This document shows positions 1-64,000 of a DNA stretch of 64,000 bases, one piece after another. The notes beneath the pieces were generated by a model that searched no databases, was not told the DNA's origin, and saw only the letters and a program-made list of their open reading frames with translations. Positions within the stretch are counted from its first letter, which is position 1. Each line of letters opens with the position of its first letter. This DNA comes from Syntrophaceae bacterium (lineage in GTDB: Bacteria > Desulfobacterota > Syntrophia > Syntrophales > Smithellaceae), in NCBI GenBank assembly GCA_009773315.1, contig WRPE01000022.1, positions 3,266 to 67,265 of the forward strand. The letters run 5' to 3'. Position numbers and translations under genes: made by a program.

Positions 1-857
1 TCTCCGAAAATATAGAACAGACTGAGCCTGCCGCCTAAGAAAAGCACCAGGTCGGAACTCATCAGAGCCAGCATGGCGCCGCCGGGTCTTATAGCCAGAG
101 AGGATTCGAAACAAAGAGGGTGAAGATCGGATAAGACACCCCGTCCCGCTCCCGCTGTAAAGGCCGGTATCCCTATCTTCTCTACGAACTCAACAAACTC
201 TCTTCCCGCATCGGCATACCAGATACCGCTTCCACCGATGACGACTGGATTTTTAGCCGTCTTCAGGAGATCAACAACCTTCCGGGTATTTTCCCGGTCA
301 ACGGGTTTGGTTGTGAGCGTGGTATGCATCTTTTTGACCTTGGCCATGTCCACCGTGGCGTTCAGGACATCACAGGGAAGTTCCAGATAGACCGGTCCGG
401 GTCGGCCGCTCATGGCTGTGCGGAAGGCGATGTCGATGAATTCAGGAATCCGCTCCGGGATATGGCAGACCAGTGCTTTTTTAACCATGGGTTCGATGAC
501 CGGAAGCTGGGTCATATCCTGAAGATCAAGCTTCTCGGCTGTCTCGAGCCCCACGCAGCCGGCAATGAGAATGACCGGCGCATTGGACAGCCTGGCGCTG
601 GCGATGCCGGAGAGGGCATTGGTGAATCCCGGTCCGGCAGTAACCATCGCCACTGCCGGTTTGCGGTTCATCCTGGCCCAGGCTTCAGCCATAAAAACCG
701 CCGCCTGTTCATGGCGTGTGTCAAAGATAGTAATCTTAGAATTTTCCAGAAATTGGTAAATGGGTGTAATATGCCCGCCGCTCAACGTAAAAATGTAATC
801 GACGCCCCGCTCGATTAAGGCATCCGCAACAAGCTTGCCGCCAATAATTTTATCCAT
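1..857 (-). CDS. Thiamine-diphosphate-dependent enzyme (acetolactate synthase / oxalyl-CoA decarboxylase-like), N-terminal part; 3' end runs off the window
   Basis: Not in the ORF track because it is open to the window edge. Reverse translation from ATG at 857-855 gives MDKIIGGKLVADALIERGVDYIFTLSGGHITPIY...RHEQAAVFMAEAWARM...VTAGPGFTNALSGIASA, the N-terminal PYR-domain pattern of ThDP enzymes. GGAGG RBS at 865-869. Confidence 0.8.
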   Translation of the reverse strand, partial: MDKIIGGKLVADALIERGVDYIFTLSGGHITPIYQFLENSKITIFDTRHEQAAVFMAEAWARMNRKPAVAMVTAGPGFTNALSGIASARLSNAPVILIAGCVGLETAEKLDLQDMTQLPVIEPMVKKALVCHIPERIPEFIDIAFRTAMSGRPGPVYLELPCDVLNATVDMAKVKKMHTTLTTKPVDRENTRKVVDLLKTAKNPVVIGGSGIWYADAGREFVEFVEKIGIPAFTAGAGRGVLSDLHPLCFESSLAIRPGGAMLALMSSDLVLFLGGRLSLFYIFG

Positions 858-901
858 AGTATATCCTCCTAATGATCGATAAGTTACTTTATCGACCGAT
901 T

Positions 902-929
902 CTAAATCAAAGATAGCGCTTTGATTTAG
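902..929 (-). promoter_or_regulatory. Perfect 11-bp inverted repeat (CTAAATCAAAG-N6-CTTTGATTTAG) between the SDR stop and the ThDP-enzyme start
   Basis: Read directly from the sequence. It is not followed by a T-run, so it could be an intercistronic hairpin or a protein-binding palindrome. Confidence 0.4.
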
Positions 930-937
930 GATTGGTC

Positions 938-1777
938 TCATAGTTCCATGCACTGTCCGCCATCTATATTGATGGCCTGTCCGGTAATATACCGCGAGGC
1001 GTCGGAAGCCAGAAAGGCCACCAGATCAGCGGCGTCCCCCGGAAGACCGATGTATCCCAGGGGAATGGTTTTGCACATTTCCTTTTCCCGCTCCTCAACC
1101 GTCGTGCCGAAAAATGACGCTTCCAGACCAAAACGCCACTTTTCCAGATCCGTGGCAACCTGTCCCGGGCAGATGGCGTTAACGCGGATTCCGCCGCCGC
1201 CCAGTTCTTTGGCCATGGTTTTGGTCAACATGATGACGCCCGCCTTGGCCACCGCGTAGGCGCTGTTGAAGATGGGAGGCACCTTGCCCGCCCGGGATGC
1301 CGTATTGATAATGGCTGCCGGCTTGCCCGCCATCAGGGGAATGATGGCCCGCGAGATGCGGAAGACGGAAAACAGATTCACGTCGATGGTCTTCATCCAG
1401 GCCGCTTCGTCATAACTCAGGATTGTATTCGGGACGCCGAAGGATGCTCCCGCGTTGTTGCAAAGAATATCGACGTGGTCAAAGACGCCTTTGATGTTAT
1501 CCACCATGGCTCCGATGGCGCTTGCATCCGTAACATCAACGGCCACCGATAATGTTCGAATGCCGTAAGTCTTCGCCAATTCTTTGGCAATCATATCCAT
1601 CTCTTCACCTGTTGCGGACTTCAGGGACTCTCCCGGCACGGGCGGTTTGCCCAGATCGGCAATGATAATGTTGCATTCTGCCGCAGCCAGTTTTTCCGCA
1701 ATGGCGTAACCGATGCCTGTTTTTTTGCCGGACCCCGTTACGATGGCTGTTTTTCCTTTTAAATCTTTATAAATCAT
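938..1777 (-). CDS. Short-chain dehydrogenase/reductase (SDR) family oxidoreductase
   Basis: The true start is [27 protein letters not shown] (TGxxxGIG Rossmann motif), with NNAG and YAVAKAG (YxxxK) motifs. ATG at 1777-1775 is preceded by GGAGG. The 405-aa track ORF is an N-terminal over-extension into the upstream gene. Confidence 0.85.
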
Positions 1778-3527
1778 CGACGCCTCCTTTGTACCAGTTA
1801 TGATGATCCAGATGAGCATACTTGGATAGGAATCGAGTCGGCAGTGCCAGGGCATCCTTCCTGAAGGGCGGGGCCAGTTGCTTGCCGTCCACCAGAAATT
1901 CCAGCACGGTGGGCTTGCGGTTTTTGATGCAGGACAGAAAGGCTTCCTTGATGTCCTCGGGCCGACTGACCTGGATACCGTTGGCTCCCATCGCCTTGGC
2001 CACCGGCACAAAGCTCGCAGGTGTGGGAATGTCCACGCCGACAAAGCGGTTGTTATAGAAGTCCACCTGGTTTTTGGCTTCGGCCCCCCACCACATGTTC
2101 CGGAAAACACAGGCCACAACGGGAAGATTGTGTTCCACGGCGGTGCTGACCTCATGGAGACTCATTCCCCAGGCACCGTCGCCGACAATGGCGATGACCG
2201 GCGCTTGGGGACAGGCGATCTGCGCCCCGAGGGCTGCCGGATAGGCAAACCCGGTGTTGCCAAAGGTCAGGGCGGCGATATGCCGTCTCGACTGGTTGAA
2301 CTTGAGGTAGCTGTTGGCTGTCGAGGCAACATTGCCAATATCCGTGGACACGATGGCATTGTCCGGCAGAGCTTTGGAGATTTCGAGCAAGACTCTTCTT
2401 GGGTTCATGGGATTGCCGTCAACCATGGCTAAATCGACAATCTCCTTTTCCCAGATCTTCTTTTCCCTGGCCACGGCTGCCAGGCGTTTGGCATCGGGCT
2501 TGCGGCCTTTGTCCAGGGCCTTCAGGCGTTTCAGGATTTCCACAGTGGCTTCCTTGGCATCGCCGATGATCCCGACCTCGATGGGGTGGGTCCGGGCAAT
2601 ATGCTTGGGATTGATGTCGATCTGGATAATCTTGGCATTTTCCGGGAAGTAGTTGATATCATACTGGGGAAGCGTCCCGAAGACGGAGAGCCTTGTCCCG
2701 ATAGCGAGCATGACGTCAGCCTTGGCCAAAGTTTTCATGGCCGCCTTGGAACCCATATAGCCGATGGGGCCGATGGATAAAGGATGATTTCCATAGAAGG
2801 CATCATTATGGAGATAGGTGACCGCCACGGGTGCCGTCAGGTGTTCGGCGATGGCCTTGACGATGTCCAGCGCGTCGGCATCAACGACCCCCCGTCCGGA
2901 GACGATGACGGGATTTTTGGCTTTGGACAGAAGGTCGGCAGCCCTGTTTAATTGTTCCATCGACCCGCATCCCCTGGCATCCACCCGGTATTGAGAGGGC
3001 TTCAGAATGGTTTCTTCGATCTCTCCGTAGAAATAATCACGGGGAATATCATAAAGAACAGCGCCCCGGTCGGCATAGGCGATGCGGAAGGCCGTTCTCA
3101 GGCAATCAGCCGCTCTTTTGGGATGGGGAACGCGGACGACAGCTTTCGTGACGGCCTTAAAGACGGACATCTGGTCGCATTCCTGGAAACCGTCCCAGCC
3201 GATGGTGGGCGTCCCCGCCGACGGGGAAATAATGACCAGAGGCGTATGGCCCATGTTTGCCGCGGCAACCGACGTGACCATATTGGTTATGCCGGGACCG
3301 TTCTGGCCTGTGACGACACCACACCGCCCCGAAACCCGGCAGTAGGCGTCTTCCATATGAGCGGCGCTCTGTTCATGACGGACGGGGATGAATTTGATCC
3401 CCGCATCCGGAAAAAGATCGAGCATGTCCATAAAGGCGGAACCCACAATGCCGCATACATGATCCACCCCTTCCGCCAGCAATGTCTCGACAATCGCTTC
3501 GCTGGGTGTCATTGTTACTTTTTTCAT
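1767..3527 (-). CDS. xsc: Sulfoacetaldehyde acetyltransferase-like ThDP enzyme (Xsc-like)
   Basis: 586 aa. The N-terminus [77 protein letters not shown] and [11 protein letters not shown] match my recollection of Xsc proteins. It sits directly upstream of acetate kinase, which consumes acetyl phosphate. The subfamily assignment needs a database check. Confidence 0.65.
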
Positions 3528-3552
3528 TTTAAAACCTCCAGTCTGTTTGACG

Positions 3553-4764
3553 TTATTGTTTTTGCAAAACCGTCCGCGTCTCCCGGGCGATCATTTTTTC
3601 TTCATCCGTTGGAACGACGAGAATTTTCACCTTCGTCCCGGGCAGGGAGATATCCTCTTCAAGAATGCCGTTCAGATTCTTCTCTTCATCCAGAGAAATG
3701 CCCAGCCAGGAAAGAAATGCGCAGATCCGCCGCCGCATGTTTGGTGAGTTTTCGCCGACCCCCGCGGTAAAGACAAGAACATCAAGACCGCCTGCGGCCG
3801 GAATCAGGGAACCAATCCCCTTGGCCACACTATAAGCATAGGCATCAAGCGCCAGACGTGCCCGCTCATTGCCGAGCGAGGATTCCTTTTCCAAATCGCG
3901 AAAATCGGGCGATATGCCGGAGATGCCGAAAACGCCGCTCTCGCGATTCAGCATGTCCATTACCTGTGTCAGGGAACTCTGCTCCTTCTCCACAAGGAAG
4001 GAAACAAGCGCCGGATCGATATCACCCGAGCGTGTTCCCATAACGAGACCGGACAGAGGTGTAAAACCCATGGAGGTATCCAGAGATTTTCCTTCCGCCA
4101 CAGCGCAGAGACTCGAGCCTGCTCCGAGATGGCAGGTGATGATCCTCAACGCCTCCACATTCTTCCCCAGGATTTCCGCCGTCCGGCAGGCTACATAACG
4201 ATGTGAAATGCCGTGGAAGCCGTAACGGCGGACATGATCATCTATGTAGTAATGATAAGGGATCGCGTAGGTGTAAGCATAGGGCGGCATGGTCTGGTGG
4301 AAGGCTGTATCGAAGACAGCCACCTGGGGTACGCCGGGCATGAGGCTTGTGCAGACATCAATCCCCATGAGGTTCGGCGGGTTATGGAGCGGTGCGAGTT
4401 TCTTGGTTGCCTCGAGGGTTTCCCGTATTGCGGGATCAACGATAACGGAGGTGCGGAAATGTTCTCCGCCGTGAACCACCCGGTGTCCGACGCCGCCAAT
4501 TTCGCTCATCTCCGTCAGAATTCCCTGCTGACCGTCGACAAGATGGGCCAACAGAGCATGCACGGCTTCATGATGATTGGCGAGCGGTGTTTTGTTCAGA
4601 AAGGTTTCGTGTCCTTGCGCATCATGTTGAAAGACGGCGTCGGTCATGCCGATACGGTCCGCCTGACCTTGAGCCAGGACGTTGTTGTCCCCCAGCTCAA
4701 AGAGTTTGTATTTAAGCGATGAACTGCCGCAATTTAAGACCAGAATCTTCAACGAACACTCCAT
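3553..4764 (-). CDS. ackA: Acetate kinase
   Basis: [19 protein letters not shown]-terminal motif; HRVVHGG; GFHGISHRY; TCHLGAGSS. The real start may be TTG at 4752 (GGAG lies 6 nt upstream). Confidence 0.93.
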
Positions 4765-4852
4765 TGATTTTTAGGTATCAAACCTTCCCACTCCCTTGGG
4801 TTGCTTCCTCTGGTGACTACGCTCCGAATGTGTGCGGAATGTCCTGTTCCCA

Positions 4853-6550
4853 TTATGCCAAATCTTCTTTCCACGGCCAGAGGAACAGGCCGCCTTCGAG
4901 AGTGCAGACGTCGGGAAATCCGGCCGCATCGAGGATTCTTTGGGCCGAAAAACCCCTCAGCCCGAGCTGGCAAGTACAAATGATTTTCTTATCCCTCGGT
5001 AATTCGTCAATTTTCCGATGCAGTTCGTCGAGGGGAATATTGATGACCTTGGGATGCTCGACGTGTGCGCGCCGAAATTCCAAATCCGATCTGACGTCCA
5101 CCATCAACACAGCGTCTTCATGATCCAGAAGTCTCTTGGCCTCCACGACGGTAATCGGTCTCATGATGCCAGAGTTCACATTTTCTGCAACATTGAGAGC
5201 GGTGACAAAAACATCCAGAGCCGGTGAAAAGGGAGGGGCATAGGCCATATCTAAATAAATGATATCCTGAAGGGTGGCGCCAAGACGCATGGCCGCAGCG
5301 GCCACATCAATGCGGCGGGCAACATCGCCTTTTCCCACGGCCTGCAGACCCAAAAGTCTTTGGGTGCCATTTTCAAATATGATTTTCAATGCCATGATTT
5401 GACTGTCGGGGTAATAATGGGCCTTATCGAATCCACAGACGGAAAGGGCGAAGGCATCCAATCCCATCTGCTTTGCCTGTGTCTCCGTGATACCGGTGGA
5501 ACCTACATTGTATTGAAACGCTTTGCATACGAAAGTGCCCTGTATGCCGGGAAACGTCGAATTCATACCGCAGATATTGTCGGCAATGACCCGGCCGTGT
5601 TTGTTTGCAGTGGAACCGAGGGGAATGTAACACGGTTTTCCCGTAATAATATGATTGTTTTCGACCATATCTCCACCGGCATAAATGGCGGGATCACTGG
5701 TCTGCATATGGGCATTGACCTTGAGCGCCCGGGTTTCCCCCAACGCAAGGCCGGCTGCCTCCGCAATCGCCGTATTGGGTTTGAGGCCTGTTGCGACAAT
5801 GACTATATCGGCGCGATATTCGTTATTTTTGGTGATGACCTTGTTAATCTTCCCTTCCTCTCCTTCGAAGGAAAGGATTTCGGCATTGAATTCCGAATCC
5901 ACCCTATTCTCATAAAAATGTTCCTGGATCATCGCTGAAATTTCGAAGTCGAGCATTCCCGGAAAGAGCTGGCTTTCGCGCTCCAGCAGCGTCACGTTCC
6001 ATTTCTTGAGGATCAGTGCCTCGGCGGCCTCGACGCCGATAAATCCCCCACCGACGATCACGGCGGAACCATGCGCGTGATCCCGAATTTCCTGGGCGAT
6101 GGCCGCGGCATCCTGCATGCGGGTTAAGTGATACACGCCCTTAAGATTCGATCCCGGAATCGGGGGCATCTTCGGCGATGCACCCGCCGCCAGGACCAGC
6201 GTGTCATATTCGAAGGAGAGAGATTCGCCGGTGCTCATGTTTGTTGCACCGACCCTGCGGGTGTTCCTGTCGATATCGAGGACCCTTACGTTCGTATGAA
6301 TCGTAATATCCTTCAGATCTTTAAAATATAGCACATCGCGGATTCTGCCGTATGTGGTTTTCATCAGGTCGTCCAGATCGCGGACTTTCCCGGAAAGATA
6401 GTACGGGATACCGCAGGCGGCATAGGAAATGTACTGCCCCTGGTCCAGGATGGTAACGGCATAGTCGGGACGGAGCCGTTTTATGCGCGATGCGGCTTTT
6501 GCACCGCAAGCGGATGCCCCGATGATAAGGATCCTCTTCTTATCGTTCAT
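4853..6550 (-). CDS. CoA-disulfide / NADH-dependent persulfide reductase with C-terminal rhodanese domain (CoADR-RHD, Npsr-like)
   Basis: IIGASACGAKAA FAD motif. SYAACGIPYY is the CoADR-type active-site Cys. A second dinucleotide fold is present (VIVGGGFIGVEAAE). The C-terminal rhodanese loop is ICTCQLGLRGFSA. Its ATG overlaps the dsrP stop (ATGA at 6547-6550). Confidence 0.8.
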   Translation of the reverse strand: MNDKKRILIIGASACGAKAASRIKRLRPDYAVTILDQGQYISYAACGIPYYLSGKVRDLDDLMKTTYGRIRDVLYFKDLKDITIHTNVRVLDIDRNTRRVGATNMSTGESLSFEYDTLVLAAGASPKMPPIPGSNLKGVYHLTRMQDAAAIAQEIRDHAHGSAVIVGGGFIGVEAAEALILKKWNVTLLERESQLFPGMLDFEISAMIQEHFYENRVDSEFNAEILSFEGEEGKINKVITKNNEYRADIVIVATGLKPNTAIAEAAGLALGETRALKVNAHMQTSDPAIYAGGDMVENNHIITGKPCYIPLGSTANKHGRVIADNICGMNSTFPGIQGTFVCKAFQYNVGSTGITETQAKQMGLDAFALSVCGFDKAHYYPDSQIMALKIIFENGTQRLLGLQAVGKGDVARRIDVAAAAMRLGATLQDIIYLDMAYAPPFSPALDVFVTALNVAENVNSGIMRPITVVEAKRLLDHEDAVLMVDVRSDLEFRRAHVEHPKVINIPLDELHRKIDELPRDKKIICTCQLGLRGFSAQRILDAAGFPDVCTLEGGLFLWPWKEDLA

Positions 6551-7722
6551 GGGTTTTCCTTTTCATCGTGCACGGCAATAAATATCCTATAAAGAATGGT
6601 CAAAATCATGAATCCAATCGCCCAAACACCGAGGGTGATAGCGATTTCCGCTCCCGTCGGAACGTATTCGGTGATGGCCTCCAATGGCGAGGGGATAAAG
6701 CCGGTCACGACCAGACCGAGGCCCTTCTCAATCCAGAGCGAAACAAACACAAAAACGCAGGCTACGGCGAGCCATCCATCGTTGCGGCGGATTGGCGGGA
6801 TGATCAGCATTCCCAGGGCCGCAAAGGCAAGAGCTGCCGATGTCCACATCCAGACAACGAGCTTCGTGTGGCCTTCCAGACCATTGAAAAGATAAAGAAA
6901 GTGCTGGGCATGTTCCGGAATCTGGCTGTAAAAGGCGGTGAACAGTTCCACAAGAACAAAGAAGATGCTTGCTGCAAGCGCATAGGCCACGATCTTGGAC
7001 AGGGCCTGAATCGCCTTTTCGCCTGCGTCAAAACGCCCGTAACGTTTTAAGATCAGACAGAAGATAATCAACAGAGCGGGGCCGGAAGCAAAGGCGGAAG
7101 CCAGGAAGCGGGGGGCCATAATCGCCGTCAGCCAGAAACTTCTGCCCGGAAGACCGGCATAGATGAAAGCCGTTACGGTGTGAATGCTGATGGCCCAGGG
7201 AATCGAGAGATAAATCAACGGTTTGACCCAGCCAGGCGGCGGGATTTCTTTACGATTGCAGCTCAGAATAACCCAACCGGTAAAGATATTAATCAGGAGA
7301 TAGCCGGAAAGGACGATCATGTCCCAGAAAAGGATCGAGGTTGGCGACGGATGCAAGAGGACGTTCATCACACGGGAGGGCTGGCCGAGATCGACGAAAA
7401 CGAAGAGGACACACATGATAACGGCGGCAACCGCCAGAAATTCACCCAGGACGGTGATTTTTCCGAAGGCCTTGTAGTCATGAAGATAGTACGGAAGAAC
7501 CAGCATGACCGCCGAAGCGGCAATGCCGACCAGGAAGGTGAACTGGGCGATGTAAAGCCCCCAGGACACGTCCCGGCTCATCCCCGTGACGCCTAACCCA
7601 TAATCCAACTGGCGAAGGTAGAAGATAAATCCGATCGCGGTGACAATCAGTAAAAAGATGATCCAGATCCAGTATCCGCGGCTGCCTTTCAGAGATTTTT
7701 CCAGCATAGTATCCTCATACAA
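6547..7722 (-). CDS. dsrP: DsrP, NrfD/PsrC-like integral membrane subunit of the DsrMKJOP complex
   Basis: 391-aa polytopic membrane protein immediately downstream of dsrO in the canonical M-K-J-O-P order. Confidence 0.85.
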   Translation of the reverse strand: MYEDTMLEKSLKGSRGYWIWIIFLLIVTAIGFIFYLRQLDYGLGVTGMSRDVSWGLYIAQFTFLVGIAASAVMLVLPYYLHDYKAFGKITVLGEFLAVAAVIMCVLFVFVDLGQPSRVMNVLLHPSPTSILFWDMIVLSGYLLINIFTGWVILSCNRKEIPPPGWVKPLIYLSIPWAISIHTVTAFIYAGLPGRSFWLTAIMAPRFLASAFASGPALLIIFCLILKRYGRFDAGEKAIQALSKIVAYALAASIFFVLVELFTAFYSQIPEHAQHFLYLFNGLEGHTKLVVWMWTSAALAFAALGMLIIPPIRRNDGWLAVACVFVFVSLWIEKGLGLVVTGFIPSPLEAITEYVPTGAEIAITLGVWAIGFMILTILYRIFIAVHDEKENP

Positions 7723-8503
7723 TATAGTAAATCTGCGGCTTGGTTCCTAAGCTTGCGCGCCTCAGCAGGTTAAAGCGCTTTTCCAGGAGAAGACGGATTT
7801 CCGATTGGGGATTTTCCATATCTCCGAAAACCAGGGCTTTTTCCTTACAGGCCAGAACGCAGGCAGGCCCAAGGCCTTTGGCCAGCCTTTCCTCACAGAA
7901 GTTGCATTTTTCCACAACGCCTTTGGTTCGCGTTGGGTAATCCGGATTTATTCTGGTGATAAAAGGCCGGGGATCCCGGTAGTTCATACTTCTTGCGCCG
8001 TAGGGGCAGGCGGCCATGCAAAGCCTGCAACCGATGCAGCGGTGATAGTCTATCATCACGATGCCGTCTTGTCTCTGGAACGTGGCCTTCGTCGGGCAAA
8101 CCCTTACACAGGGCGGGTTGGCGCACTGGTTGCACAAAACGATTGGTCGCCTGGCTCTCGCGATTTTTGGCAGATAGGAATGATTCACTTCGGGAAAAAT
8201 ATGGGGGAAATCCTCCCGCCAGATCCATTTGACCTCGTCTTTGAGGTTGCCGAAATCGGGGACGTTGTGTGTGGCGTGACACGCTGCGATGCAATCCACA
8301 CAGTCAGCGGGGCATTTTGAAGCATCGATCGCCATCGCCCAGCGTTTGGCCGTGAGAGCCTTTGATGGCGACAAGGCCTCCGGGAAATTGCTTACGGGGA
8401 TAATCTTCTCTTTGGCCCAGGCCGGGCAGACGATTGCAGGCGCGATCAGGGAGAGTGTGGAAACCCCCGCTATTTTCAGAAATTCTCTGCGATTCGTCGT
8501 CAT
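7715..8503 (-). CDS. dsrO: DsrO, periplasmic 4Fe-4S ferredoxin-like subunit (Tat signal)
   Basis: Twin-arginine signal NRREFLKIAG. Multiple CxxCxxCxxxCP clusters (CNQCANPPCVRVCP, CIGCRLCMAACP). Confidence 0.88.
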   Translation of the reverse strand: MTTNRREFLKIAGVSTLSLIAPAIVCPAWAKEKIIPVSNFPEALSPSKALTAKRWAMAIDASKCPADCVDCIAACHATHNVPDFGNLKDEVKWIWREDFPHIFPEVNHSYLPKIARARRPIVLCNQCANPPCVRVCPTKATFQRQDGIVMIDYHRCIGCRLCMAACPYGARSMNYRDPRPFITRINPDYPTRTKGVVEKCNFCEERLAKGLGPACVLACKEKALVFGDMENPQSEIRLLLEKRFNLLRRASLGTKPQIYYIV

Positions 8504-8910
8504 TTTTTTACCTCCCCGGGAATGTTATGGCAACTGAAGCAGGAAGGCTTGGCGGCCAGATAGTTGTGGCACCGGTCGCAGAACTGTTCCTTGTTGCTGT
8601 GGCATTTCAGGCAGGCGCCGGAAAGGCTTTTCTCAAAAGTGCGGCCGTCTTTCGCCGTATAAAGGCGTTTCCCCTCGCGGACGGATTCGTCGCGCCAGGC
8701 GTCAAGAAGTTTCATGTGATTGGCACGCATGAAGTTTACGTCTTCCACGCAGCGCTTATCTTGCAATTGCGCAATGGCGGGCGTATCGAGGCTCAGCTGG
8801 GGCGGTGGGGATGGTTTCCCTTTGCCGTACCAGAAGGGGAACGTGACCACGATGATAAAGATCACTATTCCGGCGACGATTTTTCCTCCATTATAAATTT
8901 TCATTGCCAC
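8500..8910 (-). CDS. dsrJ: DsrJ, membrane-anchored triheme cytochrome c
   Basis: N-terminal TM helix. Three CxxCH motifs (CLKCH, CDRCH, CFSCH), plus an upstream conserved Cys (DKRCVED) as in DsrJ. Confidence 0.88.
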   Translation of the reverse strand: MAMKIYNGGKIVAGIVIFIIVVTFPFWYGKGKPSPPPQLSLDTPAIAQLQDKRCVEDVNFMRANHMKLLDAWRDESVREGKRLYTAKDGRTFEKSLSGACLKCHSNKEQFCDRCHNYLAAKPSCFSCHNIPGEVKK

Positions 8911-8913
8911 TTC

Positions 8914-10533
8914 CTAAATGCTCTTGTCAACATCGATATTCATGTCATTCCCGCGCAGGTCAGTCGTTCTTTCTTTTTCCCCCGTCATCACCAGGGCGTT
9001 GGCCAGAAGTTCGTGGACGCCCATAACCGTCACCCCCGGCACCCAGTAGTCCATGAGCGACGTCAGCGTCGCCCGGTCGATGGCGCAGATGCAGCCCAGG
9101 CGATTCACCCCGTGCTTTTCCACAACCTTTTTCACGGCCATGGCCCTCGGCATCCCACCGCGCATCCGCATCTCCATGTTTTCATCATTGCCGAGACCCG
9201 CGCCGGCGCCGCAGCATAAAGTCTTTTCCCGAATGGTATCTTCAGCCATTTCAAAGAAATGATCGCAGGTCTTTTGAATGATATACCTCGGTTCTTCGAA
9301 AAGCCCCATGGCCCGTGCGGGATTGCATGAATCGTGATAGGTAAACCTGATATGGTCGTTTCTTTGGGGATCGAGTTTCAGCTTTCCATTCCGGATGAGG
9401 TCGGCGGTAAATTCCGTTATGTGGACCATCTTCGTGGCGCGGGCATTTTCGAAGCGGGTTCCCGTAATGGGAGAGACCGGTTCCTGAAGAAAATCGGCGG
9501 GGCCGTTCATGGTGTCCATGTATTGGTGAATCACCCGCCACATGTGGCCGCATTCACCGCCCAGAATCCATTTGACGCCGAGCCGTTTCGCTTCGGCATA
9601 GATTTTGGCATTAAGGCGCTTGACCATTTCAGCGGATGTGAACAAGCCAAAATTCCCCCCTTCGGAGGCGTAAGTGCTGAAGGTATAATTCAGGCCGATC
9701 TCGTGGAAGAGCATCAGGTAACCCATGCAGGTAAATGTCCCCGGATCGGCAAAGTAATCGCCTGACGGTGTGACAAAGAGAATATCGGCGTCCACCTTAT
9801 TGATGGGCACGTTCACCCGAATACCCGTCCGGTCTTCGATGTCGTCGGCCATGAATTCGAGCATGTCCTTGATGCCGCCGGGCTGAATGCCCAGGTGATT
9901 GCCCGTCCGGAAGCAATTGGCTGCAGGTTCGATAACCCAGTTGATGTTGCACCCCACAAGATTGAGAAGCTCCCGGCCCATCATGGTGATTTCCGCCTGG
10001 TCTATGCCGAAGGGGCAGAAAGCGGAACACCGGCGGCACTCGGTACACTGGTAGAAGTAGTAGAACCATTCTTTCAGGACATCAACCGTCAGGTCCCGGG
10101 CCCCGGCAATTTTGCCGAAAACCTTACCCGACGTCGTAAAGTAGCGGCGATAAACTGAACGCAAAAGTTCGGCCCGCAGCACCGGCATGTTTTTCGGATC
10201 GCCGGAGCCGATATAGAAATGGCATTTATCGGCACAGGCACCGCACCGGACACAGACGTCCAAGAAGAGGCGGAAGGAGCGATATTTTTCCAGGCGCTCC
10301 TTCATACCGTTTAAGATAATGGCCTGCCAGTCGGCCGGTAGTTTCCAGTCTGTGTCCGCGGGCTGCCAGGCCCGCGGGTTCGGAAGGTCCAGATAGGTCA
10401 GATTTTTCGCAGCCCCGCTGTAGCTCCAGGTTCCCGGACGAAAATCGACAGGTGTGTCCATCCAGGCCGTCTCGGGCGGCGCGTAGCTGATTTTGATCAA
10501 TTGGTCCGGTTTGGGTATCTTGGCAAACGACAC
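8914..10533 (-). CDS. dsrK: DsrK, HdrD-like cytoplasmic Fe-S subunit with CCG domains
   Basis: CVRCGACADKC and CTECRRCSAFCP ferredoxin motifs. CCG-domain signatures (GECGH, CCGAGAGLG). Position between dsrM and dsrJ. Confidence 0.9.
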   Translation of the reverse strand: MSFAKIPKPDQLIKISYAPPETAWMDTPVDFRPGTWSYSGAAKNLTYLDLPNPRAWQPADTDWKLPADWQAIILNGMKERLEKYRSFRLFLDVCVRCGACADKCHFYIGSGDPKNMPVLRAELLRSVYRRYFTTSGKVFGKIAGARDLTVDVLKEWFYYFYQCTECRRCSAFCPFGIDQAEITMMGRELLNLVGCNINWVIEPAANCFRTGNHLGIQPGGIKDMLEFMADDIEDRTGIRVNVPINKVDADILFVTPSGDYFADPGTFTCMGYLMLFHEIGLNYTFSTYASEGGNFGLFTSAEMVKRLNAKIYAEAKRLGVKWILGGECGHMWRVIHQYMDTMNGPADFLQEPVSPITGTRFENARATKMVHITEFTADLIRNGKLKLDPQRNDHIRFTYHDSCNPARAMGLFEEPRYIIQKTCDHFFEMAEDTIREKTLCCGAGAGLGNDENMEMRMRGGMPRAMAVKKVVEKHGVNRLGCICAIDRATLTSLMDYWVPGVTVMGVHELLANALVMTGEKERTTDLRGNDMNIDVDKSI

Positions 10534-10535
10534 GG

Positions 10536-11540
10536 CTACTCCTTTTCCACGGGTAATCCCGATGCCTTCATTTTGCCCCGGAACTCATCTTCGTATTCTT
10601 CATAAGTATGAACTTTGACGGGGGCATTCCAGGGATTGATATGCCGTTGCATCCGGCTGTCGTTGGCCAGGTTGCGCGTCGGGCTCAGAAAAATCCCTCC
10701 GGCGTGCATCAGCTTGCTTGCGGGAAACCAGGCCAGAAGGACAAAAATGAAACAAAGGTGGATGTGAAAAACGGCGCTGATCTCCTGAGGAACAACAGGC
10801 GAAAAGGTTACCCAGCCCATTGCCAGGGCTTTTACCGCGTTGAGGTCGGCGGGGAAAAAGTGCCTCATCAGGAGGCCGGTAGTCACGACACCGGCGATCA
10901 GCAGCAGTGAAAAATAATCGGTGAACAAGGAGATATAACGCATCTGCGGGACAACCACCCGGCGCAGGAATAGAAATGTCAGCCCAACGAGGATGGCGGC
11001 ATCGCTCAGATAAAGAGTCGGGATGCCGATCTCGAAGAATCCGTCCAGAGCGGAGAGAGCGCCGATCCAGGGGGCGATCGGTTCGACGAAAAAGCGCAGG
11101 TGTCGAAGCACGATAATCGCGAACGACCAGTGGAACAGAAGACCGCAAAACCACAGCCATTTGGCACTGCCGTAAACGGGCCGTCCGTCAACAATCGCCA
11201 CGTCCGTATTCCGGAAGAGCGACCGAAACAGGAATACTTCCTGGGCCATTCTTGCGATCACACCCCAATACCCTGCAGGGCTTTCTACCGGATTGGATTT
11301 GATCCAGGGCAGCGATTTCCCCTGGCCGCAAGTCGTAGAAATGCGGAAGGGGACCGGTGATTTGGCCCACAAAAGAATACGAAAGACGAAGCCGATCAGA
11401 AAAAAGGCTATGGCGACATACGGCAGGATGTTCGTTATGAGGCCAGTTAATCCGACTGCGGACAAGGCCGTGGGCAGCGCCGCCAGGATTAAAACGGCAA
11501 TCAGCGATATGCCGATGTTCTTCATTGCGTTCAATGCCAT
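10536..11540 (-). CDS. dsrM: DsrM, NarI-like dihaem b membrane subunit
   Basis: Polytopic membrane protein. The start is trimmed to MALNAMKNIG (ATG 11540-11538), which overlaps the stop of the upstream gene. The alternative start is ATG 11525. The 381-aa track ORF over-extends. Confidence 0.82.
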   Translation of the reverse strand: MALNAMKNIGISLIAVLILAALPTALSAVGLTGLITNILPYVAIAFFLIGFVFRILLWAKSPVPFRISTTCGQGKSLPWIKSNPVESPAGYWGVIARMAQEVFLFRSLFRNTDVAIVDGRPVYGSAKWLWFCGLLFHWSFAIIVLRHLRFFVEPIAPWIGALSALDGFFEIGIPTLYLSDAAILVGLTFLFLRRVVVPQMRYISLFTDYFSLLLIAGVVTTGLLMRHFFPADLNAVKALAMGWVTFSPVVPQEISAVFHIHLCFIFVLLAWFPASKLMHAGGIFLSPTRNLANDSRMQRHINPWNAPVKVHTYEEYEDEFRGKMKASGLPVEKE

Positions 11541-13135
11541 TCCCACTGAATAAAGGGTTTTTCTATATCCACCATGGCGTTGACGATCAACTCCACCAAT
11601 CCACCATAGAGAATCCCTGATTTTTTCCAGACGCCATAATATTCGAACATGTCGCGGAACTGACCTTTGCAGTTCGAACAAGGTGCGCAGACATACTTCT
11701 TGATTTCCGCACCGGGAATATCCTGGAAGGCATCAAGAATCTGTTTGAGCTTCATCCGCCCGGAAACGGCGGAACGCCAATCGGGGAAATTAGTCGATTG
11801 CGTGATGGCGAAACCGCTTCCACCACCGCAGCAATAATTTTCCACACCCTGGGGAGTCATTTCCCGGAATTGCGGGCAGATCTTCTCCAGAATCCGCCGT
11901 TGCGGCTTAACGATGCCCATCAGTCTGACCATGTTGCATGGATCATGGAGCGTGACGGGGAAATTATTTCGGCTGGGGTCGAGCTTGATCTTTCCGCTTA
12001 AAACGATATCTTCCAAAAGCGGAAGGATACTTTCCCTGGGGATGTTGAGGTCACCCGTGAGAACACGGTCGGCAATAACGATACCCGCCTTATGAGCATG
12101 GCCGCATTCCCCCAGTGAGATCTTGCGGACGCCCAGATTTTTTGCTACCTGGGACTGGCGAATAGCCACCCGGGCGAACTGGAAGTCGTCATACCAAACG
12201 CCGTAATTCACGGAGTCGTAACCGGTAATCTCGGAGGAGATTGTCCAGTCCACACCGGCGGCATCCAGGGTGATGGCAAAAGCCTCCAGGTTTTCCGGCC
12301 AGGCCAGAAATTCACCGGCGTTGTGGATGAGAAGCATATCCGCCCCTTTCTTGTCCACAGGAATCTTGATCTTCCGGCCCGTCTTCTCCTCGATTTCCTC
12401 TTCGGCAAACTCCAAAACATTCCTCAGGGCCGCAGGCGTCATCCCCGTCGAGGAACCGACTTTGAGCTGCTGGACGGAACCCTTCTCGTGGATCTCCTTG
12501 GGGGCGATTCCCATCTGCTGGCTGAATATTTTCCGTATCTCCCTGCTGATGAGCGCGTTATCGCAGCCCAAGAGACAGACTTGAGCGCAACGCCTGCAGA
12601 GAGTGCACCTGTAAGCAAGCTCCGCAAGCCTTGCCAGTGTCTGCCAGTTAAGATCGATATCGCTGTCCTTAAACTTTCTTAACAGGGAATTTTCCTTTTT
12701 GATGTAAGTGCTGATGATTCTGCGGAGAATCTCCGGTCGCATCGTCGGGCGATAGATCTCCTGATGGCCGCTGGCCTCGTATGTCGGGCAGGCGTCCGAG
12801 CAAACTTGACACTTTACGCAGTAATCCAGCGTATGGACAAGCGGCAGGAGAAACGTCCAGTTATTTTCTACCGTGAAGAGTTTTTCCAGACCGGCAAGGA
12901 ATTTTTCAATGAAAGCCTTCTCCTCCTCCGGGGTTGCAGGCGGGGTAAGGCCGATAGCGACGATGCCGTCGAGCGACGCATCCATACGCTTGCGTTGTTC
13001 ATCCGTAAGCTGTCTAATCGGTGCTTTTTCCATCTTATCGTATGGCGGCGGCAGGGGCATAAGCTCCGCGGGATCTATCTCCGTTAATTGTCCGCCGGGG
13101 CGGCTGAAATCTTTAACATGAATCAGCTTATTCAT
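11531..13135 (-). CDS. DsrK/HdrD-like Fe-S oxidoreductase paralog (two CCG domains)
   Basis: CVKCQVCSDACP and CTLCRRCAQVC cluster motifs; GECGH and CCGGGSG CCG signatures. The overall layout parallels DsrK (8914-10533). Confidence 0.8.
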   Translation of the reverse strand: MNKLIHVKDFSRPGGQLTEIDPAELMPLPPPYDKMEKAPIRQLTDEQRKRMDASLDGIVAIGLTPPATPEEEKAFIEKFLAGLEKLFTVENNWTFLLPLVHTLDYCVKCQVCSDACPTYEASGHQEIYRPTMRPEILRRIISTYIKKENSLLRKFKDSDIDLNWQTLARLAELAYRCTLCRRCAQVCLLGCDNALISREIRKIFSQQMGIAPKEIHEKGSVQQLKVGSSTGMTPAALRNVLEFAEEEIEEKTGRKIKIPVDKKGADMLLIHNAGEFLAWPENLEAFAITLDAAGVDWTISSEITGYDSVNYGVWYDDFQFARVAIRQSQVAKNLGVRKISLGECGHAHKAGIVIADRVLTGDLNIPRESILPLLEDIVLSGKIKLDPSRNNFPVTLHDPCNMVRLMGIVKPQRRILEKICPQFREMTPQGVENYCCGGGSGFAITQSTNFPDWRSAVSGRMKLKQILDAFQDIPGAEIKKYVCAPCSNCKGQFRDMFEYYGVWKKSGILYGGLVELIVNAMVDIEKPFIQWEWH

Positions 13136-13138
13136 TTA

Positions 13139-14080
13139 CTATCCCTTATTATCTTTTTTCGCATCGGGGAATCCCGGTTCTATGGCCACCTCAACCCAGG
13201 TCTTTCCAGTTGCGATATGCGGGCCTTCCCAGGAGACATTCTGTGCCAGGAGAGTATTGATCTTTCCCTCCATCTTACTGCCGGGCTGATTCGGCTCGTC
13301 ATCCCAGCGGATGAAGAAATAAGCAAGTATCCGCGTGATGTAGTGCGTCGAACGGGTAAACGGCAGATAGATGAGGAAGATATCGAACAGGATGATATGC
13401 AGTAATGTCATTGGGTGAAGCACAGGCGGGGACAGAGTGATCAACCCCAACCAGTACGCGCGGTATTCATCCAGGGTTGGATCGAGGACTAGCCAGGCAA
13501 AAAGGCCGCTGCCATAGACAACCAGGAAGAAAAGATAATTGAAAAAATTCATCGGCATGGAGTATTTCCTCAAAGAACGGTCGGCCAAACGGATAATTCC
13601 CATGCCGATACTCCCGAATGTTCCCGTCACGAAAGCGATCCCTCCTGTTACAAGCAGGAGATAGTAAAACGCCACCCCCGCGAGTTGACCTGAGGCAGCT
13701 CCGATATCCAACCCTCCGAGCATGGCCGTGGCTGCAAAGAAGCAGAGGATATGGAATGTAATAATGAGAATGAATCCCAGGTGCCACGGTAGAAGAAACA
13801 GCCAGTAGAGGGGGTTGCTTTTATAGTACTGGCCCATGTATAAATTGTCTTTTAACGAATATAAAAGGCTTCGCCAGCGATTCTTGGGACGGGGCTTCGT
13901 CCACCATTCCTGTTGTTCGTAATAGGAACCGCCATAGTGGTAATGCTTTTCATGGATCACAGGATAAAGATCCCACCGGATGTGCGGCGGCATCGCGAGC
14001 CACTTTGTAACCTTGAAAGCATACACCGCCACGATGAACGCATAGGCTACATAGGTCAGATAGATAATCAGGGTTCCCAT
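13139..14080 (-). CDS. NarI/DsrM-like membrane protein paralog
   Basis: 313-aa polytopic membrane protein with His-containing helices. It is tightly coupled (3-nt gap) to the DsrK-like gene downstream. Confidence 0.7.
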   Translation of the reverse strand: MGTLIIYLTYVAYAFIVAVYAFKVTKWLAMPPHIRWDLYPVIHEKHYHYGGSYYEQQEWWTKPRPKNRWRSLLYSLKDNLYMGQYYKSNPLYWLFLLPWHLGFILIITFHILCFFAATAMLGGLDIGAASGQLAGVAFYYLLLVTGGIAFVTGTFGSIGMGIIRLADRSLRKYSMPMNFFNYLFFLVVYGSGLFAWLVLDPTLDEYRAYWLGLITLSPPVLHPMTLLHIILFDIFLIYLPFTRSTHYITRILAYFFIRWDDEPNQPGSKMEGKINTLLAQNVSWEGPHIATGKTWVEVAIEPGFPDAKKDNKG

Positions 14081-14109
14081 GGTTTCCCCTTTACTTCAAG
14101 AGAATGGAA

Positions 14110-14430
14110 TCAGACGCAACCCGTCGGTTTCGAAAGCCCCGCCAGCTTGCAGGCGCCCTTGGCCGGTCCGGTCGGAAAGAGCTCATAGAGCTTCTTCATG
14201 TCGATTCCCAGGTCTTTACAGATTTTTCGGATCATCGGCGCGATGCCGAACTGCTGATAATAATTCCGCAGATAGTTGATCACTTTCCAATGCTCTTCAG
14301 TCAGCTTTCCCTCGATGTCTTCTGCGTAGGCATAAGCTTCTGCAAATTCCTCATTCCATTTATCGAGTTCTTGAAGAAATCCATCTTCATCTACTTCATA
14401 CTTTTTTCCTGCTAGTTCAATTTGCGGCAT
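14110..14430 (-). CDS. dsrC: DsrC, sulfite reductase-associated sulfur carrier
   Basis: 106 aa ending CKLAGLSKPTGCV, with both conserved C-terminal-arm cysteines. AGGAGG RBS upstream. Confidence 0.95.
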   Translation of the reverse strand: MPQIELAGKKYEVDEDGFLQELDKWNEEFAEAYAYAEDIEGKLTEEHWKVINYLRNYYQQFGIAPMIRKICKDLGIDMKKLYELFPTGPAKGACKLAGLSKPTGCV

Positions 14431-14616
14431 TTGTGAAACCTCCTGCTGTATTTTAAATTACTCAATTCTTATGTGTTCTTAAGCCCTGTGCTTATGGCGC
14501 CCTTTATGGTTCCCACCCTTTTTTATAAAGGGGGGTCAGGGGGGATTTGGTCCTGTTGTTCTTTTTTAAAATTCCCCTGCATCCCCCTTTGAGAGCTTTG
14601 CACAACCTCTCTAATC

Positions 14617-14686
14617 GTCATTCCCGCGAAAGCGGGAATCTAGGAAGCAATTGAAAACACTGGATTCCCGCTTTCGCGGGAATGAC
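14617..14686. repeat. REP-like palindromic element: two exact 24-nt inverted arms, each itself a hairpin
   Basis: GTCATTCCCGCGAAAGCGGGAATC (14617-14640) and its exact reverse complement (14663-14686), separated by 22 nt that contain CAATTG. Each arm is ATTCCCGC-GAAA-GCGGGAAT. Confidence 0.85.
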
Positions 14687-14699
14687 AAATTTGTTGGTT

Positions 14700-16151
14700 T
14701 CATGTAGTTATGCAAAGGTCTCCTTTTATAAAAGGGGGACGACAAATCGCCTTGTTTTGTTCGGCACTACGATATTGCCTGGCTGCGCCGATGATAGCCT
14801 CGGCCCACTGGGGTGCTCCCAGTGCGTGCAGGTGGGTGAAGCCTGCCAGAATATTTTTTCTGCACAGACCGTCGCGCTGACCATCTATTCCTGTTCCCCT
14901 CAGGACGTGGCAGGCGGTGTGGCCGTCGTCTTCTTTTCGAGACAGGATCCTGCAATAATGAAACTCGTGGCCCCTCATTCTGGTGCCGATAGGGAAAAAA
15001 GGGTTTTCCTGATCCACGGTCAAGGTTGTGTATCCGTGGCCCTGCGGCCGCTTTTCCATACCGAAGGCAACAGGCAGTGCGCCGACCATCGGATAATGTT
15101 TGTCGCCGATGGTCAGAGTTTCACCCAGGTAAATGAAGCCTCCGCATTCAGCGTAAATCGGAAGGCCTGCTTCGGCCGCCGCTTTCAGGGAACCGCGGAA
15201 AGCATCGTTTTGGGCGAGGCGACCGGCGTGGGTTTCGGGAAAACCACCGCCGATGTATAAGGCATCTACGTCCGGAAGGCTTTTTTCATCAAGGGCGCTG
15301 ATCTCCACAATTTTTGCGCCCCAATCGCTCAGGGCCTCCAAATTTTCGGAATAATAAAACTGAAAGGCGGCGTCTTTGATCACGCCGATTGTGACAGGCT
15401 CTTCACCTCTTTGATCGGGGTTGGCTGGGTTGGGAAATGCATCAACGCTCCAGGGCGCCGCACTTTCGGCAACCGCAAGAAGTCCCGGAATGTCCAGGTA
15501 GTCCTGGGCGATAACGCCCGCCCTGTCCAGGGCACGCTCAGTGCGGTCGTGCTCCTGGGGGGGGATTAATCCCAGGTGCCGATCCGTAAAGGGAAGATCC
15601 GTCATTCGTGGCACAGTGCCATAGACGGGAAGTCCGGTATATTCCTCAATAGCTTGACGGATAACGGCCGCATGACGGCTACCATTCACCCGGCTCAGGA
15701 TGACGCCCCGGATATCGACGTCGGGATCAAGGCTTCGGCATCCCATAACCATCGCTGCTGCTGTTCGTGTGACTTTATCGCAATCGACGACCAGAATGAC
15801 CGGTGCATTGAGGAGTTTGGCCAGTTCGGCTGTACTGAATTCCCCTGCGGCATTCACGCCGTCAAAGAGTCCCCGGTTGCCTTCAATGAGGGAAACGGCG
15901 CCCTCTACGGCATGACGTGAAAAAGAGCGGACGACCTCACCGGAACCCATCAGATAGGTATCCAGGTTGTAACAGGGACGAGATGCCGCCAGGGAAAGCC
16001 AGGCCGCGTCGATATAATCCGGTCCCTTTTTAAAGGGCACGACGGGGATGCCTTGCTTTTGCCAGACAACGGCCATGGCGACGGAAAGTGTGGTTTTTCC
16101 CGCACCACCCCGCAGGGCGGCCACAATCAAACGAGGGCAGGATCGGTTCAT
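14700..16151 (-). CDS. dsrN: DsrN, cobyrinic acid a,c-diamide synthase-like amidase (siroheme amidation)
   Basis: The N-terminus RLIVAALRGGAGKTTLSVAM and the C-terminal glutamine-amidotransferase part (YAECGGFIYL) are typical of CbiA/CobB. The position after dsrABD supports DsrN. The last ~20 codons run into the repeat region. Confidence 0.85.
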   Translation of the reverse strand: MNRSCPRLIVAALRGGAGKTTLSVAMAVVWQKQGIPVVPFKKGPDYIDAAWLSLAASRPCYNLDTYLMGSGEVVRSFSRHAVEGAVSLIEGNRGLFDGVNAAGEFSTAELAKLLNAPVILVVDCDKVTRTAAAMVMGCRSLDPDVDIRGVILSRVNGSRHAAVIRQAIEEYTGLPVYGTVPRMTDLPFTDRHLGLIPPQEHDRTERALDRAGVIAQDYLDIPGLLAVAESAAPWSVDAFPNPANPDQRGEEPVTIGVIKDAAFQFYYSENLEALSDWGAKIVEISALDEKSLPDVDALYIGGGFPETHAGRLAQNDAFRGSLKAAAEAGLPIYAECGGFIYLGETLTIGDKHYPMVGALPVAFGMEKRPQGHGYTTLTVDQENPFFPIGTRMRGHEFHYCRILSRKEDDGHTACHVLRGTGIDGQRDGLCRKNILAGFTHLHALGAPQWAEAIIGAARQYRSAEQNKAICRPPFIKGDLCITT

Positions 16152-16166
16152 GGTCCATTACCTATT

Positions 16167-16406
16167 TTAAGAGCACGACCCTTCTTCTTTCGGAAAGAAT
16201 TCGGCCAGCACCAGGTACGTAGAACTTCCCGTCGACCAATATTTTAAAACTTCCTCATCGAGCAGTACCTTCACAGCATCCTGAACAGCATGCCGGTCCG
16301 CGTCGGGGAGCCATCTGGTGACGTCCCGGATGTAAAACATCTTTTTGTCGCCCTTGGATTTTTCGTGAAAAAGGTCGACGATCTGTTTTTTCAAGTCCTC
16401 GCTCAT
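16167..16406 (-). CDS. dsrD: DsrD
   Basis: 79 codons from MSEDLKKQIVDLFHEKSKGDKKMFYIRDV...LKYWSTGSSTYL. Winged-helix DsrD-like, starting 2 nt after the dsrB stop. The track ORF over-extends into dsrB. Confidence 0.85.
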   Translation of the reverse strand: MSEDLKKQIVDLFHEKSKGDKKMFYIRDVTRWLPDADRHAVQDAVKVLLDEEVLKYWSTGSSTYLVLAEFFPKEEGSCS

Positions 16407-16408
16407 GT

Positions 16409-17470
16409 TCACCCCCATTTGAACTGCGTAGATGTCCGGAATGTTTCCGTTGCCATATCGAAATCGTCGATATGCTTGTCCGTAAACGGAATGCCGGTCA
16501 GGGTGAAGAACCGCTCCCAGCCGACGCGATCGATCCATTCGCCGACCCGTTCATGCTTTCGGGCATGGCTTGCATAGACTTCGATGATGTTCTTCACGGC
16601 ATCCACAACCTCCGGCCAGCGCGGCGGGTTGTTGGGAAGAAAAGGAATCGCCAGCTTGGAAAACTTCGGAGCGCTCCGGGCGTTGGAAACTTTGCCTCCG
16701 ACCCAGATGGATATCCCGTCGTTTTCGGGATCGGCGATCGGCATGGCCGGACAAACGGTGTAACAGTTTCCGCAATACATGCACTTCTCGTCATTGACGG
16801 TGACGGTTTTGTTCTTCATATCACCCCGGATGGCGCCTGTGGGGCAGGAAGCTACCGTGGACGGGATTTCACACATGTTCGGTACGCGGGTGTTGTCCAC
16901 CTTAGGCACTGTACGGTGAATACCCAGAATGGCGATGTCGGAGCAGTGCACGGCGCCGCACATGTTCAGGCAGCAAGCCATGGCAATCCGGACATGGGCC
17001 GGCAGTGTCGATGTGACGAAATATTCATAGATCTCATCCATGAGGGCCTTGACGGGTCCCGAGGCATCGGTGGCGGGGGTGTGGCAGTGGACCCAGCCCT
17101 GGGTGTGGACGATGTTCGAGATGGAGTGTCCGGTGCCGCCGACGGGATAGTTGCGCATGGCCAGTTCGGCAATCAGGGGTTCGACTTTATCCTTGTCGTC
17201 CAGGAGAAATTCAATATTGTTACGGCTCGTAAAGCGCAGGTAACCGTCACAATATTTTTCCGCGATGTCACAGATTTCCCGGATGTGATCCGTCGAGACC
17301 AGTCGCGGGGAACCGGCGCGCACGGTGTAGAGCGCCTCTCCGGATTCCGCAACGTGCATGAGCACGCCCGGTTTGAGAATTTCATGATAGAGCCATTTCC
17401 CGTAATTTCGCTTAATGACGGGTGGCAGCATGGTTTTATAGTCAGGGGGACCAATGTCTGTTTTTGCCAT
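16409..17470 (-). CDS. dsrB: Dissimilatory sulfite reductase beta subunit
   Basis: 353 aa with a ferredoxin insert ([12 protein letters not shown]) and siroheme/Fe-S Cys motifs ([18 protein letters not shown]), directly after dsrA. Confidence 0.93.
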
Positions 17471-17471
17471 C

Positions 17472-18662
17472 TTACTTCACCTCCTTTTGAATTTCTTCAG
17501 GCCAGAAGAATACATACGGATTGGTTCGGGGCGCTTTAACCATCTGGGGAACGGCGGGCAGGCCTACGGCCCGCAGGAATACCCTCATGCCCAGGCGCGT
17601 GATTAACTCGCCCAATCTTTCCCTGGATTTGCCATGCTCATCCCACCAATCCTGGATGCGGTCAATCAAGTCTTTGAGTTCCGTGTAAGGTGGTTCCAAT
17701 TTTATAAACGGCACGATGACCCAGGAAAGAAGAGCCCCTTGCACAATAGGCGCCTTGCCACCGACGAGGATGGTCGCGCCCCTCTCCTTGCCCGGCCGCA
17801 GGGCTTTCGGCATCAGGTTGATGCAGTGCATACAGCGGGTGCAGTCCTCATTATATATCTTCAGTTCTTTTCCGTTCCATTCCATACACTTCGTCGGACA
17901 GAGGTCACAAACCTCCTTCTGGATATTGATGGCTGATACGGCGTAGGCGAGAACTTCCTTCTGGTCGATCTGAATGTCTCCTTTCCATGTCCCGATGACG
18001 GAAAAATCCGACCGGGCGATGGAGGCGACGCAATCATTGGCGCAGGCCGATACCTTGATCTTGAATTTATAGGGAAACATGGGACGGTGCATCTTATCCT
18101 GATAGTGCATGGTGAGGTTGTAACAAACATCGAGACTGTCGACGCAGGCCCATTCACAGCGTCCCGGTCCGACGCAGGCGGAAGGCGTGCGCAAGGCTGA
18201 TCCGGAACCACCGAGGTCAAAACCGACGGCGGAAAGGTCGTCAAAGCAGGACTGGAGATGCTCGGTTTTCGTGCCCAGCAGAATGACGTCTCCCGTTGCG
18301 CCATGCATGTTGGTGAGACCGCTGCCGTGTTTGTCCCAGACATCACAGAGATTGCGCAGGGCATCCGTCTTGTAGAACCACCCTGTGGGGTGATTGACTC
18401 TCATGGTGTGAAAGGCCTGAACATTGGGGAACAGATCCGGTCGATCCGAATAGCGCCCGATGACGCCGGCGCCGTAGCCCTTGACGCCGACAATACCCCC
18501 ATGCTTCCAATGACCGATTTTGTCTTTATAAGAAAGTTCCAACTGGCAAAGGAGATCCTCAGCCATGGGACTCTTTTTGGCCGCCTGCTTCATGTCTTTT
18601 ACAAAGCTGGGCCACTTTCCCTTTTCCAGTTCATCCAGAAGGGGGGTCTTTACATCCGTCAT
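17472..18662 (-). CDS. dsrA: Dissimilatory sulfite reductase alpha subunit
   Basis: [23 protein letters not shown]..., with [13 protein letters not shown] and [12 protein letters not shown] motifs. The start is set at ATG 18662-18660, which has a GAGGAGG RBS; the upstream in-frame ATG lies inside that RBS. Confidence 0.92.
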
Positions 18663-18758
18663 GATTTTACCTCCTCTCAATACCGCTCATTTTTTCAGTC
18701 CCAAAGCCCGAATACAATCCCGGCTAAGACCTGCCTTACCGGACTTTACTATTTGACT

Positions 18759-18804
18759 TCTATATCATTTTAATAATAAATGACAATTCATATTATTGAT
18801 AATA
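18759..18804. promoter_or_regulatory. AT-rich divergent dsrA/lysR control region: candidate dsrA promoter plus a 6-2-6 palindrome
   Basis: On the minus strand, TTGTCA (18786-18781), a 16-nt spacer, then TATAGA (18764-18759). The palindrome TATTAT-TG-ATAATA at 18791-18804 is a possible LysR-type operator. Sequence pattern only. Confidence 0.3.
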
Positions 18805-18852
18805 TACATCAACATTATTTATGAATAAATGGAATGGATATGATGTGGGGGC

Positions 18853-19737
18853 ATGATGATTACCCTGAGACAGTTGGAGATTTTCGAAAAGGTTGCCAGT
18901 GGCCGGCATGTTACGAAAGCCGGCGAACAGTTGTTCATCACCCAATCGGCAGTCAGCATGGCTATTGCCGAATTGGAGAAATTTGCCGACGCGCCTCTTT
19001 TTGAGCGCCGCGGCAGGCGGTTACTGCTCAATGATCGGGGGCGTCTGATTTTGTCTCAGGTACAAGACGTGCTGCGGCAAGTCGGCACGATAGAGCAGTT
19101 GCTGATTGAATCCGTCGGTGAACCGATAGGCGTATTGAAAGTGGGAGCCAGCACCACGGTTGGCAACTATATTCTTCCTCCTATCGTTGGGGACTTCACC
19201 AGGAACTATCCTCGTGCCAAAGCCTGGTTGCAGGTCGGCAATACCGACCAGATCGAGCACGCAGTGGAAACCGGTGTGTTGGACATGGGAATTATCGAGG
19301 GACCTTCCCATGTCGGTTCGCTTCACTCAACACAATGGAGGAACGATGAGCTTGTTGTGGTCGTCGGAAAAGGGCACCCCTGGACAATGCAAAAAAGAGC
19401 ATCCAAGGCTATGCTGGAAAAAGCGCAATGGATCATGCGGGAAAAGGGATCCGGAACCAGAGAGATATTTGAATCCGCGCTGAAGAAGAAAGGCATCAAC
19501 TGCACCATATCCATGGAGCTTGGGCATACGGAGGCCATCAAGAAAGCCGTTGAAGCAGGCTTAGGCGTAAGTTGCCTTTCAAGAATGGCGGTGGCTAGAG
19601 AGCTTTCTCATGAGTGGCTTACGGAAGTGCACACCACTCTTGATTTACGAAGAAACCTGATCATCCTAACCAGAAATGGCGAATACCGCACGGCACTTCT
19701 GAAAGCTTTCCTTTCAATTCTGAACAAGAGCAGATAG
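18853..19737 (+). CDS. LysR-family transcriptional regulator
   Basis: N-terminal HTH ITLRQLEIFEKVASGRHVTKAGEQLFITQSAVSMAIAELE and a C-terminal substrate-binding-domain layout. Divergent from dsrA. Confidence 0.9.
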   Translation: MMITLRQLEIFEKVASGRHVTKAGEQLFITQSAVSMAIAELEKFADAPLFERRGRRLLLNDRGRLILSQVQDVLRQVGTIEQLLIESVGEPIGVLKVGASTTVGNYILPPIVGDFTRNYPRAKAWLQVGNTDQIEHAVETGVLDMGIIEGPSHVGSLHSTQWRNDELVVVVGKGHPWTMQKRASKAMLEKAQWIMREKGSGTREIFESALKKKGINCTISMELGHTEAIKKAVEAGLGVSCLSRMAVARELSHEWLTEVHTTLDLRRNLIILTRNGEYRTALLKAFLSILNKSR

Positions 19738-20170
19738 AGGCGCACAGTCCGTTCACAGCAGAAGTATTTACAAACACCGAATAGGGGATTTCTTCTTCCA
19801 ATGGAAAATCATGGCTGGCGTGGTAGCCCAGATTGCGCAGAATCCCCGATCCCAGCATTCCCCAATACTTGGAGAGCTTAATCACGTGCCCGGCGTCCTG
19901 AGATTCCGTTATGGCCAGCCTTAGCGTCTGCTGGGCCACCTGATCGGCAAAGTCATAGATTTTTTCCGCCCGGGCAGCGGGGCTGAGGTTGCTCCAGATA
20001 CCGCTTTCAAAGGCCCGCTTCGCCGCGGCAATGGCCGCCTCGGCATCCGCCCGCCCGGCTTTAGCCACTGTAGCAAAGGGTGCTCCCGTCCCCGGATCGA
20101 TGGTTTCAAAAACATCGCCGTTTGCCGCTTCAACAAACTCTCCGTCAATAAATAGTTTGTAATGATCCAT
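19661..20170 (-). pseudogene. Truncated aldehyde dehydrogenase (N-terminal ~130 aa only)
   Basis: MDHYKLFIDGEFVEAANGDVFETIDPGTGAPFATVAKAGRADAEAAIAAAKRAFESGIWSNLSPAARAEKIY is a typical ALDH N-terminus. Similarity is lost after ~130 aa and the ORF tail overlaps the lysR 3' end. ALDHs are normally around 480-500 aa. Confidence 0.7.
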
Positions 20171-20198
20171 CTTAAATACTCCCTTTCTTGGTCTTAAT

Positions 20199-22187
20199 TT
20201 ATGGCGTTACGATGTTGAACCACAGATCGAATTCATCCAGCATAGACATGAGTTCACTGAGTCTCCCGATGCTTCCCTCATAGGAGATCTGTCGCAATAG
20301 AATCCTGGCGAGAAAGGTGGTCTGTCCGCTAATGACCTTGTTGAAAAGTTTTCGGGAGAGTTTGACTGAGCAGTCGGCGTTTTTGGCCTGTTTCCCCGCG
20401 GTGTGATTCAGAACGGAATTTTCCAGAGTCAGAACGTAAAGCTCGTTTGTGTCGGTGAAATGCCAGTTGATGCTAATGGACTTCCCCGCCGTCTTTGGGC
20501 CGTTGAGGCGAATAGCCATGCTGTCGAAGATCATGTCCAGGGACAGGGCCTGATAGACGTCCAGGGCCGGGGGTATCTTGGCGAAGGGCTTCTTGACGCC
20601 TTGCCTGAGTTCCTGAGCCCCGAAGAGATAGAAATTCCGGAAGACAGCCGATTCGGACTGGTAGCCCAACTGCTCCAGAGAGTCGGCTTGGAGACGGCGG
20701 GCCGCCTGGTTTTCGGGATCGGCAAAAACGACATGGTTTACAACCTGGGCGACCCAACGGTACTCGCCCTTGTCAAAGGATGCCTTCGCCTTGGCCAGGA
20801 CCTGGTCTGAGCCTCCCATGAATTCTACGTACTTTTTGCTCGCCTCCACCGACGGCAAGGGATCGAAATTGGCCGGATTGCCGTCGTACCAGCCCAGATA
20901 GTGCTGATACACCGCTTTGGCGTTCCAGCCCACCGTGGCATAATAACCACGGTTGAACCATTCTCTGGCCAATGTATCCGGCAGTCGAAGCTCTTCGGCG
21001 ATTTCCGTCATGGTGTAGCCGTGGTTGGCCAGACGCAGGGTCTGGTCGTGGATGTATTTATAGACGTCCGCCTGCTTGCGCAGGAAATTAATGATATTTT
21101 CCTTTCTCCACCGGGGCCAGGTATGGCCGGCAAAGACCACATCCGACGTTTCTCCGAAGCGATCAATAGCCTCATGAATAAAGCCTGACCAGGCCTTGGC
21201 GTTGCGAACCTGCGCCCCCCGGGGGGTAAGCAGGTTGTGGAGGGTGGCCACACAATTGTCGGCCATAAAGAGCGCCCTCAACTGTGGAAAATGAAAATTC
21301 ATATTCGACGGCGCCTCCGTGCCGGGTGTCATTTGAAAGACGATTTTGACGCCGTCAACGGTCATTTCCTGTCCCGTCTTAACCACCGTATCGGTCGGAT
21401 GAATCAGGCTGGTGGACAGGGTCATGGGTACTGATTTCCCGAGGCCTGCATCCACCTGCCCCCGGGGTCCCCGCTGTAAGAAGGGCCCGTACATGTACTG
21501 GCTTCTCCGGATCATGGCATTGCCGGCGTAGACGTTCTCACCGATGGCCTCTTCCATGAACCCCGCCGGAACGATGATCTTGACCTTGCCCCCCTGGACA
21601 TCCTCGGCGGAGACCACTCCTTTTATGCCTGCCCAGTGATCCGCATGGCTGTGGGAATGGATGACGGCCATGATGGGTTTCTTTCCCAGATGCGCATAGA
21701 CAAGCTCAAGGGCTGCCCGTGAGGTATCAACAGACGTGAGGGGATCAATGATGATGTAGCCGGTATCACCCACAACGATCCCCATGTTGGCCAGGTCATA
21801 GCCGCGCACCTGATATATCCGATCGGCCACTTTAAAGAGGCCATGGAAATTGTTAAGCGTTGCCTGGCGGCGCAGGCTGGGATTGATGGTCTCCATAGGG
21901 GCGTCCCCGTTCAGGAACTGATATTGGTTCATATCCCAAACGATCTGGCCTTCGGGATTGCGGATGACGGCGACCGGCGCGGGCGCGACCAATCCACGGG
22001 CGGCGTCGGCAAAATCCTGCTTGTCACGAAACGGCAGGTCATGGAGAACAGCAGCGTTTGATTGTCGGGTTGCCTCTGTGGCAGCCTCGGGTTCCGCAGC
22101 TTGAGCCCTAATATTTGCCATGACGGTCAGGGCAACCAGAGCCAGAAAAAGAACTTGCAATAGCCAGAAACTCTTTCTCTTTTCCAT
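20199..22187 (-). CDS. Exported alkyl/aryl sulfatase, metallo-beta-lactamase fold (SdsA1/BDS1 type)
   Basis: Signal peptide. VIHSHSHADHWAG MBL metal motif. The length and the C-terminal SCP2-like tail are typical of type III sulfatases. Confidence 0.8.
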   Translation of the reverse strand: MEKRKSFWLLQVLFLALVALTVMANIRAQAAEPEAATEATRQSNAAVLHDLPFRDKQDFADAARGLVAPAPVAVIRNPEGQIVWDMNQYQFLNGDAPMETINPSLRRQATLNNFHGLFKVADRIYQVRGYDLANMGIVVGDTGYIIIDPLTSVDTSRAALELVYAHLGKKPIMAVIHSHSHADHWAGIKGVVSAEDVQGGKVKIIVPAGFMEEAIGENVYAGNAMIRRSQYMYGPFLQRGPRGQVDAGLGKSVPMTLSTSLIHPTDTVVKTGQEMTVDGVKIVFQMTPGTEAPSNMNFHFPQLRALFMADNCVATLHNLLTPRGAQVRNAKAWSGFIHEAIDRFGETSDVVFAGHTWPRWRKENIINFLRKQADVYKYIHDQTLRLANHGYTMTEIAEELRLPDTLAREWFNRGYYATVGWNAKAVYQHYLGWYDGNPANFDPLPSVEASKKYVEFMGGSDQVLAKAKASFDKGEYRWVAQVVNHVVFADPENQAARRLQADSLEQLGYQSESAVFRNFYLFGAQELRQGVKKPFAKIPPALDVYQALSLDMIFDSMAIRLNGPKTAGKSISINWHFTDTNELYVLTLENSVLNHTAGKQAKNADCSVKLSRKLFNKVISGQTTFLARILLRQISYEGSIGRLSELMSMLDEFDLWFNIVTP

Positions 22188-22290
22188 ATTTTCCCCTATG
22201 CCTCCTCTGGATGTTTAGTCTTTTCTCATAAGTATTTTACCAAGTCAATGTGGAATGTTTTTTTTCTCATCGAGCCTCCTTTCAGATTAA

Positions 22291-22395
22291 TTTAATCCCG
22301 CTGTTGCGGGACGAGCGTTAATTCTCCGCAGCGACCTCGCGATATAATGACGTTCATTTCATACCTTGACAGCGAGCTCGCGAGGTGGTTGATTG
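22291..22395 (+). repeat. Copy 1 of a ~105-nt dispersed intergenic repeat
   Basis: TTTAATCCCGCTGTTGCGGGACGAGCGTTAATTC...GCGATATAATGACGTTCATTTCATACCTTGACAGCGAGCTCGCGAGGTGGTTGATTG. Near-identical to 23224-23329 and related to 50390-50492. Confidence 0.9.
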
Positions 22396-22460
22396 GGCAT
22401 TGTGGATAGCCAATCCATAGCTTATCCACGACCAGAAATATTCAGTGCCGATATTTCGAC

Positions 22461-22487
22461 TTGACGTTTTTCCATCCCGTCTATACA
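22461..22487 (+). promoter_or_regulatory. Candidate sigma70-type promoter for ccdA
   Basis: TTGACG (22461-22466), a 15-nt spacer, then TATACA (22482-22487), ~30 nt upstream of the ccdA ATG. The spacer is short, so the call is weak. Confidence 0.25.
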
Positions 22488-22514
22488 TTCTAAAAAACTA
22501 TTGTCAGGAAATAG

Positions 22515-23228
22515 ATGATTGAAAATCTAATTAGTAATTTATCCGGGTATTTACAGGGTTCGACCATCCTGGCTTTTGTGGCAGCCTATCTGGGTGGTCT
22601 GGTGATCAGTTTTACACCCTGCACGTATCCGCTGATACCCATAACGGTCGGATTTATCGGCGCGCAGGGCGCCTCTTCGAAACTGCGTGGATTTCTGTTG
22701 TCCTTGTTCTATGTTCTGGGGCTGGCAGTGACATATGCCGCTCTGGGAGCGGTGGCGGCTTTGTCGGGAAAACTCTTCGGACAGATGCAGACGACTCCGC
22801 TGGTCTATTTTATCATGGCTAACGTTTGTCTGATTATGGGATTGTCCATGCTCGATGTCTTCAAAATTTCAATCCCGATTCCGCAAAGGATGATGAAATA
22901 TTCCGGCGGCGGCAAAAAAGGATTTATTGCCAGTTTTCTGTTGGGCGCGGCCTCCGGTTTTGTGATCGGCCCCTGCACCGCGCCTGCGTTGGGCGTGCTG
23001 CTTGGTTTTGTGGCGCTGCAGACCCATGTTCTTTTGGGCATCGGCCTTCTGTTTGTTTTTGCCTTCGGCATGGGGACGCTCTTGATTCTGGTCGGAACGT
23101 TTGCCGGATTTATTTCATCACTGCCGCGATCGGGAGCCTGGATGACTATAATCACAAGGATTTTTGGTGTTATTTTGATTGGCGCGGCCGAATATTTCCT
23201 GTATACGGCAGGCACGCTTGCTTTTTAA
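22515..23228 (+). CDS. ccdA: Cytochrome c biogenesis / thiol-disulfide electron transporter, CcdA (DsbD beta-domain) family
   Basis: Six-TM protein with the FTPCTYPLIP and GPCTAPALG conserved Cys motifs. Confidence 0.88.
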   Translation: MIENLISNLSGYLQGSTILAFVAAYLGGLVISFTPCTYPLIPITVGFIGAQGASSKLRGFLLSLFYVLGLAVTYAALGAVAALSGKLFGQMQTTPLVYFIMANVCLIMGLSMLDVFKISIPIPQRMMKYSGGGKKGFIASFLLGAASGFVIGPCTAPALGVLLGFVALQTHVLLGIGLLFVFAFGMGTLLILVGTFAGFISSLPRSGAWMTIITRIFGVILIGAAEYFLYTAGTLAF

Positions 23229-23329
23229 TCCCGCTGTTGCGGGACGAGCGTCAATTCTCCGCGAGCGAGTTCGCGATATAATGACGTTCATTTCATACCT
23301 CGACAGCGAGCTCGCGATGTGATTGATTC
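23224..23329 (+). repeat. Copy 2 of the ~105-nt dispersed repeat
   Basis: Begins at the ccdA stop codon and ends at the RBS of the next gene. Same orientation as copy 1. Confidence 0.9.
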
Positions 23330-23340
23330 GAAGGAGGATC

Positions 23341-23850
23341 ATGCGAAAAAAAGTTCATGTTTTTATTGTTTTACTTTGTATATTGATCTTTGTTCCCGTA
23401 TCCGTCTCATGGGGCCAGTATATTCCTAATGCGCCATTTAAGCCGCAGTACCCCGCCGCGCCGGATTTCACCATCAAAGACTTGAAGGGTAAGACTTTCC
23501 GCCTGAGTGCTCAGCGCGGCAAGCCGGTGCTGATTTTTTTCGGAACAACCTGGTGTCCCGGATGCCGCGCCGAGATACCCGTTTACAAAAAGGTTTACGA
23601 AATATACGCACCGCGCGGTCTGGAAGTGATTTATATTAACATTATGGAACCGGCGAAAAAAGTGCAGCGATTTGCCCAGGCCAATTCTCTTCCCTACCGG
23701 ACGCTGTTGGACGAAGACGGCAGCGTGGCCAATGCCTACAATGTCGTCGGCGTGCCCATGATCATGCTGGTGGACAAAGACGGCAATATTATTAAAGTCG
23801 GCCACAGCTCGTCGGAGATGCCGCTGGACAAAGTTTTGCGGGCTAAGTAA
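23341..23850 (+). CDS. TlpA/ResA-like periplasmic thioredoxin
   Basis: Signal/anchor helix and a FGTTWCPGCRAE CxxC motif. ATG 23341 is preceded by AGGAGG. Confidence 0.88.
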   Translation: MRKKVHVFIVLLCILIFVPVSVSWGQYIPNAPFKPQYPAAPDFTIKDLKGKTFRLSAQRGKPVLIFFGTTWCPGCRAEIPVYKKVYEIYAPRGLEVIYINIMEPAKKVQRFAQANSLPYRTLLDEDGSVANAYNVVGVPMIMLVDKDGNIIKVGHSSSEMPLDKVLRAK

Positions 23851-23942
23851 AAGCGCACAAAGGCATGTCCGGAAGGATAAGCCCTGATGCACTCCTTAAA
23901 CAAAACAGCAATAAAAATAGATCTTCAGGAGAAGGTGGATCC

Positions 23943-24164
23943 ATGACACAAAATGACTGGCTGCACAACTTTACAAAATCCGATACGGACCGCTGGATTA
24001 GCGGCGTCTGCGGCGGATTCGGAGAACATACGCCTGTTCCTTCCTGGGCATGGCGCTTATTGTTTGCCTTGCTGGTTATTTGTTTTGGAACAGGGTTCCT
24101 CCTTTATCTCCTGCTTTGGATTTTTGTCCCGCGCAAGGCGCCGGCCGGATCATCCGGACCGTGA
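23943..24164 (+). CDS. PspC-domain membrane protein
   Basis: DRWISGVCGGFGEHTPVPSWAWRLLFALL is a PspC-domain signature followed by a TM helix. Confidence 0.75.
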   Translation: MTQNDWLHNFTKSDTDRWISGVCGGFGEHTPVPSWAWRLLFALLVICFGTGFLLYLLLWIFVPRKAPAGSSGP

Positions 24165-24198
24165 CAAAAGGAACTATTTTAAAAAGGAAGGTTTGGAG

Positions 24199-24864
24199 AT
24201 GAAGTATCAAGACGATATTTTTATTTATGAGTGGGCGAACTATTTCGACAACAACTGCAACAGCTACTATATCGGCGGAGACATACAGGCGCTCATTGAT
24301 CCGGGTCTGACGCGCTATCTACCCGATTTGCTCAATCAGATGGCAAACGACGGCATCAAAAAGAAAAACATCCGCTACGTGATCAACACGCATTCTCATC
24401 CCGATCACTTTCAGGGTTCCGAGCTTTTTGATCAGGAAACGGTGAAGATCGCCCTGCACCGCAAGGAAATGGATTTCCTCAAGGGCATCGGCGGCGAACT
24501 CTACGGTCTCTTCGGCATTACCGTGCCGCAGATGCAGATCAATATGCAACTGGAAGACGGCAAGCTCGACCTGGGCGATCAGATATTCAAAGTCATTTCC
24601 ATTCCCGGCCATACGCCCGGCTCCATCGGACTTTACTGGCCGGCAAAGAAAGTCCTCTTCTGCGGCGATGTCGTGTTTCAGCAGAATGTCGGCCGCACGG
24701 ATTTTCCCGGAGGCAACGGCACCTTGCTGAAAAAGAGTATCGTCACGCTATCCGATCTGGACATCGGGTTACTTTTACCCGGGCACATGGGCATTATCGA
24801 AGGCCGGGAGAAAGTACAGGACAATTTTAATATTATCATTCAAAATATTTTCCCCTACATTTAG
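24199..24864 (+). CDS. MBL-fold metallo-hydrolase
   Basis: INTHSHPDHFQG (HxHxDH) and IPGHTPGS motifs. The start is trimmed to MKYQDD, which has a GGAG RBS. Confidence 0.85.
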   Translation: MKYQDDIFIYEWANYFDNNCNSYYIGGDIQALIDPGLTRYLPDLLNQMANDGIKKKNIRYVINTHSHPDHFQGSELFDQETVKIALHRKEMDFLKGIGGELYGLFGITVPQMQINMQLEDGKLDLGDQIFKVISIPGHTPGSIGLYWPAKKVLFCGDVVFQQNVGRTDFPGGNGTLLKKSIVTLSDLDIGLLLPGHMGIIEGREKVQDNFNIIIQNIFPYI

Positions 24865-24897
24865 GGACAATTTACCAATCTGGAGGTTTTACGCTAC

Positions 24898-26583
24898 ATG
24901 GCCAATGAAGGAAACAAAGTTATTTATTCCATGATCGGAGTCAGCAAGATTTACGAAAAAAAGCCGGTGCTCAAAGACATTTATTTGTCTTATTTCTATG
25001 GCGCGAAAATCGGCGTGATCGGTTTGAACGGTTCCGGCAAAAGCTCTCTTTTAAAGATTCTGGCAGGGGTTGACGATGAATTTCTGGGTAAGACCATTCT
25101 TTCCCCGGGCCACACGGTAGGCTATCTGGAGCAGGAACCGCGTCTGGACGAGTCAAAAACAGTGCGCCAGATTGTGGAGCAGGGTGTGCAGTCCACGATG
25201 GATGTGATCAACGAATATAACGCCGTGAACGAAAAATTTGCCGAGTCCTTGTCGGATGACGAGATGACCAAACTCTGCGATAGACAGGCTGTCCTTCAGG
25301 AAAAGATGGATGCGCTCGATGCCTGGGATATGGATTCACGCCTGGAAATGGCGATGGACGCCCTGCGCTGCCCGCCGGGCGACACGCCCGTGAAGGTGCT
25401 CTCCGGCGGTGAAAAACGCCGTGTCGCTCTTTGTCGCCTGCTTCTGCAGAAACCGGACATTTTGCTTTTGGACGAACCGACCAACCATCTGGATGCCGAA
25501 TCCGTTGCCTGGCTGGAACATCACCTGCAAAAATATGAAGGCACCATTATCGCCGTCACGCATGACCGCTATTTTCTCGACAACGTTGCCGGCTGGATTC
25601 TGGAACTTGACCGCGGTCAGGGCATCCCCTGGCAAGGCAATTATTCTTCATGGCTCGAGCAAAAGCAAAACCGACTGAAGAATGAAGAAAAATCCGAGGG
25701 CGAAAGAATCAAGACTCTGGAGCGCGAACTGGAGTGGATTCGTATGTCGCCCAAAGGACGGCATGCCAAATCCAAGGCGCGCATTAGCGCTTATGAAGAA
25801 TTGCTTGGGAAAAACCAGGAAAAGGAATCCGGCACCCGCGAAATGTTTATCGCGCCGGGGCCCCGCCTGGGCGACCTGGTGATCGAAGCCAAAGATGTGA
25901 ACAAGGGCTATGGCGATAAGCTGCTGGTGGAAGGCATGACTTTTGCGCTGCCACCCGGCGGCATCGTCGGTGTCATCGGCCCCAACGGCGCGGGCAAGAC
26001 GACATTGTTCCGCATGATCACCAATCAGGAAATGCCGGATACCGGAACAATCCGCATTGGCGACACCGTGAAACTAGCTTATGTTGACCAGAGCCGCGAC
26101 GCGCTTGATCCTAACAAAAATATCTGGGAGATGATTTCCGACGGTCAGGACATTATTCCTATTGGATCAAGGCAGATCAATTCACGCGCGTATGTGTCAC
26201 GCTTTAATTTTTCCGGTACGGATCAGCAGAAAAAAGTCGGGACGCTCTCCGGTGGAGAGCGCAACCGCGTGCATCTGGCGCGCATGCTCAAAGCAGGCGC
26301 CAATGTGCTGTTGCTCGATGAGCCCACCAACGATCTGGATATCAACACGCTGCGCGCGCTGGAGGATTCCCTGGAGAGCTTTGCCGGTTGCGTCGTCGTC
26401 ATCAGCCACGACCGCTGGTTTCTGGATAGAATCTGCACGCATATTCTGGCCTTTGAAGGCGAAAGCAAAACGCTCCTATTTGACGGCAACTATTCCGAAT
26501 ATGAAGAAGACCGGAAAAGCCGCCTCGGTGCCGCCGCCAATCAGCCGCATCGAATTAAATACCGGCAACTCACCAGAAGATAG
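24898..26583 (+). CDS. ettA: Energy-dependent translational throttle protein EttA (ABC-F ATPase)
   Basis: Collinear with my recollection of E. coli EttA: GLNGSGKSSLLKI, LSGGEKRRVALCRLLL, ITHDRYFLDNVAGWILELDRGQGIPWQGNYSSWLEQK, VISHDRWFLDRI. Confidence 0.95.
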   Translation: MANEGNKVIYSMIGVSKIYEKKPVLKDIYLSYFYGAKIGVIGLNGSGKSSLLKILAGVDDEFLGKTILSPGHTVGYLEQEPRLDESKTVRQIVEQGVQSTMDVINEYNAVNEKFAESLSDDEMTKLCDRQAVLQEKMDALDAWDMDSRLEMAMDALRCPPGDTPVKVLSGGEKRRVALCRLLLQKPDILLLDEPTNHLDAESVAWLEHHLQKYEGTIIAVTHDRYFLDNVAGWILELDRGQGIPWQGNYSSWLEQKQNRLKNEEKSEGERIKTLERELEWIRMSPKGRHAKSKARISAYEELLGKNQEKESGTREMFIAPGPRLGDLVIEAKDVNKGYGDKLLVEGMTFALPPGGIVGVIGPNGAGKTTLFRMITNQEMPDTGTIRIGDTVKLAYVDQSRDALDPNKNIWEMISDGQDIIPIGSRQINSRAYVSRFNFSGTDQQKKVGTLSGGERNRVHLARMLKAGANVLLLDEPTNDLDINTLRALEDSLESFAGCVVVISHDRWFLDRICTHILAFEGESKTLLFDGNYSEYEEDRKSRLGAAANQPHRIKYRQLTRR

Positions 26584-26586
26584 GTT

Positions 26587-26886
26587 TTAAGGTATCTTAA
26601 TTTTTCTTTTTTCCGTCTGTGGACAGGGACGATAGAAGATGGCGATGTTGCCTATGAGACCGACCAGTTCGCTTTTGGTGGCTGCCGCGATTTGGGCGGC
26701 GATTTCCTTTTTGGCTTCTTTGAATTCCCCGAATTTTATTTTGATGAGTTCATGATCCTTCAGGGCGAGATCGACGGAGCCGAGCAGTTGTTCGGTCACG
26801 CCTTTTATGCCAATCATTACCAGTGGTTTTAAATGATGCGCCTCTCCGCGCAGATATTTTCGTTGTGAGCTTTTGAGTTGTTCCAT
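26587..26886 (-). CDS. yhbY: YhbY-like CRM-domain RNA-binding protein
   Basis: LKSSQRKYLRGEAHHLKPLVMIGIKGVTEQLLGSVDLALKDHELIKIKF matches the YhbY pattern. The start is set at MEQLK. Confidence 0.8.
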   Translation of the reverse strand: MEQLKSSQRKYLRGEAHHLKPLVMIGIKGVTEQLLGSVDLALKDHELIKIKFGEFKEAKKEIAAQIAAATKSELVGLIGNIAIFYRPCPQTEKRKIKIP

Positions 26887-27010
26887 AAAAGAGTTCTTTC
26901 CTGATTTTTTGATTCGTCTTTCATATAGCACAGTTAATCATTTTTTAAAAACCATAGTATTTGTGAACGGAAGATCATAAATTCAGTAGAAATGTTCTTC
27001 GAATAATGCC

Positions 27011-28567
27011 ATGATCACTCATCCAACAGAAGGGAGCCTTTTGCGTATGAAAAAAAAGATTTCTTCTTCCAAAGTATCATCCCGTTCAAAATTTGATCCC
27101 AGTTTCGGCACAGCTACGCAGGCTGTCAAAGCGATTAAATCAGGTATCATCTCCTCACGGGAACTAACCAGACATGTTTTCCGCCGTATTAAGAAGCACA
27201 ATGAAAAAATCAATGCTTTTGTTACCTTGAATGAAGAACAAGCACTGAAGCGCGCCCGCAAGGCGGATGATGCACTTGCTGCCGGAAAAACCTGGGGGCC
27301 ATTGCACGGTCTGCCGATCCTCATCAAAGATCAATTTCCTGCTGCGGGTTTACGAACAACCTGCGGATTTCCGGAACTTGCTGATTATGTTCCCAAAGAA
27401 AACGCAGTGGCTGTGCAGAAGCTCCTTAACGCCGGGGCCGTCATCATCGGCAAGACCAACACACCCATCGGCGCAAGTGATATCCAGACATACAACCCCG
27501 TGGCGGGAACGACCAACAACCCGTGGGATGTGAACCGAACCTCCGGCGGGTCCACCGGAGGCGGAGCGGCCGCGCTGGCTGCCGGCTTAGGCTTTCTTGA
27601 ACTGGGCGCGGATCTGGCCGGATCGATCCGCACCCCATCCAATTTTTGCGGTATTTGCGGCCACAAATCATCGCTTAATCTTGTTTCGGCTCAGGGCGTG
27701 ATCCCGCCCCTGCCGTCGCTGGTGTCGCCCGCCATCAATCTGGCCGGTTTAAACGATCTGGCAGTCATTGGTCCCATGGCGCGCGCGGCGGCGGATTTGA
27801 AGCTTGAGCTTGAAATTCTTGCGGGTCCGGCTCAGGAAGACACGGTGGCTTACCACTGGAGACTTCCAAAACCACGCAAAACCAGGCTGAAGGATTACAA
27901 GATCGGTTACGTAATCAATGATGCTTTCTGTCCGGTGCATCCCGAAGTTCAAAGTATCATCGGCAATACCGTCGACGCCTTACGCAAGGAAGGTGTCAAG
28001 CTCAAAGAGGGATGGCCTGAGGGAATCACCTTTGCCAACGTTTTTGAAACGTATTTCAAGCTGATGGCCGCCTATGTTTCTCAATCACCATTTTTCACCG
28101 ACGATCTGATCAATATGATGAAACTCCTCTACGGCATGCCCTACGGTGAAACACAGCGCCAGTACGCGGAGGGCCTGACCATTTCCCATAAAAACTGGGT
28201 CGCCCTCGGCGTGATAAGGCTTTCCTCGCGGCTGGCCTGGCAGGAGTATTTCAAAACCTTTGACGCGTTTCTGATGCCTGCAAACTGCATTCCGGCCTTT
28301 GCCCACAATCACGATCGAAACTTTTGGGGACGGGTTCTGGAATCGTCGGACGGCCCGCGGTATTACGCCGAAGCCTTCAAGTGGATATCCCCCGCAACGC
28401 TCGCGGGATGCCCGGTGACGTTGATTCCCGCAGGAAAGACAAAAGACGGCCTGCCGGTAGGCATCCAGATCATGGGGCCTTACATGGAAGACGGCACGTC
28501 ACTGGATCTAGCCATGAAAATGGAAGACGTTCTGGGAGGATTTTCGCCACCGCCGGGATTTGAGTAA
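27011..28567 (+). CDS. Amidase-signature family amidase
   Basis: GGSTGGGAAALAAG (GGSSGG-like) and the IGKTN context of the AS family. The start is uncertain; MKKKISS at 27047 is also possible. Confidence 0.85.
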   Translation: MITHPTEGSLLRMKKKISSSKVSSRSKFDPSFGTATQAVKAIKSGIISSRELTRHVFRRIKKHNEKINAFVTLNEEQALKRARKADDALAAGKTWGPLHGLPILIKDQFPAAGLRTTCGFPELADYVPKENAVAVQKLLNAGAVIIGKTNTPIGASDIQTYNPVAGTTNNPWDVNRTSGGSTGGGAAALAAGLGFLELGADLAGSIRTPSNFCGICGHKSSLNLVSAQGVIPPLPSLVSPAINLAGLNDLAVIGPMARAAADLKLELEILAGPAQEDTVAYHWRLPKPRKTRLKDYKIGYVINDAFCPVHPEVQSIIGNTVDALRKEGVKLKEGWPEGITFANVFETYFKLMAAYVSQSPFFTDDLINMMKLLYGMPYGETQRQYAEGLTISHKNWVALGVIRLSSRLAWQEYFKTFDAFLMPANCIPAFAHNHDRNFWGRVLESSDGPRYYAEAFKWISPATLAGCPVTLIPAGKTKDGLPVGIQIMGPYMEDGTSLDLAMKMEDVLGGFSPPPGFE

Positions 28568-28614
28568 AACAGGTATAAAGGCGAAAGGCTGAAGACTGAA
28601 GGACCAGATGTACA

Positions 28615-28697
28615 GAACGGTCTTGTCAGTCGCATAATCTAATGACCTAACCACCTGAAGGTGGCCCGAGGTCACACATGGGTGGTTGAGACCGTTC
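28615..28697 (+). repeat. Structured intergenic element (nested stems) sharing a 37-nt core with 61825-61861
   Basis: Three nested stems: GAACGGTCT (28615-23) with AGACCGTTC (28689-97); TGACCT (28643-48) with AGGTCA (28669-74); CCACC-TGAA-GGTGG (28651-64). It lies between the convergent amidase and carB genes. Confidence 0.6.
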
Positions 28698-28738
28698 CCT
28701 ACTTCTTAACCTTAAATCTTAAGACTTAAAACTATTTT

Positions 28739-31700
28739 CTATTTAATCTCCGCATGATAACTTTGCAGGGATTTTGCCCGGCCATGACCCTGGCGGAAAG
28801 CGGCAATGCCCTTGACCGCGGCCACTGCGGCCGCAACGGTCGTAATGTACGGGATCTTGTATTTGATGGCCGCTTTGCGAATGTAAGAATCATCATATTT
28901 ACTGAGGCGGCCCGCCGGCGTGTTAATCACCAGTTGAATCTCGCCGTTTTTGATCGCGTCCACGATATTGGGCCGTCCTTCATGCATCTTAAAAATCCGT
29001 TCCGAAGCAATGCCGTGATCGGCGAAATATTTATAGGTGCCGTTGGATGCGATGATCTTAAACCCGATATTAGCAAAAGCGCGGGCGACTTCCAGGATGC
29101 CGCTCTTGTCCTTCTCTTCAACCGTGATGAGCACGGTGCCTTCCGCAGGCAGGCTCTGTCCGGTGGCTTCCTGAGCCTTGTAGTAGGCTAGACCGAAAGA
29201 ATCGGCCAGACCCAGCACTTCGCCGGTGGAGCGCATTTCCGGGCCCAGGATCGGATCGACTTCCTGATACATGTTGAAGGGAAAAACGGCTTCCTTGACG
29301 CCGAAATGGCTGAAGACTTTGTTCTTCAGATTCATGTCCTTGAGCTTTTTGCCCAGCATAATCTGCGTAGCGATTCTCGCCATGGAAATATTGCAAATCT
29401 TGGAAACCAGCGGCACGGTGCGCGAGGCGCGGGGGTTGGCTTCCAGAATGTAGACGACGTCGCCTGCGATGGCGTACTGGATATTCATCAAGCCCACCAC
29501 GCCGAATTCAACGGCAATCTTTTTCGTGTATTCAATGATCGTATCGACGTGACGCGCCGGAATGCTGATGGGTGGAATCACGCAGGCGGAATCACCGGAA
29601 TGGATACCGGCCAGCTCGATATGCTCCATCACCGCCGGGACAAAGGCATCCGTGCCGTCGGATATCGCGTCGGCTTCGGCTTCAATGGCGTTTTCCAGAA
29701 ACTTGTCGATCAAAATCGGTCGCTCCGGCGTGACGCCGACAGCGGCATTGACATAACGTCTGAGCATCTCTTCATCATAAACCACTTCCATGCCTCGTCC
29801 GCCCAGCACATAAGAGGGACGCAGCATCAGCGGATAACCGATGCCGGAGGCAATTTTGAGCGCCTGTTCCAAGTTGCTGGCCATGCCGGATTTGGGCATG
29901 GGGATGCCCAGTTTGTCCATCATTTTGCGGAAACGGTCGCGGTCTTCGGCCAGATCGATGGTTTCCGTCGATGTGCCGATAATCTTTACACCTGCTTTGG
30001 CCAGATCGGCCGCGATGTTGAGCGGCGTTTGGCCTCCGAATTGCACAATCACACCTTCTGGTTTTTCCTTTTCGTAAATACTTAAAACATCCTCGACGGT
30101 CAGCGGCTCGAAATACAGTTTGTTGGAGGTGTCATAGTCGGTGGAGACGGTTTCCGGGTTGCAGTTGACCATGATCGATTCGATGCCTTCATCGCGCAGG
30201 GCAAACGCCGCATGCACGCAGCAATAATCAAACTCAATGCCCTGGCCGATGCGATTGGGACCGCCGCCCAGCACCATGATTTTGCGGTTTTTGCTGACGC
30301 TGACTTTGTCCTTCGCGTTGTAGGTGGAATAATAATAAGCCGCGTTTTCCACACCGCTCACCGGCACCGCATCCCAGGCCTCGCAAAACCCTGCGGCCAG
30401 CCTCTGCTTGCGGATGTCTTCTTCTTTTTTGTTCAGAATCTGCGCCAGATAACGGTCGGCAAAGCCGTCTTTCTTGGCCGAAATGAGCAGGTTATCCGGC
30501 AGCTTTTTGCCTTTGTAAGAAAGAATTTTTTCCTCCAGCTGCACCAATTCCTTCATCTGCTCAATAAACCAATTTTTGATGAAAGTCTTCGCGTGCAGGG
30601 CTTCCACTGTAACGCCCTTGCGCAGGGCTTCATACATGATGAATTGTCGTTCGCTGGACGGTTCGCTGATCATTTCCATCAGTTCGTCGAGCGATTTTGT
30701 ATTGAAATCCTTGACGAAACCCAGGCCGTAACGCTTTTTCTCCAGGGAGCGGATGGCCTTTTGCAGCGCCTCCTTATAATTCTTTCCGATACTCATGACT
30801 TCGCCCACGGCGCGCATCTGAGTGCCCAGCTTGTCCTGTGCACCGGGGAATTTTTCAAAATCCCAGCGGGCGAATTTGACCACAACGTAATCGCCCGACG
30901 GCGTGTATTTGTCCAGTGTGCCTTCGCGCCAGTAGGGGATTTCGTCCAGGGTAATACCCGTAGCCAGAATCGATGAAATCAAGGCAATGGGGAAACCGGT
31001 TGCCTTGGAGGCGAGTGCCGACGAGCGCGATGTGCGGGGGTTGATCTCGATGACGACAACGCGATCCGTTTTGGGATCATGCGCGAATTGAACGTTAGTT
31101 CCGCCAATGACCTGAATGGCTTCTACGATGTCATAAGAATATTTTTGCAGACGTTTTTGGAGGTCTTTCGAAATGGTCATCATCGGCGCCGTACAGTAGG
31201 AATCGCCGGTATGGACGCCCATCGCATCGACATTTTCAATAAAGCAGACCGTGATCATATTATTTTTGGCGTCGCGGACGACCTCCAGCTCCAGCTCTTC
31301 CCAGCCGATGACGGATTCTTCAATCAGGATCTGTCCGATGAGGCTTGCCGAAATACCCCGGCTGGCGATGACGCGCAGCTCTTCCAGATTATAAACAATG
31401 CCGCCGCCCGTGCCGCCCATCGTATAGGCAGGTCTGACAACCACCGGATAACCAAGTTTAGCTGCAATTTTTTCCGCCTCCTCCACGGTCAGGGCCGGTT
31501 CGCTTTTGGGCATGTCAATGCCCAGCTTGTTCATGGCTTCCTTGAAAGCGATTCTATCTTCACCACGCTCGATGGCATCCACCTGAACACCGATCACCTC
31601 TACATTGTGTTTCTGTAAAACACCCAGTTTGTAGAGTTCGGATGTCAGGTTCAGGCCGGTCTGGCCGCCCAGATTGGGCAAAATAGCGTCCGGTTTTTCG

Positions 31701-31954
31701 TTTTCAATAATTTCAGTAATCGTCTGAGCATTGAGCGGTTCAATATATGTGACATCGGCCATCCCCGGATCGGTCATAATAGTAGCCGGGTTGGAATTCA
31801 CCAGCACAATTTTATAGCCGAGATTGCGGAGCGCTTTGCATGCCTGCGTTCCCGAATAGTCAAATTCGCAGGCCTGGCCGATGATAATCGGACCGGAACC
31901 AATAATTAAAACTTTCTTAATGTCTTCACGTTTCCCCATTCTGTATCCTTTCAT
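28739..31954 (-). CDS. carB: Carbamoyl-phosphate synthase large subunit
   Basis: 1071 aa with duplicated ATP-grasp halves. KKVLIIGSGPIIIGQACEFDYSGTQA and KIMVLGGGPNRIGQGIEFDYCCVHA. MGS-like C-terminus. Confidence 0.97.
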   Translation of the reverse strand: MKGYRMGKREDIKKVLIIGSGPIIIGQACEFDYSGTQACKALRNLGYKIVLVNSNPATIMTDPGMADVTYIEPLNAQTITEIIENEKPDAILPNLGGQTGLNLTSELYKLGVLQKHNVEVIGVQVDAIERGEDRIAFKEAMNKLGIDMPKSEPALTVEEAEKIAAKLGYPVVVRPAYTMGGTGGGIVYNLEELRVIASRGISASLIGQILIEESVIGWEELELEVVRDAKNNMITVCFIENVDAMGVHTGDSYCTAPMMTISKDLQKRLQKYSYDIVEAIQVIGGTNVQFAHDPKTDRVVVIEINPRTSRSSALASKATGFPIALISSILATGITLDEIPYWREGTLDKYTPSGDYVVVKFARWDFEKFPGAQDKLGTQMRAVGEVMSIGKNYKEALQKAIRSLEKKRYGLGFVKDFNTKSLDELMEMISEPSSERQFIMYEALRKGVTVEALHAKTFIKNWFIEQMKELVQLEEKILSYKGKKLPDNLLISAKKDGFADRYLAQILNKKEEDIRKQRLAAGFCEAWDAVPVSGVENAAYYYSTYNAKDKVSVSKNRKIMVLGGGPNRIGQGIEFDYCCVHAAFALRDEGIESIMVNCNPETVSTDYDTSNKLYFEPLTVEDVLSIYEKEKPEGVIVQFGGQTPLNIAADLAKAGVKIIGTSTETIDLAEDRDRFRKMMDKLGIPMPKSGMASNLEQALKIASGIGYPLMLRPSYVLGGRGMEVVYDEEMLRRYVNAAVGVTPERPILIDKFLENAIEAEADAISDGTDAFVPAVMEHIELAGIHSGDSACVIPPISIPARHVDTIIEYTKKIAVEFGVVGLMNIQYAIAGDVVYILEANPRASRTVPLVSKICNISMARIATQIMLGKKLKDMNLKNKVFSHFGVKEAVFPFNMYQEVDPILGPEMRSTGEVLGLADSFGLAYYKAQEATGQSLPAEGTVLITVEEKDKSGILEVARAFANIGFKIIASNGTYKYFADHGIASERIFKMHEGRPNIVDAIKNGEIQLVINTPAGRLSKYDDSYIRKAAIKYKIPYITTVAAAVAAVKGIAAFRQGHGRAKSLQSYHAEIK

Positions 31955-32001
31955 CTTTTCTTCAGATTTATTTTTTATGTGCTTTTTACAGTGATTCCTT
32001 G

Positions 32002-32427
32002 TTACTTTTTATATTCCGCGTCCACATTAATGGCAATACCGCCGCGCACAGCAAATTCTGCCGTAACCTTGCACCAGCGTGGCTGAAGGGCAGCCACCAG
32101 GTCGTCGAGGATGATATTGGTGACATGTTCGTGAAAGATGTCTTCGTTGCGGAACGACCAAAAGTAGAGCTTCAAAGATTTTGATTCGACGATTTTTTTA
32201 CCGGGAATGTACTGAATTTTAATTTTGGCGAAATCCGGCTGGCCGGTCATCGGGCAGACACAGGTGAATTCTTCGGTGGATAGTGTGACGGTGTAGTTGC
32301 GCTGGTGATGATTGGGAAATGTCTCAAGTTCGCGGACCGGCTTTGCGGTTTTGTTTGAACCCAAGAGCGTGAGATCCGCCATATCCTTTGTTTTTGTGCT
32401 TTTTGCCATGAATTTCCCCTGAATCAT
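32002..32427 (-). CDS. queF: NADPH-dependent 7-cyano-7-deazaguanine reductase (type I QueF)
   Basis: EFTCVCPMTGQPDFAKIKIQYIP catalytic-Cys motif and SLKLYFWSFRNEDIFHE. The start may be MAKSTK (32409). Confidence 0.9.
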   Translation of the reverse strand: MIQGKFMAKSTKTKDMADLTLLGSNKTAKPVRELETFPNHHQRNYTVTLSTEEFTCVCPMTGQPDFAKIKIQYIPGKKIVESKSLKLYFWSFRNEDIFHEHVTNIILDDLVAALQPRWCKVTAEFAVRGGIAINVDAEYKK

Positions 32428-32548
32428 AAGAGTGTTCCTGTTTACCGAAAGTTGTCATTTATTTCAAGTTTATTCGTTTGGCAAAATTTATTCTCATATA
32501 TTATTGATTTTGTGCTAGATTTATAAAAACATTGAGGAGGAACTGACT

Positions 32549-32740
32549 ATGGCCGAAAATAAAGTAACCCTTCCCAAAAATACATGGAAGTGCAGTAATT
32601 GCGGGAATACCATCGTGGAAATTCAACCGCCGGAAGTCTGCCCCATCTGCAAGCAGAAATGCGAGTTTCTGAATGTTACCTGCTACCAGCCGGAATGCGG
32701 CTTCACGGGGATGGACAATCGCTTAAAACCGTCGAAATGA
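32549..32740 (+). CDS. Small rubredoxin-like zinc-ribbon protein
   Basis: 63 aa with a CSNCG...CPICK four-Cys knuckle pair. GGAGG RBS. Confidence 0.6.
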   Translation: MAENKVTLPKNTWKCSNCGNTIVEIQPPEVCPICKQKCEFLNVTCYQPECGFTGMDNRLKPSK

Positions 32741-32749
32741 ATATATGCC

Positions 32750-32771
32750 GTACTTAATCAAGTACTTTTTT
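32750..32771 (+). terminator. Candidate rho-independent terminator
   Basis: GTACTT-AATC-AAGTAC hairpin followed by TTTTTT, directly after the zinc-ribbon gene. The stem is weak and AT-rich. Confidence 0.45.
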
Positions 32772-32783
32772 CTCTGCGTCAAA

Positions 32784-34145
32784 TCAGTTATCCAGTATTG
32801 GTGAAAAAATTTCGCTGAGCGTCGGGTGCGGGATCACCCAGGCATGCAGTTGCTTTCTGGTCCATTCACTGGATACCGCCAGGGCAAGCGGTGAAATGAG
32901 TTCGGCGGCGTGGTCGCCGATGATGACCGCGCCAATCATTTTGTCCTGATGGAAGATAGCCTTAACGAAACCCTGTCCCATCAACTCGGCTCGGGCGATG
33001 ATGTTGGCGCCGTAATTGGATTTAACAATTTCTATATTTAAGCCTTCGTCGTAGGCTCGCCTCTCCGAGTAGCCGACGCGCGCAATTTGTGGATGGCTGT
33101 AAACAACGGATGGAATAAAGTTTTCATTATAGGTAAAATCGCTGCCGCCATACATATTTTCCACGGCAACTTTGGCCTGGCGTGCCGCGCGGTGCGCCAG
33201 CATCATGCCGCCGGTAACATCGCCTACGGCATAAATGCCTCGGACGTTGGTCTGCATATGCTCATCCACTTTGATTCCGCCGTTGACATAATCAATCCCC
33301 AGTTTATTTAACTCCTCCCGATGCAAAAGCGGTTTTCGGCCTGTGCAAAGCAGGGCACATCCGGCGCGCATTTCCATGGTTTCGCTATTTTTTTGCACCT
33401 GCATCACAACACCGCCTATCGATTCTTTGAGGCTGACAAGCTTTGTCGATGTGTGGACGGCAATGCCCAGGCGGGTCAGCTCCTGGCTGAGAAAATCTGC
33501 GGCTTCTTCATCTTCCTGAGGTAAAATGCGATCCAGCAGTTCGACCAGGATGACCTTGACGCCAAGTTCGGCAAACACGGTGGCGTATTCGACGCCGATG
33601 AAACTGCCGCCGACAATGATCATACTTACCGGCAATGTGCTGATATTCAGGATGTCATCCGATGTCAGTATTCGCTCTGAGGTCTGGATCTCTGCAAGGA
33701 CTTGCGGCTGCGACCCCCAGGCGATGACAATGTTATCCGTCGCCATCGACTGACCGTTTCCGGATGAATCCGTATACAGCACTTTGTGGGGGGAGAGCAT
33801 TTCACCCGCGCCTTGTTTTGTTTCCACTTGAGCATCGGTAAGCGCTTTTTGCGCACCCAGCGCGGCAATTTTGACAATCTGTTCTCGATGTTTTTTCATG
33901 GCCGTGAAATCAACGGCCGCATTAGCAATGTTCACGCCGACGCGTTTGAGTTTTTTTAAATCCACATAAAATTTGCTGCATGAAAGCAGCGCTTTGGTGG
34001 GTATGCAGCCGCGATGCGTGCAGGTGCCACCCCAACCGTTTTTTTCGATAATGAGGACTCGTTTTTTCTTTGCCGCCGCCATTTCTGCCGCCGCCAGTCC
34101 TCCCGGCCCCCCGCCAATAACAACCAGATCATACTTATCAGGCAT
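32784..34145 (-). CDS. lpd: Dihydrolipoyl dehydrogenase-like flavoprotein disulfide reductase
   Basis: VVIGGGPGGLAAA FAD motif; GGTCTHRGCIPTK redox disulfide; IVGGSFIGVEYA NAD fold; C-terminal HPTLSE dimerisation motif. Confidence 0.85.
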   Translation of the reverse strand: MPDKYDLVVIGGGPGGLAAAEMAAAKKKRVLIIEKNGWGGTCTHRGCIPTKALLSCSKFYVDLKKLKRVGVNIANAAVDFTAMKKHREQIVKIAALGAQKALTDAQVETKQGAGEMLSPHKVLYTDSSGNGQSMATDNIVIAWGSQPQVLAEIQTSERILTSDDILNISTLPVSMIIVGGSFIGVEYATVFAELGVKVILVELLDRILPQEDEEAADFLSQELTRLGIAVHTSTKLVSLKESIGGVVMQVQKNSETMEMRAGCALLCTGRKPLLHREELNKLGIDYVNGGIKVDEHMQTNVRGIYAVGDVTGGMMLAHRAARQAKVAVENMYGGSDFTYNENFIPSVVYSHPQIARVGYSERRAYDEGLNIEIVKSNYGANIIARAELMGQGFVKAIFHQDKMIGAVIIGDHAAELISPLALAVSSEWTRKQLHAWVIPHPTLSEIFSPILDN

Positions 34146-34271
34146 ACCCGCACCCTCCTTGTTGGAAAACTATTAACACAGGCATTGATGCCAGGCAAAC
34201 GGAAATTCTTGCCGAATTGAATCTTGTCTTACCTGTCAATATCTGGTAGTTCACCAGTTAGGATGGGGTGA

Positions 34272-35603
34272 ATGAAAGATATTCTGACCGTTTCACAACT
34301 AAACGATAATATTAAAACCTTTCTGGAGGAAGCCTTCGGTTCACTCTGGGTGGAAGGTGAAGTTTCCAATTTGCGCCGTCCCCAGTCCGGCCATGTCTAT
34401 TTTACGCTGAAAGACGATAAAAGCCAGATTCGGGCGGTTTATTTTCGCCAGTACGGCGCCCGTGTGGCAAAGTTTGAACTGGAAGACGGCATGAAGCTTC
34501 TGTGCCGGACCCGCCTCAGCGCTTATCCGCCCCGTGGTGAATACCAGCTTATTGTGGAATCGGTCGAACCACAGGGAGTGGGCGCGCTGCAAAAAGCGTT
34601 TGAGCAGCTCAAGGCCAGACTGGCCGCCGAAGGATTATTCGACAAGTCTCACAAAAAGGCGCTGCCTTTTCTGCCTCACCGCATCGGCGTCGTTACGTCG
34701 CCAACGGGCGCCGTAATCCGTGATATTTTAAACATCACCCGCCGACGTTTTCCTTCGGTGGATATTCTAATCGCACCCACCCGGGTGCAGGGAAACGAGG
34801 CGGCAGGTGAAATAATTTCAGCCCTGCGCAGTCTCCATGCATACGGCAAGGTGGATATTATCATTATCGCGCGAGGCGGCGGCTCACTGGAAGATCTCGC
34901 TCCTTTCAATGACGAAGCCCTGGCCAGAGAAATTTTTTGCTCATCCATTCCCATTGTCTCGGCGGTCGGTCACGAAACCGACTTCACGATTTGTGATTTT
35001 GTGGCGGACCTGCGCGCGCCCACACCGTCTGCGGCGGCGGAACTGGCGGTTCCCCAGAGAACCGAATTGCAGGAAAGCCTCTATGACCTGCGGCAGCGGC
35101 TTTTGGTTGCCCAGCGCCGTCATCTTGATGATCAAAAAGGACGGCTCGCTGCCCTGCAGGACCGCTTCAAAGATCCGCGCCGTTTTCTGGTTGATTTCTC
35201 GATTCATCTGGACGATCTGCGCGAAAGAATTCAGCGCTCGCTCGCACAAAGAACCCAGATGATGAATAGCAAATTGCAACATCTGGAACTGGGTCTGCAA
35301 AATCAGAATCCGGGAAAGCTGGTTCGAGAAAAAAGAAGCTTCCTCAATAATTTAGAGAAAGACATCATGAGTGGCTGGAATCGTTATCTCAGGGATCGCG
35401 AAGGGCGGCTGAAGAAAAACGCCGCCCTGCTCAATTCCTTAAATCCACTGGCCGTCTTGCAGAGAGGCTACAGCATCACACGCCGGTTATCAAATGGGGA
35501 AATTGTTCGTGAAGCGCGAGAATTAACCTTGGATGAACGAGTCCGTATTCAACTCGCCTGCGGCGGTATCCAGGCGCGGGTGGAAAGAATCCAAGAGGAG
35601 TAA
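34272..35603 (+). CDS. xseA: Exodeoxyribonuclease VII large subunit
   Basis: The N-terminal OB fold LTVSQLNDNIKTFLEE..VWVEGEVSN, GHVYFTLKD, and GRGGGSLEDL are typical XseA motifs. Confidence 0.93.
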   Translation: MKDILTVSQLNDNIKTFLEEAFGSLWVEGEVSNLRRPQSGHVYFTLKDDKSQIRAVYFRQYGARVAKFELEDGMKLLCRTRLSAYPPRGEYQLIVESVEPQGVGALQKAFEQLKARLAAEGLFDKSHKKALPFLPHRIGVVTSPTGAVIRDILNITRRRFPSVDILIAPTRVQGNEAAGEIISALRSLHAYGKVDIIIIARGGGSLEDLAPFNDEALAREIFCSSIPIVSAVGHETDFTICDFVADLRAPTPSAAAELAVPQRTELQESLYDLRQRLLVAQRRHLDDQKGRLAALQDRFKDPRRFLVDFSIHLDDLRERIQRSLAQRTQMMNSKLQHLELGLQNQNPGKLVREKRSFLNNLEKDIMSGWNRYLRDREGRLKKNAALLNSLNPLAVLQRGYSITRRLSNGEIVREARELTLDERVRIQLACGGIQARVERIQEE

Positions 35604-35664
35604 AAAGTAGCTCATGGTTCATAGCTGATAGCTCAGTCAAAAAAACACACGGGAGTGAAAAGCA

Positions 35665-35901
35665 ATGGCGAAAGAAAAGTTTGAAGACGCTTTGGAAAAA
35701 CTGGAAAATATAGTAAGGGAAATGGAGGCGGGTGAAATGCCACTGGATTCGGCGCTGAAATCTTTTGAAGAAGGCATTCGGCTGATCCGTTTCTGTTGTG
35801 CAAAACTTGAAGATACCCAGCGCCGCGTCGAGCAGCTTCTGGAAAAAGAAAATTCGTTGCAAATGAAAAACTTTCAGGATGAAGACAACGATGAACCATG
35901 A
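35665..35901 (+). CDS. xseB: Exodeoxyribonuclease VII small subunit
   Basis: FEDALEKLENIVREMEAGEMPLDSALKSFEEGIRL, the canonical XseB helix pair. Confidence 0.93.
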   Translation: MAKEKFEDALEKLENIVREMEAGEMPLDSALKSFEEGIRLIRFCCAKLEDTQRRVEQLLEKENSLQMKNFQDEDNDEP

Positions 35902-36790
35902 GGATTTTCTTCAGGCATACTTAAAGGACCGTCAGAACATTGTGGAAGAAGCGCTGCAGCGCTATCTTCCGGATGAAGACAGCGTCCCGCAGGATCTGCA
36001 CACTGCTGTGCGCTACAGTGTGTTTGCGGGCGGTAAAAGAATCCGCCCGATTCTTTGCCTGGCGGCGGCGGAAGCGTGCGGTGGTGATATGGCGCCGGCC
36101 ATCCCGGTGGCCTGCGCGCTGGAATTGATTCACACCTATTCCCTGATTCATGACGATCTGCCGGCCATGGATAATGATGATTTTCGGCGCGGTAAACCCA
36201 CCAGCCATAAAGTTTTCAGCGAAGCCGTGGCGATTCTCGCGGGTGACGCGCTTTTGACGGAGGCCTTTGTGCTGCTGTCACGCGCGGAAAAAGTCCGGCT
36301 GGCTGCAGAAAGGCGTCTGGCCGTCATTCAGGAGATTGCGTCTGCCGCGGGCATTGCAGGAATGGTCGGGGGGCAGGCGCTGGATATCCGGGCGGTAAAA
36401 ATCCAGCCGGATTTCACGGGGCTTACAGACATTCACCGGCGCAAAACCGGTGCGCTAATTGTGGCAGCGGTCAAATCCGGCGCGATTCTGGCGGGTGCAA
36501 GCGACGAGAAGATTCAGGCGCTGGGTGTTTACGGCAGTCATATCGGCATCGCTTTTCAGATTGCCGACGATATTCTCAATGTGGAAGGCGATAGCATGCG
36601 CATGGGCAAAAAAACCGGCAGCGATGCGGCCCTGGGCAAAGTCACCTACCCGTCGCTCCTGGGTCTTGAGGTGGCAAGAGCAAAACTGGCCGAACATACA
36701 GAGGCGGCTCTTGCCGGCATCGCGGCTTTTGATTCACGTGCACTGCCGCTCAGAGTCATCGCCCACTATATCATGGAAAGAAAGTCTTAA
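35879..36790 (+). CDS. ispA: Farnesyl/geranyl diphosphate synthase (polyprenyl synthetase)
   Basis: LIHDDLPAMDNDDFRRGKPT (first DDxxD motif) and FQIADDILN (second). ATG 35891 is an alternative start. Confidence 0.92.
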   Translation: MKTTMNHEDFLQAYLKDRQNIVEEALQRYLPDEDSVPQDLHTAVRYSVFAGGKRIRPILCLAAAEACGGDMAPAIPVACALELIHTYSLIHDDLPAMDNDDFRRGKPTSHKVFSEAVAILAGDALLTEAFVLLSRAEKVRLAAERRLAVIQEIASAAGIAGMVGGQALDIRAVKIQPDFTGLTDIHRRKTGALIVAAVKSGAILAGASDEKIQALGVYGSHIGIAFQIADDILNVEGDSMRMGKKTGSDAALGKVTYPSLLGLEVARAKLAEHTEAALAGIAAFDSRALPLRVIAHYIMERKS

Positions 36791-36806
36791 AGGATTATAA
36801 AGGCCA

Positions 36807-38705
36807 ATGAAACCAATCGAAATAACCGATTATGATGTTTTGCCGACAGTGAACTATCCTTCGGACATCCGGAAACTCAATCTAGCGGAGCTCAATAAAC
36901 TGGCTCAGGAAATACGAACCCTCATCATCAACACAGTGGCTTTGTCGGGTGGCCACCTGGCTTCATCGCTGGGAACGGTGGAACTGACGCTGGCGTTGCA
37001 CTATGTTTTCGATACGCCGGAAGACAGGCTCATCTGGGATGTTGGCCATCAGTCTTATGCGCACAAGATTGTCACCGGTCGGAAGGAAAAGTTCCCGACC
37101 CTGCGCCGCAAGGGCGGCCTCAGCGGCTTTCCCAAACGTGAAGAAAGCGTCTATGATGCCTTTAATGTCGGGCACAGCGGCACCTCCATTGCGGCGGCGG
37201 CAGCCTTTGCCGAATCCCAGTGTTTGAAGGGCGGGCACGCCAAAGCCATCGCGGTGATCGGCGACGGCTCCCTGACCACCGGCATGGCGTTTGAAGGCTT
37301 GAATTGGTCGGGTGACCGCAACAAAGACTTGATCATCATTTTAAATGACAATGAAATGTCCATTTCTCCCAATGTCGGCGCGCTCTCCTCTTATTTGAAC
37401 AGAATGATGACCGGTGACAGGGTTACCAAATTTAAATCCGAGCTGAAAACTTTTCTCAAAAATATTCCCAGTATCGGCGAACAGATTTTCAAATTTTCGA
37501 AACAAATCGAGGAATCGCTGAAAACCTTTGTTGTTCCCGGCGCCCTGTTTGAGGAACTTGGTTTCACTTACGTCGGGCCGCTGGAAGGACATCGCCTGGA
37601 CTACCTCATTAAGAATTTTGAAAACGTCAAGAAATTAAAAGGGCCGGTGCTGGTGCACGTCATCACGCAAAAAGGCCGGGGCTACAAATTTGCGGAAGAA
37701 AATTCACCAACCTATCACGGCATTGCGCCCTTTGATGTGGAAACCGGACTGACGATTCCCTCGGCAAACACCGCGCCTTCTTATACGGAAATATTTGGTC
37801 AGACACTTATCGAACTGGCTTCTTCCGATTCCCGCATCGTTGCCGTGACCGCCGCCATGTGCGAGGGCACGGGCCTGGACGAATTTCGACGGAAATTTCC
37901 CAAGTGTTTATATGATGTCGGCATTGCCGAACAGCTTGCCGTTACCTTTGCCGCCGGTCTGGCCATTGAAGGGCTCAGGCCTGTTGTGGCCATTTATTCC
38001 ACCTTTCTCCAGCGCGCTTATGATCAGATTCTACACGATGTCTGCCTGCAAAAACTGCCGGTGATCTTTGCCATCGACCGCGCCGGTTTTGTCGGAGAAG
38101 ACGGCGCAACGCATCAGGGGCTGTTTGATTTTTCCTATCTGCGCAATCTTCCCCATCTGGTCATGATGGCCCCGAAAGACGAAAACGAACTCAGGCACAT
38201 GCTCAAAACGGCCATCGGGTGCGACTCGCCCGTATCCATTCGCTACCCGCGTGGCAAGGGCGTTGGTGTGCCCCATGAGGGCGAACTTTCGATATTGCCC
38301 ATCGGCCGCGGTGAGGTGCTGCACGAGGGCTCGGATCTGGCGATTATTGCTGTGGGAGTCACCGTTCATCCGGCGCTGGCAGCCGCCCGTAAGCTGGCGA
38401 ATGAAGGAATTCAGATTAAAGTCATCAACGCCCGGTTTATTAAACCGCTCGATTCGGAATTGTTATTAAGCACAGCGGCATCCATTCATAAAATTCTGAC
38501 TATCGAAGAAAATGTTCTGGACGGTGGATTCGGCAGCGCCGTCCTGGAATTACTCGCCCGAAACGGCGTAAAGGATGTAGCGGTCCGACGTTTGGGCATT
38601 GAGGATGGATTTATCGAACACGCCACGCAGGCCGAGTTGCGCTCTCAGTATGGCCTCGATGAAGCGGGCATCATCCGGGCGGCAAAAGAAATGCTGGAGC
38701 AATAA
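36807..38705 (+). CDS. dxs: 1-deoxy-D-xylulose-5-phosphate synthase
   Basis: GGHLASSLGTVELTLALHYVF, GHQSYAHKI, GDGSLTTGMAFEGLN, in the typical xseB-ispA-dxs context. Confidence 0.96.
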   Translation: MKPIEITDYDVLPTVNYPSDIRKLNLAELNKLAQEIRTLIINTVALSGGHLASSLGTVELTLALHYVFDTPEDRLIWDVGHQSYAHKIVTGRKEKFPTLRRKGGLSGFPKREESVYDAFNVGHSGTSIAAAAAFAESQCLKGGHAKAIAVIGDGSLTTGMAFEGLNWSGDRNKDLIIILNDNEMSISPNVGALSSYLNRMMTGDRVTKFKSELKTFLKNIPSIGEQIFKFSKQIEESLKTFVVPGALFEELGFTYVGPLEGHRLDYLIKNFENVKKLKGPVLVHVITQKGRGYKFAEENSPTYHGIAPFDVETGLTIPSANTAPSYTEIFGQTLIELASSDSRIVAVTAAMCEGTGLDEFRRKFPKCLYDVGIAEQLAVTFAAGLAIEGLRPVVAIYSTFLQRAYDQILHDVCLQKLPVIFAIDRAGFVGEDGATHQGLFDFSYLRNLPHLVMMAPKDENELRHMLKTAIGCDSPVSIRYPRGKGVGVPHEGELSILPIGRGEVLHEGSDLAIIAVGVTVHPALAAARKLANEGIQIKVINARFIKPLDSELLLSTAASIHKILTIEENVLDGGFGSAVLELLARNGVKDVAVRRLGIEDGFIEHATQAELRSQYGLDEAGIIRAAKEMLEQ

Positions 38706-38743
38706 GCTCACGGACTTATCAGACGGATCATTTAAAAAAGGAA

Positions 38744-41668
38744 ATGAACATGAAAAAGAAGAGTTTTTTGCACATGGTTTTAAGCTTGCTTGTGGTTGCC
38801 GTGATATTCGGCCTCGTGCCGGATGCCGCTTTTTCACAAGACAGAATGAGCGCAAGAAGGGGAAGTACGGCAATCCCTGCTGAAACGCCGGCTGTTTCCG
38901 CCCCCGTTACAGGTATCGACGCAGCATCTCCGGTCCAGGCAGCGCCGACTGCGGCGATTGTTCCCGGAGCAAAGGTTTGGTTTGGCGCAACCGTTCAACC
39001 CGTCACGGGAAAAGACATGCGGCTTATTAACATGCAATATGGAAGGTGGCCGGTTGTTTTTGTTTCAGCGTTGGCAAAAAACAGTCCGGCGGAACAAATG
39101 GGCATCCAGCTAAACGATATTATTCTTTCCGTCAATTACAAGGACATTAAATCGGCCAATGAGTTTCACGATGCCATTGCCGCTTTAAATCCCGGCGATA
39201 AAATAGTCTTATTGGTTGCACGTTCCGGTGAAAAGGCTCAATTTATGTCCGGAACGGTGGGGCCTCTTCCCGGCGGTACCCTAACAGTAACGGCCGCGAC
39301 GGCCCCCGCTGCGGCTGCGCCGGCGGTTTCCGACGCCGACATAGCGGCCAAGATTTTTGCGCCGACGGGGCCTCATAGAGTCCTGGCCGTAGGTGTATCC
39401 ACTGACGGTAAATATGTCATCTCGGGGGGAGATATGAAAAATTCTCTCAAGCTTTGGGATATTTCAACGGGCAAAGAGATCGGGACATTGATCGGACATA
39501 CGGAAAACAGGATCACCGCCGCAACCTTCTCCCCTGATGGGAAATATGCACTATCCGGGAGCTTCGATAAAACGGTCAGAATCTGGGACGTTTCAACGGG
39601 CAAAGAGATGAGAACATTGACGGGACATGCCGGATTGATTCTTTCCGTGGCTTTTTCTCCTGACGGAAGGTATGCAGCGTCAGGCAGCAGGGATAATACG
39701 CTCAAGATATGGGATGTTGCCACAGGCAAAGAGGTCCACACGCTTTCCGGACACGGGGATGGAGTCAGTACCGTTGTCTTTTCTTCGGACAGCCGATACG
39801 TCCTCTCGGGAAGCTTCGATAAAACCGTCAAGCTCTGGGACAGCGCTACAGGCAAAGAGATCAGGACATTGACGGGACATGCCTATCAGGTTGCTTCTGT
39901 AGCGTTTTTCCCTGATGGGAAACATGTTATTTCACGCAGCGGAGATAGAATCATTAAAGTATGGGATATATCCTCCGGCAGAGCGATAAGGACATTTTCC
40001 GCCGACACGCTCAATGCGGACGGCACTGCTAGCGGCAGTCAGGGGATCCGTACGGGAGCATTTTCGCCGGACGGGCAGTATATGCTGACGGCAAGAATTT
40101 TTGGCGGCCTTATCTCATTATGGGATGTGGCGACAGGCAGGGAAATCAGAAGATTCACGGGGCATTTGGGAGATGTTCCCACCCTGGCTTTTTCCCGTGA
40201 TGCAAAAAGTTTTATTTCCGGCGGCTATGACGGCACCATCAGATGTTGGGATATAGAAACGGGCAAAGAAATTGCCCGTTTCATCAGTTTAAAAGACGGA
40301 GAGTGGATCGTTTTGACCCCCGAGGGCTATTACAATGCATCCTTGAACGGCCACAAATATCTCAATATCAGCATGGGCAATAAGATTTATGGCATCGACC
40401 AGTTCTATGATGTCTTTTATCGTCCTGATATTGTTGCCGCAAAACTTCGAGGCGATGATATCAGTAGTCTGATCACGCTGACGATTGATGAAGCGCTCAA
40501 AAATCCGCCGCCGACAGTTGAATTTTCCTCCGTGCCGTCACAGACGGACCAGCCAAAGGTCAAGATATGCTATCAGGCAAAAAGCACAGGCGGCGGCATC
40601 GGCGAGGTGCGTTTATTTCACAACGGCAAACTTATCCAATCGGATGGTTATTACCGGGAAGTCGCCAAAACATCGACCGGCACAACGCAACTGGCTTCGC
40701 TAAACAGCCGGTCCATCTATGCCGACATGAGAAGCATCAACATTAAAGCCAAGACAGACGCTGCATTTATCGCCAGTCAGGCCAAAGGAGATCGCTTTGA
40801 AGACTGCAGGGAAATCGACGCGATTGCCGGTGAAAATGAGGTTTCCGTCTCCGCTTTCAATGCCGGCAACACCGTCCAGAGCTACATGAAAACCCTTAAA
40901 TTCAACTCCGGAATCAAATCGGAGGCCCCCCATCTCTATATTTTTTCCATCGGGATAGATCAGTACAAAGACAGCAGCATCAATCTCAAATATGCCGTTA
41001 AGGACGCCAGAGAACTGGAGGCAAAAATCAAAACCCAGTCCGCCACACTGTATCAGCCCCAAAACATTCATTATTCACTGGTGACGGACCAGGAGGCCAA
41101 TAAAACAAATATTATCAACAAAATCAATGCACTGGCCAATACCATCAAGCCCCAGGACAGCTTTATCCTCTTCGTGGCCGGTCACGGTGTGCTGTTGCAG
41201 AACCAGTATTACATGCTGACCCATGATTTCAACGGACAGGTTAATGATACCAATATGATCAGCTCCAACGAGATTGTCGAGATGTCCAAGAAAATAAGAT
41301 CTCTGAGCCAGTTATTGATCTTCGACACCTGCCATGCGGGTGGCGTGGACACGATCATCAGCGGTCTTTACGATGCCCGAATGTCTGTTCTGGCCAAGAA
41401 GATGGGCCTTCATATTTATGCCTCGGCCAATGACAAACAGGCGGCGATGGACGGCTACAAGGGCAACGGTCTCTTCACCTATACCCTGCTGGACGGTTTG
41501 AACAACAATAAGGAAGCCGACAAATATAAAGACGGGAAGGTCAGCATCGTGGGTTTGGGAGAGTATACAAGGAAAATGACCACGACGATATCCAAAGAAA
41601 TCGGACACAGCCAGACCCCGTTAATTATCAATTTCGGGAAAGACAGCCCGATCTATAAATTGCAGTGA
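38744..41668 (+). CDS. Secreted PDZ - 7-bladed WD40 propeller - beta-sandwich - caspase-like (peptidase C14) fusion protein
   Basis: Sec signal (LVPDAAFS-QD). PDZ-like segment (VVFVSALAKNSPAEQMGIQLNDIILSVNYKDIKS...PGDKIVLLVARSG). Seven WD repeats (SPDGKY..SGS.DKT..IWD). C14 dyad FVAGHG (His codon 41183-41185) and IFDTCHAGG (Cys codon 41330-41332). Confidence 0.8.
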   Translation: MNMKKKSFLHMVLSLLVVAVIFGLVPDAAFSQDRMSARRGSTAIPAETPAVSAPVTGIDAASPVQAAPTAAIVPGAKVWFGATVQPVTGKDMRLINMQYGRWPVVFVSALAKNSPAEQMGIQLNDIILSVNYKDIKSANEFHDAIAALNPGDKIVLLVARSGEKAQFMSGTVGPLPGGTLTVTAATAPAAAAPAVSDADIAAKIFAPTGPHRVLAVGVSTDGKYVISGGDMKNSLKLWDISTGKEIGTLIGHTENRITAATFSPDGKYALSGSFDKTVRIWDVSTGKEMRTLTGHAGLILSVAFSPDGRYAASGSRDNTLKIWDVATGKEVHTLSGHGDGVSTVVFSSDSRYVLSGSFDKTVKLWDSATGKEIRTLTGHAYQVASVAFFPDGKHVISRSGDRIIKVWDISSGRAIRTFSADTLNADGTASGSQGIRTGAFSPDGQYMLTARIFGGLISLWDVATGREIRRFTGHLGDVPTLAFSRDAKSFISGGYDGTIRCWDIETGKEIARFISLKDGEWIVLTPEGYYNASLNGHKYLNISMGNKIYGIDQFYDVFYRPDIVAAKLRGDDISSLITLTIDEALKNPPPTVEFSSVPSQTDQPKVKICYQAKSTGGGIGEVRLFHNGKLIQSDGYYREVAKTSTGTTQLASLNSRSIYADMRSINIKAKTDAAFIASQAKGDRFEDCREIDAIAGENEVSVSAFNAGNTVQSYMKTLKFNSGIKSEAPHLYIFSIGIDQYKDSSINLKYAVKDARELEAKIKTQSATLYQPQNIHYSLVTDQEANKTNIINKINALANTIKPQDSFILFVAGHGVLLQNQYYMLTHDFNGQVNDTNMISSNEIVEMSKKIRSLSQLLIFDTCHAGGVDTIISGLYDARMSVLAKKMGLHIYASANDKQAAMDGYKGNGLFTYTLLDGLNNNKEADKYKDGKVSIVGLGEYTRKMTTTISKEIGHSQTPLIINFGKDSPIYKLQ

Positions 41669-41812
41669 AAAGTAAAAACCCGTTGACAAACGGTTATACC
41701 ATCAAATTAGGAAGCCAAGGGGCGGAATTAAGTGTTGTGTCCCCGGAATTCACTCATAGGGTTTCTGATGGGACAACCTGCAGGGATTAATGCAGTAAAC
41801 AGAGGAGGGTTT

Positions 41813-44146
41813 ATGTCTGCTTATCGAAAAATATTGGTAGTGTTTTTGGCACTTATTCTTTCTTCATGTATGGCCAAGCCTGTTCTTACAGTGAAGGACG
41901 CTAATATGTCGCGGGAGATTAAACAAAAAGCGCCGATTGTGAGCAAAATTGATATCTCTCCGGATGGACGTTATGCATTAACAGGCAGCTTCGACTCATT
42001 TATTTTATGGGATATTCAACGGGGGAAAAAACTGGGAACTTTCATGCATAAGGGTTCTTTAGATCCGATCAATGTAGCTTTTTCGCCTGATGGAAAATAT
42101 TTTGCATCAGGGGGTAAAGGAACCAAACTCTGGAATTTCGCTACCGGCGAAGAAATCATGACTTTTGATGAAGAGGATGCCGCATCCGTTGTTTTTTCTC
42201 CGGATGGAAAGCACCTTTTATCCGGCGGCCCCAACCTCAATTTCAATCCGTTTGTTAAAGACAAAGAATCCCGGATGAAGATTTACCGCGTCTCGACAGG
42301 CGAACTGGTCCGTGACTTCAAGCTGAAAATTCCTCAACGGATCTACTCGGTGGCCTATTCGCCCGACGGCCGGCGGATTTTATCCGGCGACAGCGCCGGG
42401 CAGATGAAGCTTTGGGACATTGCCAGCGGACGGGAAGTCACCAGCGTCATGGCGACGCGCGGCTTCGTCAAGGTTGTCCGTTCCCTCGCCTTCTCGCCCG
42501 ACGGCCGGCATGCCGTGTCCGGTGGATCCGATAATCGCGTCATCATTTGGAATGCCACTGATTTAACCCCGATCAAGACGTTCGTCAGCCCGGACAGTTC
42601 CACCGGTCTTCTTTCCGGAATCCAATCGGTTGCATTCTCTCCCGACGGGAAATACGTTTTGTCGGGAAGAATGGATGGCAAGATCAATATATGGGATATC
42701 GCGTCGGGATCGGAATGGAAAAATCTCAGCGGGCATTCCTCCTGGGAGTACGGTACTTCGGCCAAATATTTTTCCGATGGCAGGCATGTGATATCCGCCG
42801 GAGATGCCTCCACAAGAATATGGGATGTCGCCGCCGGTGAAGAAGTTGCTTCAATGATTGCCTTTGAAGACGGTGAATGGATTGTAACTACAGCTAACGG
42901 TTATTACAACTCCTCTCCTAAAGGCGATCAGTATCTCAATGTAAAAGTCGGTGGCAAAGATTATACCATCGAGCAGCTGCGGGAAAGCTTTTACCGCCCC
43001 GATGTTGCTATGGCCGCTCTTTCCGGTGGGTCTTTGAAGGGTCTCAAAAACGTAGCGAATGTAAAACCGCCTCCTGATGTAGCGATAGTGGATACGCCCA
43101 AAAGCATTGATAAGAGCGACGCCGCCATCACCTTGAAAATTACCGATACCGGCGGAGGGATTGGCGATATTCGTCTTTATCTCAATGGCTCAGCAGTAAT
43201 GCTGGATAGCACCAGAGGCGTAAAGATTGTCACAGCTAATCAGAACGAAATATTTAAAACATATAAACTAAAACTTTCCAGTGGCCTAAACTCCATACGG
43301 GCTATTGCTTTTAATGCCGACAATACCATGCAAAGCTCAGGCGCTATTTATGAAATAACCGCATCATTTAAATCCACCGGCAAACCTTCTCTTTATGCTC
43401 TGGTCATCGGCATCAACGAATATAAGAACCCCAAGCTGCAACTTAACTATGCTGTTGCCGATGCCACACTCTTTGCCAATACCCTGAAGAAAGTCGCATC
43501 AGCTCTATTTGACAAGGTCGAAGTAAAAACTCTTTCTTCCACAGAAGAGACAACAAGAGAAAACATCTTAAAAGAACTGAAAGCCATGCAGTCTTTAAAT
43601 CCTGATGACTTGTTTGTCTTGTATGTAGCCAGCCACGGCACAGTTGATGATGGAGAATATTTTCTGATCACCTCCAATGTTGGATCAACACGAACAGAGA
43701 AACTAAAAACCGACGCCATTGGTCAAACAATATTCAAGGAACTTGTAGGCAATATCCCGGCCACAAAAAAGCTGATCATCATTGACACCTGCAATGCGGG
43801 AGCTTTAGGTGAGGCCATCCAGGTAGCGATGCTGACGCGCGGCATGAGCGAGGATACGGCAATGAAGATCCTGAGCCGGGCGGTAGGCTCAACCATTCTT
43901 TCGGCATCTACTTCTCTTCAGGAAGCGCTGGAAGGATATCAGGGTCATGGATTATTCACTTATGTCCTGACAGAAGGATTAAAAGGAAAAGCCGACAAGG
44001 GAAATACAGGTTATGTGAGGACAACCGAGCTTGCCGATTATGTGGATAATGAAGTGCCCATGCTTGCCGAAAAGATATTCAAGAAAGCCCAGTATCCCAC
44101 AATATCAATCAGCGGCCAGGCGTTCCCGATTGGGAAGGTGAGGTAG
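41813..44146 (+). CDS. Lipoprotein WD40 propeller - beta-sandwich - caspase-like (peptidase C14) fusion protein (paralog of the preceding gene)
   Basis: The start is trimmed to MSAYRKILVVFLALILSSC (lipobox), with a GGAGGG RBS. It has WD repeats. The linker GEWIVTTANGYYNSSPKGDQYLNV...FYRPDV is shared with the upstream protein. The dyad is YVASHG (His codon 43634-43636) and IIDTCNAGALG (Cys codon 43790-43792). Confidence 0.8.
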   Translation: MSAYRKILVVFLALILSSCMAKPVLTVKDANMSREIKQKAPIVSKIDISPDGRYALTGSFDSFILWDIQRGKKLGTFMHKGSLDPINVAFSPDGKYFASGGKGTKLWNFATGEEIMTFDEEDAASVVFSPDGKHLLSGGPNLNFNPFVKDKESRMKIYRVSTGELVRDFKLKIPQRIYSVAYSPDGRRILSGDSAGQMKLWDIASGREVTSVMATRGFVKVVRSLAFSPDGRHAVSGGSDNRVIIWNATDLTPIKTFVSPDSSTGLLSGIQSVAFSPDGKYVLSGRMDGKINIWDIASGSEWKNLSGHSSWEYGTSAKYFSDGRHVISAGDASTRIWDVAAGEEVASMIAFEDGEWIVTTANGYYNSSPKGDQYLNVKVGGKDYTIEQLRESFYRPDVAMAALSGGSLKGLKNVANVKPPPDVAIVDTPKSIDKSDAAITLKITDTGGGIGDIRLYLNGSAVMLDSTRGVKIVTANQNEIFKTYKLKLSSGLNSIRAIAFNADNTMQSSGAIYEITASFKSTGKPSLYALVIGINEYKNPKLQLNYAVADATLFANTLKKVASALFDKVEVKTLSSTEETTRENILKELKAMQSLNPDDLFVLYVASHGTVDDGEYFLITSNVGSTRTEKLKTDAIGQTIFKELVGNIPATKKLIIIDTCNAGALGEAIQVAMLTRGMSEDTAMKILSRAVGSTILSASTSLQEALEGYQGHGLFTYVLTEGLKGKADKGNTGYVRTTELADYVDNEVPMLAEKIFKKAQYPTISISGQAFPIGKVR

Positions 44147-44266
44147 AGGCGGGGAATGGGGTCAAATCTTTACGGCCTGTTGCCCAAATACCTTTTTTAC
44201 AACCTTTTTGGTACAGAACTTACATATCCGTGTATAGCGAACAATGATTCTTTGCCAAAACGGTAA

Positions 44267-44540
44267 ATAGAATACGATAAAGAAGAAAGAAATATTCTTG
44301 ATGCGTTAGAAAAGGGCAAGATGAAGCTTGCTACGCCATCAAAAAAAGAAATAGAATCGATTAAGGCAGCGGCAAATAACACACTTAAAAAAGACAAGCG
44401 TATAACGATTCGCCTGTATGACCATGACTTTGTTGGTATTCAAAAAAAAGCCATGGAGATGGGTATGACAATACCAAACGCTTATTTCCGGCATCATTCA
44501 CCGTTACATAGAAGGTGATATAAAAATAAAGACCGGATAA
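44267..44540 (+). pseudogene. Decayed RHH (CopG/BrnA-like, COG5304-type) antitoxin gene
   Basis: The frame reads (ATA)EYDKEERNILDALEKGKMKLATPSKKEIESIKAAANNTLKKDKRITIRLYDHDFVGIQKKAMEMGM. After a 1-nt shift near 44468-44472, the family-typical C-terminus YQTLISGIIHRYIEGDIKIKTG* continues in another frame. No ATG is present at the expected start; ATA follows an in-frame TAA. Confidence 0.55.
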
Positions 44541-44682
44541 CATCGCGCTTCACGGGATCTTTAGTGAAAACGGGGTCAAATCTTTAATCTTGTGATGTAC
44601 CAAGGGACGAATGTACCAGTAATTCTGAGGACATAACACTTAATTTATTGACTACTGCAAAAGAATACTTTAGACATCTTCC

Positions 44683-44800
44683 ATGTCTAGAATATCAAGA
44701 ATAGTTGCCGTAGATTATCCGCATCACCTTGCACAGCGCGGTGTTCGTTCCATAGATATCTTTCATGGCGACAACGACAGGAAGGTAGTGTCAAGAATCT
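44683..44800 (+). pseudogene. N-terminal fragment of an IS200/REP-associated tyrosine transposase (RAYT, COG1943-like)
   Basis: MSRISRIVAVDYPHHLAQRGVRSIDIFHGDNDRK matches the conserved N-terminus (R..R....PHH.TQRG......F..D.DR). The remainder of the 138-aa ORF has no family resemblance. Confidence 0.5.
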
Positions 44801-44927
44801 TTCGCACTTTTTATTTTAGTAATCCAACAATCCGGTTGTTGGTAAGCCAACCCTTAATCATCTTGACCAATGCAAGAAAAAGCTTTAAGCATTTTTCCAG
44901 AATATCAAGAATAAAAGGAGGAGAATT

Positions 44928-46586
44928 GTGTTTGAAAGGTTTTGGCATCGATATTACGATTACAACGTCCCCGCAACTATTCGTTATCCCCAGATTGCCG
45001 TCCCCGAACTGCTGCAGATTCCGGCGAATGCTTTGCCGGACAAGGCAGCCATCTACTATGAAGGGGCGGAGATCTCTTTCCGCGATTTTCGCGCCCTAGT
45101 GATCAGGATGGCCAATGCCTTGGCCGCTATAGGCGTGCAGAAGGGCGACCGGGTTGGGGTTCATCTGCCCAACTGCCCCCAGTATCTGATTGCCTATTAT
45201 GCGGCTCTTTCCCTGGGAGCGATTGTGGTGAATCTCAATCCAGCCTACCCGAAAGAAGAGCTTTCCATGATCGTGGAGAATACGGGCTTGAGCACGCTTG
45301 TTACCCTGAACGAAACCCAGCCGCTCATCCGGGAACTTTGCAGGGAAATCCCTATTGCCCGTGTCATTTTGACGAACCGCATGGAATATGCGAAGGAAAA
45401 GATTCCCGGCGTAACGGGTGACCTTGGCGCAGGATGGTATTCTTTTGCCGTCCTCCTGGAAAACTGTACTGATCTGCGGCGGCCCAGAGTTTCCGTCGAG
45501 GCGGAAGACCCTGCCGTCATTCAGTTTACCGGCGGCACAACAGGTATTCCCAAAGGGGCGGTTCTCACCCATGCCAATCTGGTAGCGGCAGTGTTCCAGA
45601 CATCGCCGCGAATGTTCCCGATTATGCAATTCATTCCCCCGGAAAGACGATCGTCGATGATTATCATTCCGCTTTATCATGTTTATGGGAACCTCATTGC
45701 CAACTGGTCGCTTTTCAACTGCGTAACTCAGATTCTGGTTCCCCGCTTTCAGGCGAATGAAGTCATTGATCTAATTATTAAAATAGGTGAAATTACTTAT
45801 TTCCCGGCTGTGCCGACCATGCTGACTGCTCTGGTCAATCATCCTCGGATTAAAGAGGCTGATCTGGGCAGGCGGATACACATTGTCAATTCAGGAGCCG
45901 CTCCCTGTCCGGTGGAATTGATTGAGCGGCTTCGGGATATGGGTGTATTTATTACAGAAGCCTGGGGAATGAGTGAATCGGCAGGCCTGGGGGTCGTAAA
46001 CCCCATCTTGGGAAAGAAAAAAACGGGCAGCATTGGCCTTCCCGCACCGGATAACGATATCCGTCTTGTTGACATTGTGGATGGTGTGACAGACGTTCCC
46101 CGGGGACAACCGGGTGAAATGCTTCTGAAGGGGCCCTCCGTGATGAAGGGGTATTGGAACAATCCCGAAGAAACGGCGGGGCAGCTTGTTGACGGCTGGC
46201 TCCATACGGGGGATATTGCCGTCCAGGATGAAGACGGTTTTCTTTTTATTGTAGATCGCAAAAAAGACATGATCATTGCCGGTGGGTTTAATATTTATCC
46301 CCGGGAAGTCGATGAAGTCATCTACCGGCATCCCAAAATCAAGGATGTTGTAACGGTTGGCGTACCCGACGCCTACCGGGGGGAAACGGTTAAGGCTTTT
46401 GTCGTAGCTAAAGACGGAGAGATCGTGACGGCGGAAGAGATTATCTCTTTTTGTAAAGAAAAAATGGCCCCTTACAAGGTGCCGAAAGAAATCGAATTCA
46501 GGACATCCCTTCCCCAGTCTGCTGCAGGGAAGATCCTCCGCAAAGTATTAAGAGATGAGGAAATCCAGAAAAAAGGTCAGACGTGA
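44928..46586 (+). CDS. Long-chain-fatty-acid--CoA ligase / AMP-dependent synthetase
   Basis: GTG start with an AAGGAGGAG RBS. AMP-binding motifs: FTGGTTGIPKGAVLTH, YHVYG, GWLHTGDIA, PKTAAGKILR-like (SAAGKILRK). Confidence 0.9.
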   Translation: MFERFWHRYYDYNVPATIRYPQIAVPELLQIPANALPDKAAIYYEGAEISFRDFRALVIRMANALAAIGVQKGDRVGVHLPNCPQYLIAYYAALSLGAIVVNLNPAYPKEELSMIVENTGLSTLVTLNETQPLIRELCREIPIARVILTNRMEYAKEKIPGVTGDLGAGWYSFAVLLENCTDLRRPRVSVEAEDPAVIQFTGGTTGIPKGAVLTHANLVAAVFQTSPRMFPIMQFIPPERRSSMIIIPLYHVYGNLIANWSLFNCVTQILVPRFQANEVIDLIIKIGEITYFPAVPTMLTALVNHPRIKEADLGRRIHIVNSGAAPCPVELIERLRDMGVFITEAWGMSESAGLGVVNPILGKKKTGSIGLPAPDNDIRLVDIVDGVTDVPRGQPGEMLLKGPSVMKGYWNNPEETAGQLVDGWLHTGDIAVQDEDGFLFIVDRKKDMIIAGGFNIYPREVDEVIYRHPKIKDVVTVGVPDAYRGETVKAFVVAKDGEIVTAEEIISFCKEKMAPYKVPKEIEFRTSLPQSAAGKILRKVLRDEEIQKKGQT

Positions 46587-46614
46587 TGGGGGAGAAGATG
46601 GGGACATCCATGAT

Positions 46615-47352
46615 ATGGAAAAAATTCGTTTAGATAAATTGCTCGTGTCCCGTGGTTTTGCGCCAACCATTCAAAAAGCGCAGGCTCTTATTCTGGCCCG
46701 GGCCGTAAAAATAAATGATGTCTGTCTGTATAAAGCCGATCTACTGGTGCCTGTTAACGCCGAAATACACATAAAGGGCGACGACAATCCCTACGTCAGC
46801 CGTGGGGGTTTGAAATTAAAAGGCGCGCTTAATCACTTCGCGCTGGATGTGTCAGGTGAAGTCGTCCTGGATGTCGGGGCGTCCACGGGCGGTTTCACCG
46901 ACTGCCTGTTGCAGGCGAGTGCGCGTAAAGTGTTCGCCGTTGATGTCGGCTATGGCCAGCTGGCGTGGAAACTGCGCGGAGACCCGCGCGTGGTCATCAT
47001 TGAACGCACCAATATCCGCCACTATAACGGCTCTGATCTTACTGAGAAACCAACGCTGGCCGTAATTGACGTCTCTTTTATTTCGCTCAAAACCGTTATT
47101 CCCGCCGTGCTGGCGCTGCTTGCAGATCACGCCCGGATTCTCGCATTGATCAAACCGCAATTTGAAGCACAAAGGGAAGAAGTCGGAAAAAACGGTGTGG
47201 TGGAAGATGCGGCGGTTCATGATCGAGTGGTCGGGGAAATCGTCTCATTTTGTCAGTCCCAACGGTTGGATGTGGAAGGAACCTGCGACTCCTCTCTTTT
47301 AGGACCGGCAGGCAATAAAGAGTTTTTTGTATTAGCGCGGAAAACAGACTAA
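46615..47352 (+). CDS. tlyA: TlyA-family rRNA 2'-O-methyltransferase (S4 domain + FtsJ fold)
   Basis: IRLDKLLVSRGFAPTIQKAQALI (S4 domain), YVSRGGLKL, and VLDVGASTGGFTDCLL (SAM motif). Confidence 0.9.
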   Translation: MEKIRLDKLLVSRGFAPTIQKAQALILARAVKINDVCLYKADLLVPVNAEIHIKGDDNPYVSRGGLKLKGALNHFALDVSGEVVLDVGASTGGFTDCLLQASARKVFAVDVGYGQLAWKLRGDPRVVIIERTNIRHYNGSDLTEKPTLAVIDVSFISLKTVIPAVLALLADHARILALIKPQFEAQREEVGKNGVVEDAAVHDRVVGEIVSFCQSQRLDVEGTCDSSLLGPAGNKEFFVLARKTD

Positions 47353-49083
47353 ATGGAAATCAAACTGGCCAAAACAGCCGGGTTTTGCATGGGCGTGCGC
47401 CGGGCGGTGGATGCGGCTCTGGATGTTGTCCAACATGAAATGGGCAGGCGAATCTACACCTACGGCCCCCTGATCCATAATCCGCAAACCATTGAACTTC
47501 TTAAAAATCGAGGCATTACGGCCATCAACCATATTGAGGACATCCCGGACAAAAATCAGGCTGTTTTGATTATCCGGGCGCACGGTATTGCGCCTGACGA
47601 AAGAGAAAAAATCAAGGAAAGCGGCGTTAAAATCATTGATGCCACCTGTCCGAAAGTCAGCTACGTGCAGACCATCATCAAAAAGCACACGGCGATGCAC
47701 TACACGGTCATCATCGCCGGAGACCGCGAACACCCGGAAGTGGACGGTCTTTGGGGTTACAGCGAAGGCCAGGGCCTTATTGTCTCGACGCTTTCGGATG
47801 CGGATAAATTACCCGCCATGGAAAAAGTCTGTATTGTGGCCCAAACCACTCAGGACACGGATCATTACGCCCATATTGTTCAAAAAATCCAAGAAAAAAA
47901 TCCGCAGGCTGTCGTTTTCAATACGATCTGTTCCTCCACGGAGAGAAGGCAGGAGGAAATTATCACTCTGGCTGCGGAAATGGACGCTTTATTCGTCGTC
48001 GGCGGTAAAAACAGCGCTAATACCCGCCGGCTGGCTGATCTGGCCCAAAAACAAAACACGCCGACTTTCCATATTGAAACCGCTGAAGAAATAAAAAATA
48101 TAGATCTGACGCCTTACAAAAGTATCGGGGTTTCCGCCGGCGCCTCCACACCGAACTGGATTATCGATCAGGTTATGGATAATCTTGCGGAAAGACACAG
48201 CAGTCCACATCAAAAGGTTGGCTTTCTCCTCAAGCTTTGGCTATGGATGGTTAAAACGAATTTCTATTCCGCCTTGGGCGCGGGTTGTCTGGCGCTTACG
48301 GGCATGTTGTTGCAAAAAATCCCTGTCCATTTTTCGTCGATCGCCATCGCTTCATTATTTGTTTATGCCATGCACGTTCTCAATCGGCTGGCGGGCAGAA
48401 AACAATCGGGACTGATCGGTTCATTTCGTGAAAAATCCTATTTAAGGTTCAAAAGACACTATCATCTGACGGCTATTGTCTCTTTGGTGATGGCTCTGGT
48501 TTTATCGCTGGCGAACAGCATGCTTTCTTTTTTATTTTTGTTTTTCATTTCTCTTGCCGGCGGTTTGTATAATATGAAAATTCTGCCTGGAGGCCTGCGC
48601 TTTCAGAGATTAAAAGACATCCCCGGATCAAAAAACTTTTTTATCGCCGCCGCATGGGGAATGGTGACGGCGGTTTTACCGGCCTTGAACAATAGCCAAC
48701 AGGCCAGCGCCGGAATGGCGGTCGCTTTTATTTTCACGTTCGCCTTAGTCTTTATTCGATCAGCCATGTCGGATATTATGGATATCCAAAGCGACAAACT
48801 ATTGGGACGGGAAACCATTCCCGTAATGATCGGCAAGGAAAAAACTCAAGTCCTCTTAAAAATTATCATTCTGATTTTATTGATTGTTTTGTTGATCTCC
48901 ACTCCTGTCGGATGGAGTTCAACTTTAAGTATTTTCCTGGTTTTGTGTATATTATATATATGGATTTGTTTCCGGCTTTGTGATAGAAGGGCGGGTCTTT
49001 CGGGGGGAGTCATTGAAGGACTCCTGGAAACAAGCTATATTATTGCTGGTTTTGCTGTTTTCTGCTGGTTCGTTCTAAGTTGA
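47353..49083 (+). CDS. ispH: IspH (HMBPP reductase) fused to a C-terminal polytopic UbiA-prenyltransferase-like membrane domain
   Basis: Residues ~1-290 carry AKTAGFCMGVRRAV, ATCPKV, NTICSST (the three IspH cluster cysteines) and GGKNSANTRRL. Residues ~300-576 form ~8 TM helices with SDIMDIQSDKLLGRETIPVMIG (DxxDxxxD...G..T.P). It is one uninterrupted ORF. Confidence 0.75.
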   Translation: MEIKLAKTAGFCMGVRRAVDAALDVVQHEMGRRIYTYGPLIHNPQTIELLKNRGITAINHIEDIPDKNQAVLIIRAHGIAPDEREKIKESGVKIIDATCPKVSYVQTIIKKHTAMHYTVIIAGDREHPEVDGLWGYSEGQGLIVSTLSDADKLPAMEKVCIVAQTTQDTDHYAHIVQKIQEKNPQAVVFNTICSSTERRQEEIITLAAEMDALFVVGGKNSANTRRLADLAQKQNTPTFHIETAEEIKNIDLTPYKSIGVSAGASTPNWIIDQVMDNLAERHSSPHQKVGFLLKLWLWMVKTNFYSALGAGCLALTGMLLQKIPVHFSSIAIASLFVYAMHVLNRLAGRKQSGLIGSFREKSYLRFKRHYHLTAIVSLVMALVLSLANSMLSFLFLFFISLAGGLYNMKILPGGLRFQRLKDIPGSKNFFIAAAWGMVTAVLPALNNSQQASAGMAVAFIFTFALVFIRSAMSDIMDIQSDKLLGRETIPVMIGKEKTQVLLKIIILILLIVLLISTPVGWSSTLSIFLVLCILYIWICFRLCDRRAGLSGGVIEGLLETSYIIAGFAVFCWFVLS

Positions 49084-49101
49084 GTTTACGATACTGAACT
49101 A

Positions 49102-49710
49102 ATGAAAGGGGTAAAGATAATGATGGGAAAATTTTTTACTCGAATTGTTCTGGTTATTGCTGCTTTGAGCGCTATCGCCTGCGGCGGATTGCGTTTTTCT
49201 CAACTGGACCCTGCGGCAAAGGATTATCATCCCAAACGAATCGCTGTATTTCCGGCGGATGTGGGAACGTATGAAGAAGCACGCAATCATATTGAGCAGA
49301 TTGTGCCCGGCGTGCTGATGGAGAAAAAATGGTTTAGCGACATCACCGACACGGCCAGCCTGAATCGCCAGATTCAGGCCAACGATGAACTGCGCAAAAC
49401 GATGACCGACTATCTGTCCAAGTTTCAGACTCTGAACTACTCCGACTCCGTTTTGAGCAAGAAAATCGGTCAGGTGACAAAAACGGATGCATTTTTGTTA
49501 GTCGCTATTGATTACTGGAATTATACGGTGGAAAAAGATAAGAAGCTGGCTAAGGTCAGCATCGGCTTTAAGTTGATCGATGCGGAAACCGGAAAAATCA
49601 TGTGGAAGGCAGGCCACCATCTGGCGGAAAGCTACATGTTCCTTAAGCCGGAGCTGTCTGATGTCGCGCGCTCGGTTGTCAATGATCTGGTTAAAGAAAT
49701 GCCGCATTGA
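49102..49710 (+). CDS. Putative lipoprotein (function unknown)
   Basis: Signal peptide with lipobox LSAIAC. No catalytic motifs recognised. The start is uncertain among three nearby ATGs. Confidence 0.5.
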   Translation: MKGVKIMMGKFFTRIVLVIAALSAIACGGLRFSQLDPAAKDYHPKRIAVFPADVGTYEEARNHIEQIVPGVLMEKKWFSDITDTASLNRQIQANDELRKTMTDYLSKFQTLNYSDSVLSKKIGQVTKTDAFLLVAIDYWNYTVEKDKKLAKVSIGFKLIDAETGKIMWKAGHHLAESYMFLKPELSDVARSVVNDLVKEMPH

Positions 49711-49758
49711 TTTGGTGCGCGATAGACTGTGAACTCATCATAAAAATGGAGATCATTT

Positions 49759-49980
49759 ATGAAAGAGCAAGTACAAAAAGCGATAGAAAAGGTCCGACCC
49801 GGTCTGCAGGCGGACGGCGGCGATGTAGAACTGGTTGACGTTTCCGAAGACGGCGTGGTCAAAGTCAAACTGACCGGCGCCTGCCATGGCTGCCCGATGG
49901 CGCAGATGACATTGAAAATGGGCATCGAAAAGATCATTAAACAGCAAGTGCCTTCCGTTAAGGAAGTCGTGTCTGTTTAG
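49759..49980 (+). CDS. NifU C-terminal-domain (Nfu-type) Fe-S cluster carrier
   Basis: IEKVRPGLQADGGDVELVDV...VKVKLTGACHGCPMAQMTLK, the canonical CxxC Nfu motif. Confidence 0.88.
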   Translation: MKEQVQKAIEKVRPGLQADGGDVELVDVSEDGVVKVKLTGACHGCPMAQMTLKMGIEKIIKQQVPSVKEVVSV

Positions 49981-50030
49981 GGGCCGTTAAAAAGTAACTG
50001 TTACATTTCTCTCCATTTCGTTACGGCCCC
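49980..50030 (+). terminator. Long-loop inverted repeat after the nfu-like gene
   Basis: GGGGCCGT...ACGGCCCC closing stem with an inner GTAAC-T-GTTAC palindrome. No clear T-run. Confidence 0.35.
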
Positions 50031-50141
50031 TTATGCCGGTTATGGTATTAAAATGTTACAGTTATTATTGAACAACGGCTTAGACGCCGACACGGTCGGA
50101 AGAACGCTAAAATTTTTTGATTAAAGGAGATTTTTAAAGAA

Positions 50142-50321
50142 ATGACATATGTGATTACAGAAGAATGCATTGCTTGCGGCTCATGTGAGGACGAATGTCC
50201 GGTTGAAGCAATATCCGAAGGCGAAGACAAGTACGTGATTGATTCCAAGTTGTGCACAGACTGCGGCGCCTGCTGCGATCAATGTCCAGTGGAAGCAATT
50301 ATTCCCGGAGATGAAAAGTAA
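50142..50321 (+). CDS. 2x[4Fe-4S] ferredoxin (59 aa, below the ORF-track cutoff)
   Basis: Manual translation gives MTYVITEECIACGSCEDECPVEAISEGEDKYVIDSKLCTDCGACCDQCPVEAIIPGDEK*. AAAGGAGA RBS upstream. Confidence 0.85.
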   Translation: MTYVITEECIACGSCEDECPVEAISEGEDKYVIDSKLCTDCGACCDQCPVEAIIPGDEK

Positions 50322-50389
50322 TAATTTCAGCCAGACCAATAAACTTGGGGGAATATCCGTCGGGACCGGCGGATCTTTCCCCTGCTTTT

Positions 50390-50492
50390 TTTAATCCCGC
50401 GGTTGCGGGACGAGCGTTAATTCGCCGCCGCCTGCTGCGATATGAACACGCTCATTTCATGCCTCGACAGCTTGCGGCGAAGTGGTTGATTG
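50390..50492 (+). repeat. Copy 3 (diverged) of the ~105-nt dispersed repeat
   Basis: TTTAATCCCGCGGTTGCGGGACGAGCGTTAATTCGCCGCC...GCGATATGAACACGCTCATTTCATGCCTCGACAGCTTGCGGCGAAGTGGTTGATTG. Same orientation as copies 1 and 2. Confidence 0.85.
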
Positions 50493-50591
50493 CAATACAT
50501 CTTCCGCGAGGGAATATTTTAGATTAATATAAAAAAGCGGACAAGGTCTCGGCAACACACTTTAACCCCCCTGACTTCGGGAGAGCCGCCC

Positions 50592-51239
50592 ATGAATAAA
50601 TTTATTACCTTTGAAGGCGTCGAAGGCTCCGGTAAATCCACGCAGGTAAAGCTTCTGGGCGAGTATTTGGCTGGAAAAAACATTCCCGTGCTGCTGACAC
50701 AGGAACCATCGGGAACCCCGATCGGCCGAAAAATCGGCGATATTCTCTTCAACCGCGGCCATCAGGCCATGTGCCCGGAAACGGAACTGTTCCTGTTTTG
50801 CGCGGCGCGAGCACAGCACGTGAGAGAGGTCGTTTGGCCTGCACTGAAAGAGGGGAAATATGTATTATGCGACCGGTTTTCCGACGCGACATTCGCGTAT
50901 CAGGCGGCGGGACGAGGGCTTGATCTCGATTTCATCAGAACCATTAACAACTATTGCGCCGAGGGGTTAAATCCGGACTTAACACTGCTTTTTGATTTGC
51001 CGGTGGAAACCGGACTACAAAGAGCCGGCCGGCGCGACGCCGAACTCAAAGATCCGTCGGTAGCCGACCGTTTCGAAAAAGAAAAACTGGATTTTCACAA
51101 CCGAGTGCGGCAGGGTTACCTGAGTCTCTGTGCAACGGAGCCTGGACGCTTTCGGGTGATTGACGCGGCGCGAACTGTGGACATGATTGCCCAAGACACC
51201 CGCAGGCATGTGATGGCGTTCATCAACAGACAAAGTTAA
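50592..51239 (+). CDS. tmk: Thymidylate kinase
   Basis: FITFEGVEGSGKSTQ P-loop and DRFSDATFAYQ (DRY-like) motifs. Confidence 0.93.
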   Translation: MNKFITFEGVEGSGKSTQVKLLGEYLAGKNIPVLLTQEPSGTPIGRKIGDILFNRGHQAMCPETELFLFCAARAQHVREVVWPALKEGKYVLCDRFSDATFAYQAAGRGLDLDFIRTINNYCAEGLNPDLTLLFDLPVETGLQRAGRRDAELKDPSVADRFEKEKLDFHNRVRQGYLSLCATEPGRFRVIDAARTVDMIAQDTRRHVMAFINRQS

Positions 51240-51263
51240 CCTTTATGGCGGTTTCATTTCCCT

Positions 51264-52244
51264 ATGTCTTTTGCAAATATTTACGGTCATCAAAAGCAAA
51301 TCGGCATGCTGCAAAAAGCCATGGCTCAAGAGCGCGTCGGGCACTCTTATCTTTTCAGCGGGCCTGACGCCATCGGCAAGAAAACCCTGGCGATGGCATT
51401 CACTCAGGCGTTGAATTGTGAAAACGCCGCCGAACGATATGATTCCTGCGGCAACTGTTCCTCCTGCAGGAAAATGATCCACCGCAACCACCCGGACATT
51501 CATGTCTTGGAAACCCAGGCGCAATTTATCCGCATTGACGCTATCCGCAACATTCAGGAGCAGATGACCTTTAAACCCCTGGAAGGACGAAGGCGCGTTT
51601 TCATCATCGACGACGCGGATAAAATGAATGAACAGTCGGCCAATGCCCTATTAAAAACCCTGGAAGAACCGTCAGCCGATAATATCATCATGTTGGTGAC
51701 CGCGCGTCCTTACTGGCTGCCGCAAACCATTCTTTCGCGCTGCCGGCATGTGCGCGTAAACCCGCTCGCTGTCGAAACCGTCGCGCAGTTTTTAATCGAA
51801 CAACAGCAAATGGACGCATCCAAAGCTTTACTGCTCGCCTCCCTTTCCGGCGGTTCGATCGGACAGGCGATCGAACTGGACTCGGAAGACATGATTGCAT
51901 ATCGCACCGAATTGAGCCGCCTTCTGTCCACCGCCAGCCTGCGCAATCCGATGAGTCTGCTGGCACTTGCATCTTTTCTGGGACAGGACAAAAAGGAAAT
52001 CAAACAGGGGCTGAAGCTTCTGAATACGTATTTTCGCGACGCGCTGGTCTATAAGGAAACCGCTCAGGCCTCCATGATCATCAACTCGGATGATCTGCCC
52101 GTCATCGCGTCCCTCGCCTGCCGTTTAAACGGCGAGCAGATTCTGCAAAATATCACCCTTGTGGAGAAATCAAACGAGACGATTGAAATGAATGTGAACA
52201 AATCATTGACATTAGAGGCAATGGCCTTTAATCTCCATCTGTAA
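51264..52244 (+). CDS. holB: DNA polymerase III delta' subunit
   Basis: HSYLFSGPDAIGKKTLA, Zn module CGNCSSCRKM, NALLKTLEEP, LSRC (SRC motif). Confidence 0.9.
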   Translation: MSFANIYGHQKQIGMLQKAMAQERVGHSYLFSGPDAIGKKTLAMAFTQALNCENAAERYDSCGNCSSCRKMIHRNHPDIHVLETQAQFIRIDAIRNIQEQMTFKPLEGRRRVFIIDDADKMNEQSANALLKTLEEPSADNIIMLVTARPYWLPQTILSRCRHVRVNPLAVETVAQFLIEQQQMDASKALLLASLSGGSIGQAIELDSEDMIAYRTELSRLLSTASLRNPMSLLALASFLGQDKKEIKQGLKLLNTYFRDALVYKETAQASMIINSDDLPVIASLACRLNGEQILQNITLVEKSNETIEMNVNKSLTLEAMAFNLHL

Positions 52245-52271
52245 AAATAAATTGCAAAGCAGGACCAAACA

Positions 52272-53036
52272 GTGCTGACCAATATCATTGGTGTAAAATT
52301 TAAAAAAGAGGGCAGGATATACAATTTTGACGCCGCCGACCTGATCGTGCATAAAGATGATCAGGTGCTGGTCAATACAGATAACGGCATCGCCCTGGGA
52401 ATTGTTGTAACCGACGTCCATCGATGCGAATCTCATCAGTTGCCTCCCAATTTAAAAAATATTATCCGTAAAGTCACCGCGGATGATTTGCGCGCCAGGG
52501 AAGAACTCGAACTGCTCGAAGAAGAAGCCAGAAAATATTGCATAGAAAAAATTCATGAAAAAAGCCTGGCCATGAAATTGATCACCGTTGAGTGTTTTTT
52601 CGATAAAAGCAAAATGATCTTTTATTTTACCGCAGAGGCCCGGGTGGATTTCCGTGAACTGGTCAAAGAGCTGGTCTCGAAATTCAAAACCAGAATTGAA
52701 CTCAAACAAATCGGTGCGCGTCAGGAATCGAGAATTATCAAAGGCCTGGCGGTTTGCGGGCGGACGGTCTGCTGCGCGGGCATCCTGCAAAATCTTGATC
52801 GTGTCACCGTGAAGATGGCCAAGGAACAAAGCATGTCGCTCAATCCGGAAAAAATATCCGGATTATGCGGAAGACTGATGTGCTGTCTTTCCTTTGAACA
52901 TGATGGATATGCCGGAGCAAAGAAATCTCCCAAAGCGATCAAAGCCGCGGAAGAGCCGGTTCCCATCGAGCCGCCGCAGGCAAAATATAAAATAACAAAT
53001 GCACAGGAAACGAATAAAAAGCGCACGGAGTCCTAA
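52272..53036 (+). CDS. PSP1-domain protein (YaaT/RicT-like)
   Basis: Typical position after holB. C-terminal Cys cluster CGRTVCC...LCGRLMCCLSFEH. GTG start. Confidence 0.85.
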   Translation: MLTNIIGVKFKKEGRIYNFDAADLIVHKDDQVLVNTDNGIALGIVVTDVHRCESHQLPPNLKNIIRKVTADDLRAREELELLEEEARKYCIEKIHEKSLAMKLITVECFFDKSKMIFYFTAEARVDFRELVKELVSKFKTRIELKQIGARQESRIIKGLAVCGRTVCCAGILQNLDRVTVKMAKEQSMSLNPEKISGLCGRLMCCLSFEHDGYAGAKKSPKAIKAAEEPVPIEPPQAKYKITNAQETNKKRTES

Positions 53037-53052
53037 GGAGCCGCAAACCATC

Positions 53053-54948
53053 ATGTCCAAACCATTTTATATTACAACACCGATATATTATGTCAACGCC
53101 TCGCCGCACATCGGGCATGCCTATACCACCATTGTTGCCGACGTCCTGGCCCGATACGCCCGCATGATGGGACGCGAAACATTTTTTGTCACTGGCACGG
53201 ACGAGCATGGCGATAAAATCGCCGAAGCCGCTAAAAAGGCAGGCATTACGCCGAAAGAATATGCCGATTCCATCAGCGCGCAGTTCCGTCATCTGTGGCC
53301 CGAACTGGCTATCACCAACGATTATTTCATCCGGACGACCGACGCGAATCACGTGGAAACCGTTCGTTCCATTTTGCAAAAAGTTTACGACGCGGGCGAT
53401 ATTTATTTCGGCGCTTATGAAGGATTTTACTGTGTCGGCTGCGAACGTTTCTACATGGAAAAGGAACTCGTGGCAGGCTTGTGTCCCGACCACCAGACCG
53501 TGCCGGAGCACCGCAAAGAGAGTAATTACTTCTTCCGCATGAGCAAATATCAGGACTGGCTGATCCGGCACATCCAGGAAAACCCGGATTTTATCCGGCC
53601 GGAAAGGTATCGCAATGAAGTGCTGGCATTTCTGCGCGATCCGCTGGAAGATCTTTGTATCTCTCGTCCCAAAACGCGCCTCACGTGGGGTATCACGCTG
53701 CCCTTCGATCAAAACTATGTGACGTATGTCTGGTTTGACGCACTGATCAATTACGTCACCGCGCTCGATTACCCGGACGGAGAAAATTTTAAAAAATTCT
53801 GGCCCGAGGCCCAGCATCTGATCGCCAAGGATATTTTAAAGCCACATGGCATTTACTGGCCGACAATGCTTAAAGCCGCGGGCATTGAGCCTTATCAGCA
53901 CCTCAACGTTCATGGTTACTGGAATTCGGATTCAAGCAAGATGTCCAAAAGTCTGGGCAATGTTGTCCGGCCGTTGGACTTGAAAGACAAGTACGGCCTG
54001 GATGCTTTCCGTTACTTTTTGCTGCGCGACATGGTGTTTGGGCTGGATTCTAACTTTTCCGAAGAGGCGTTTGTCGCGCGTCTCAATTCCGATCTGGCCA
54101 ATGATCTCGGTAATCTGCTCAGCCGCACCATTACCATGGCCATCAAATATTGCGACGGGAAAATTCCCGAGCCGCCGGCGTCGGATCTGGAAAACAGCTT
54201 ACAGGCTGCAGCGCTTAAAGCGGTAGTGGACGTGGAGGCATCTTTTGCCGACATGTTGCTGCACAAAGCGCTGATGGCCATCTGGGAATTGATCAGCGCC
54301 GCCAATAAATACATTGTGGAAAACGAACCCTGGTCTCTGGCCAAGGATGCCGCCAACCGGGAAAAACTTACGGCAATTATGTACCGACTGCTGGAAGCGC
54401 TGCGCGCCATCGCCATCTTAATCTCTCCGTTCATGCCGCAGGCGGCGGAAAAAATCCTGAGTCAAATCGGTCTGGAGCTACCGCAAAAATTCGATCTGGA
54501 CGTCATCCGTAAAAACGAAACACTGCCTGCTGGCCGCGCTTTAATTCGCGGCGAGTCGCTCTTTCCGCGCGTGAGCGCTGAAAAGGAAGCAAGACCGCAA
54601 CCGAAGAAACCGGCCATCGACTTAAAGCCGGAAATTGAATATGATGAATTCGCCAAAGTGGACTTGCGCGTAGCAAAGATTCTGGCGGCCGAACTTGTTC
54701 CCAAATCCAACAAGCTTGTTAAACTGCGGATCGATATTGGAGAAGAGCGGAGCATTGTCGCGGGAATCGGCAAGGATTATAAGCCGGAAGAACTTGTCGG
54801 CAAATCCATTATCGTCGTAGCCAATTTGAAACCGGCCAAGCTCATGGGCGTGGAATCACATGGCATGCTGCTGGCAACGGACGGCATTACCGGGCTGACA
54901 CTACTGGGATTTGACCGCGAGCCGAAGACGGGGGCAAAAGTTCGTTAA
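53053..54948 (+). CDS. metG: Methionine--tRNA ligase with C-terminal EMAP/tRNA-binding domain
   Basis: PIYYVNASPHIGHAYT (HIGH motif), KMSKSLGN (KMSKS motif), and C-terminal DLRVAKILAAELVPKSNKLVKLRIDIG. The start is trimmed to MSKPFY. Confidence 0.96.
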   Translation: MSKPFYITTPIYYVNASPHIGHAYTTIVADVLARYARMMGRETFFVTGTDEHGDKIAEAAKKAGITPKEYADSISAQFRHLWPELAITNDYFIRTTDANHVETVRSILQKVYDAGDIYFGAYEGFYCVGCERFYMEKELVAGLCPDHQTVPEHRKESNYFFRMSKYQDWLIRHIQENPDFIRPERYRNEVLAFLRDPLEDLCISRPKTRLTWGITLPFDQNYVTYVWFDALINYVTALDYPDGENFKKFWPEAQHLIAKDILKPHGIYWPTMLKAAGIEPYQHLNVHGYWNSDSSKMSKSLGNVVRPLDLKDKYGLDAFRYFLLRDMVFGLDSNFSEEAFVARLNSDLANDLGNLLSRTITMAIKYCDGKIPEPPASDLENSLQAAALKAVVDVEASFADMLLHKALMAIWELISAANKYIVENEPWSLAKDAANREKLTAIMYRLLEALRAIAILISPFMPQAAEKILSQIGLELPQKFDLDVIRKNETLPAGRALIRGESLFPRVSAEKEARPQPKKPAIDLKPEIEYDEFAKVDLRVAKILAAELVPKSNKLVKLRIDIGEERSIVAGIGKDYKPEELVGKSIIVVANLKPAKLMGVESHGMLLATDGITGLTLLGFDREPKTGAKVR

Positions 54949-55205
54949 AAGACCAGGGTGTTGAGGTATTTCAGAACAGCATCTCTTTCTTCCGGTGCGA
55001 CTTTCGCACCTTTTTTAATCATCCGGTCGAGGGTAGCTTCCCACTCCGACGCATTTTTTTTGGCGCTTTCCACTTTTTTAATACCGTGGCACTTGGAACA
55101 GGCCTTGTCCGCAATCGCTTTGCCGTCGGGCTGGGCAAAAGCAACTCCAGCGGACAAAGCACACAAAAACATGGAGCTTACCAAAACCGCAAATGCTCTT
55201 TTCAT
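54945..55205 (-). CDS. Small periplasmic monohaem c-type cytochrome
   Basis: Signal peptide and a single CSKCH motif. The start at ATG 55205 has a GGAAGGAGG RBS. Confidence 0.75.
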   Translation of the reverse strand: MKRAFAVLVSSMFLCALSAGVAFAQPDGKAIADKACSKCHGIKKVESAKKNASEWEATLDRMIKKGAKVAPEERDAVLKYLNTLVF

Positions 55206-55223
55206 AAAAAACCTCCTTCCCAT

Positions 55224-55925
55224 TTATTCGGTTAATAGTTTTTCAATTGCCGGCTGATCAAAGCCGGACACGACTTGACCTTTGATATAAAACAGCGGTG
55301 TTGAGCGGACGCCGACTTTCGCAGAAGCCTCCCCGTGCGCTTTGATGAGTTCTTCAACGTTTTTATCTTTGCAGAGATTAAGCTGGGCGTTTCCATCCAG
55401 TTTCCCTCCTAAAATGTCGTCATAGGCTTTGGTTTTATCCTTGGCGCACAAAATATGCTGAATTTTATTTGCCGAATCCTGAGACAAAGGGAGGAAAAAA
55501 ACATACAGCGTCACATCATCTTTGCGCTTATCGAAAAATTCAAACGCACGACGGCAATAAGCGCAATTCGGGTCCGTAAACTTTACGACCTTTTTTTTCC
55601 CGTCGCCGATTTTCAGCGCTTTATCTAAGGACAGTTTAGCGATCTGGGAGGTCATCCGTTTCGTGTTGCTTTCCTGTGTCAGATTTTTCCCGTCCTTAGA
55701 AATGATATTGCCCAGTAAAATAACATCGCCTTCTGGAAGATAATAATAAACCTGTCGGCCGTTATAGACTTCATAGACGCCTTTGATGGACGTTTCGGCA
55801 AATGTTTCATAGGTATGTTTAGAGAAACTTTTTTTGAATTGTTCTTCCGGCGTTATCTTTTGTGCAGGCGAGCATCCCGTAAGTAAAAAAAGAAACATGA
55901 CAACAATGATCAATAATTTATTCAC
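55224..55925 (-). CDS. DsbC/DsbG-like thiol:disulfide interchange lipoprotein
   Basis: Lipobox LLTGC. Thioredoxin-fold CxxC in FTDPNCAYCRRAF. GTG start with an AAGGAG RBS. Confidence 0.8.
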   Translation of the reverse strand: MNKLLIIVVMFLFLLTGCSPAQKITPEEQFKKSFSKHTYETFAETSIKGVYEVYNGRQVYYYLPEGDVILLGNIISKDGKNLTQESNTKRMTSQIAKLSLDKALKIGDGKKKVVKFTDPNCAYCRRAFEFFDKRKDDVTLYVFFLPLSQDSANKIQHILCAKDKTKAYDDILGGKLDGNAQLNLCKDKNVEELIKAHGEASAKVGVRSTPLFYIKGQVVSGFDQPAIEKLLTE

Positions 55926-55943
55926 GTGAGAACTCCTTTGTTA

Positions 55944-56222
55944 TTATTTGTCAGATTGAGACCAACAATCATCCCATTCAGATGGCGCATGGCCTTCTGA
56001 ATGACAAGTGGCAACGCAGGTTTGAAATACGGCCTCACATAGTCGCAAGTCTGCCTTTATATTTATACAGATTTGCTTTTTGGAGGCGCAACAACTCATG
56101 CAATTTTTTATGCGTTCTTCGCTTGTTTTTTCTGCGACAGCGATGTCAGAAAAAGAGAAGATCAAAAAATACAAGACCATGACAAAACACGACATAAGGG
56201 GAAATATGCTCAACGGTTTCAT
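55944..56222 (-). CDS. Small exported cysteine-rich protein (hypothetical)
   Basis: 92 aa with an N-terminal hydrophobic signal. The mature part has 9 Cys (CMSCC, C, C, CVATCH, C). No family recognised. Confidence 0.5.
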   Translation of the reverse strand: MKPLSIFPLMSCFVMVLYFLIFSFSDIAVAEKTSEERIKNCMSCCASKKQICINIKADLRLCEAVFQTCVATCHSEGHAPSEWDDCWSQSDK

Positions 56223-56321
56223 ACTGTCACCTTCTTCAATTGAAATGACCGACCTGTTGGTTACTTACTACTGGAAAGAAAGTATGTCCACCAAATTGAT
56301 GGATATCGCAGTCGGCATAGA

Positions 56322-57113
56322 TCAACCTCCTTGGATCATATCGATGAACTCAGGCAACATCAAGATCTTGACCTGCTTCTCTTTCGGCATATTGAAAACC
56401 GCCTGGAAGTAACATCCGGTGCAAATATGAACCATGCAGTCCGTTTTGACATGATTGATCATATGGGCCAGACCGTCCGGCTTGTAGCAACAGGCGGGCG
56501 CACCGATCCGGTTAATGGAAAGTCCCTCAATCTTGTGAAAAACCGCATTGGTCGATTTCAGATCCATGAGGACTTTGGCAAAATTTTGGTGGAGCTTGTA
56601 GCAACCGGCGTAATAGTCGATTTCATGAGGCCATTGCAGATCGCTAATTAATTCGGCTAAGACCTTGGGATAAAAGACGATTTCTTCCTCGGGGAAGGCA
56701 TATTTGTAAATAGGATAGCATGGGGAGCAGAAGAGGATCAGTCTCCGGCCCCCCAGTTTTTTCATCTGCTCGATATTTAACCCGGCAAATTCTTTGGAAT
56801 AAGTCCGGCATTGGGCCATGGCCTCGTCGTCTTTGGCCTTGATCGCCGGGCGATAGAGGTAGTTTCCGCAGCAGTATTCTTTTGACAGAAAGGTAAAATC
56901 CATGCCGCCCCTTTTCAGAACGCGGGCAAATGCCTGGATCACTGAAGGCATCAGTTTGAGATTCTGGCAACCCATGATGACAACATGCTCGGCCGGTCGG
57001 TCATAAGGGAGACCCAGAGAATCCATGATCTCTACTCTGTTCGGCTGATCCTCAAGAACATGGCCGTTGGAACGGATTTTTTCAACCATCTGTTTATTGA
57101 TCAAGGTGTGCAT
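56322..57113 (-). CDS. HdrB/LutA-like CCG-domain (Cys-rich) Fe-S oxidoreductase
   Basis: Two CCG-type motifs (MGCQN...KEYCCGN and FCSPCYP...ACCYKPDG...CTGC). Confidence 0.7.
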   Translation of the reverse strand: MHTLINKQMVEKIRSNGHVLEDQPNRVEIMDSLGLPYDRPAEHVVIMGCQNLKLMPSVIQAFARVLKRGGMDFTFLSKEYCCGNYLYRPAIKAKDDEAMAQCRTYSKEFAGLNIEQMKKLGGRRLILFCSPCYPIYKYAFPEEEIVFYPKVLAELISDLQWPHEIDYYAGCYKLHQNFAKVLMDLKSTNAVFHKIEGLSINRIGAPACCYKPDGLAHMINHVKTDCMVHICTGCYFQAVFNMPKEKQVKILMLPEFIDMIQGG

Positions 57114-57226
57114 GGTTTATTCTCTCTTTTAGCATAAAAAGGTCATTGACAGGTCGGAATTATAAATATAACAAGTTGCACCTGCTGTAAAGGCAATAAT
57201 ATCCTAACGAAGAGAAGGCAAAGCCC

Positions 57227-58153
57227 GTGATAAGTTTCCCTGTGGACAACCGAACAAGGAATCGCCTCGAATCAAATCCAAATCGATTCATCGAAGACGT
57301 CATCAAAAAGTTTGTACGCACAAGCCCCTTCAATCAGTTAGAGGCATTCGGAAACGATCTGATTTTTGAAACGCCACTGATCGGTTTTGCCGACGGAAAT
57401 GATGCGCTTTTTACTGATTATAAACAGGTGGTTCACAAACAACATTTTACGCCACGAGAAATCCTCACCAAATATCTTGCGGAAAAATTAAAAGAGGAGT
57501 CCCCTGAGATCAAAAGCGTCAACGTTATTTCTTTCGTCTTGCCCATAAACCGAAAGACAAAGACCAGTAACGCACGGGAAATGGAAGGGCCTTCTCTTCG
57601 CTGGAACAATACCCGCTGGCAGGGCCAGAATTTCATTATAGAACTATCCCGGCATCTGGTTTTTGTGCTTGAACAGTTCGGGGTTCATGCCTTGGCGCCC
57701 GAACTGTCGCCATGCTATAAAATTTTCACGCCTCCTGACAACCTTGCCTCCAGCTGGTCCCAACGGCATATGGCCTACGCCGCCGGGTTGGGAACCTTCA
57801 GTTTGAATGACGGGTTTATTACTCCCAAAGGGATGGCGATGCGATGTGGAAGCGTGGTTACAGACCTGGCGCTTACGCCCTCGCCCAGACCTTACGAGCA
57901 TCATCTGGCAAATTGTCTTTTCTACGCCACGGGAAAGTGTGGGGCATGTATCCGACGCTGCCCTGGCGATGCGCTCAGTGAAAAAGGTCACGACAAGGCC
58001 AGGTGTCTCCATATCCTGTTTGATAAGCAGAAACCATGGATGGAAGGCGCCCATGGGCCCGGCTACATGGGGTTGTATGCCGGATGCGGTCTGTGCCAGA
58101 CAGGCGTTCCCTGCGAGAGCCGGATTCCAGTATCCGGTAGCCAAAAGAGATGA
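57227..58153 (+). CDS. QueG/RdhA-superfamily 4Fe-4S protein (epoxyqueuosine-reductase-like)
   Basis: AAGLGTFSLNDGFITPKGMAMRCGSVVTDL followed by CGACIRRCP and CGLCQTGVPC cluster motifs. GTG start. The subfamily is uncertain. Confidence 0.55.
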   Translation: MISFPVDNRTRNRLESNPNRFIEDVIKKFVRTSPFNQLEAFGNDLIFETPLIGFADGNDALFTDYKQVVHKQHFTPREILTKYLAEKLKEESPEIKSVNVISFVLPINRKTKTSNAREMEGPSLRWNNTRWQGQNFIIELSRHLVFVLEQFGVHALAPELSPCYKIFTPPDNLASSWSQRHMAYAAGLGTFSLNDGFITPKGMAMRCGSVVTDLALTPSPRPYEHHLANCLFYATGKCGACIRRCPGDALSEKGHDKARCLHILFDKQKPWMEGAHGPGYMGLYAGCGLCQTGVPCESRIPVSGSQKR

Positions 58154-58304
58154 AACGGACGTGGATGGGGAATCCCTGCTGAAAGCATTGGAACGTCTTT
58201 CCTTTCTGGACACGGAAATTTCCGACCTGGCCGAGTTGCATATCAATCCTCTCCTGGTCGACGCATCAGGTTGTAAGGCCGTAGACGCCCGGATTATATG
58301 GTAA
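58152..58304 (+). pseudogene. C-terminal ~50-aa remnant of an ADP-forming acetyl/acyl-CoA synthetase (ATP-grasp) gene
   Basis: ETDVDGESLLKALERLSFLDTEISDLAELHINPLLVDASGCKAVDARIIW* resembles the conserved C-terminus (E.DINPL......a.DARI) of that family. There is no upstream coding continuation in frame that makes sense. Confidence 0.45.
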
Positions 58305-58444
58305 TTCAGCTTTTAACTCAAAGATAATGTCAAAACGCCCCAAGCCCTGTGCTCACCGTCACATAGAAGAAAAAAATGTTGGCAAGGCCCTAAAAATAAA
58401 TAAAGGGCTAACCGATGAAACCAGTTAACCCCCTAATTTTTTAA

Positions 58445-58531
58445 TGGTGCCGAAGCCGGGATTTGAACCCGGACAAGCGTACGCTCACTAGACCCTGAAC
58501 CTAGCGCGTCTACCAATTCCGCCACTTCGGC
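58445..58531 (-). tRNA. tRNA-Leu (anticodon CAG), CCA encoded
   Basis: The reverse complement folds as a cloverleaf: GCCGAAG acceptor stem, GCGG..CGC D arm, CTAGG-TTCAGGG-TCTAG anticodon arm, a long variable arm, CCGGG-TTCAAAT-CCCGG T arm, and CTTCGGC-ACCA. Confidence 0.93.
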
Positions 58532-58648
58532 ATGCGAACAGTGCACTATAATGAACGAAGGTATCTTGTCAAGTTAAAATGAGCTTGAATTTAATGCCCA
58601 AAATGCTATGTTGCAACGCTGACCAACTTAAGTGGTGGGAAAAAAGTA

Positions 58649-59596
58649 ATGATTGTTTTTGAAGGAATTGAAACGATAACAAAAGATTACCGGGGGGCAT
58701 TTGTCACCATCGGCAATTTTGACGGTGTGCATCTGAGCCATCAGCATATCTGCCGCAAGCTTGCTTCCGAGGCAAAAAGCGCTGGACAGAAATCGCTGGT
58801 GATTACCTTTGACCCGCATCCCAAAATGATTCTTCATCCGAACATCCATCCCTTTTACCTGATTACCACAAGATCTGAAAAGATGGATTTGCTGGAAATT
58901 TGCGGTGTTGATGCGACAGTAATCATCACTTTTGACATGAAATATTCCAAGACGACCGCCGAGCAGTTTGTGCAGGATTTTTTGTGGAAAAAACTGGCCA
59001 TTACTAAAATCATTATCGGGCATGATTACACCTTCGGACAGGCCAGACAGGGCAACGACGCCTACCTGAAGGCTCAGGGACGAAAACTCGGTTTTTCCGT
59101 GGAAGTGATTCAGGCGTTTAAAATAGGCGATGAAATTGTCAGCAGCACGTTGATACGCAATTACATTCTGGCCGGCGATATTCAGGCCGAAACCCGTTTG
59201 CTGGGGCGTTATTATAACGTTGCGGGCACCGTAGGCAGCGGCGCGGGACGAGGCGCCGGCCTGGGGTATCCTACCGCCAACATCGAGCCGGAAAAAGAAT
59301 TGTTGCCCCCGCCGGGTATTTACGCGGCATTTGTCACGGTTGATGGCAATCGATACAGGGGGGCGCTTAATATCGGAGCAAAACCGACCTTTGAAGATTA
59401 TACATCCACGTTTGAGGTATTCCTCTTGGACTATACGGGCGACCTGCGCGGAAAAAAAATAAATGTGCTTTTTGTGGAGAAGCTGCGGGACATTGTCAAA
59501 TTTGACGGTCCCGAAAGCTTGAAGCGTCAGATCGCGGCGGACGTGGAAAAAACTAAAGAACTACTAACAAAATACAATTTCGATTTCAAAGGATAA
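58649..59596 (+). CDS. ribF: Bifunctional riboflavin kinase / FMN adenylyltransferase
   Basis: TIGNFDGVHLSHQ, ITFDPHP, and C-terminal kinase GRGAGLGYPTANI ... LNIGAKPTF. Confidence 0.94.
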   Translation: MIVFEGIETITKDYRGAFVTIGNFDGVHLSHQHICRKLASEAKSAGQKSLVITFDPHPKMILHPNIHPFYLITTRSEKMDLLEICGVDATVIITFDMKYSKTTAEQFVQDFLWKKLAITKIIIGHDYTFGQARQGNDAYLKAQGRKLGFSVEVIQAFKIGDEIVSSTLIRNYILAGDIQAETRLLGRYYNVAGTVGSGAGRGAGLGYPTANIEPEKELLPPPGIYAAFVTVDGNRYRGALNIGAKPTFEDYTSTFEVFLLDYTGDLRGKKINVLFVEKLRDIVKFDGPESLKRQIAADVEKTKELLTKYNFDFKG

Positions 59597-59741
59597 CGCG
59601 GCGGCAAGAAGGAGGTGCCGGAGGCGTATAAGGATAATACGTTGAGGGCGCCGAGGACCCCCAAGTCTGGGGGCTCGCGCAGCCAACAAAGTTAGCCGAA
59701 GAAAGCGGAATTGTATCAAATAATTTTGGAGGAAATTTGTT

Positions 59742-60821
59742 ATGTTAAAAATTGCTATTGTAGGCGCGACCGGTATCGTGGGTCAGCAGGCGATTGTAAG
59801 CCTTTTGGGACATCCCTGGTTTAAAATTACCAAGTTGGTTGCTTCGGAGCGCTCGGCCGGCAAAAAGTACATTGATGCCCTAAGAGACGCCAGTGGTTCC
59901 ATCCGCTGGTGGTGCCCTGAAGAACTGCCGGCGGACATCGCCAATATGGTTGTGGAAGAAGCGGCAAGCTTCGATCCAACATCCGTTGATATCATTTTCT
60001 CAACCATGGATACAGGTCCCGCCAAAGAGCTGGAACCCAAATACGCCAAAACCACCCCGGTGATCAGCACCGCTTCGGCATTTCGTTATGAAACCGATAC
60101 GCCGATTCTGGTGGGCGGCGTCAATATGGATCACTCGGCGCTTCTGGCGGTTCAACAGAAGAATCGCGGCTGGAAGGGATTCATCTCGCCCAAATCCAAC
60201 TGCACCATCGCCGGTCTGGTGGTTTCGTTAAAACCGATTCTGGATAACTTCGGCGTCAAGCAGGTCATGATGACCTCTTTGCAGGCCATGTCCGGCGCGG
60301 GCCGTACCCCGGGGCTTTCCGCCATGGACATGACGGAAAACATTGTTCCCTATATCCCGGGTGAAGAGCCGAAAGTCGAAACCGAACCACAGAAGATTTT
60401 GGGGAAATTTACCGGCAGCACCATTCAAGACGCGAAATTCGGTATTACCGCCACCTGCACCCGCGTGCCGGTGCTTGACGGTCACATGGTTTGCGCGTTT
60501 GTGCAGACCGAAAAACCCTGCTCGCCGGAAGATGTGAAAAGGGTGATGGTGGATTACGGGAAAGATTTTGCTGAACTGCATCTGCCCAGTTCACCAGCCC
60601 ATCTGATTGACGTTACCGATGATCCGTTCCGTCCGCAGCCACGCGTGGATCGCGATAAAGGCGGCGGCATGACCGTGAGCGTCGGCCGTATCCGTAAAGA
60701 TCCGATTATCGAAAACGGCATCAAATATATATGCCTGGCGCATAACACCAAACTGGGCGCAGCCAAAGGCGCTCTGCAGACGGCGGAATACCTGGTCAAA
60801 AATTATCTCAAGCTCGTCTAA
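59742..60821 (+). CDS. asd: Aspartate-semialdehyde dehydrogenase
   Basis: IAIVGATGIVGQQ and the active-site SNCTIAGLV. 359 aa. Confidence 0.9.
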   Translation: MLKIAIVGATGIVGQQAIVSLLGHPWFKITKLVASERSAGKKYIDALRDASGSIRWWCPEELPADIANMVVEEAASFDPTSVDIIFSTMDTGPAKELEPKYAKTTPVISTASAFRYETDTPILVGGVNMDHSALLAVQQKNRGWKGFISPKSNCTIAGLVVSLKPILDNFGVKQVMMTSLQAMSGAGRTPGLSAMDMTENIVPYIPGEEPKVETEPQKILGKFTGSTIQDAKFGITATCTRVPVLDGHMVCAFVQTEKPCSPEDVKRVMVDYGKDFAELHLPSSPAHLIDVTDDPFRPQPRVDRDKGGGMTVSVGRIRKDPIIENGIKYICLAHNTKLGAAKGALQTAEYLVKNYLKLV

Positions 60822-60833
60822 CCTCATCAGCAA

Positions 60834-60868
60834 GAGAGGGAAAGCGCAACATCTGCGCCTTCCCTCTC
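60834..60868. terminator. Bidirectional hairpin between the convergent asd and lipA genes
   Basis: GAGAGGGAAAGCGCA-ACAT-CTGCGCCTTCCCTCTC, a long GC-rich stem. Confidence 0.7.
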
Positions 60869-61747
60869 TTATATTCCCTCTGTTTTCGCCGCGTGATAGG
60901 AACTGCGTACCAACGGGCCTGATTCGACGTATTGAAAACCTTTTGAATAAGCGATTTCTTTGAATTCGGCAAATTCATCGGGATGATAATATTTGGCCAC
61001 TGGCCGGTGTTTGAGCGTCGGCTGCTGATACTGCCCGATGGTCAGGCGCGCACAAGACGCGGCTGCCAGATCATCCATCAGTCGCAGGACATCTTTTTTT
61101 TGTTCTCCAAAGCCCACCATGAAACCGCTTTTGGAAACAATCGGCGTTGCAGCTATTCGAGAAAGCAATTGAAGAGAAAGATGATAATTGCCTTGCGGCC
61201 GCAACTCGCCAAACAGCGTTTCCGCCACTTCCAGGTTGTGGTTGATCACATCGGGTACGGCGGCAATCAACCTTTCCAGCGCCTTTTGATTGCCCTGAAA
61301 ATCGGGAACCAGGACTTCGATTTTACAGTTTGGTCTCGATTGACGCAGTTGCGTGATACAGTCCGCAAAGACTTGTGCCCCTCCGTCCGGCAAATCATCG
61401 CGCGTCACGGATGTAATGACCACATAATTCAGGTTCATTATTTTCGTTGCGGTAATGAGGTGCTCAATTTCTTTTTCATCAACCGGCGCAGGCTGGCCGT
61501 GCGCAACATGGCAGTAAAGGCAATGGCGTGTGCAGATATTGCCGAGAATTAAAAAAGTGGCCGTGCCGCTTTCGAAACACTCGGCCATGTTCGGACAGGC
61601 CGCCTCCTGGCAGACGGTATGCAATTGAAGACCGGAAAGCGTTGATCGAATTTGACGGCACTGATCGGCATTGGGCGGGCGCACTTTAAGCCAGGGAGGT
61701 TTACGCAGGAGCTGGGCTCGTTCATGCTGTTGATCATTTAGATTCAT
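60869..61747 (-). CDS. lipA: Lipoyl synthase (radical SAM)
   Basis: CQEAACPNMAEC auxiliary-cluster motif and CTRHCLYCHV radical-SAM CxxxCxxC. Confidence 0.94.
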   Translation of the reverse strand: MNLNDQQHERAQLLRKPPWLKVRPPNADQCRQIRSTLSGLQLHTVCQEAACPNMAECFESGTATFLILGNICTRHCLYCHVAHGQPAPVDEKEIEHLITATKIMNLNYVVITSVTRDDLPDGGAQVFADCITQLRQSRPNCKIEVLVPDFQGNQKALERLIAAVPDVINHNLEVAETLFGELRPQGNYHLSLQLLSRIAATPIVSKSGFMVGFGEQKKDVLRLMDDLAAASCARLTIGQYQQPTLKHRPVAKYYHPDEFAEFKEIAYSKGFQYVESGPLVRSSYHAAKTEGI

Positions 61748-61824
61748 TTTATGTATTTTAACTCGGATTACAGCTCTAACTCAAGAATAGTTTTTGAAGG
61801 GTGTGTCGCGTAACCTCGAGTGCT

Positions 61825-61861
61825 CTCGCGCCACCTTTAGGTGGTTAAAGCATTAGGTTAT
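61825..61861 (-). repeat. Second copy (inverted) of the 37-nt core shared with 28634-28670
   Basis: The minus strand reads ATAACCTAATGCTTTAACCACCTAAAGGTGGCGCGAG, against ATAATCTAATGACCTAACCACCTGAAGGTGGCCCGAG at 28634-28670 (31 of 37 identical by my alignment). Confidence 0.6.
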
Positions 61862-61988
61862 CTCCGAACGCACCGTTTTAATTCAAGGCGGACTGCTCGG
61901 TGAGCAGTCCCTATATTTAACCCAAATGTTTAAATGCCACGAAAAACAGATCCTTGGGTTATGCCTAGCCAGGCACGGCATAAAATTA

Positions 61989-63428
61989 TCATCTTTTCCA
62001 GCAAACATCCGGTTTACGGGCGGCCAGGACTTCGTCAAGGCGGCTCACGGGTGTGGAAAGCGGTGCGTCTTTCACCCGTTGTGGATTTTCCTTGGCCTCT
62101 TGGGCAATGGCAATCATAGCGTCGCAGAAAGCGTCGAGCGTCTCTTTACTTTCCGTTTCGGTTGGTTCAATCATGAAGGCTTCGGGCACAATGAGCGGAA
62201 AATAAATAGTCGGCGGGTGATAACCGAAATCGATCAGCCGCTTGGCGATGTCGCTGGTATGCACGCCGCTTTGGGCAACTTGTCTATTGCCGGAAAAGAC
62301 GCTTTCGTGCATGCAGACGCGGTCGTAAGGCAGATCATAATAGGGTTTTAATTTTTCCTTGATGTAATTGGCGTTGAGCACGGCCATTTCGGTGGCACGC
62401 GTTAAGCCTTCTGCACCCAGTGAACAGATGTAGGTGTAGGCTTTTACGATCACGTTGAAGTTACCGTAAAAGGCGCGCACACGGCCAATTGTGTCGGGGA
62501 AATTCGCAGACCAGCTGTACGTTGACTCATTTTTAACAATGCGGGGTACCGGTAGATAATTAACCAGTGCTTCACTTACACCCACCGGGCCGCTGCCGGG
62601 GCCGCCGCCGCCATGCGGCGTGGCAAAAGTTTTGTGTAAATTAAGTTGAATAACATCAAAGTCCAGATCGCCGGGTCTGGTCTTGCCTAGAAAGGCGTTG
62701 GCGTTGGCGCCGTCGCCGTAAAGCAGGCCGCCCTTGCTGTGAACAATTTGCGCGACTTGTTCGATGTTGCGTTCAAAAAGCCCCAGCGTGTTAGGATTGG
62801 TTAGCATCAGCCCTGCGACATCTTCGGTCATTAAAGAGTTTAGATGTTCGATATCCACGCCGCCTTCCGGATTGGAACGCAGAGTGATGGTATCAAAGCC
62901 GCAAAGCGCGCCGGAGGCGGGATTGGTGCCGTGGGCGGTATCCGGGATCAGGATGGTGGGGCGTATCTGTCCCTTCGATTCAAAATATTTCTTGATCATC
63001 ATGACGCCGGCGAGTTCGCCGTGCGCGCCGGCTGCCGGTTGCAGGGTAAATTCCGCCATGCCGAAAATGCCGCATAAATATTTTTGCATTTCATAGAGCA
63101 ATTGCAAATTGCCCTGGGCAAATTCGTCTGACGCATTGGGATGCAATCCGGTGAAGCCCGGCAGGGCTGCAACATTTTCATTAATCTTGGGATTGTATTT
63201 CATGGTGCAGGAACCCAGCGGATAAAATCCCAGATCGACGCCGAAGTTGCGGCGCGATAAATTGGTGTAATGCCGCACCAGATCTATTTCCGCCACTTCC
63301 GGCAAATCCAGATCGTTCCGCAGATATTGCCTGCCGATGACATCATCGATATTAACGATCGGCACATCGCTTGCGGAAACATCCGCCGTGCTGCGTCCCG
63401 GTTTGCTGATTTCAAAAATGAGTTCCAT
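61989..63428 (-). CDS. gcvPB: Glycine dehydrogenase (decarboxylating) subunit 2
   Basis: 479 aa with [10 protein letters not shown] and [16 protein letters not shown] (PLP-Lys motif). Confidence 0.95.
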
Positions 63429-63439
63429 TCACGTTCCCC

Positions 63440-64000
63440 CTATTTTACAATCTCCACCACATGATCCATGTCGTCTTTGGAGAGCATTTCTGTTGCGCAA
63501 AAGAGCAGTGTGTTATCCAGTTCCGGATAATCTTTTTGTAAATCATAAGCGCCGATCATTCCTTCCGCCCGCAGCTTTTCATTGACGGCCCGGGCATTGG
63601 GGCAGCGCAGGGCAAATTCGTTATAAACGGGGGCGGAAAAGACTTCTTTGAAACCATCAAGTTGTAAAAGTTTATTTTTAAAATATTGCGTTTTGTAAAT
63701 ATTAAGAGCAGCCAGCTTGCCCAGATTTTTTCCAAGTGCCGCCAGATAAACGCCTGCAGCCAGCGCGCAAAGTGCTTCATTGGAGCAGATGTTGGACGTG
63801 GCTTTCTCCCGGCGGATATGCTGCTCGCGGGTTTGCAAGGTCAACACAAATCCGCGCTTGCCATTTTTATCAACTGTCGCGCCGGCGAGCCGTCCCGGAA
63901 TACGGCGCAGAAATTTTTCACGCGCGGCAAAAACACCCAGATAAGGGCCGCCGTAATTGAGCGGATTGCCAAAGCTCTGTCCTTCGCCCACAACAAAATC
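63440..64000 (-). CDS. gcvPA: Glycine dehydrogenase (decarboxylating) subunit 1, C-terminal part (5' end outside the window)
   Basis: GNPLNYGGPYLGVFAAREKFLRRIPGRLAG...REQHIRREKATSNICSNEAL, directly upstream of gcvPB. Confidence 0.9.
   Translation of the reverse strand, partial: DFVVGEGQSFGNPLNYGGPYLGVFAAREKFLRRIPGRLAGATVDKNGKRGFVLTLQTREQHIRREKATSNICSNEALCALAAGVYLAALGKNLGKLAALNIYKTQYFKNKLLQLDGFKEVFSAPVYNEFALRCPNARAVNEKLRAEGMIGAYDLQKDYPELDNTLLFCATEMLSKDDMDHVVEIVK

Follow-up and report, generated by a model that had tools for sequence, protein, structure and literature searches.

The locus analysed here raises the question of how an uncultured bacterium of the Smithellaceae (Syntrophales), a family known for fermentative syntrophs, combines a sulfoacetaldehyde acetyltransferase (Xsc) with a complete dsr gene set for sulfite respiration, and from which sulfonate its sulfoacetaldehyde would be derived. 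Marker genes put the completeness of the host genome at 100% and its contamination at 2.3%; the window, i.e., the whole stretch of DNA analysed, comprises 64,000 nucleotides. According to a first-pass annotation, desulfonation of C2 sulfonates (taurine, isethionate or sulfoacetate) would be linked to substrate-level phosphorylation and to respiration of the released sulfite. Our data support this interpretation in part: the locus is probably a unit for the respiration of organosulfonates that is attached to the dsr operon, and the most likely substrate of its second thiamine diphosphate (ThDP) enzyme, ThDP2, is sulfolactate or 2,3-dihydroxypropanesulfonate (DHPS).

Gene organization of the locus

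All genes named in the first-pass annotation were found in their places on the minus strand (Table 1). In the coding direction the order is dsrABDNC, a dsrMK-like pair, dsrMKJOP, a CoADR-rhodanese gene, ackA, xsc, SDR and ThDP2. The dsr set is indeed on the same strand, with dsrA, dsrB, dsrN, dsrC and a dsrD-sized ORF upstream and with dsrMKJOP products that pass their model cut-offs. The dsrMKJOP-CoADR block, placed about 90 nt upstream, ends 88 nt before ackA (stop at 4853, ackA start at 4764), and no terminator-like site lies between them. Junctions throughout the unit are short or overlapping, the genes are co-directional and the gaps are devoid of terminator-like sites; the unit is probably co-transcribed. 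The start of the SDR gene (ATG) and the stop of xsc overlap by 11 nt, which suggests translational coupling. A 405-aa ORF considered for the SDR was rejected as an over-extension, the SDR having 279 aa. Relatives have dsrC at the corresponding position, with 79–88% identity. L002 and L068, the two nearest relatives of this genome, are the only others found to have the CoADR-rhodanese gene, which does not belong to the conserved part of the unit.

Table 1 Features of the locus (positions in the window)
Feature	Position	Strand	Evidence or remark
ThDP2 5' part, BAL/HACL-like ThDP enzyme	1..857; full gene 565 aa, contig C64 2425-4122	(-)	three TPP domains
SDR, classical, 279 aa, probably NAD-dependent	938..1777	(-)	PF13561 180 bits; start codon and RBS read
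xsc, sulfoacetaldehyde acetyltransferase, 586 aa	1767..3527	(-)	TIGR03457 equivalog 851.4 bits
ackA, acetate kinase, 403 aa; alternative start TTG at 4752	3553..4764	(-)	PF00871 467 bits, TIGR00016 470 vs 293
CoA-disulfide-reductase-like flavoprotein, C-terminal rhodanese domain	4853..6550	(-)	start overlaps dsrP stop
dsrMKJOP block	6547..11681	(-)	NCBIfam equivalog cut-offs passed by 5/5
dsrP	6547-7722	(-)	NCBIfam equivalog
dsrO	7715-8503	(-)	NCBIfam equivalog
dsrJ	8500-8910	(-)	NCBIfam equivalog
dsrK	8914-10533	(-)	NCBIfam equivalog
dsrM	10536-11681	(-)	NCBIfam equivalog
second dsrK-like gene	11531-13135	(-)	DsrK model 324 bits, below cut-off 400
dsrM-like membrane protein, 313 aa	13139-14080	(-)	no family match; role from position and conservation in relatives
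dsrC, 106 aa, two-cysteine arm at end ...CKLAGLSKPTGCV	14110..14430	(-)	name inferred from sequence motif
dsrN, cobyrinic acid a,c-diamide synthase-like amidase	14700..16151	(-)	TIGR00379 436 bits; role inferred from position among dsr
dsrD, probable, ~79 aa	16167..16406	(-)	ORF size and position directly after dsrB
dsrB	16409-17470	(-)	TIGR02066 533 bits vs cut-off 341
dsrA	17472-18680	(-)	TIGR02064 572 bits vs cut-off 393

As annotated, an SDR and a second ThDP enzyme lie downstream of xsc; ThDP2 starts at 857 and runs off the window. Extension of the contig beyond the left edge, as the first-pass annotation had proposed, completed ThDP2 (565 aa) and revealed two further genes before the contig end, one for a 310-aa transporter of the BASS family and one for a Zn-dependent polyol-type dehydrogenase (Zn-ADH, 340 aa). 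Up to that end, the cluster contains no branched-chain (ilv) genes, ALS small subunit, aminotransferase, TauE or TRAP.

Xsc, acetate kinase and the source of sulfite

The 586-aa protein, called Xsc-like at first pass, is by its sequence a genuine Xsc and not an ALS or Oxc. It scores 851.4 bits against the NCBIfam equivalog TIGR03457 (cut-off 676.4) and 849.8 bits against PRK07525 (cut-off 620), and only 400.6 bits against the best acetolactate-synthase model, below the cut-off of 538. Its identity to the Xsc of Desulforamulus ruminis, a cultured sulfate reducer, is 79%, and homologues in Smithella and Smithellaceae already carry the NCBI name Xsc. The 25-nt gap reported between xsc and ackA is correct, however, the order is reversed: on the coding strand ackA precedes xsc.

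In the host genome (100% complete by markers), AprA, Sat, ComD, a PFL-like glycyl-radical enzyme, SuyB, HpsN and a Tpa-type aminotransferase were not found; the AprA model recovered AprA in two control genomes. As Sat and Apr are absent, sulfate respiration is not possible for the organism, and the only substrate that can be recognised for Dsr is sulfite released from sulfonates. Together with the adjacency of AckA and Xsc and the co-directional dsr set, this supports the proposed link between desulfonation and sulfite respiration. Taurine and sulfoacetate are unlikely substrates, given that the genome has no Tpa-type aminotransferase and the cluster neither a CoA-ligase nor an acylating aldehyde dehydrogenase. 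With the other known routes absent, the SDR/ThDP2/ADH module alone remains as a candidate supplier of sulfoacetaldehyde.

The SDR/ThDP2/ADH module

ThDP2 scores below every NCBIfam cut-off (PRK05858, 417 vs 587; HACL, 337 vs 600; Oxc, 280 vs 557; Xsc, 236 vs 676). It was compared with benzaldehyde lyase (BAL) from P. fluorescens (PDB 2ag0/2uz1) and Herbiconiux (8y7s), formolase, and bacterial 2-hydroxyacyl-CoA lyases/synthases (HACL/HACS; 8vza-8vzk, 6xn8, 7pt1). Alignments with these enzymes are collinear over the full length at about 30–32% identity, that with BAL running from end to end, and BAL His29, Glu50, Gln113 and His483 are kept in ThDP2 and conserved in 58–59 of 59 orthologues. An AF2 model (pLDDT 81) is closest to HACS, BAL and formolase (TM 0.84–0.87). 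Sequence and predicted fold identify ThDP2 as a BAL/HACL-clade enzyme unrelated to ComDE. Unlike in BAL, however, the aromatic pocket residues are replaced (Tyr397 by Ser/Gln, Leu398 by Thr/Val, Phe484 by Ser, Ala480-Thr481 by Met-Ile), and the genomic context consists of sulfonate genes. ThDP2 differs from HACL and Oxc in falling short of both model cut-offs and, at the position of BAL Thr481, in lacking the Glu that is catalytic in HACL and also present in Xsc. ThDP2 as an analogue of sulfopyruvate decarboxylase survives as one of two live hypotheses, however not through kinship with ComDE.

The proposal that the SDR is IsfD-type is not supported. The protein resembles none of the known sulfonate dehydrogenases specifically: its 32% identity to HpsO lies at the background level of the SDR family, and there is no sulfoacetaldehyde reductase among the top 60 PDB matches. 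Matches to butanediol and acetoin reductase models are sub-threshold. The first-pass annotation had itself graded the roles of the SDR and ThDP2 as speculative, rightly so. The transporter is a BASS protein in this genome and an anion-type MFS protein in most relatives; three unrelated anion-transporter families substitute for one another in the module.

Co-occurrence with Xsc and Dsr

ThDP2 is co-inherited with Xsc and Dsr. Among 71 Smithellaceae genomes scored for Xsc, ThDP2, DsrA and AprA, 26 encode both Xsc and ThDP2, one Xsc only, five ThDP2 only and 39 neither; two of the five have a broken xsc beside the module and in three a contig end cuts the locus. ThDP2 occurs in 23 of the 24 DsrA-positive genomes, and AprA in none of the 71. 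The link to Dsr is not obligatory, since one genus of the family (g3) has Xsc and the module with DsrA found in 0 of 15 genomes.

In 59 related loci, the gene immediately preceding ThDP2 encodes an orthologous SDR. Xsc adjoins this pair in 20 loci with at least four architectures, i.e., ackA-xsc-SDR-ThDP2, xsc-ackA-SDR-ThDP2 (L034), SDR-ThDP2-MFS-SDR2-TetR-xsc (L059, L097) and SDR-ThDP2-MFS-TetR-ackA-xsc (L025), and the Xsc lineages are mutually only 49–51% identical. A single locus (L021) has a clean dsrP-ackA-SDR junction with xsc elsewhere in the same genome. In a Desulfobacteraceae MAG the module lies within suyA-suyB-AOR-SDR-transporter-ADH-ThDP2, and the SuyB is 60–69% identical to SuyB of organisms with characterised SuyAB; judged from these sequences, the module is thereby linked a second time, and independently, to an enzyme that desulfonates C3 sulfonates. 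The module is solitary with unrelated flanks in many loci. Xsc was not found in six of ten tested module genomes without adjacent xsc (three Spirochaetota and three others, all possibly incomplete), so the module may work without Xsc, or its product may not always be sulfoacetaldehyde.

Discussion

In the proposed pathway, a small anionic sulfonate would be imported, here by the BASS transporter, and oxidized by the NAD-type SDR and/or the Zn-dehydrogenase, and the BAL/HACL-like ThDP2 would remove one carbon to give sulfoacetaldehyde, the presumed product of the module. Xsc would convert sulfoacetaldehyde and phosphate to acetyl phosphate and sulfite, AckA would yield ATP and acetate, and sulfite would serve as electron sink, reduced to sulfide by DsrAB, DsrC and DsrMKJOP. 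As a tentative first choice, sulfolactate would be oxidized to sulfopyruvate, which ThDP2 would decarboxylate; counting against this explanation, SDR and MDR are, to our knowledge, not families known for sulfolactate oxidation. The second choice, possible if somewhat doubtful, is oxidation of DHPS to an alpha-hydroxy-carbonyl that ThDP2 would cleave in the manner of BAL. Counting against it, a ketone or aldehyde derived from DHPS would lose a C1 aldehyde on such cleavage, and no detoxification gene for a C1 aldehyde was seen linked to the module.

Were isethionate imported instead, the SDR or Zn-ADH could oxidize it directly to sulfoacetaldehyde and so supply Xsc, with ThDP2 accessory or unrelated. 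The chemistry would be the simplest, one dehydrogenase and Xsc being sufficient, and IsfD, a known sulfoacetaldehyde reductase, is an SDR. This route is nevertheless rather unlikely: it leaves ThDP2 and a second dehydrogenase jobless, SDR and ThDP2 nearly always occur as an adjacent pair, ThDP2 accompanies Xsc in 26 of the 27 Xsc-positive Smithellaceae genomes, and the top 60 PDB matches of the SDR lack a sulfoacetaldehyde reductase. ThDP2 might also desulfonate by itself, a bound sulfoacetaldehyde enamine, formed by decarboxylation or C-C cleavage, eliminating sulfite as in Xsc to give an acetyl product, so that Xsc would only salvage escaped sulfoacetaldehyde. Judged from ThDP chemistry, both candidate reactions would pass through the enamine used by Xsc, and the six module genomes in which Xsc was not detected fit this proposal. 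It is quite improbable, however, in view of the missing Glu and of L021, which retains xsc elsewhere; moreover, in every ThDP2-bearing Smithellaceae genome xsc is intact, or is broken beside the module, or the contig is interrupted there, a pattern that argues that Xsc is needed.

We attach just as little probability to the SDR-ThDP2-transporter-ADH-TetR module degrading a non-sulfonated anionic diol or acyloin as a mere neighbour of xsc. Its solitary occurrence, the Spirochaetota, the sub-threshold SDR matches and the use of ordinary hydroxyketones by BAL-type enzymes and polyol-type dehydrogenases would agree with this; against it stand the near-perfect co-occurrence with Xsc in the 71 genomes, the independent placement of Xsc lineages beside the module, SuyAB adjoining it in another phylum-level lineage, and the overlap of xsc and SDR. 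Taurine respiration through Tpa-Ald-Xsc, as in Taurinivorans muris or D. ruminis, is scarcely credible here. The Xsc closely resembles that of D. ruminis, which adjoins tpa and ald there (PMC3569383), however, the cluster has neither aminotransferase nor alanine dehydrogenase, and the only class-III aminotransferases of the genome are ArgD, HemL and a GSA-aminomutase-like protein, whereas a PRK07678-type enzyme adjoins xsc in genomes with tpa-xsc.

Respiration of a sulfonate via Xsc, AckA and Dsr has precedents. T. muris LT0009 respires taurine with Tpa-Ald-Xsc, AckA and DsrAB-DsrC (PMC10507020), and the same route is predicted for D. ruminis (PMC3569383). The release of sulfite and acetyl phosphate by Xsc, the formation of ATP by AckA and the respiration of sulfite by Dsr would be shared with this route; here, however, Tpa and Ald are absent, sulfoacetaldehyde must come from the SDR/ThDP2/ADH module, the genes form a physical unit with dsrMKJOP, and the host is a Smithellaceae bacterium without Sat or Apr. 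The sulfolactate-to-Xsc branch of aerobic bacteria employs SlcC/ComC/SlcD, ComDE, Xsc and Pta (PMC11382572). With sulfolactate as substrate, the two routes would share oxidation of the 2-hydroxy group, formation of sulfoacetaldehyde by a ThDP-dependent decarboxylation, and the Xsc step; the present genome, however, has no ComDE homologue, the candidate decarboxylase being the 565-aa BAL/HACL-clade enzyme, its dehydrogenases come from other families (SDR and MDR), and the organism, an anaerobe, uses AckA in place of Pta. The DHPS genes hpsO-hpsU-hpsP of Cupriavidus pinatubonensis (SDR, MFS, Zn-dehydrogenase; PMC11382572; locus L085) match the module in families and order, i.e., SDR, MFS transporter and Zn-dependent polyol-type dehydrogenase. 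The similarity is background only (ADH 28% identical to HpsP, MFS to HpsU not significant, other SDRs of the genome scoring higher against HpsO), and a ThDP enzyme stands in place of the HpsN step in a genome without HpsN or SuyAB.

The coupling of Xsc, AckA and Dsr is thus known from T. muris, and what is new are the feeder module and the lineage: here the supply of sulfoacetaldehyde must fall to an uncharacterised thiamine-dependent enzyme module.

Xsc, acetate kinase and the dsr genes

The 586-aa thiamine-diphosphate (ThDP) enzyme is sulfoacetaldehyde acetyltransferase (Xsc), as the first-pass annotation had proposed, with 851.4 bits on the NCBIfam equivalog TIGR03457 (EC 2.3.3.15; cut-off 676.4) and 849.8 bits on PRK07525. 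The best acetolactate synthase (ALS) model, TIGR00118, gives 400.6 bits, under its cut-off of 538, and with the Xsc equivalog passed, an identity as ALS or oxalyl-CoA decarboxylase (Oxc) is ruled out. Among cultured organisms, Desulforamulus (Desulfotomaculum) ruminis has the nearest Xsc (79% identity), and homologues from Smithella and Smithellaceae already carry the Xsc name at NCBI. The Glu and Gln positions on record for Xsc are E510 and Q125 of UniProt Q84H41 (PMC13327070); WWGAE (Glu483) and GFQECDQ (Gln115) stand at what are probably the corresponding places here. The predicted activity is the conversion of sulfoacetaldehyde and phosphate to acetyl phosphate and sulfite. The acetate kinase gene ackA lies 25 nt from xsc, as had been noted, but on the coding strand it precedes xsc rather than following it.

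The genes at the left end of the window are all co-directional, and the strand of xsc carries a complete dsr set, in agreement with the first reading: DsrA (572 bits), DsrB (533), DsrM (458), DsrK (730), DsrJ (168), DsrO (290) and DsrP (483) exceed their equivalog cut-offs, and DsrC is identified from its C-terminal two-Cys arm. The CoADR-rhodanese gene ends 88 nt upstream of ackA, close to the approximately 90 nt estimated earlier for the CoADR block, and no terminator-like site was found in this gap. Between dsrP and ackA, this gene occurs only in the present genome and at the two nearest related loci, L002 and L068; in the remaining relatives dsrP is followed directly by ackA or xsc. A divergent second dsrK-like/dsrM-like pair, situated between dsrC and dsrMKJOP, is kept in relatives (DsrK-like 59-62%, DsrM-like 29-35% identity).

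Sat and AprA were not found in the genome, which is 100% complete by markers, and canonical dissimilatory sulfate reduction, taken as Sat plus AprAB, is accordingly not recovered from it; the same AprA model detected AprA in two sulfate-reducer-type control genomes.

Features of the locus (L001) and of related loci; positions refer to the window unless a locus is named
Feature	Position	Strand	Details
second dsrK-like/dsrM-like pair, dsrC, dsrN, dsrD-sized ORF, dsrB, dsrA	further upstream (pair at 11531-14080)	(-)	gene order
dsrP, dsrO, dsrJ, dsrK, dsrM	upstream of CoADR-rhodanese gene	(-)	all above equivalog cut-offs
CoADR-rhodanese gene	4853-6550	(-)
ackA	3553-4764	(-)	acetate kinase; TIGR00016 470.3 bits, cut-off 293.4
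xsc	1767-3527	(-)	586 aa, three ThDP-enzyme domains
SDR gene	directly after xsc	(-)	279 aa; ATG overlaps xsc stop by 11 nt
SDR-ThDP2 spacer	860-937		80 nt
ThDP2 gene	after spacer	(-)	565 aa
BASS-family transporter gene	L001 1458-2390, left of window		310 aa
Zn-dependent dehydrogenase (ADH) gene	left of BASS gene		340 aa; threonine/sorbitol/butanediol-dehydrogenase type
contig terminus	L001 1-330		hairpin TTCCGTC-GAAA-GACGGAA and tail of an opposite-strand gene
ackA-xsc-SDR-ThDP2			architecture
xsc-ackA-SDR-ThDP2	L034		architecture; Xsc 51% identical to that of L001, 774 bits on TIGR03457
SDR-ThDP2-MFS-SDR2-TetR-xsc	L059, L097		architecture; Xsc 49% identical
SDR-ThDP2-MFS-TetR-ackA-xsc	L025		architecture
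split xsc	L093 5945-7288; L095 6398-7701		in two fragments, each about 210 aa
suyA-suyB-aldehyde:ferredoxin oxidoreductase-SDR-transporter-ADH-ThDP2	L064 3114-11710		tight cluster, Desulfobacteraceae MAG
ackA-xsc-SDR-ThDP2-BASS-SDR2	L096 6125-16072		genome G019, genus g3

Genes to the left of xsc

The 3.3 kb to the left of the window (C64:3266-67265; assembly of 2.98 Mb, 100% complete, 2.3% contamination) were read to complete the unit, which continues from xsc through an SDR and a second ThDP enzyme (ThDP2) to a transporter and ADH. The contig ends 330 bp beyond ADH, and the TetR gene that follows ADH in relatives is unassembled here. The first reading had suggested looking on this side for transporters (TauE, TRAP) or aminotransferases; the transporter present is of the BASS family. 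Up to the contig end no ilv, aminotransferase, TauE or TRAP gene was found, so the left flank, where branched-chain amino acid or unrelated genes had been named as grounds for abandoning the assignment, does not speak against it. From gene order only, we infer that this module would be co-transcribed with dsr.

The transporter is exchanged in place between near-identical strains: a BASS gene is found in the present genome and at L027 (ThDP2 95% identical), and an anion-type MFS gene occupies its position at L068 (ThDP2 97% identical). Two AT-rich palindromes, TAAATCAAAG-N6-CTTTGATTTA and TCGATAA-N6-TTATCGA, lie in the SDR-ThDP2 spacer. In the nearest relatives the spacer is about 35 nt long and the palindromes are missing; they are thus a strain-specific insertion, and their interpretation as a conserved (TetR) operator was dropped.

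ThDP2 is related to benzaldehyde lyase

ThDP2 falls under every NCBIfam cut-off, including those for 2-hydroxyacyl-CoA lyase (HACL; 337 against 600) and Oxc (280 against 557 and 266 against 739), and public annotation of the family, which has several thousand metagenomic members, offers only 'acetolactate synthase' or 'TPP-binding protein'. The nearest solved structures are bacterial 2-hydroxyacyl-CoA lyases/synthases (262 bits) and benzaldehyde lyase (BAL)/formolase (256 bits). An AlphaFold model (pLDDT 81) matches 2-hydroxyacyl-CoA synthase (HACS), BAL and formolase at TM 0.84-0.87, which confirms the clade, within which decarboxylase and lyase are not separable by fold.

ThDP2 aligns collinearly with BAL over residues 3 to 557, whereas the alignment with HACS ends at residue 545. 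The catalytic His29 and Gln113 of BAL, its cofactor Glu50 and also His483 are kept in ThDP2 and in 58-59 of 59 orthologues, while the hydrophobic and aromatic residues of the BAL substrate pocket, Tyr397, Leu398, Ala480, Thr481 and Phe484, are replaced by Ser/Gln, Thr/Val, Met, Ile and Ser. ThDP2 is thereby predicted to work in the manner of BAL, but it is not a BAL orthologue. A carbanion-protonating Glu is present in HACL and Xsc (E493 in AcHACL; PMC13327070), and the position of E493 is taken by an invariant Ile481 in the ThDP2 family. A role on CoA esters, as in HACL or Oxc, was dropped on account of the missing catalytic Glu, the BAL-like C-terminus and the absence of CoA ligase or transferase genes from all ThDP2 loci. 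Since the BAL residues are retained, the Glu is absent and no CoA genes occur in the loci, we conclude that the substrate of ThDP2 is probably a free α-hydroxy- or α-oxo-carbonyl compound and not a CoA ester.

Substrate of the module

Other sulfonate routes were searched for across the genome. There is no TIGR03845 (ComD) match, no SuyB, no HpsN beyond the housekeeping HisD, and no PFL-like glycyl-radical enzyme, hence neither IslA nor HpsG. None of the three class-III aminotransferase-family enzymes (ArgD, HemL and a GSA-aminomutase-like protein) is of Tpa type, in contrast to other genomes, in which a PRK07678-type enzyme adjoins xsc. With these routes missing, Xsc is the only recognisable source of sulfite, and the SDR, ThDP2 and ADH of the operon are the only candidate makers of its substrate. 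The SDR finds its 60 best PDB matches in enzymes of FabG, BacC and gluconate 5-dehydrogenase types, and no sulfoacetaldehyde reductase such as IsfD is among them.

We consider two readings, in both of which a C3 sulfonate would lose C1 to give sulfoacetaldehyde. Sulfolactate may be oxidized to sulfopyruvate, which ThDP2 would then decarboxylate, a possibility that we rank first, though well short of even odds. It mirrors the established pathway through SlcC/ComC/SlcD, ComDE and Xsc (PMC11382572) and supplies exactly the step for which ComDE is missing here, and given that no ComD match was found, ThDP2 would in this case be a non-homologous analogue of ComDE. The presence of two dehydrogenases would be accounted for as a stereo-complementary pair, the SuyAB context of a related locus is compatible with sulfolactate, and no C1 detoxification is needed; however, the known families of sulfolactate oxidation are neither SDR nor MDR.

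Alternatively, and only slightly less probably in our view, 2,3-dihydroxypropanesulfonate (DHPS) may be oxidized to an α-hydroxy-carbonyl compound that ThDP2 would cleave in the manner of BAL, whose lyase residues it retains. The DHPS 2-dehydrogenases HpsO (an SDR) and HpsP (a Zn-dehydrogenase) stand on either side of an MFS gene, an order that recurs here, but the similarity to HpsO, HpsP and HpsU is at background level only, and a C1 aldehyde would be released. With the hps-suy cluster of C. pinatubonensis as reference, the SDR is 32% identical to HpsO (95 bits; five further SDRs encoded in the genome score higher) and the ADH 28% to HpsP (98 bits; another MDR matches better); orthology of SDR, ADH and MFS with HpsO, HpsP and HpsU was dropped, and a family-level analogy is retained. 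The rest of the probability is shared by isethionate as the substrate, by desulfonation through ThDP2 itself, and by a substrate that is not a sulfonate.

Distribution of the module

ThDP2 orthologues (57-97% identity) occur in 77 genomes, nearly all Syntrophales/Smithellaceae MAGs, the others belonging to Spirochaetota/Leptospirales, SAR324 and Desulfobacteraceae; most are MAGs without established completeness. In 59 loci ThDP2 is immediately preceded by an orthologous SDR. Behind the two genes come a transporter of the BASS, anion-type MFS or GltS-like kind, a second dehydrogenase (Zn-ADH or PRK06181-type SDR) and a TetR regulator. Xsc adjoins the module in 20 loci; at least four architectures are represented, and they fall in different clades of the ThDP2 tree.

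One set of 71 Smithellaceae genomes was searched with Xsc, ThDP2, DsrA and AprA as queries. Of these, 27 contain Xsc and 31 ThDP2; the two occur together in 26, Xsc alone in one, ThDP2 alone in five, and 39 have neither. The genomes are related, so these counts are not independent events. The sole Xsc-only genome is 70% complete with xsc cut by a contig end. Among the five with ThDP2 only, two have a fragmented xsc adjoining the module, and in the other three the contig breaks off at the module. The DsrA search gave hits in 24 genomes, 23 of them with ThDP2, and AprA was found in none of the 71. The trait has a patchy distribution over six genera; of the 19 genomes in genus g2, only one has Xsc, and it is also the only one with ThDP2 and the only one with DsrA.

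Dsr-positive module genomes lacking Xsc failed as proof of a self-desulfonating ThDP2 within Smithellaceae: the apparent cases comprise two with a broken xsc beside the module, two contig ends, and L021, which has a clean dsrP-ackA-SDR junction and xsc on another contig. The split xsc genes of L093 and L095, in dsr-module loci that are otherwise intact, are either pseudogenes or assembly errors. Outside Smithellaceae the link is looser: ten genomes have the module without an adjacent xsc, four of them with Xsc elsewhere (two beside a tpa-like gene), and no Xsc was found in the other six, three of which are Spirochaetota.

The SuyB encoded at L064 is 60-69% identical to those of C. pinatubonensis and Paracoccus; elsewhere this genome has a tpa-like gene beside xsc, and also AprA. 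At L096, two co-directional genes for 2-hydroxyacyl-CoA-dehydratase-like (HGD-D) proteins precede the cluster, with divergently transcribed thiC, thiD and thiamine pyrophosphokinase genes upstream; DsrA was found in none of the 15 genomes of genus g3. A 69%-identical ThDP2 clade without Xsc in Syntrophales MAGs (L041-L045) is flanked by genes for a BcrAD/HgdC-type activase ATPase, a 4-hydroxybutyryl-CoA-dehydratase-like protein and extra SDRs, and may serve a different, radical-type chemistry.

Discussion

Among organic sulfur compounds, sulfonates such as DHPS, sulfolactate and isethionate rank with the most abundant. To our knowledge, the anaerobic routes from them to H2S so far are those through glycyl-radical enzymes, SuyAB, or Tpa-Xsc in gut Desulfovibrionaceae. 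Smithellaceae are widespread in freshwater, peat and digesters and are classed as obligate or fermentative syntrophs.

The coupling of Xsc, AckA and Dsr is already known, having been established in Taurinivorans muris (PMC10507020) and predicted for D. ruminis in 2012 (PMC3569383). What is new is the host, a member of Smithellaceae of the Syntrophales dsrAB lineage listed as uncultured ('uncultured dsrAB lineage 6'; PMC10591310), the physical fusion to the dsr operon, and the feeder module, which includes a ThDP enzyme family not yet characterised. Our literature searches returned no description of Xsc in Smithella and no BAL/HACL-like enzyme in sulfonate catabolism.

We propose, with confidence evenly poised between acceptance and doubt, that ThDP2 founds a new family, as a BAL/HACL-type sulfopyruvate decarboxylase or a sulfo-α-hydroxycarbonyl lyase, that with the SDR it forms an undescribed anaerobic route from C3 sulfonates (sulfolactate/DHPS) to sulfoacetaldehyde, and that this explains the Smithellaceae with DsrAB but without Sat/Apr as organosulfonate respirers. 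Sulfonate-derived sulfite appears to serve this lineage as an electron sink of its own. If true, this would point to a new thiamine enzyme family and would give a function to an orphan dsrAB lineage, and Smithella-type organisms in methanogenic systems would be modelled differently, since interspecies hydrogen transfer would not be their only option.

Follow-up and report, generated by a model that had tools for sequence, protein, structure and literature searches.

Predicted exported WD40-caspase proteins encoded in tandem in a Syntrophaceae bacterium, and the large family to which they belong

The adjacent genes P1 and P2 of a Syntrophaceae bacterium, located in the 64,000-nucleotide stretch of DNA that we analyzed (the window), probably encode active extracytoplasmic cysteine endopeptidases of a metacaspase-like kind (clan CD, C14), which would carry out ligand-targeted proteolysis in the cell envelope and might be linked to conflict; we assign this reading a probability of roughly 0.6. 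We tentatively propose ligand-targeted envelope proteolysis because the genes are accessory cargo in a variable islet, and because the family forms paralogue arrays in which a constant effector is combined with exchangeable, variable sensors. We found no characterised member of the exported WD40 architecture with a C-terminal caspase domain. As the first-pass annotation had supposed, the literature searched held no documented function for this architecture and no functional study or experiment on it, only catalogues (e.g. PMC3501461).

Architecture of the two genes

Both open reading frames described earlier were present on the plus strand, on which all of their features given below also lie. 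P1 (38744..41668; 974 aa) encodes an exported PDZ-WD40-neck-sandwich-caspase protein whose C-terminal module belongs to subfamily A, and P2 (41813..44146; 777 aa) a WD40-neck-sandwich-caspase lipoprotein whose module belongs to subfamily B. The true start of P1 may be the second ATG, at 38750, which a gene caller selected in an identical Logan contig (972 aa); the signal peptide is unchanged by the choice between 38744 and 38750. The ATG of P2 at 41813 is preceded by a GGAGG Shine-Dalgarno sequence, and an 804-aa open reading frame from the GTG at 41732, which extends P2 upstream but lacks a ribosome-binding site, was rejected as the start. P1 and P2 align over their full length (31% identity, E = 2e-121) and their Pfam domains agree, which upholds the claim that they are paralogues with a common architecture; P2 consists of the modules of P1 without the PDZ domain and with a lipoprotein signal instead of the Sec signal. 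The motifs GEWIV, FYRPD, GGGIG, AGHG/ASHG and DTCHAG/DTCNAG, all reported previously, were found again.

The additional PDZ domain of P1 (aa ~79-166; 38978..39241) is HtrA/DegS-like and matched Pfam PDZ_2 (4.7e-11) and PDZ_6 (4.8e-11), in line with the earlier assignment; an Ala/Pro-rich flexible linker follows it (aa 167-205). Residues 77-166 also partially matched the NCBIfam models for degP/DegS/DegQ/MamE, at 20-48 bits against cut-offs of >400 and over the PDZ region only. As this was the sole match, and the trypsin-like serine protease domain that would precede the PDZ is absent, we rejected P1 as a member of the HtrA/DegP family. Seven-bladed WD40 beta-propellers occupy aa 206-515 of P1 (39359..40288) and aa 20-352 of P2 (41870..42868), with Pfam WD40 E-values of 5e-67 and 3e-39, respectively, and the P2 propeller superposed on seven-bladed WD40 structures with Foldseek TM scores of 0.87-0.90.

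Between propeller and protease lie a neck and an Ig/Fn3-like beta-sandwich, at aa 516-590 and 591-735 of P1 (40289..40948) and at aa 353-~420 and ~421-525 of P2 (42869..43387, by AlphaFold2 and alignment). This region of P1 had no Pfam match. The AlphaFold2 models (pLDDT 76.8 for P1 and 87.2 for P2; pTM 0.80 each) and the Foldseek match of the P1 sandwich to the Fn3-like modules of 3pdd (4.7e-5) agree with the beta-sandwich segments proposed at first. The P1 neck reads GEWIV..TPEGYYN..FYRPD, and the P1 sandwich contains a subfamily A-specific disordered insert of ~40 aa; R-P-D and G residues were invariant in a 49-sequence alignment. In P2, the corresponding strands and helices were modelled at pLDDT 84-95, and G, S, F and P residues were invariant among 66 sequences.

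Export signals and caspase domains

Signal peptides were called from sequence rules alone (n-h-c layout, with a lipobox of the form [LVI][ASTVI][GAS]C or an AxA-type SPI site). The Sec-type signal peptide of P1 (aa 1-31; 38744..38836) displays a KKK n-region, a 12-residue hydrophobic core (MVLSLLVVAVIF) and a predicted cleavage site AFS↓QD, and the lipoprotein signal of P2 (41813..41869) ends in the lipobox L-S-S-C19, with Met, not Asp, as the +2 residue; the two cores scored 2.97 and 3.2 for hydropathy. The N-terminus MSxYRKILxVCFALFLSSC(T/A)ATP is common to P2 and at least 20 homologues, the FS↓QDRMSAR junction is kept in P1 orthologues, and family forms of 1000-1400 aa carry an SPI-type AxA↓DKPEIFVQLGHS. 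The Sec signal and lipobox noted in the first-pass annotation were accordingly recovered and are kept in dozens of homologues. The fusion partners are also of a periplasmic type, namely the HtrA-type PDZ in P1 and, in relatives, a PDZ together with thioredoxin (WCAPC). From these features we infer that P1 and P2 are located outside the cytoplasm.

If the signal peptides had been misread, P1 and P2 might instead act in the cytoplasm as caspases for suicide or abortive infection, in the manner of Apaf-1/STAND, EACC1 or gasdermin systems. The union of WD40 and caspase domains recalls Apaf-1/caspase-9 and the bacterial NACHT-WD40 metacaspases (PMC3501461), and the NCBIfam model 'caspase_w_EACC1' (NF047832) and PADLOC 'caspase' gave weak matches, the latter generic and the only one that PADLOC returned. 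However, at 56 and 70 bits the NCBIfam matches lie far under the cut-off of 140, and no EACC1 or NTPase gene adjoins the pair; we thus rejected membership in the EACC1-associated caspases. NB-ARC and NACHT domains were found neither in the separately scanned non-WD40 segments of P1 and P2, nor among the best 25 families listed for the full-length Pfam scans, nor in any gene within ~10 kb, which led us to reject an Apaf-1/STAND assignment. The neighbours within this distance are all housekeeping genes (dxs, ispA, xseA, acyl-CoA ligase and tlyA), as expected from the earlier statement that the pair has no NTPase, CHAT/CRISPR or gasdermin partner. No unassigned gasdermin-like open reading frame of ~250 aa was found near the pair, so that a gasdermin-protease cell-death operon was also rejected. 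Given, in addition, that canonical signal peptides and lipoboxes are kept across the family and that the PDZ and thioredoxin fusions are periplasm-type, a cytoplasmic suicide role is extremely unlikely. A CHAT/Craspase assignment (type III-E CRISPR) was also rejected: the CHAT profile reached 13.6 bits (E = 0.047) where its cut-off is 24, and the neighbouring genes include no cas gene.

The C-terminal domains of P1 (40949..41665) and P2 (43388..44143) matched Peptidase_C14 (PF00656) with 60.7 bits (2e-16) and 71.7 bits (~1e-19), respectively, against a cut-off of 21.4, and profile and predicted structure both uphold the caspase fold assigned to them at first. In Foldseek searches the caspase domain matched MALT1 (3.9e-10), GSU0716 (5.5e-9), AtMC4 (8.9e-8), caspase-8 (1.6e-4) and also AtMC9. 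Judged from the models, it appears closest in fold to the MALT1 paracaspase, GSU0716 and plant metacaspases, yet MALT1 and GSU0716, its closest structural neighbours, are only 15-17% identical in sequence. GSU0716 of Geobacter sulfurreducens (PDB 3BIJ), for which we know of no function, is a single-domain protein, unlike the multidomain P1 and P2. MALT1, an Arg-specific protease that dimerisation activates and a neighbouring Ig domain regulates, is cytosolic and carries death and Ig domains, with Ig3 following the caspase domain, whereas the sandwich of P1 and P2 precedes it.

The catalytic dyad is intact in both proteins, in the xHG (after strand 3) and DxCxxG motifs of the C14 family, comprising His814 (codon 41183-41185) and Cys863 (41330-41332) in P1 and His608 (43634-43636) and Cys660 (43790-43792) in P2; the codon positions given previously were exact, and both residues were invariant across the 66- and 49-sequence alignments. 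The Asp at Cys-2 in each protein (DTC motif) aligned with that of metacaspase DSCHSG, and an Asp that is invariant within YAVxDA aligned with that of metacaspase GCxND, in the loop after strand 1 (HMMER; AtMC4, Yca1, TbMCA2). The P1 domain also matched metacaspase-4 in a profile search (6.6e-4), in which the S1 Asp residues coincided. The S1 role of these two residues comes from metacaspase structures; because alignment indicates that both are kept in P1 and P2, cleavage after Arg or Lys is predicted. A conserved loop of P2 that follows the catalytic Cys (LTRGMSEDTAMK..., aa ~675-706; pLDDT <50 for mature residues 656-687) is placed like a p20-p10 linker in the model and might, speculatively, be an element of autoprocessing or autoinhibition.

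Family, genomic setting and module exchange

The module of ~450 aa formed by neck, sandwich and caspase defines a very large family of 9,542 clusters (at 50% identity, E ≤ 1e-30), found in 472 species genomes, mostly of anaerobes. Among the best 150 of the 9,542 cluster matches, the module was always C-terminal, with a signal peptide and one, two or three propellers ahead of it; databases name such proteins 'caspase family protein'. The pair therefore remains an uncharacterised candidate as first suggested, in that no functional study was found, but it is not rare, since its family is both large and widely distributed.

Most of the hosts are Nitrospirota, syntrophs that oxidise fatty acids, or organisms that oxidise or reduce iron. 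This bears on the idea that the proteins are nutritional or offensive secreted proteases, which, like gingipain or clostripain, would break down foreign proteins, either to take up the peptides or as an attack on neighbouring cells. Gingipains (C25) and other exported clan CD proteases (clostripain, C11; PmC11) are likewise cysteine proteases of anaerobes with the caspase-hemoglobinase fold, Arg/Lys specificity and an Ig-like domain that adjoins the catalytic domain. The export, clan CD membership, predicted Arg/Lys specificity and adjoining Ig-like domain of P1 and P2, along with the many paralogues per genome, fit such a role. However, these hosts do not specialise in proteolysis, the genes are linked to no peptide transporter or secretion system, and a lipid tether with a WD40 sensor suggests selective instead of bulk proteolysis, which makes this role very unlikely. 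The gingipain and C11 enzymes also differ in belonging to other families (no C25 or C11 profile match was seen in P1 or P2), in having no propeller, in using T9SS or other export routes and in performing bulk virulence or nutrition proteolysis.

The pair lies in an accessory islet of 7.85 kb (38706..46554) inserted between dxs and tlyA, which contains P1, P2, debris of mobile elements and an antitoxin, and the acyl-CoA ligase gene. At least 25 related contigs from metagenomes have tlyA 30-90 nt after dxs, other relatives hold different cargo at this junction, and the GC fraction drops from ~0.52-0.54 to 0.46-0.48 in the islet; P1 and P2 are thus accessory cargo at a dxs-tlyA hot spot. A frameshifted BrnA/CopG-like antitoxin remnant (44267..44540, plus strand; three-frame translation), which matched Pfam BrnA_antitoxin weakly (0.006, below cut-off), is flanked by 18-nt direct repeats (44155-44172 and 44569-44586). 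No close relatives of P1 or P2 were found on plasmids or phages, and the argument from mobility and conflict is therefore weaker. We found no synteny between this locus and other loci of the family. A single gene was present at 56 of the 83 related loci and 2-5 paralogues at the remaining 27; P1 orthologues occur in L094, L096, L097 and L091, and those of close relatives have no adjoining P2-like gene. The tandem is accordingly not a conserved two-gene system, as could have been supposed from the first description.

We compared the segments of these proteins and found that identity to relatives was 79-97% for the caspase, 62-90% for the neck and 35-61% for the WD40 segment; between P1 and family members the median was 79% for the caspase domain and 36% for WD40. 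The P2 caspase is up to 97% identical to that of its orthologues, and in one case (L028) a WD40 segment of 38% identity accompanies a caspase of 94%. For the caspase module dN/dS was ~0.03-0.05, the corresponding ratio for the propeller being unreliable as its dS is saturated. Among P2 orthologues the top-face loops of the propeller are hypervariable and blade 7 is nearly invariant (loop entropy of 1.99 bits for the top face and 0.80 for the bottom face, p = 5.5e-11). However, variable top-face loops are usual in WD40 families, in which the A-B and C-D turns hold the repeat motifs, and since almost any such family would be expected to display this pattern, the entropy contrast is weak evidence for diversifying selection. 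One propeller type occurs fused to both A and B caspase modules, L085 pairs the modules the opposite way round, and dS differs several-fold between segments within one gene, in both directions. These results suggest that modules have been exchanged between genes, although the lower dS of the caspase module could in part reflect codon or nucleotide constraint instead of recombination. The conserved linker of the first-pass annotation holds as to its motifs; the conserved unit is larger, extending over blade 7, neck, sandwich and caspase, and appears to be exchanged as such.

We considered whether P1 and P2 could be envelope quality-control or regulatory proteases, HtrA/DegS/Tsp- or tricorn-like, in which PDZ and propeller would feed misfolded or C-terminally exposed envelope proteins to the protease. 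The P1 PDZ is most similar to those of DegP, DegS, DegQ and MamE, PDZ-bearing relatives usually add a periplasmic thioredoxin domain (PDZ-thioredoxin-WD40-caspase; P1 has none), and both proteins are predicted to be periplasmic or lipoprotein-tethered. Moreover, the combination of propeller, PDZ and protease is the design of the tricorn protease, which unites all three. Housekeeping quality-control proteases, on the other hand, are normally single-copy, syntenic and evenly evolving, whereas the present genes lie in a variable islet without conserved context, form arrays of 2-5 paralogues, display module exchange and fast propeller divergence, and encode a PDZ in only a minority of the family. 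We regard this reading as unlikely. Tricorn and HtrA/DegS/Tsp would then be functional analogues only, in which a propeller and/or PDZ gates the protease or recruits its substrate; HtrA-type PDZ-proteases are periplasmic and share the PDZ type of P1, but the tricorn and HtrA protease domains are unrelated serine proteases encoded by housekeeping genes, unlike the accessory P1 and P2.

A gene neighbour brings in a further possibility, the maturation or sorting of surface proteins by endopeptidases or transpeptidases of a PorU-, legumain/GPI8- or prohormone-processing-like kind. A secreted DUF4384 protein, which would be the candidate substrate or partner, is encoded beside family members at 13 of the 83 loci, as well as in L002 and L085. 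Clan CD includes exported processing proteases and transpeptidases, PorU itself being of the gingipain family, and the succession of propeller and Ig-like domain resembles the archaeal S-layer protein 1l0q (Foldseek). However, neither the window nor the majority of loci contains a DUF4384 gene, a co-varying substrate gene would be expected and no conserved one was seen, and exchangeable propellers are a poor fit to a single fixed substrate. Such a role is therefore quite unlikely.

Proposed mode of action and relation to known systems

Under our preferred reading of ligand-targeted envelope proteolysis, Sec would take P1 out of the cytoplasm and cleavage at AFS↓QD would free it in the periplasm, while P2 would be lipidated at Cys19 and anchored to a membrane, either towards the periplasm or at the cell surface. 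The fast-evolving top-face loops of the seven-bladed propeller may pick a protein ligand or substrate, and the HtrA-like PDZ of P1 may capture peptide tails, C-terminal or extended. The His/Cys dyad with its putative specificity would be presented by a rigid, near-invariant module made up of blade 7, neck, sandwich and caspase, and the disordered loop after the catalytic Cys could, more speculatively, be autoprocessed or autoinhibitory. Since most hosts are anaerobes, the catalytic Cys could function outside the cytoplasm, and the fused periplasmic thioredoxin domain of relatives may keep it reduced. The role might be conflict or surface remodelling, not housekeeping.

A bolder idea, which we consider improbable, is that the family is an extracytoplasmic counterpart of NLR/Apaf-type innate immunity, with exchangeable, fast-evolving propellers as receptors for foreign proteins whose binding switches on the constant caspase-like effector. 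If so, paralogue arrays at the periplasm or surface would sense effectors of phages, predators or competitors; activation might occur by dimerisation, including A/B heterodimers of tandems such as P1/P2; and the effector would cleave the invader or an envelope target of the host without an NTPase switch. The Apaf-1/STAND NTPase-WD40-caspase and EACC1 systems follow the same logic of a variable WD40 sensor and a constant caspase effector. In contrast, P1 and P2 are predicted to be extracytoplasmic, place sensor and protease on one polypeptide and have no ATP switch.

The C14 fold, His/Cys dyad, Cys-2 Asp and second S1 Asp are shared with orthocaspases or bacterial metacaspases (MEROPS C14B-like), among them MaOC1 of Microcystis aeruginosa. 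Prokaryotic metacaspases are fused to WD40 more often than to any other domain (10.9%), and multi-caspase operons were noted in Deltaproteobacteria (PMC3501461). The WD40 metacaspases catalogued there carry the caspase at the N-terminus, usually with NACHT, and are cytoplasmic, unlike P1 and P2 with their export signal, C-terminal caspase and no NTPase; the order of signal peptide, WD40, neck, Ig-like sandwich and caspase differs from described WD40-metacaspases. A constant caspase-like domain is likewise fused to a diversified binding domain in the cyanobacterial orthocaspase-CLec proteins, in which a DGR retroelement diversifies the C-terminal CLec domain in intracellular signalling (PMC7517822). 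Unlike these, the P1/P2 family appears to vary by divergence and module exchange of its N-terminal propellers.

Gene models, export signals and fused domains

The first-pass annotation, made from the sequence, had described two adjacent paralogous genes encoding exported WD40–caspase fusions, and our gene models agree with this description. Two adjacent ORFs lie on the + strand: P1, a 974-aa PDZ–WD40–caspase protein (38744–41668), and a second ORF (41732–44146). The 777 aa attributed to the second protein (P2, a lipoprotein of the same modules without PDZ) correspond to translation from the ATG at 41813, which follows a GGAGG ribosome-binding site at a distance of 5 nt and is the biologically sensible start within this ORF. 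For P1, the gene caller applied to an identical public contig picked the second ATG (38750, giving 972 aa), which may be the start. The PDZ, WD40 and caspase domains were identified by Pfam at values well over the curated thresholds: PDZ (4.7e-11), WD40 (5e-67) and Peptidase_C14 (2e-16) in P1, and WD40 (3e-39) and Peptidase_C14 (~1e-19) in P2. The two proteins are indeed paralogous, with 31% identity (E = 2e-121) from the start of the propeller through the final residue; because the identity is at this level end to end from the propeller, they are old paralogues and not a recent duplication. Every motif that had been quoted was found in P1 and P2, and the catalytic codons were exact, namely His814 (41183–85) and Cys863 (41330–32) in P1 and His608 (43634–36) and Cys660 (43790–92) in P2. 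After lipidation, P2 comprises 758 mature residues in a single chain, whose sole cysteine is the catalytic one.

The export signals were called by sequence rules. The N-terminus of P1 displays a KKK n-region, a 12-residue hydrophobic core and an AFS-QD junction, and P2 contains the lipobox L-S-S-C19 with Met at +2. Conservation in homologues strongly supports these predicted signals. The P2 N-terminus (MSxYRKILxVCFALFLSSC(T/A)ATP) is common to at least 20 homologues, and those seemingly lacking it look like truncated gene calls, because they start at an internal Met just downstream. P1 orthologues retain '...FS QDRMSAR', and relatives of 1000–1400 aa carry an SPI-type signal followed by 'DKPEIFVQLGHS'. 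A cytoplasmic role of the Apaf-1/STAND type is effectively excluded.

The fused domains are of periplasmic type and point the same way. The PDZ domain of P1 is nearest to those of DegP, DegS, DegQ and MamE. A search of a 5.8-billion-protein set with this region returned only two relatives, one of them a frameshift fragment of a P1-like gene, and the PDZ orthologues were recovered via metagenome loci anchored on dxs. There is also a recurrent subfamily of ~1000 aa with the order Sec signal, PDZ, thioredoxin (WCAPC), WD40, neck, sandwich and caspase. Its thioredoxin domain was identified by Pfam on the N-terminus (~2e-20) in L018 (14529–17558) and L073 (737–3736), two of the related loci on other contigs, and PDZ and WCAPC were recognized by eye in L046 (3516–6620), L057 (10271–13309) and L066 (5128–8169). 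These relatives of P1 join a periplasmic thiol-disulfide oxidoreductase domain to a cysteine protease. The mostly anaerobic or microaerophilic hosts would let a periplasmic thiol protease stay reduced, and the fused thioredoxin of the relatives would fit the same need for a reduced catalytic thiol.

Structure and predicted specificity

We modelled mature P2 with AlphaFold2 on 66 homologues and obtained a confident model (pLDDT 87.2, pTM 0.80). When the full-length model was compared using Foldseek, its N-terminal part matched seven-bladed WD40 propellers (TM 0.87–0.90). Blade 7 is followed by the neck, a beta-sandwich of seven to eight strands and the caspase domain. The neck, a small alpha/beta unit that holds GEWIV..T..GYYN.S and FYRPD, is the conserved linker of the first-pass annotation. 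The Pfam scan provided no model for either the neck or the sandwich; the latter is similar to Fn3/Ig-like modules (3pdd, 4.7e-5, Foldseek).

WD40 proteins dominated the full-length profile and Foldseek searches, so we modelled the C-terminal half of P1 separately on a C-terminal-only alignment (AlphaFold2, pLDDT 76.8, pTM 0.80). Its best Foldseek neighbours were the MALT1 paracaspase (3.9e-10) and the uncharacterised Geobacter protein GSU0716 (PDB 3BIJ, 5.5e-9), followed by Arabidopsis metacaspases 4 and 9, with caspase-8 more remote. Single-sequence PDB searches with the C-terminal halves of P1 and P2 gave no meaningful match; a sequence profile of the C-terminal module picked up metacaspase-4, Yca1 and TbMCA2. 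The caspase domains accordingly have the C14 (clan CD) fold, their dyad is intact and their S1 pocket is of the metacaspase type: in the profile alignment, the invariant Asp of YAVxDA coincides with the Asp of the metacaspase GCxND motif, and the DTC motif of the family coincides with the metacaspase DSCHSG. In published metacaspase structures, the S1 pocket is lined by the Asp residues of GCxND and DSCHSG, which direct cleavage to the position following Arg or Lys. Since this pair is aligned in both proteins, a basic residue rather than Asp is predicted at the P1 position of the substrate.

We infer that P1 and P2 are active Arg/Lys-directed endopeptidases of the periplasm or cell surface, in which the ligand or substrate would be picked by the propeller, together with the PDZ domain in the case of P1, and we assign this molecular reading as a whole a probability of roughly 0.6–0.7. 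A rival to such ligand-directed enzymes would be a gingipain-like bulk protease. The P2 loop following the catalytic Cys (aa ~675–706, 'LTRGMSEDTAMK...') is conserved in sequence and modelled at pLDDT <50; its position corresponds to that of the p20–p10 linker, and one might speculate that it could serve in autoprocessing or autoinhibition. The sequence GGGIGD was considered as an RTX-like calcium site and rejected, being out of register with the GGxGxD nonapeptide. With its single chain, confident model and one cysteine after lipidation, P2 is tractable for biochemistry.

A constant protease module with exchangeable propellers

Within single proteins, identity to relatives falls steeply from the C- to the N-terminus (caspase 79–97%, neck and sandwich 62–90%, WD40 35–61%), and the dN/dS of the caspase domain is ~0.03–0.05; that is, a strongly constrained protease cassette is attached to a diverging propeller. 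In a comparison of 37 non-redundant P2-type propellers, entropy was 1.99 bits in the loops of the top face (B-C and D-A) and 0.80 in the bottom loops (p = 5.5e-11), and blade 7 was nearly invariant. We give the variability of the top loops little weight, because it is partly generic to WD40 repeats.

The evidence of module exchange is stronger. The ~450-aa neck–sandwich–caspase module occurs in two types, A (P1-like, with a disordered insert of 30–40 aa inside the sandwich) and B (P2-like, with a longer post-Cys loop), which are ~30% identical to each other. Depending on the genome, the P2-type propeller and lipoprotein signal are joined to either a type A or a type B module, and this propeller is 50–58% identical whichever module carries it. 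The relative in locus L028 shares 94% identity with P2 in the caspase domain and only 38% in the propeller. In locus L085, a P1-like PDZ, propeller and neck are found on a B-like caspase and the adjoining gene carries a different propeller on an A-type caspase, which is the reverse of the arrangement in the window. Moreover, dS differs several-fold between segments of one gene pair, and in both directions: between P2 and its closest orthologues it ranges from 1.6 to saturated for WD40 and from 0.55 to 0.88 for the caspase, and between P1 and its orthologue in L094 it is 0.10–0.17 for PDZ and WD40 and 0.34–0.46 for the C-terminal module. An HtrA- or tricorn-like role in quality control is a further rival for these PDZ- and propeller-bearing proteins; however, the evolutionary pattern of the family counts against such housekeeping. 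This pattern favours a selective role, possibly related to conflict or surface remodelling, and we regard a function in conflict as rather unlikely.

The C-terminal halves of P1 and P2, used as queries, each retrieved hundreds of 90%-identity clusters, of which the named ones are labelled 'caspase family protein' or 'WD40 repeat protein'; the sources are Syntrophales, Desulfobacterales, Thermodesulfovibrionales, Nitrospirota and Nitrospinota. When a single genome was scanned for each species, 472 relatives were identified, dominated by anaerobes and microaerophiles and extending to Geobacteraceae, Gallionellaceae, Rhodocyclales, Leptospiraceae and Holophagaceae. HMMER on 1.84 billion cluster representatives yielded 9,542 matches at E <= 1e-30; in all of the best 150 of these (>=470 bits), the whole module is located at the extreme C-terminus, preceded by 330–1030 aa. 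Five caspase-family genes lie within 10 kb in locus L004 (518–10003), one of which encodes a 452-aa lipoprotein–ankyrin-repeat–caspase fusion (Ank 1e-21, Peptidase_C14 4.6e-18), predicted to be an exported protease whose sensor is built of other repeats.

To our knowledge, work on bacterial caspase homologues has nearly all addressed cytoplasmic cell-death and anti-phage systems. Cytoplasmic examples include gasdermin activation, the CRISPR-linked Craspase, and STAND or EACC1 systems. WD40–caspase proteins as a kind are already known and carry database labels. They were catalogued in 2012, when WD40 was reported as the domain most often fused to prokaryotic caspase homologues; the same catalogue noted that Deltaproteobacteria have multi-caspase operons and that some homologues begin with 'TM helices that may be signal peptides' (PMC3501461). 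Our full-text literature search found nothing on the exported architecture, its constant neck–sandwich–caspase cassette, its modular evolution or any function of exported WD40–caspases. A conceptual parallel comes from cyanobacteria, in which retroelements diversify the binding domain of orthocaspase proteins (PMC7517822).

The family is real and widespread, and opens the extracytoplasmic side of bacterial caspase biology. It is a very large unstudied branch, with thousands of sequence clusters across hundreds of species of environmentally important anaerobes (syntrophs, Nitrospirota, iron oxidisers and reducers), apparently built for extracytoplasmic action, and its clear modular design combines an invariant protease cassette with swappable propeller sensors and, at times, PDZ and thioredoxin. 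The constant 450-aa module is a ready annotation handle. If active, these proteins would constitute a new class of targeted envelope proteases, whose substrates or triggers could disclose unknown envelope biology or extracellular caspase signalling.

Neighbouring genes and the dxs–tlyA islet

Among 83 family loci, 56 contain a single family gene and 27 contain two to five, with A+B combinations in ~10. Four related contigs (L094, 86–92% identical, L096, L097 and L091) carry near dxs a P1 orthologue that shares the signal of P1 and has the PDZ domain but no thioredoxin, and a P2-like gene was found beside none of the four. Because singles dominate and these orthologues have no P2 neighbour, the tandem is one arrangement among many and no fixed two-gene system.

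We clustered all ORFs of the 83 loci in search of operon partners. The most frequent non-caspase neighbour was a secreted DUF4384 protein (13 loci), followed by ankyrin proteins (11) and small membrane or lipoproteins (8–9); generic histidine kinases also recur. Neither these DUF4384, ankyrin and small membrane or lipoprotein genes nor a Bmp-like protein was found in the window. The DUF4384 protein (~285 aa, Pfam 2.3e-22), the N-terminus of which weakly resembles FlgT_N, is encoded for example in L002/L003 (3316–6243), L023 (1761–2627) and L085 (10736–11587), and may be a substrate, inhibitor or partner of the exported caspases. Another rival to the propeller-directed protease is an enzyme for maturation or sorting. 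Its substrates might be the DUF4384 proteins, which recur beside family members and are missing from the window. Locus L002 additionally contains a TPR–PDZ–caspase gene, with a radical-SAM/SPASM gene and an ABC exporter upstream, and lipoprotein–ankyrin–caspase fusions also neighbour family members.

Genes within ~10 kb of the pair are all housekeeping: carB, a dihydrolipoamide-dehydrogenase-like gene, xseA, ispA and dxs upstream, and an acyl-CoA ligase, tlyA, an IspH–UbiA fusion, a lipoprotein, tmk, holB, a PSP1-domain gene and metG downstream. As the first-pass annotation had stated, this interval holds no NTPase, gasdermin or cas gene, and PADLOC returned a weak generic caspase match only. 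The ancestral order, read from dxs-anchored metagenome contigs, is xseA-ispA-dxs-tlyA-ispH-lipoprotein-tmk, with a dxs–tlyA gap of 30–90 nt in at least 25 relatives. In the window, this junction holds a 7.85-kb insert (38706–46554), an accessory islet across which GC content falls and which contains P1, P2, a frameshifted BrnA-like antitoxin remnant, a transposase-like fragment and the acyl-CoA ligase. The junction is an insertion hot spot, because other relatives hold different cargo there. Among loci L086–L165, some carry varied cargo of 0.8–8 kb, including a RAYT-type transposase in L108, lipoproteins in L087, and an acyl-CoA ligase with other genes in L095–L097. No synteny of dxs and the ligase with caspase loci was found. 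The constant module had only distant relatives on plasmids (<=33% identity) and nothing meaningful in phages, so a plasmid- or phage-borne origin is not supported. A promoter and terminator scan gave nothing over background, with no terminator between dxs and P1, and co-transcription with dxs would therefore be possible.

The debris downstream of P2 holds in-frame stops and was analyzed by Pfam on frame-corrected sequence. The BrnA/CopG-like remnant (44267–44540) is frameshifted and start-less, its Pfam value (0.006) is under the cut-off, and no toxin partner is present. It is bracketed by 18-nt direct repeats, AA(T/C)GGGGTCAAATCTTTA (44155–44172 and 44569–44586). A connection with the MaOC1–antitoxin story (PMC7935541) was set aside as coincidence, since the proteases are exported, the antitoxin gene is reduced to a pseudogene and toxin–antitoxin genes are common in islets of the dxs–tlyA type. 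The adjacent 138-aa ORF (44683–45099, + strand) starts with 'MSRISRIVAVDYPHHLAQRG...', which is similar to the beginning of REP-associated/IS200-like tyrosine transposases; L108 has an intact gene of this kind at the corresponding junction. Because the remainder of the 138-aa ORF has no Pfam match, this ORF probably represents a degraded fragment. Another 18-nt direct repeat, TC(T/C)AGAATATCAAGAATA, occurs at 44686–44703 and 44896–44913, 210 nt apart, the second copy immediately before the ligase start.

From its first ATG, the ORF of the tlyA-like rRNA methyltransferase (S4 + FtsJ) overlaps the 3΄ end of the ligase by 32 nt (46555–46586). The true start is probably an internal ATG and the overlap an ORF-calling artefact, because relatives start further downstream ('MEKIRLDKLL'). 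The following 576-aa ORF (47353–49083, + strand) unites IspH/LytB (Pfam 5.5e-91, aa 3–278) with a polytopic UbiA-family prenyltransferase domain (Pfam 1.1e-15, aa 368–545), an unusual union of the final MEP-pathway step with a membrane prenyltransferase; the full-length fusion is kept 3΄ of tlyA in dozens of related metagenome contigs (tblastn).
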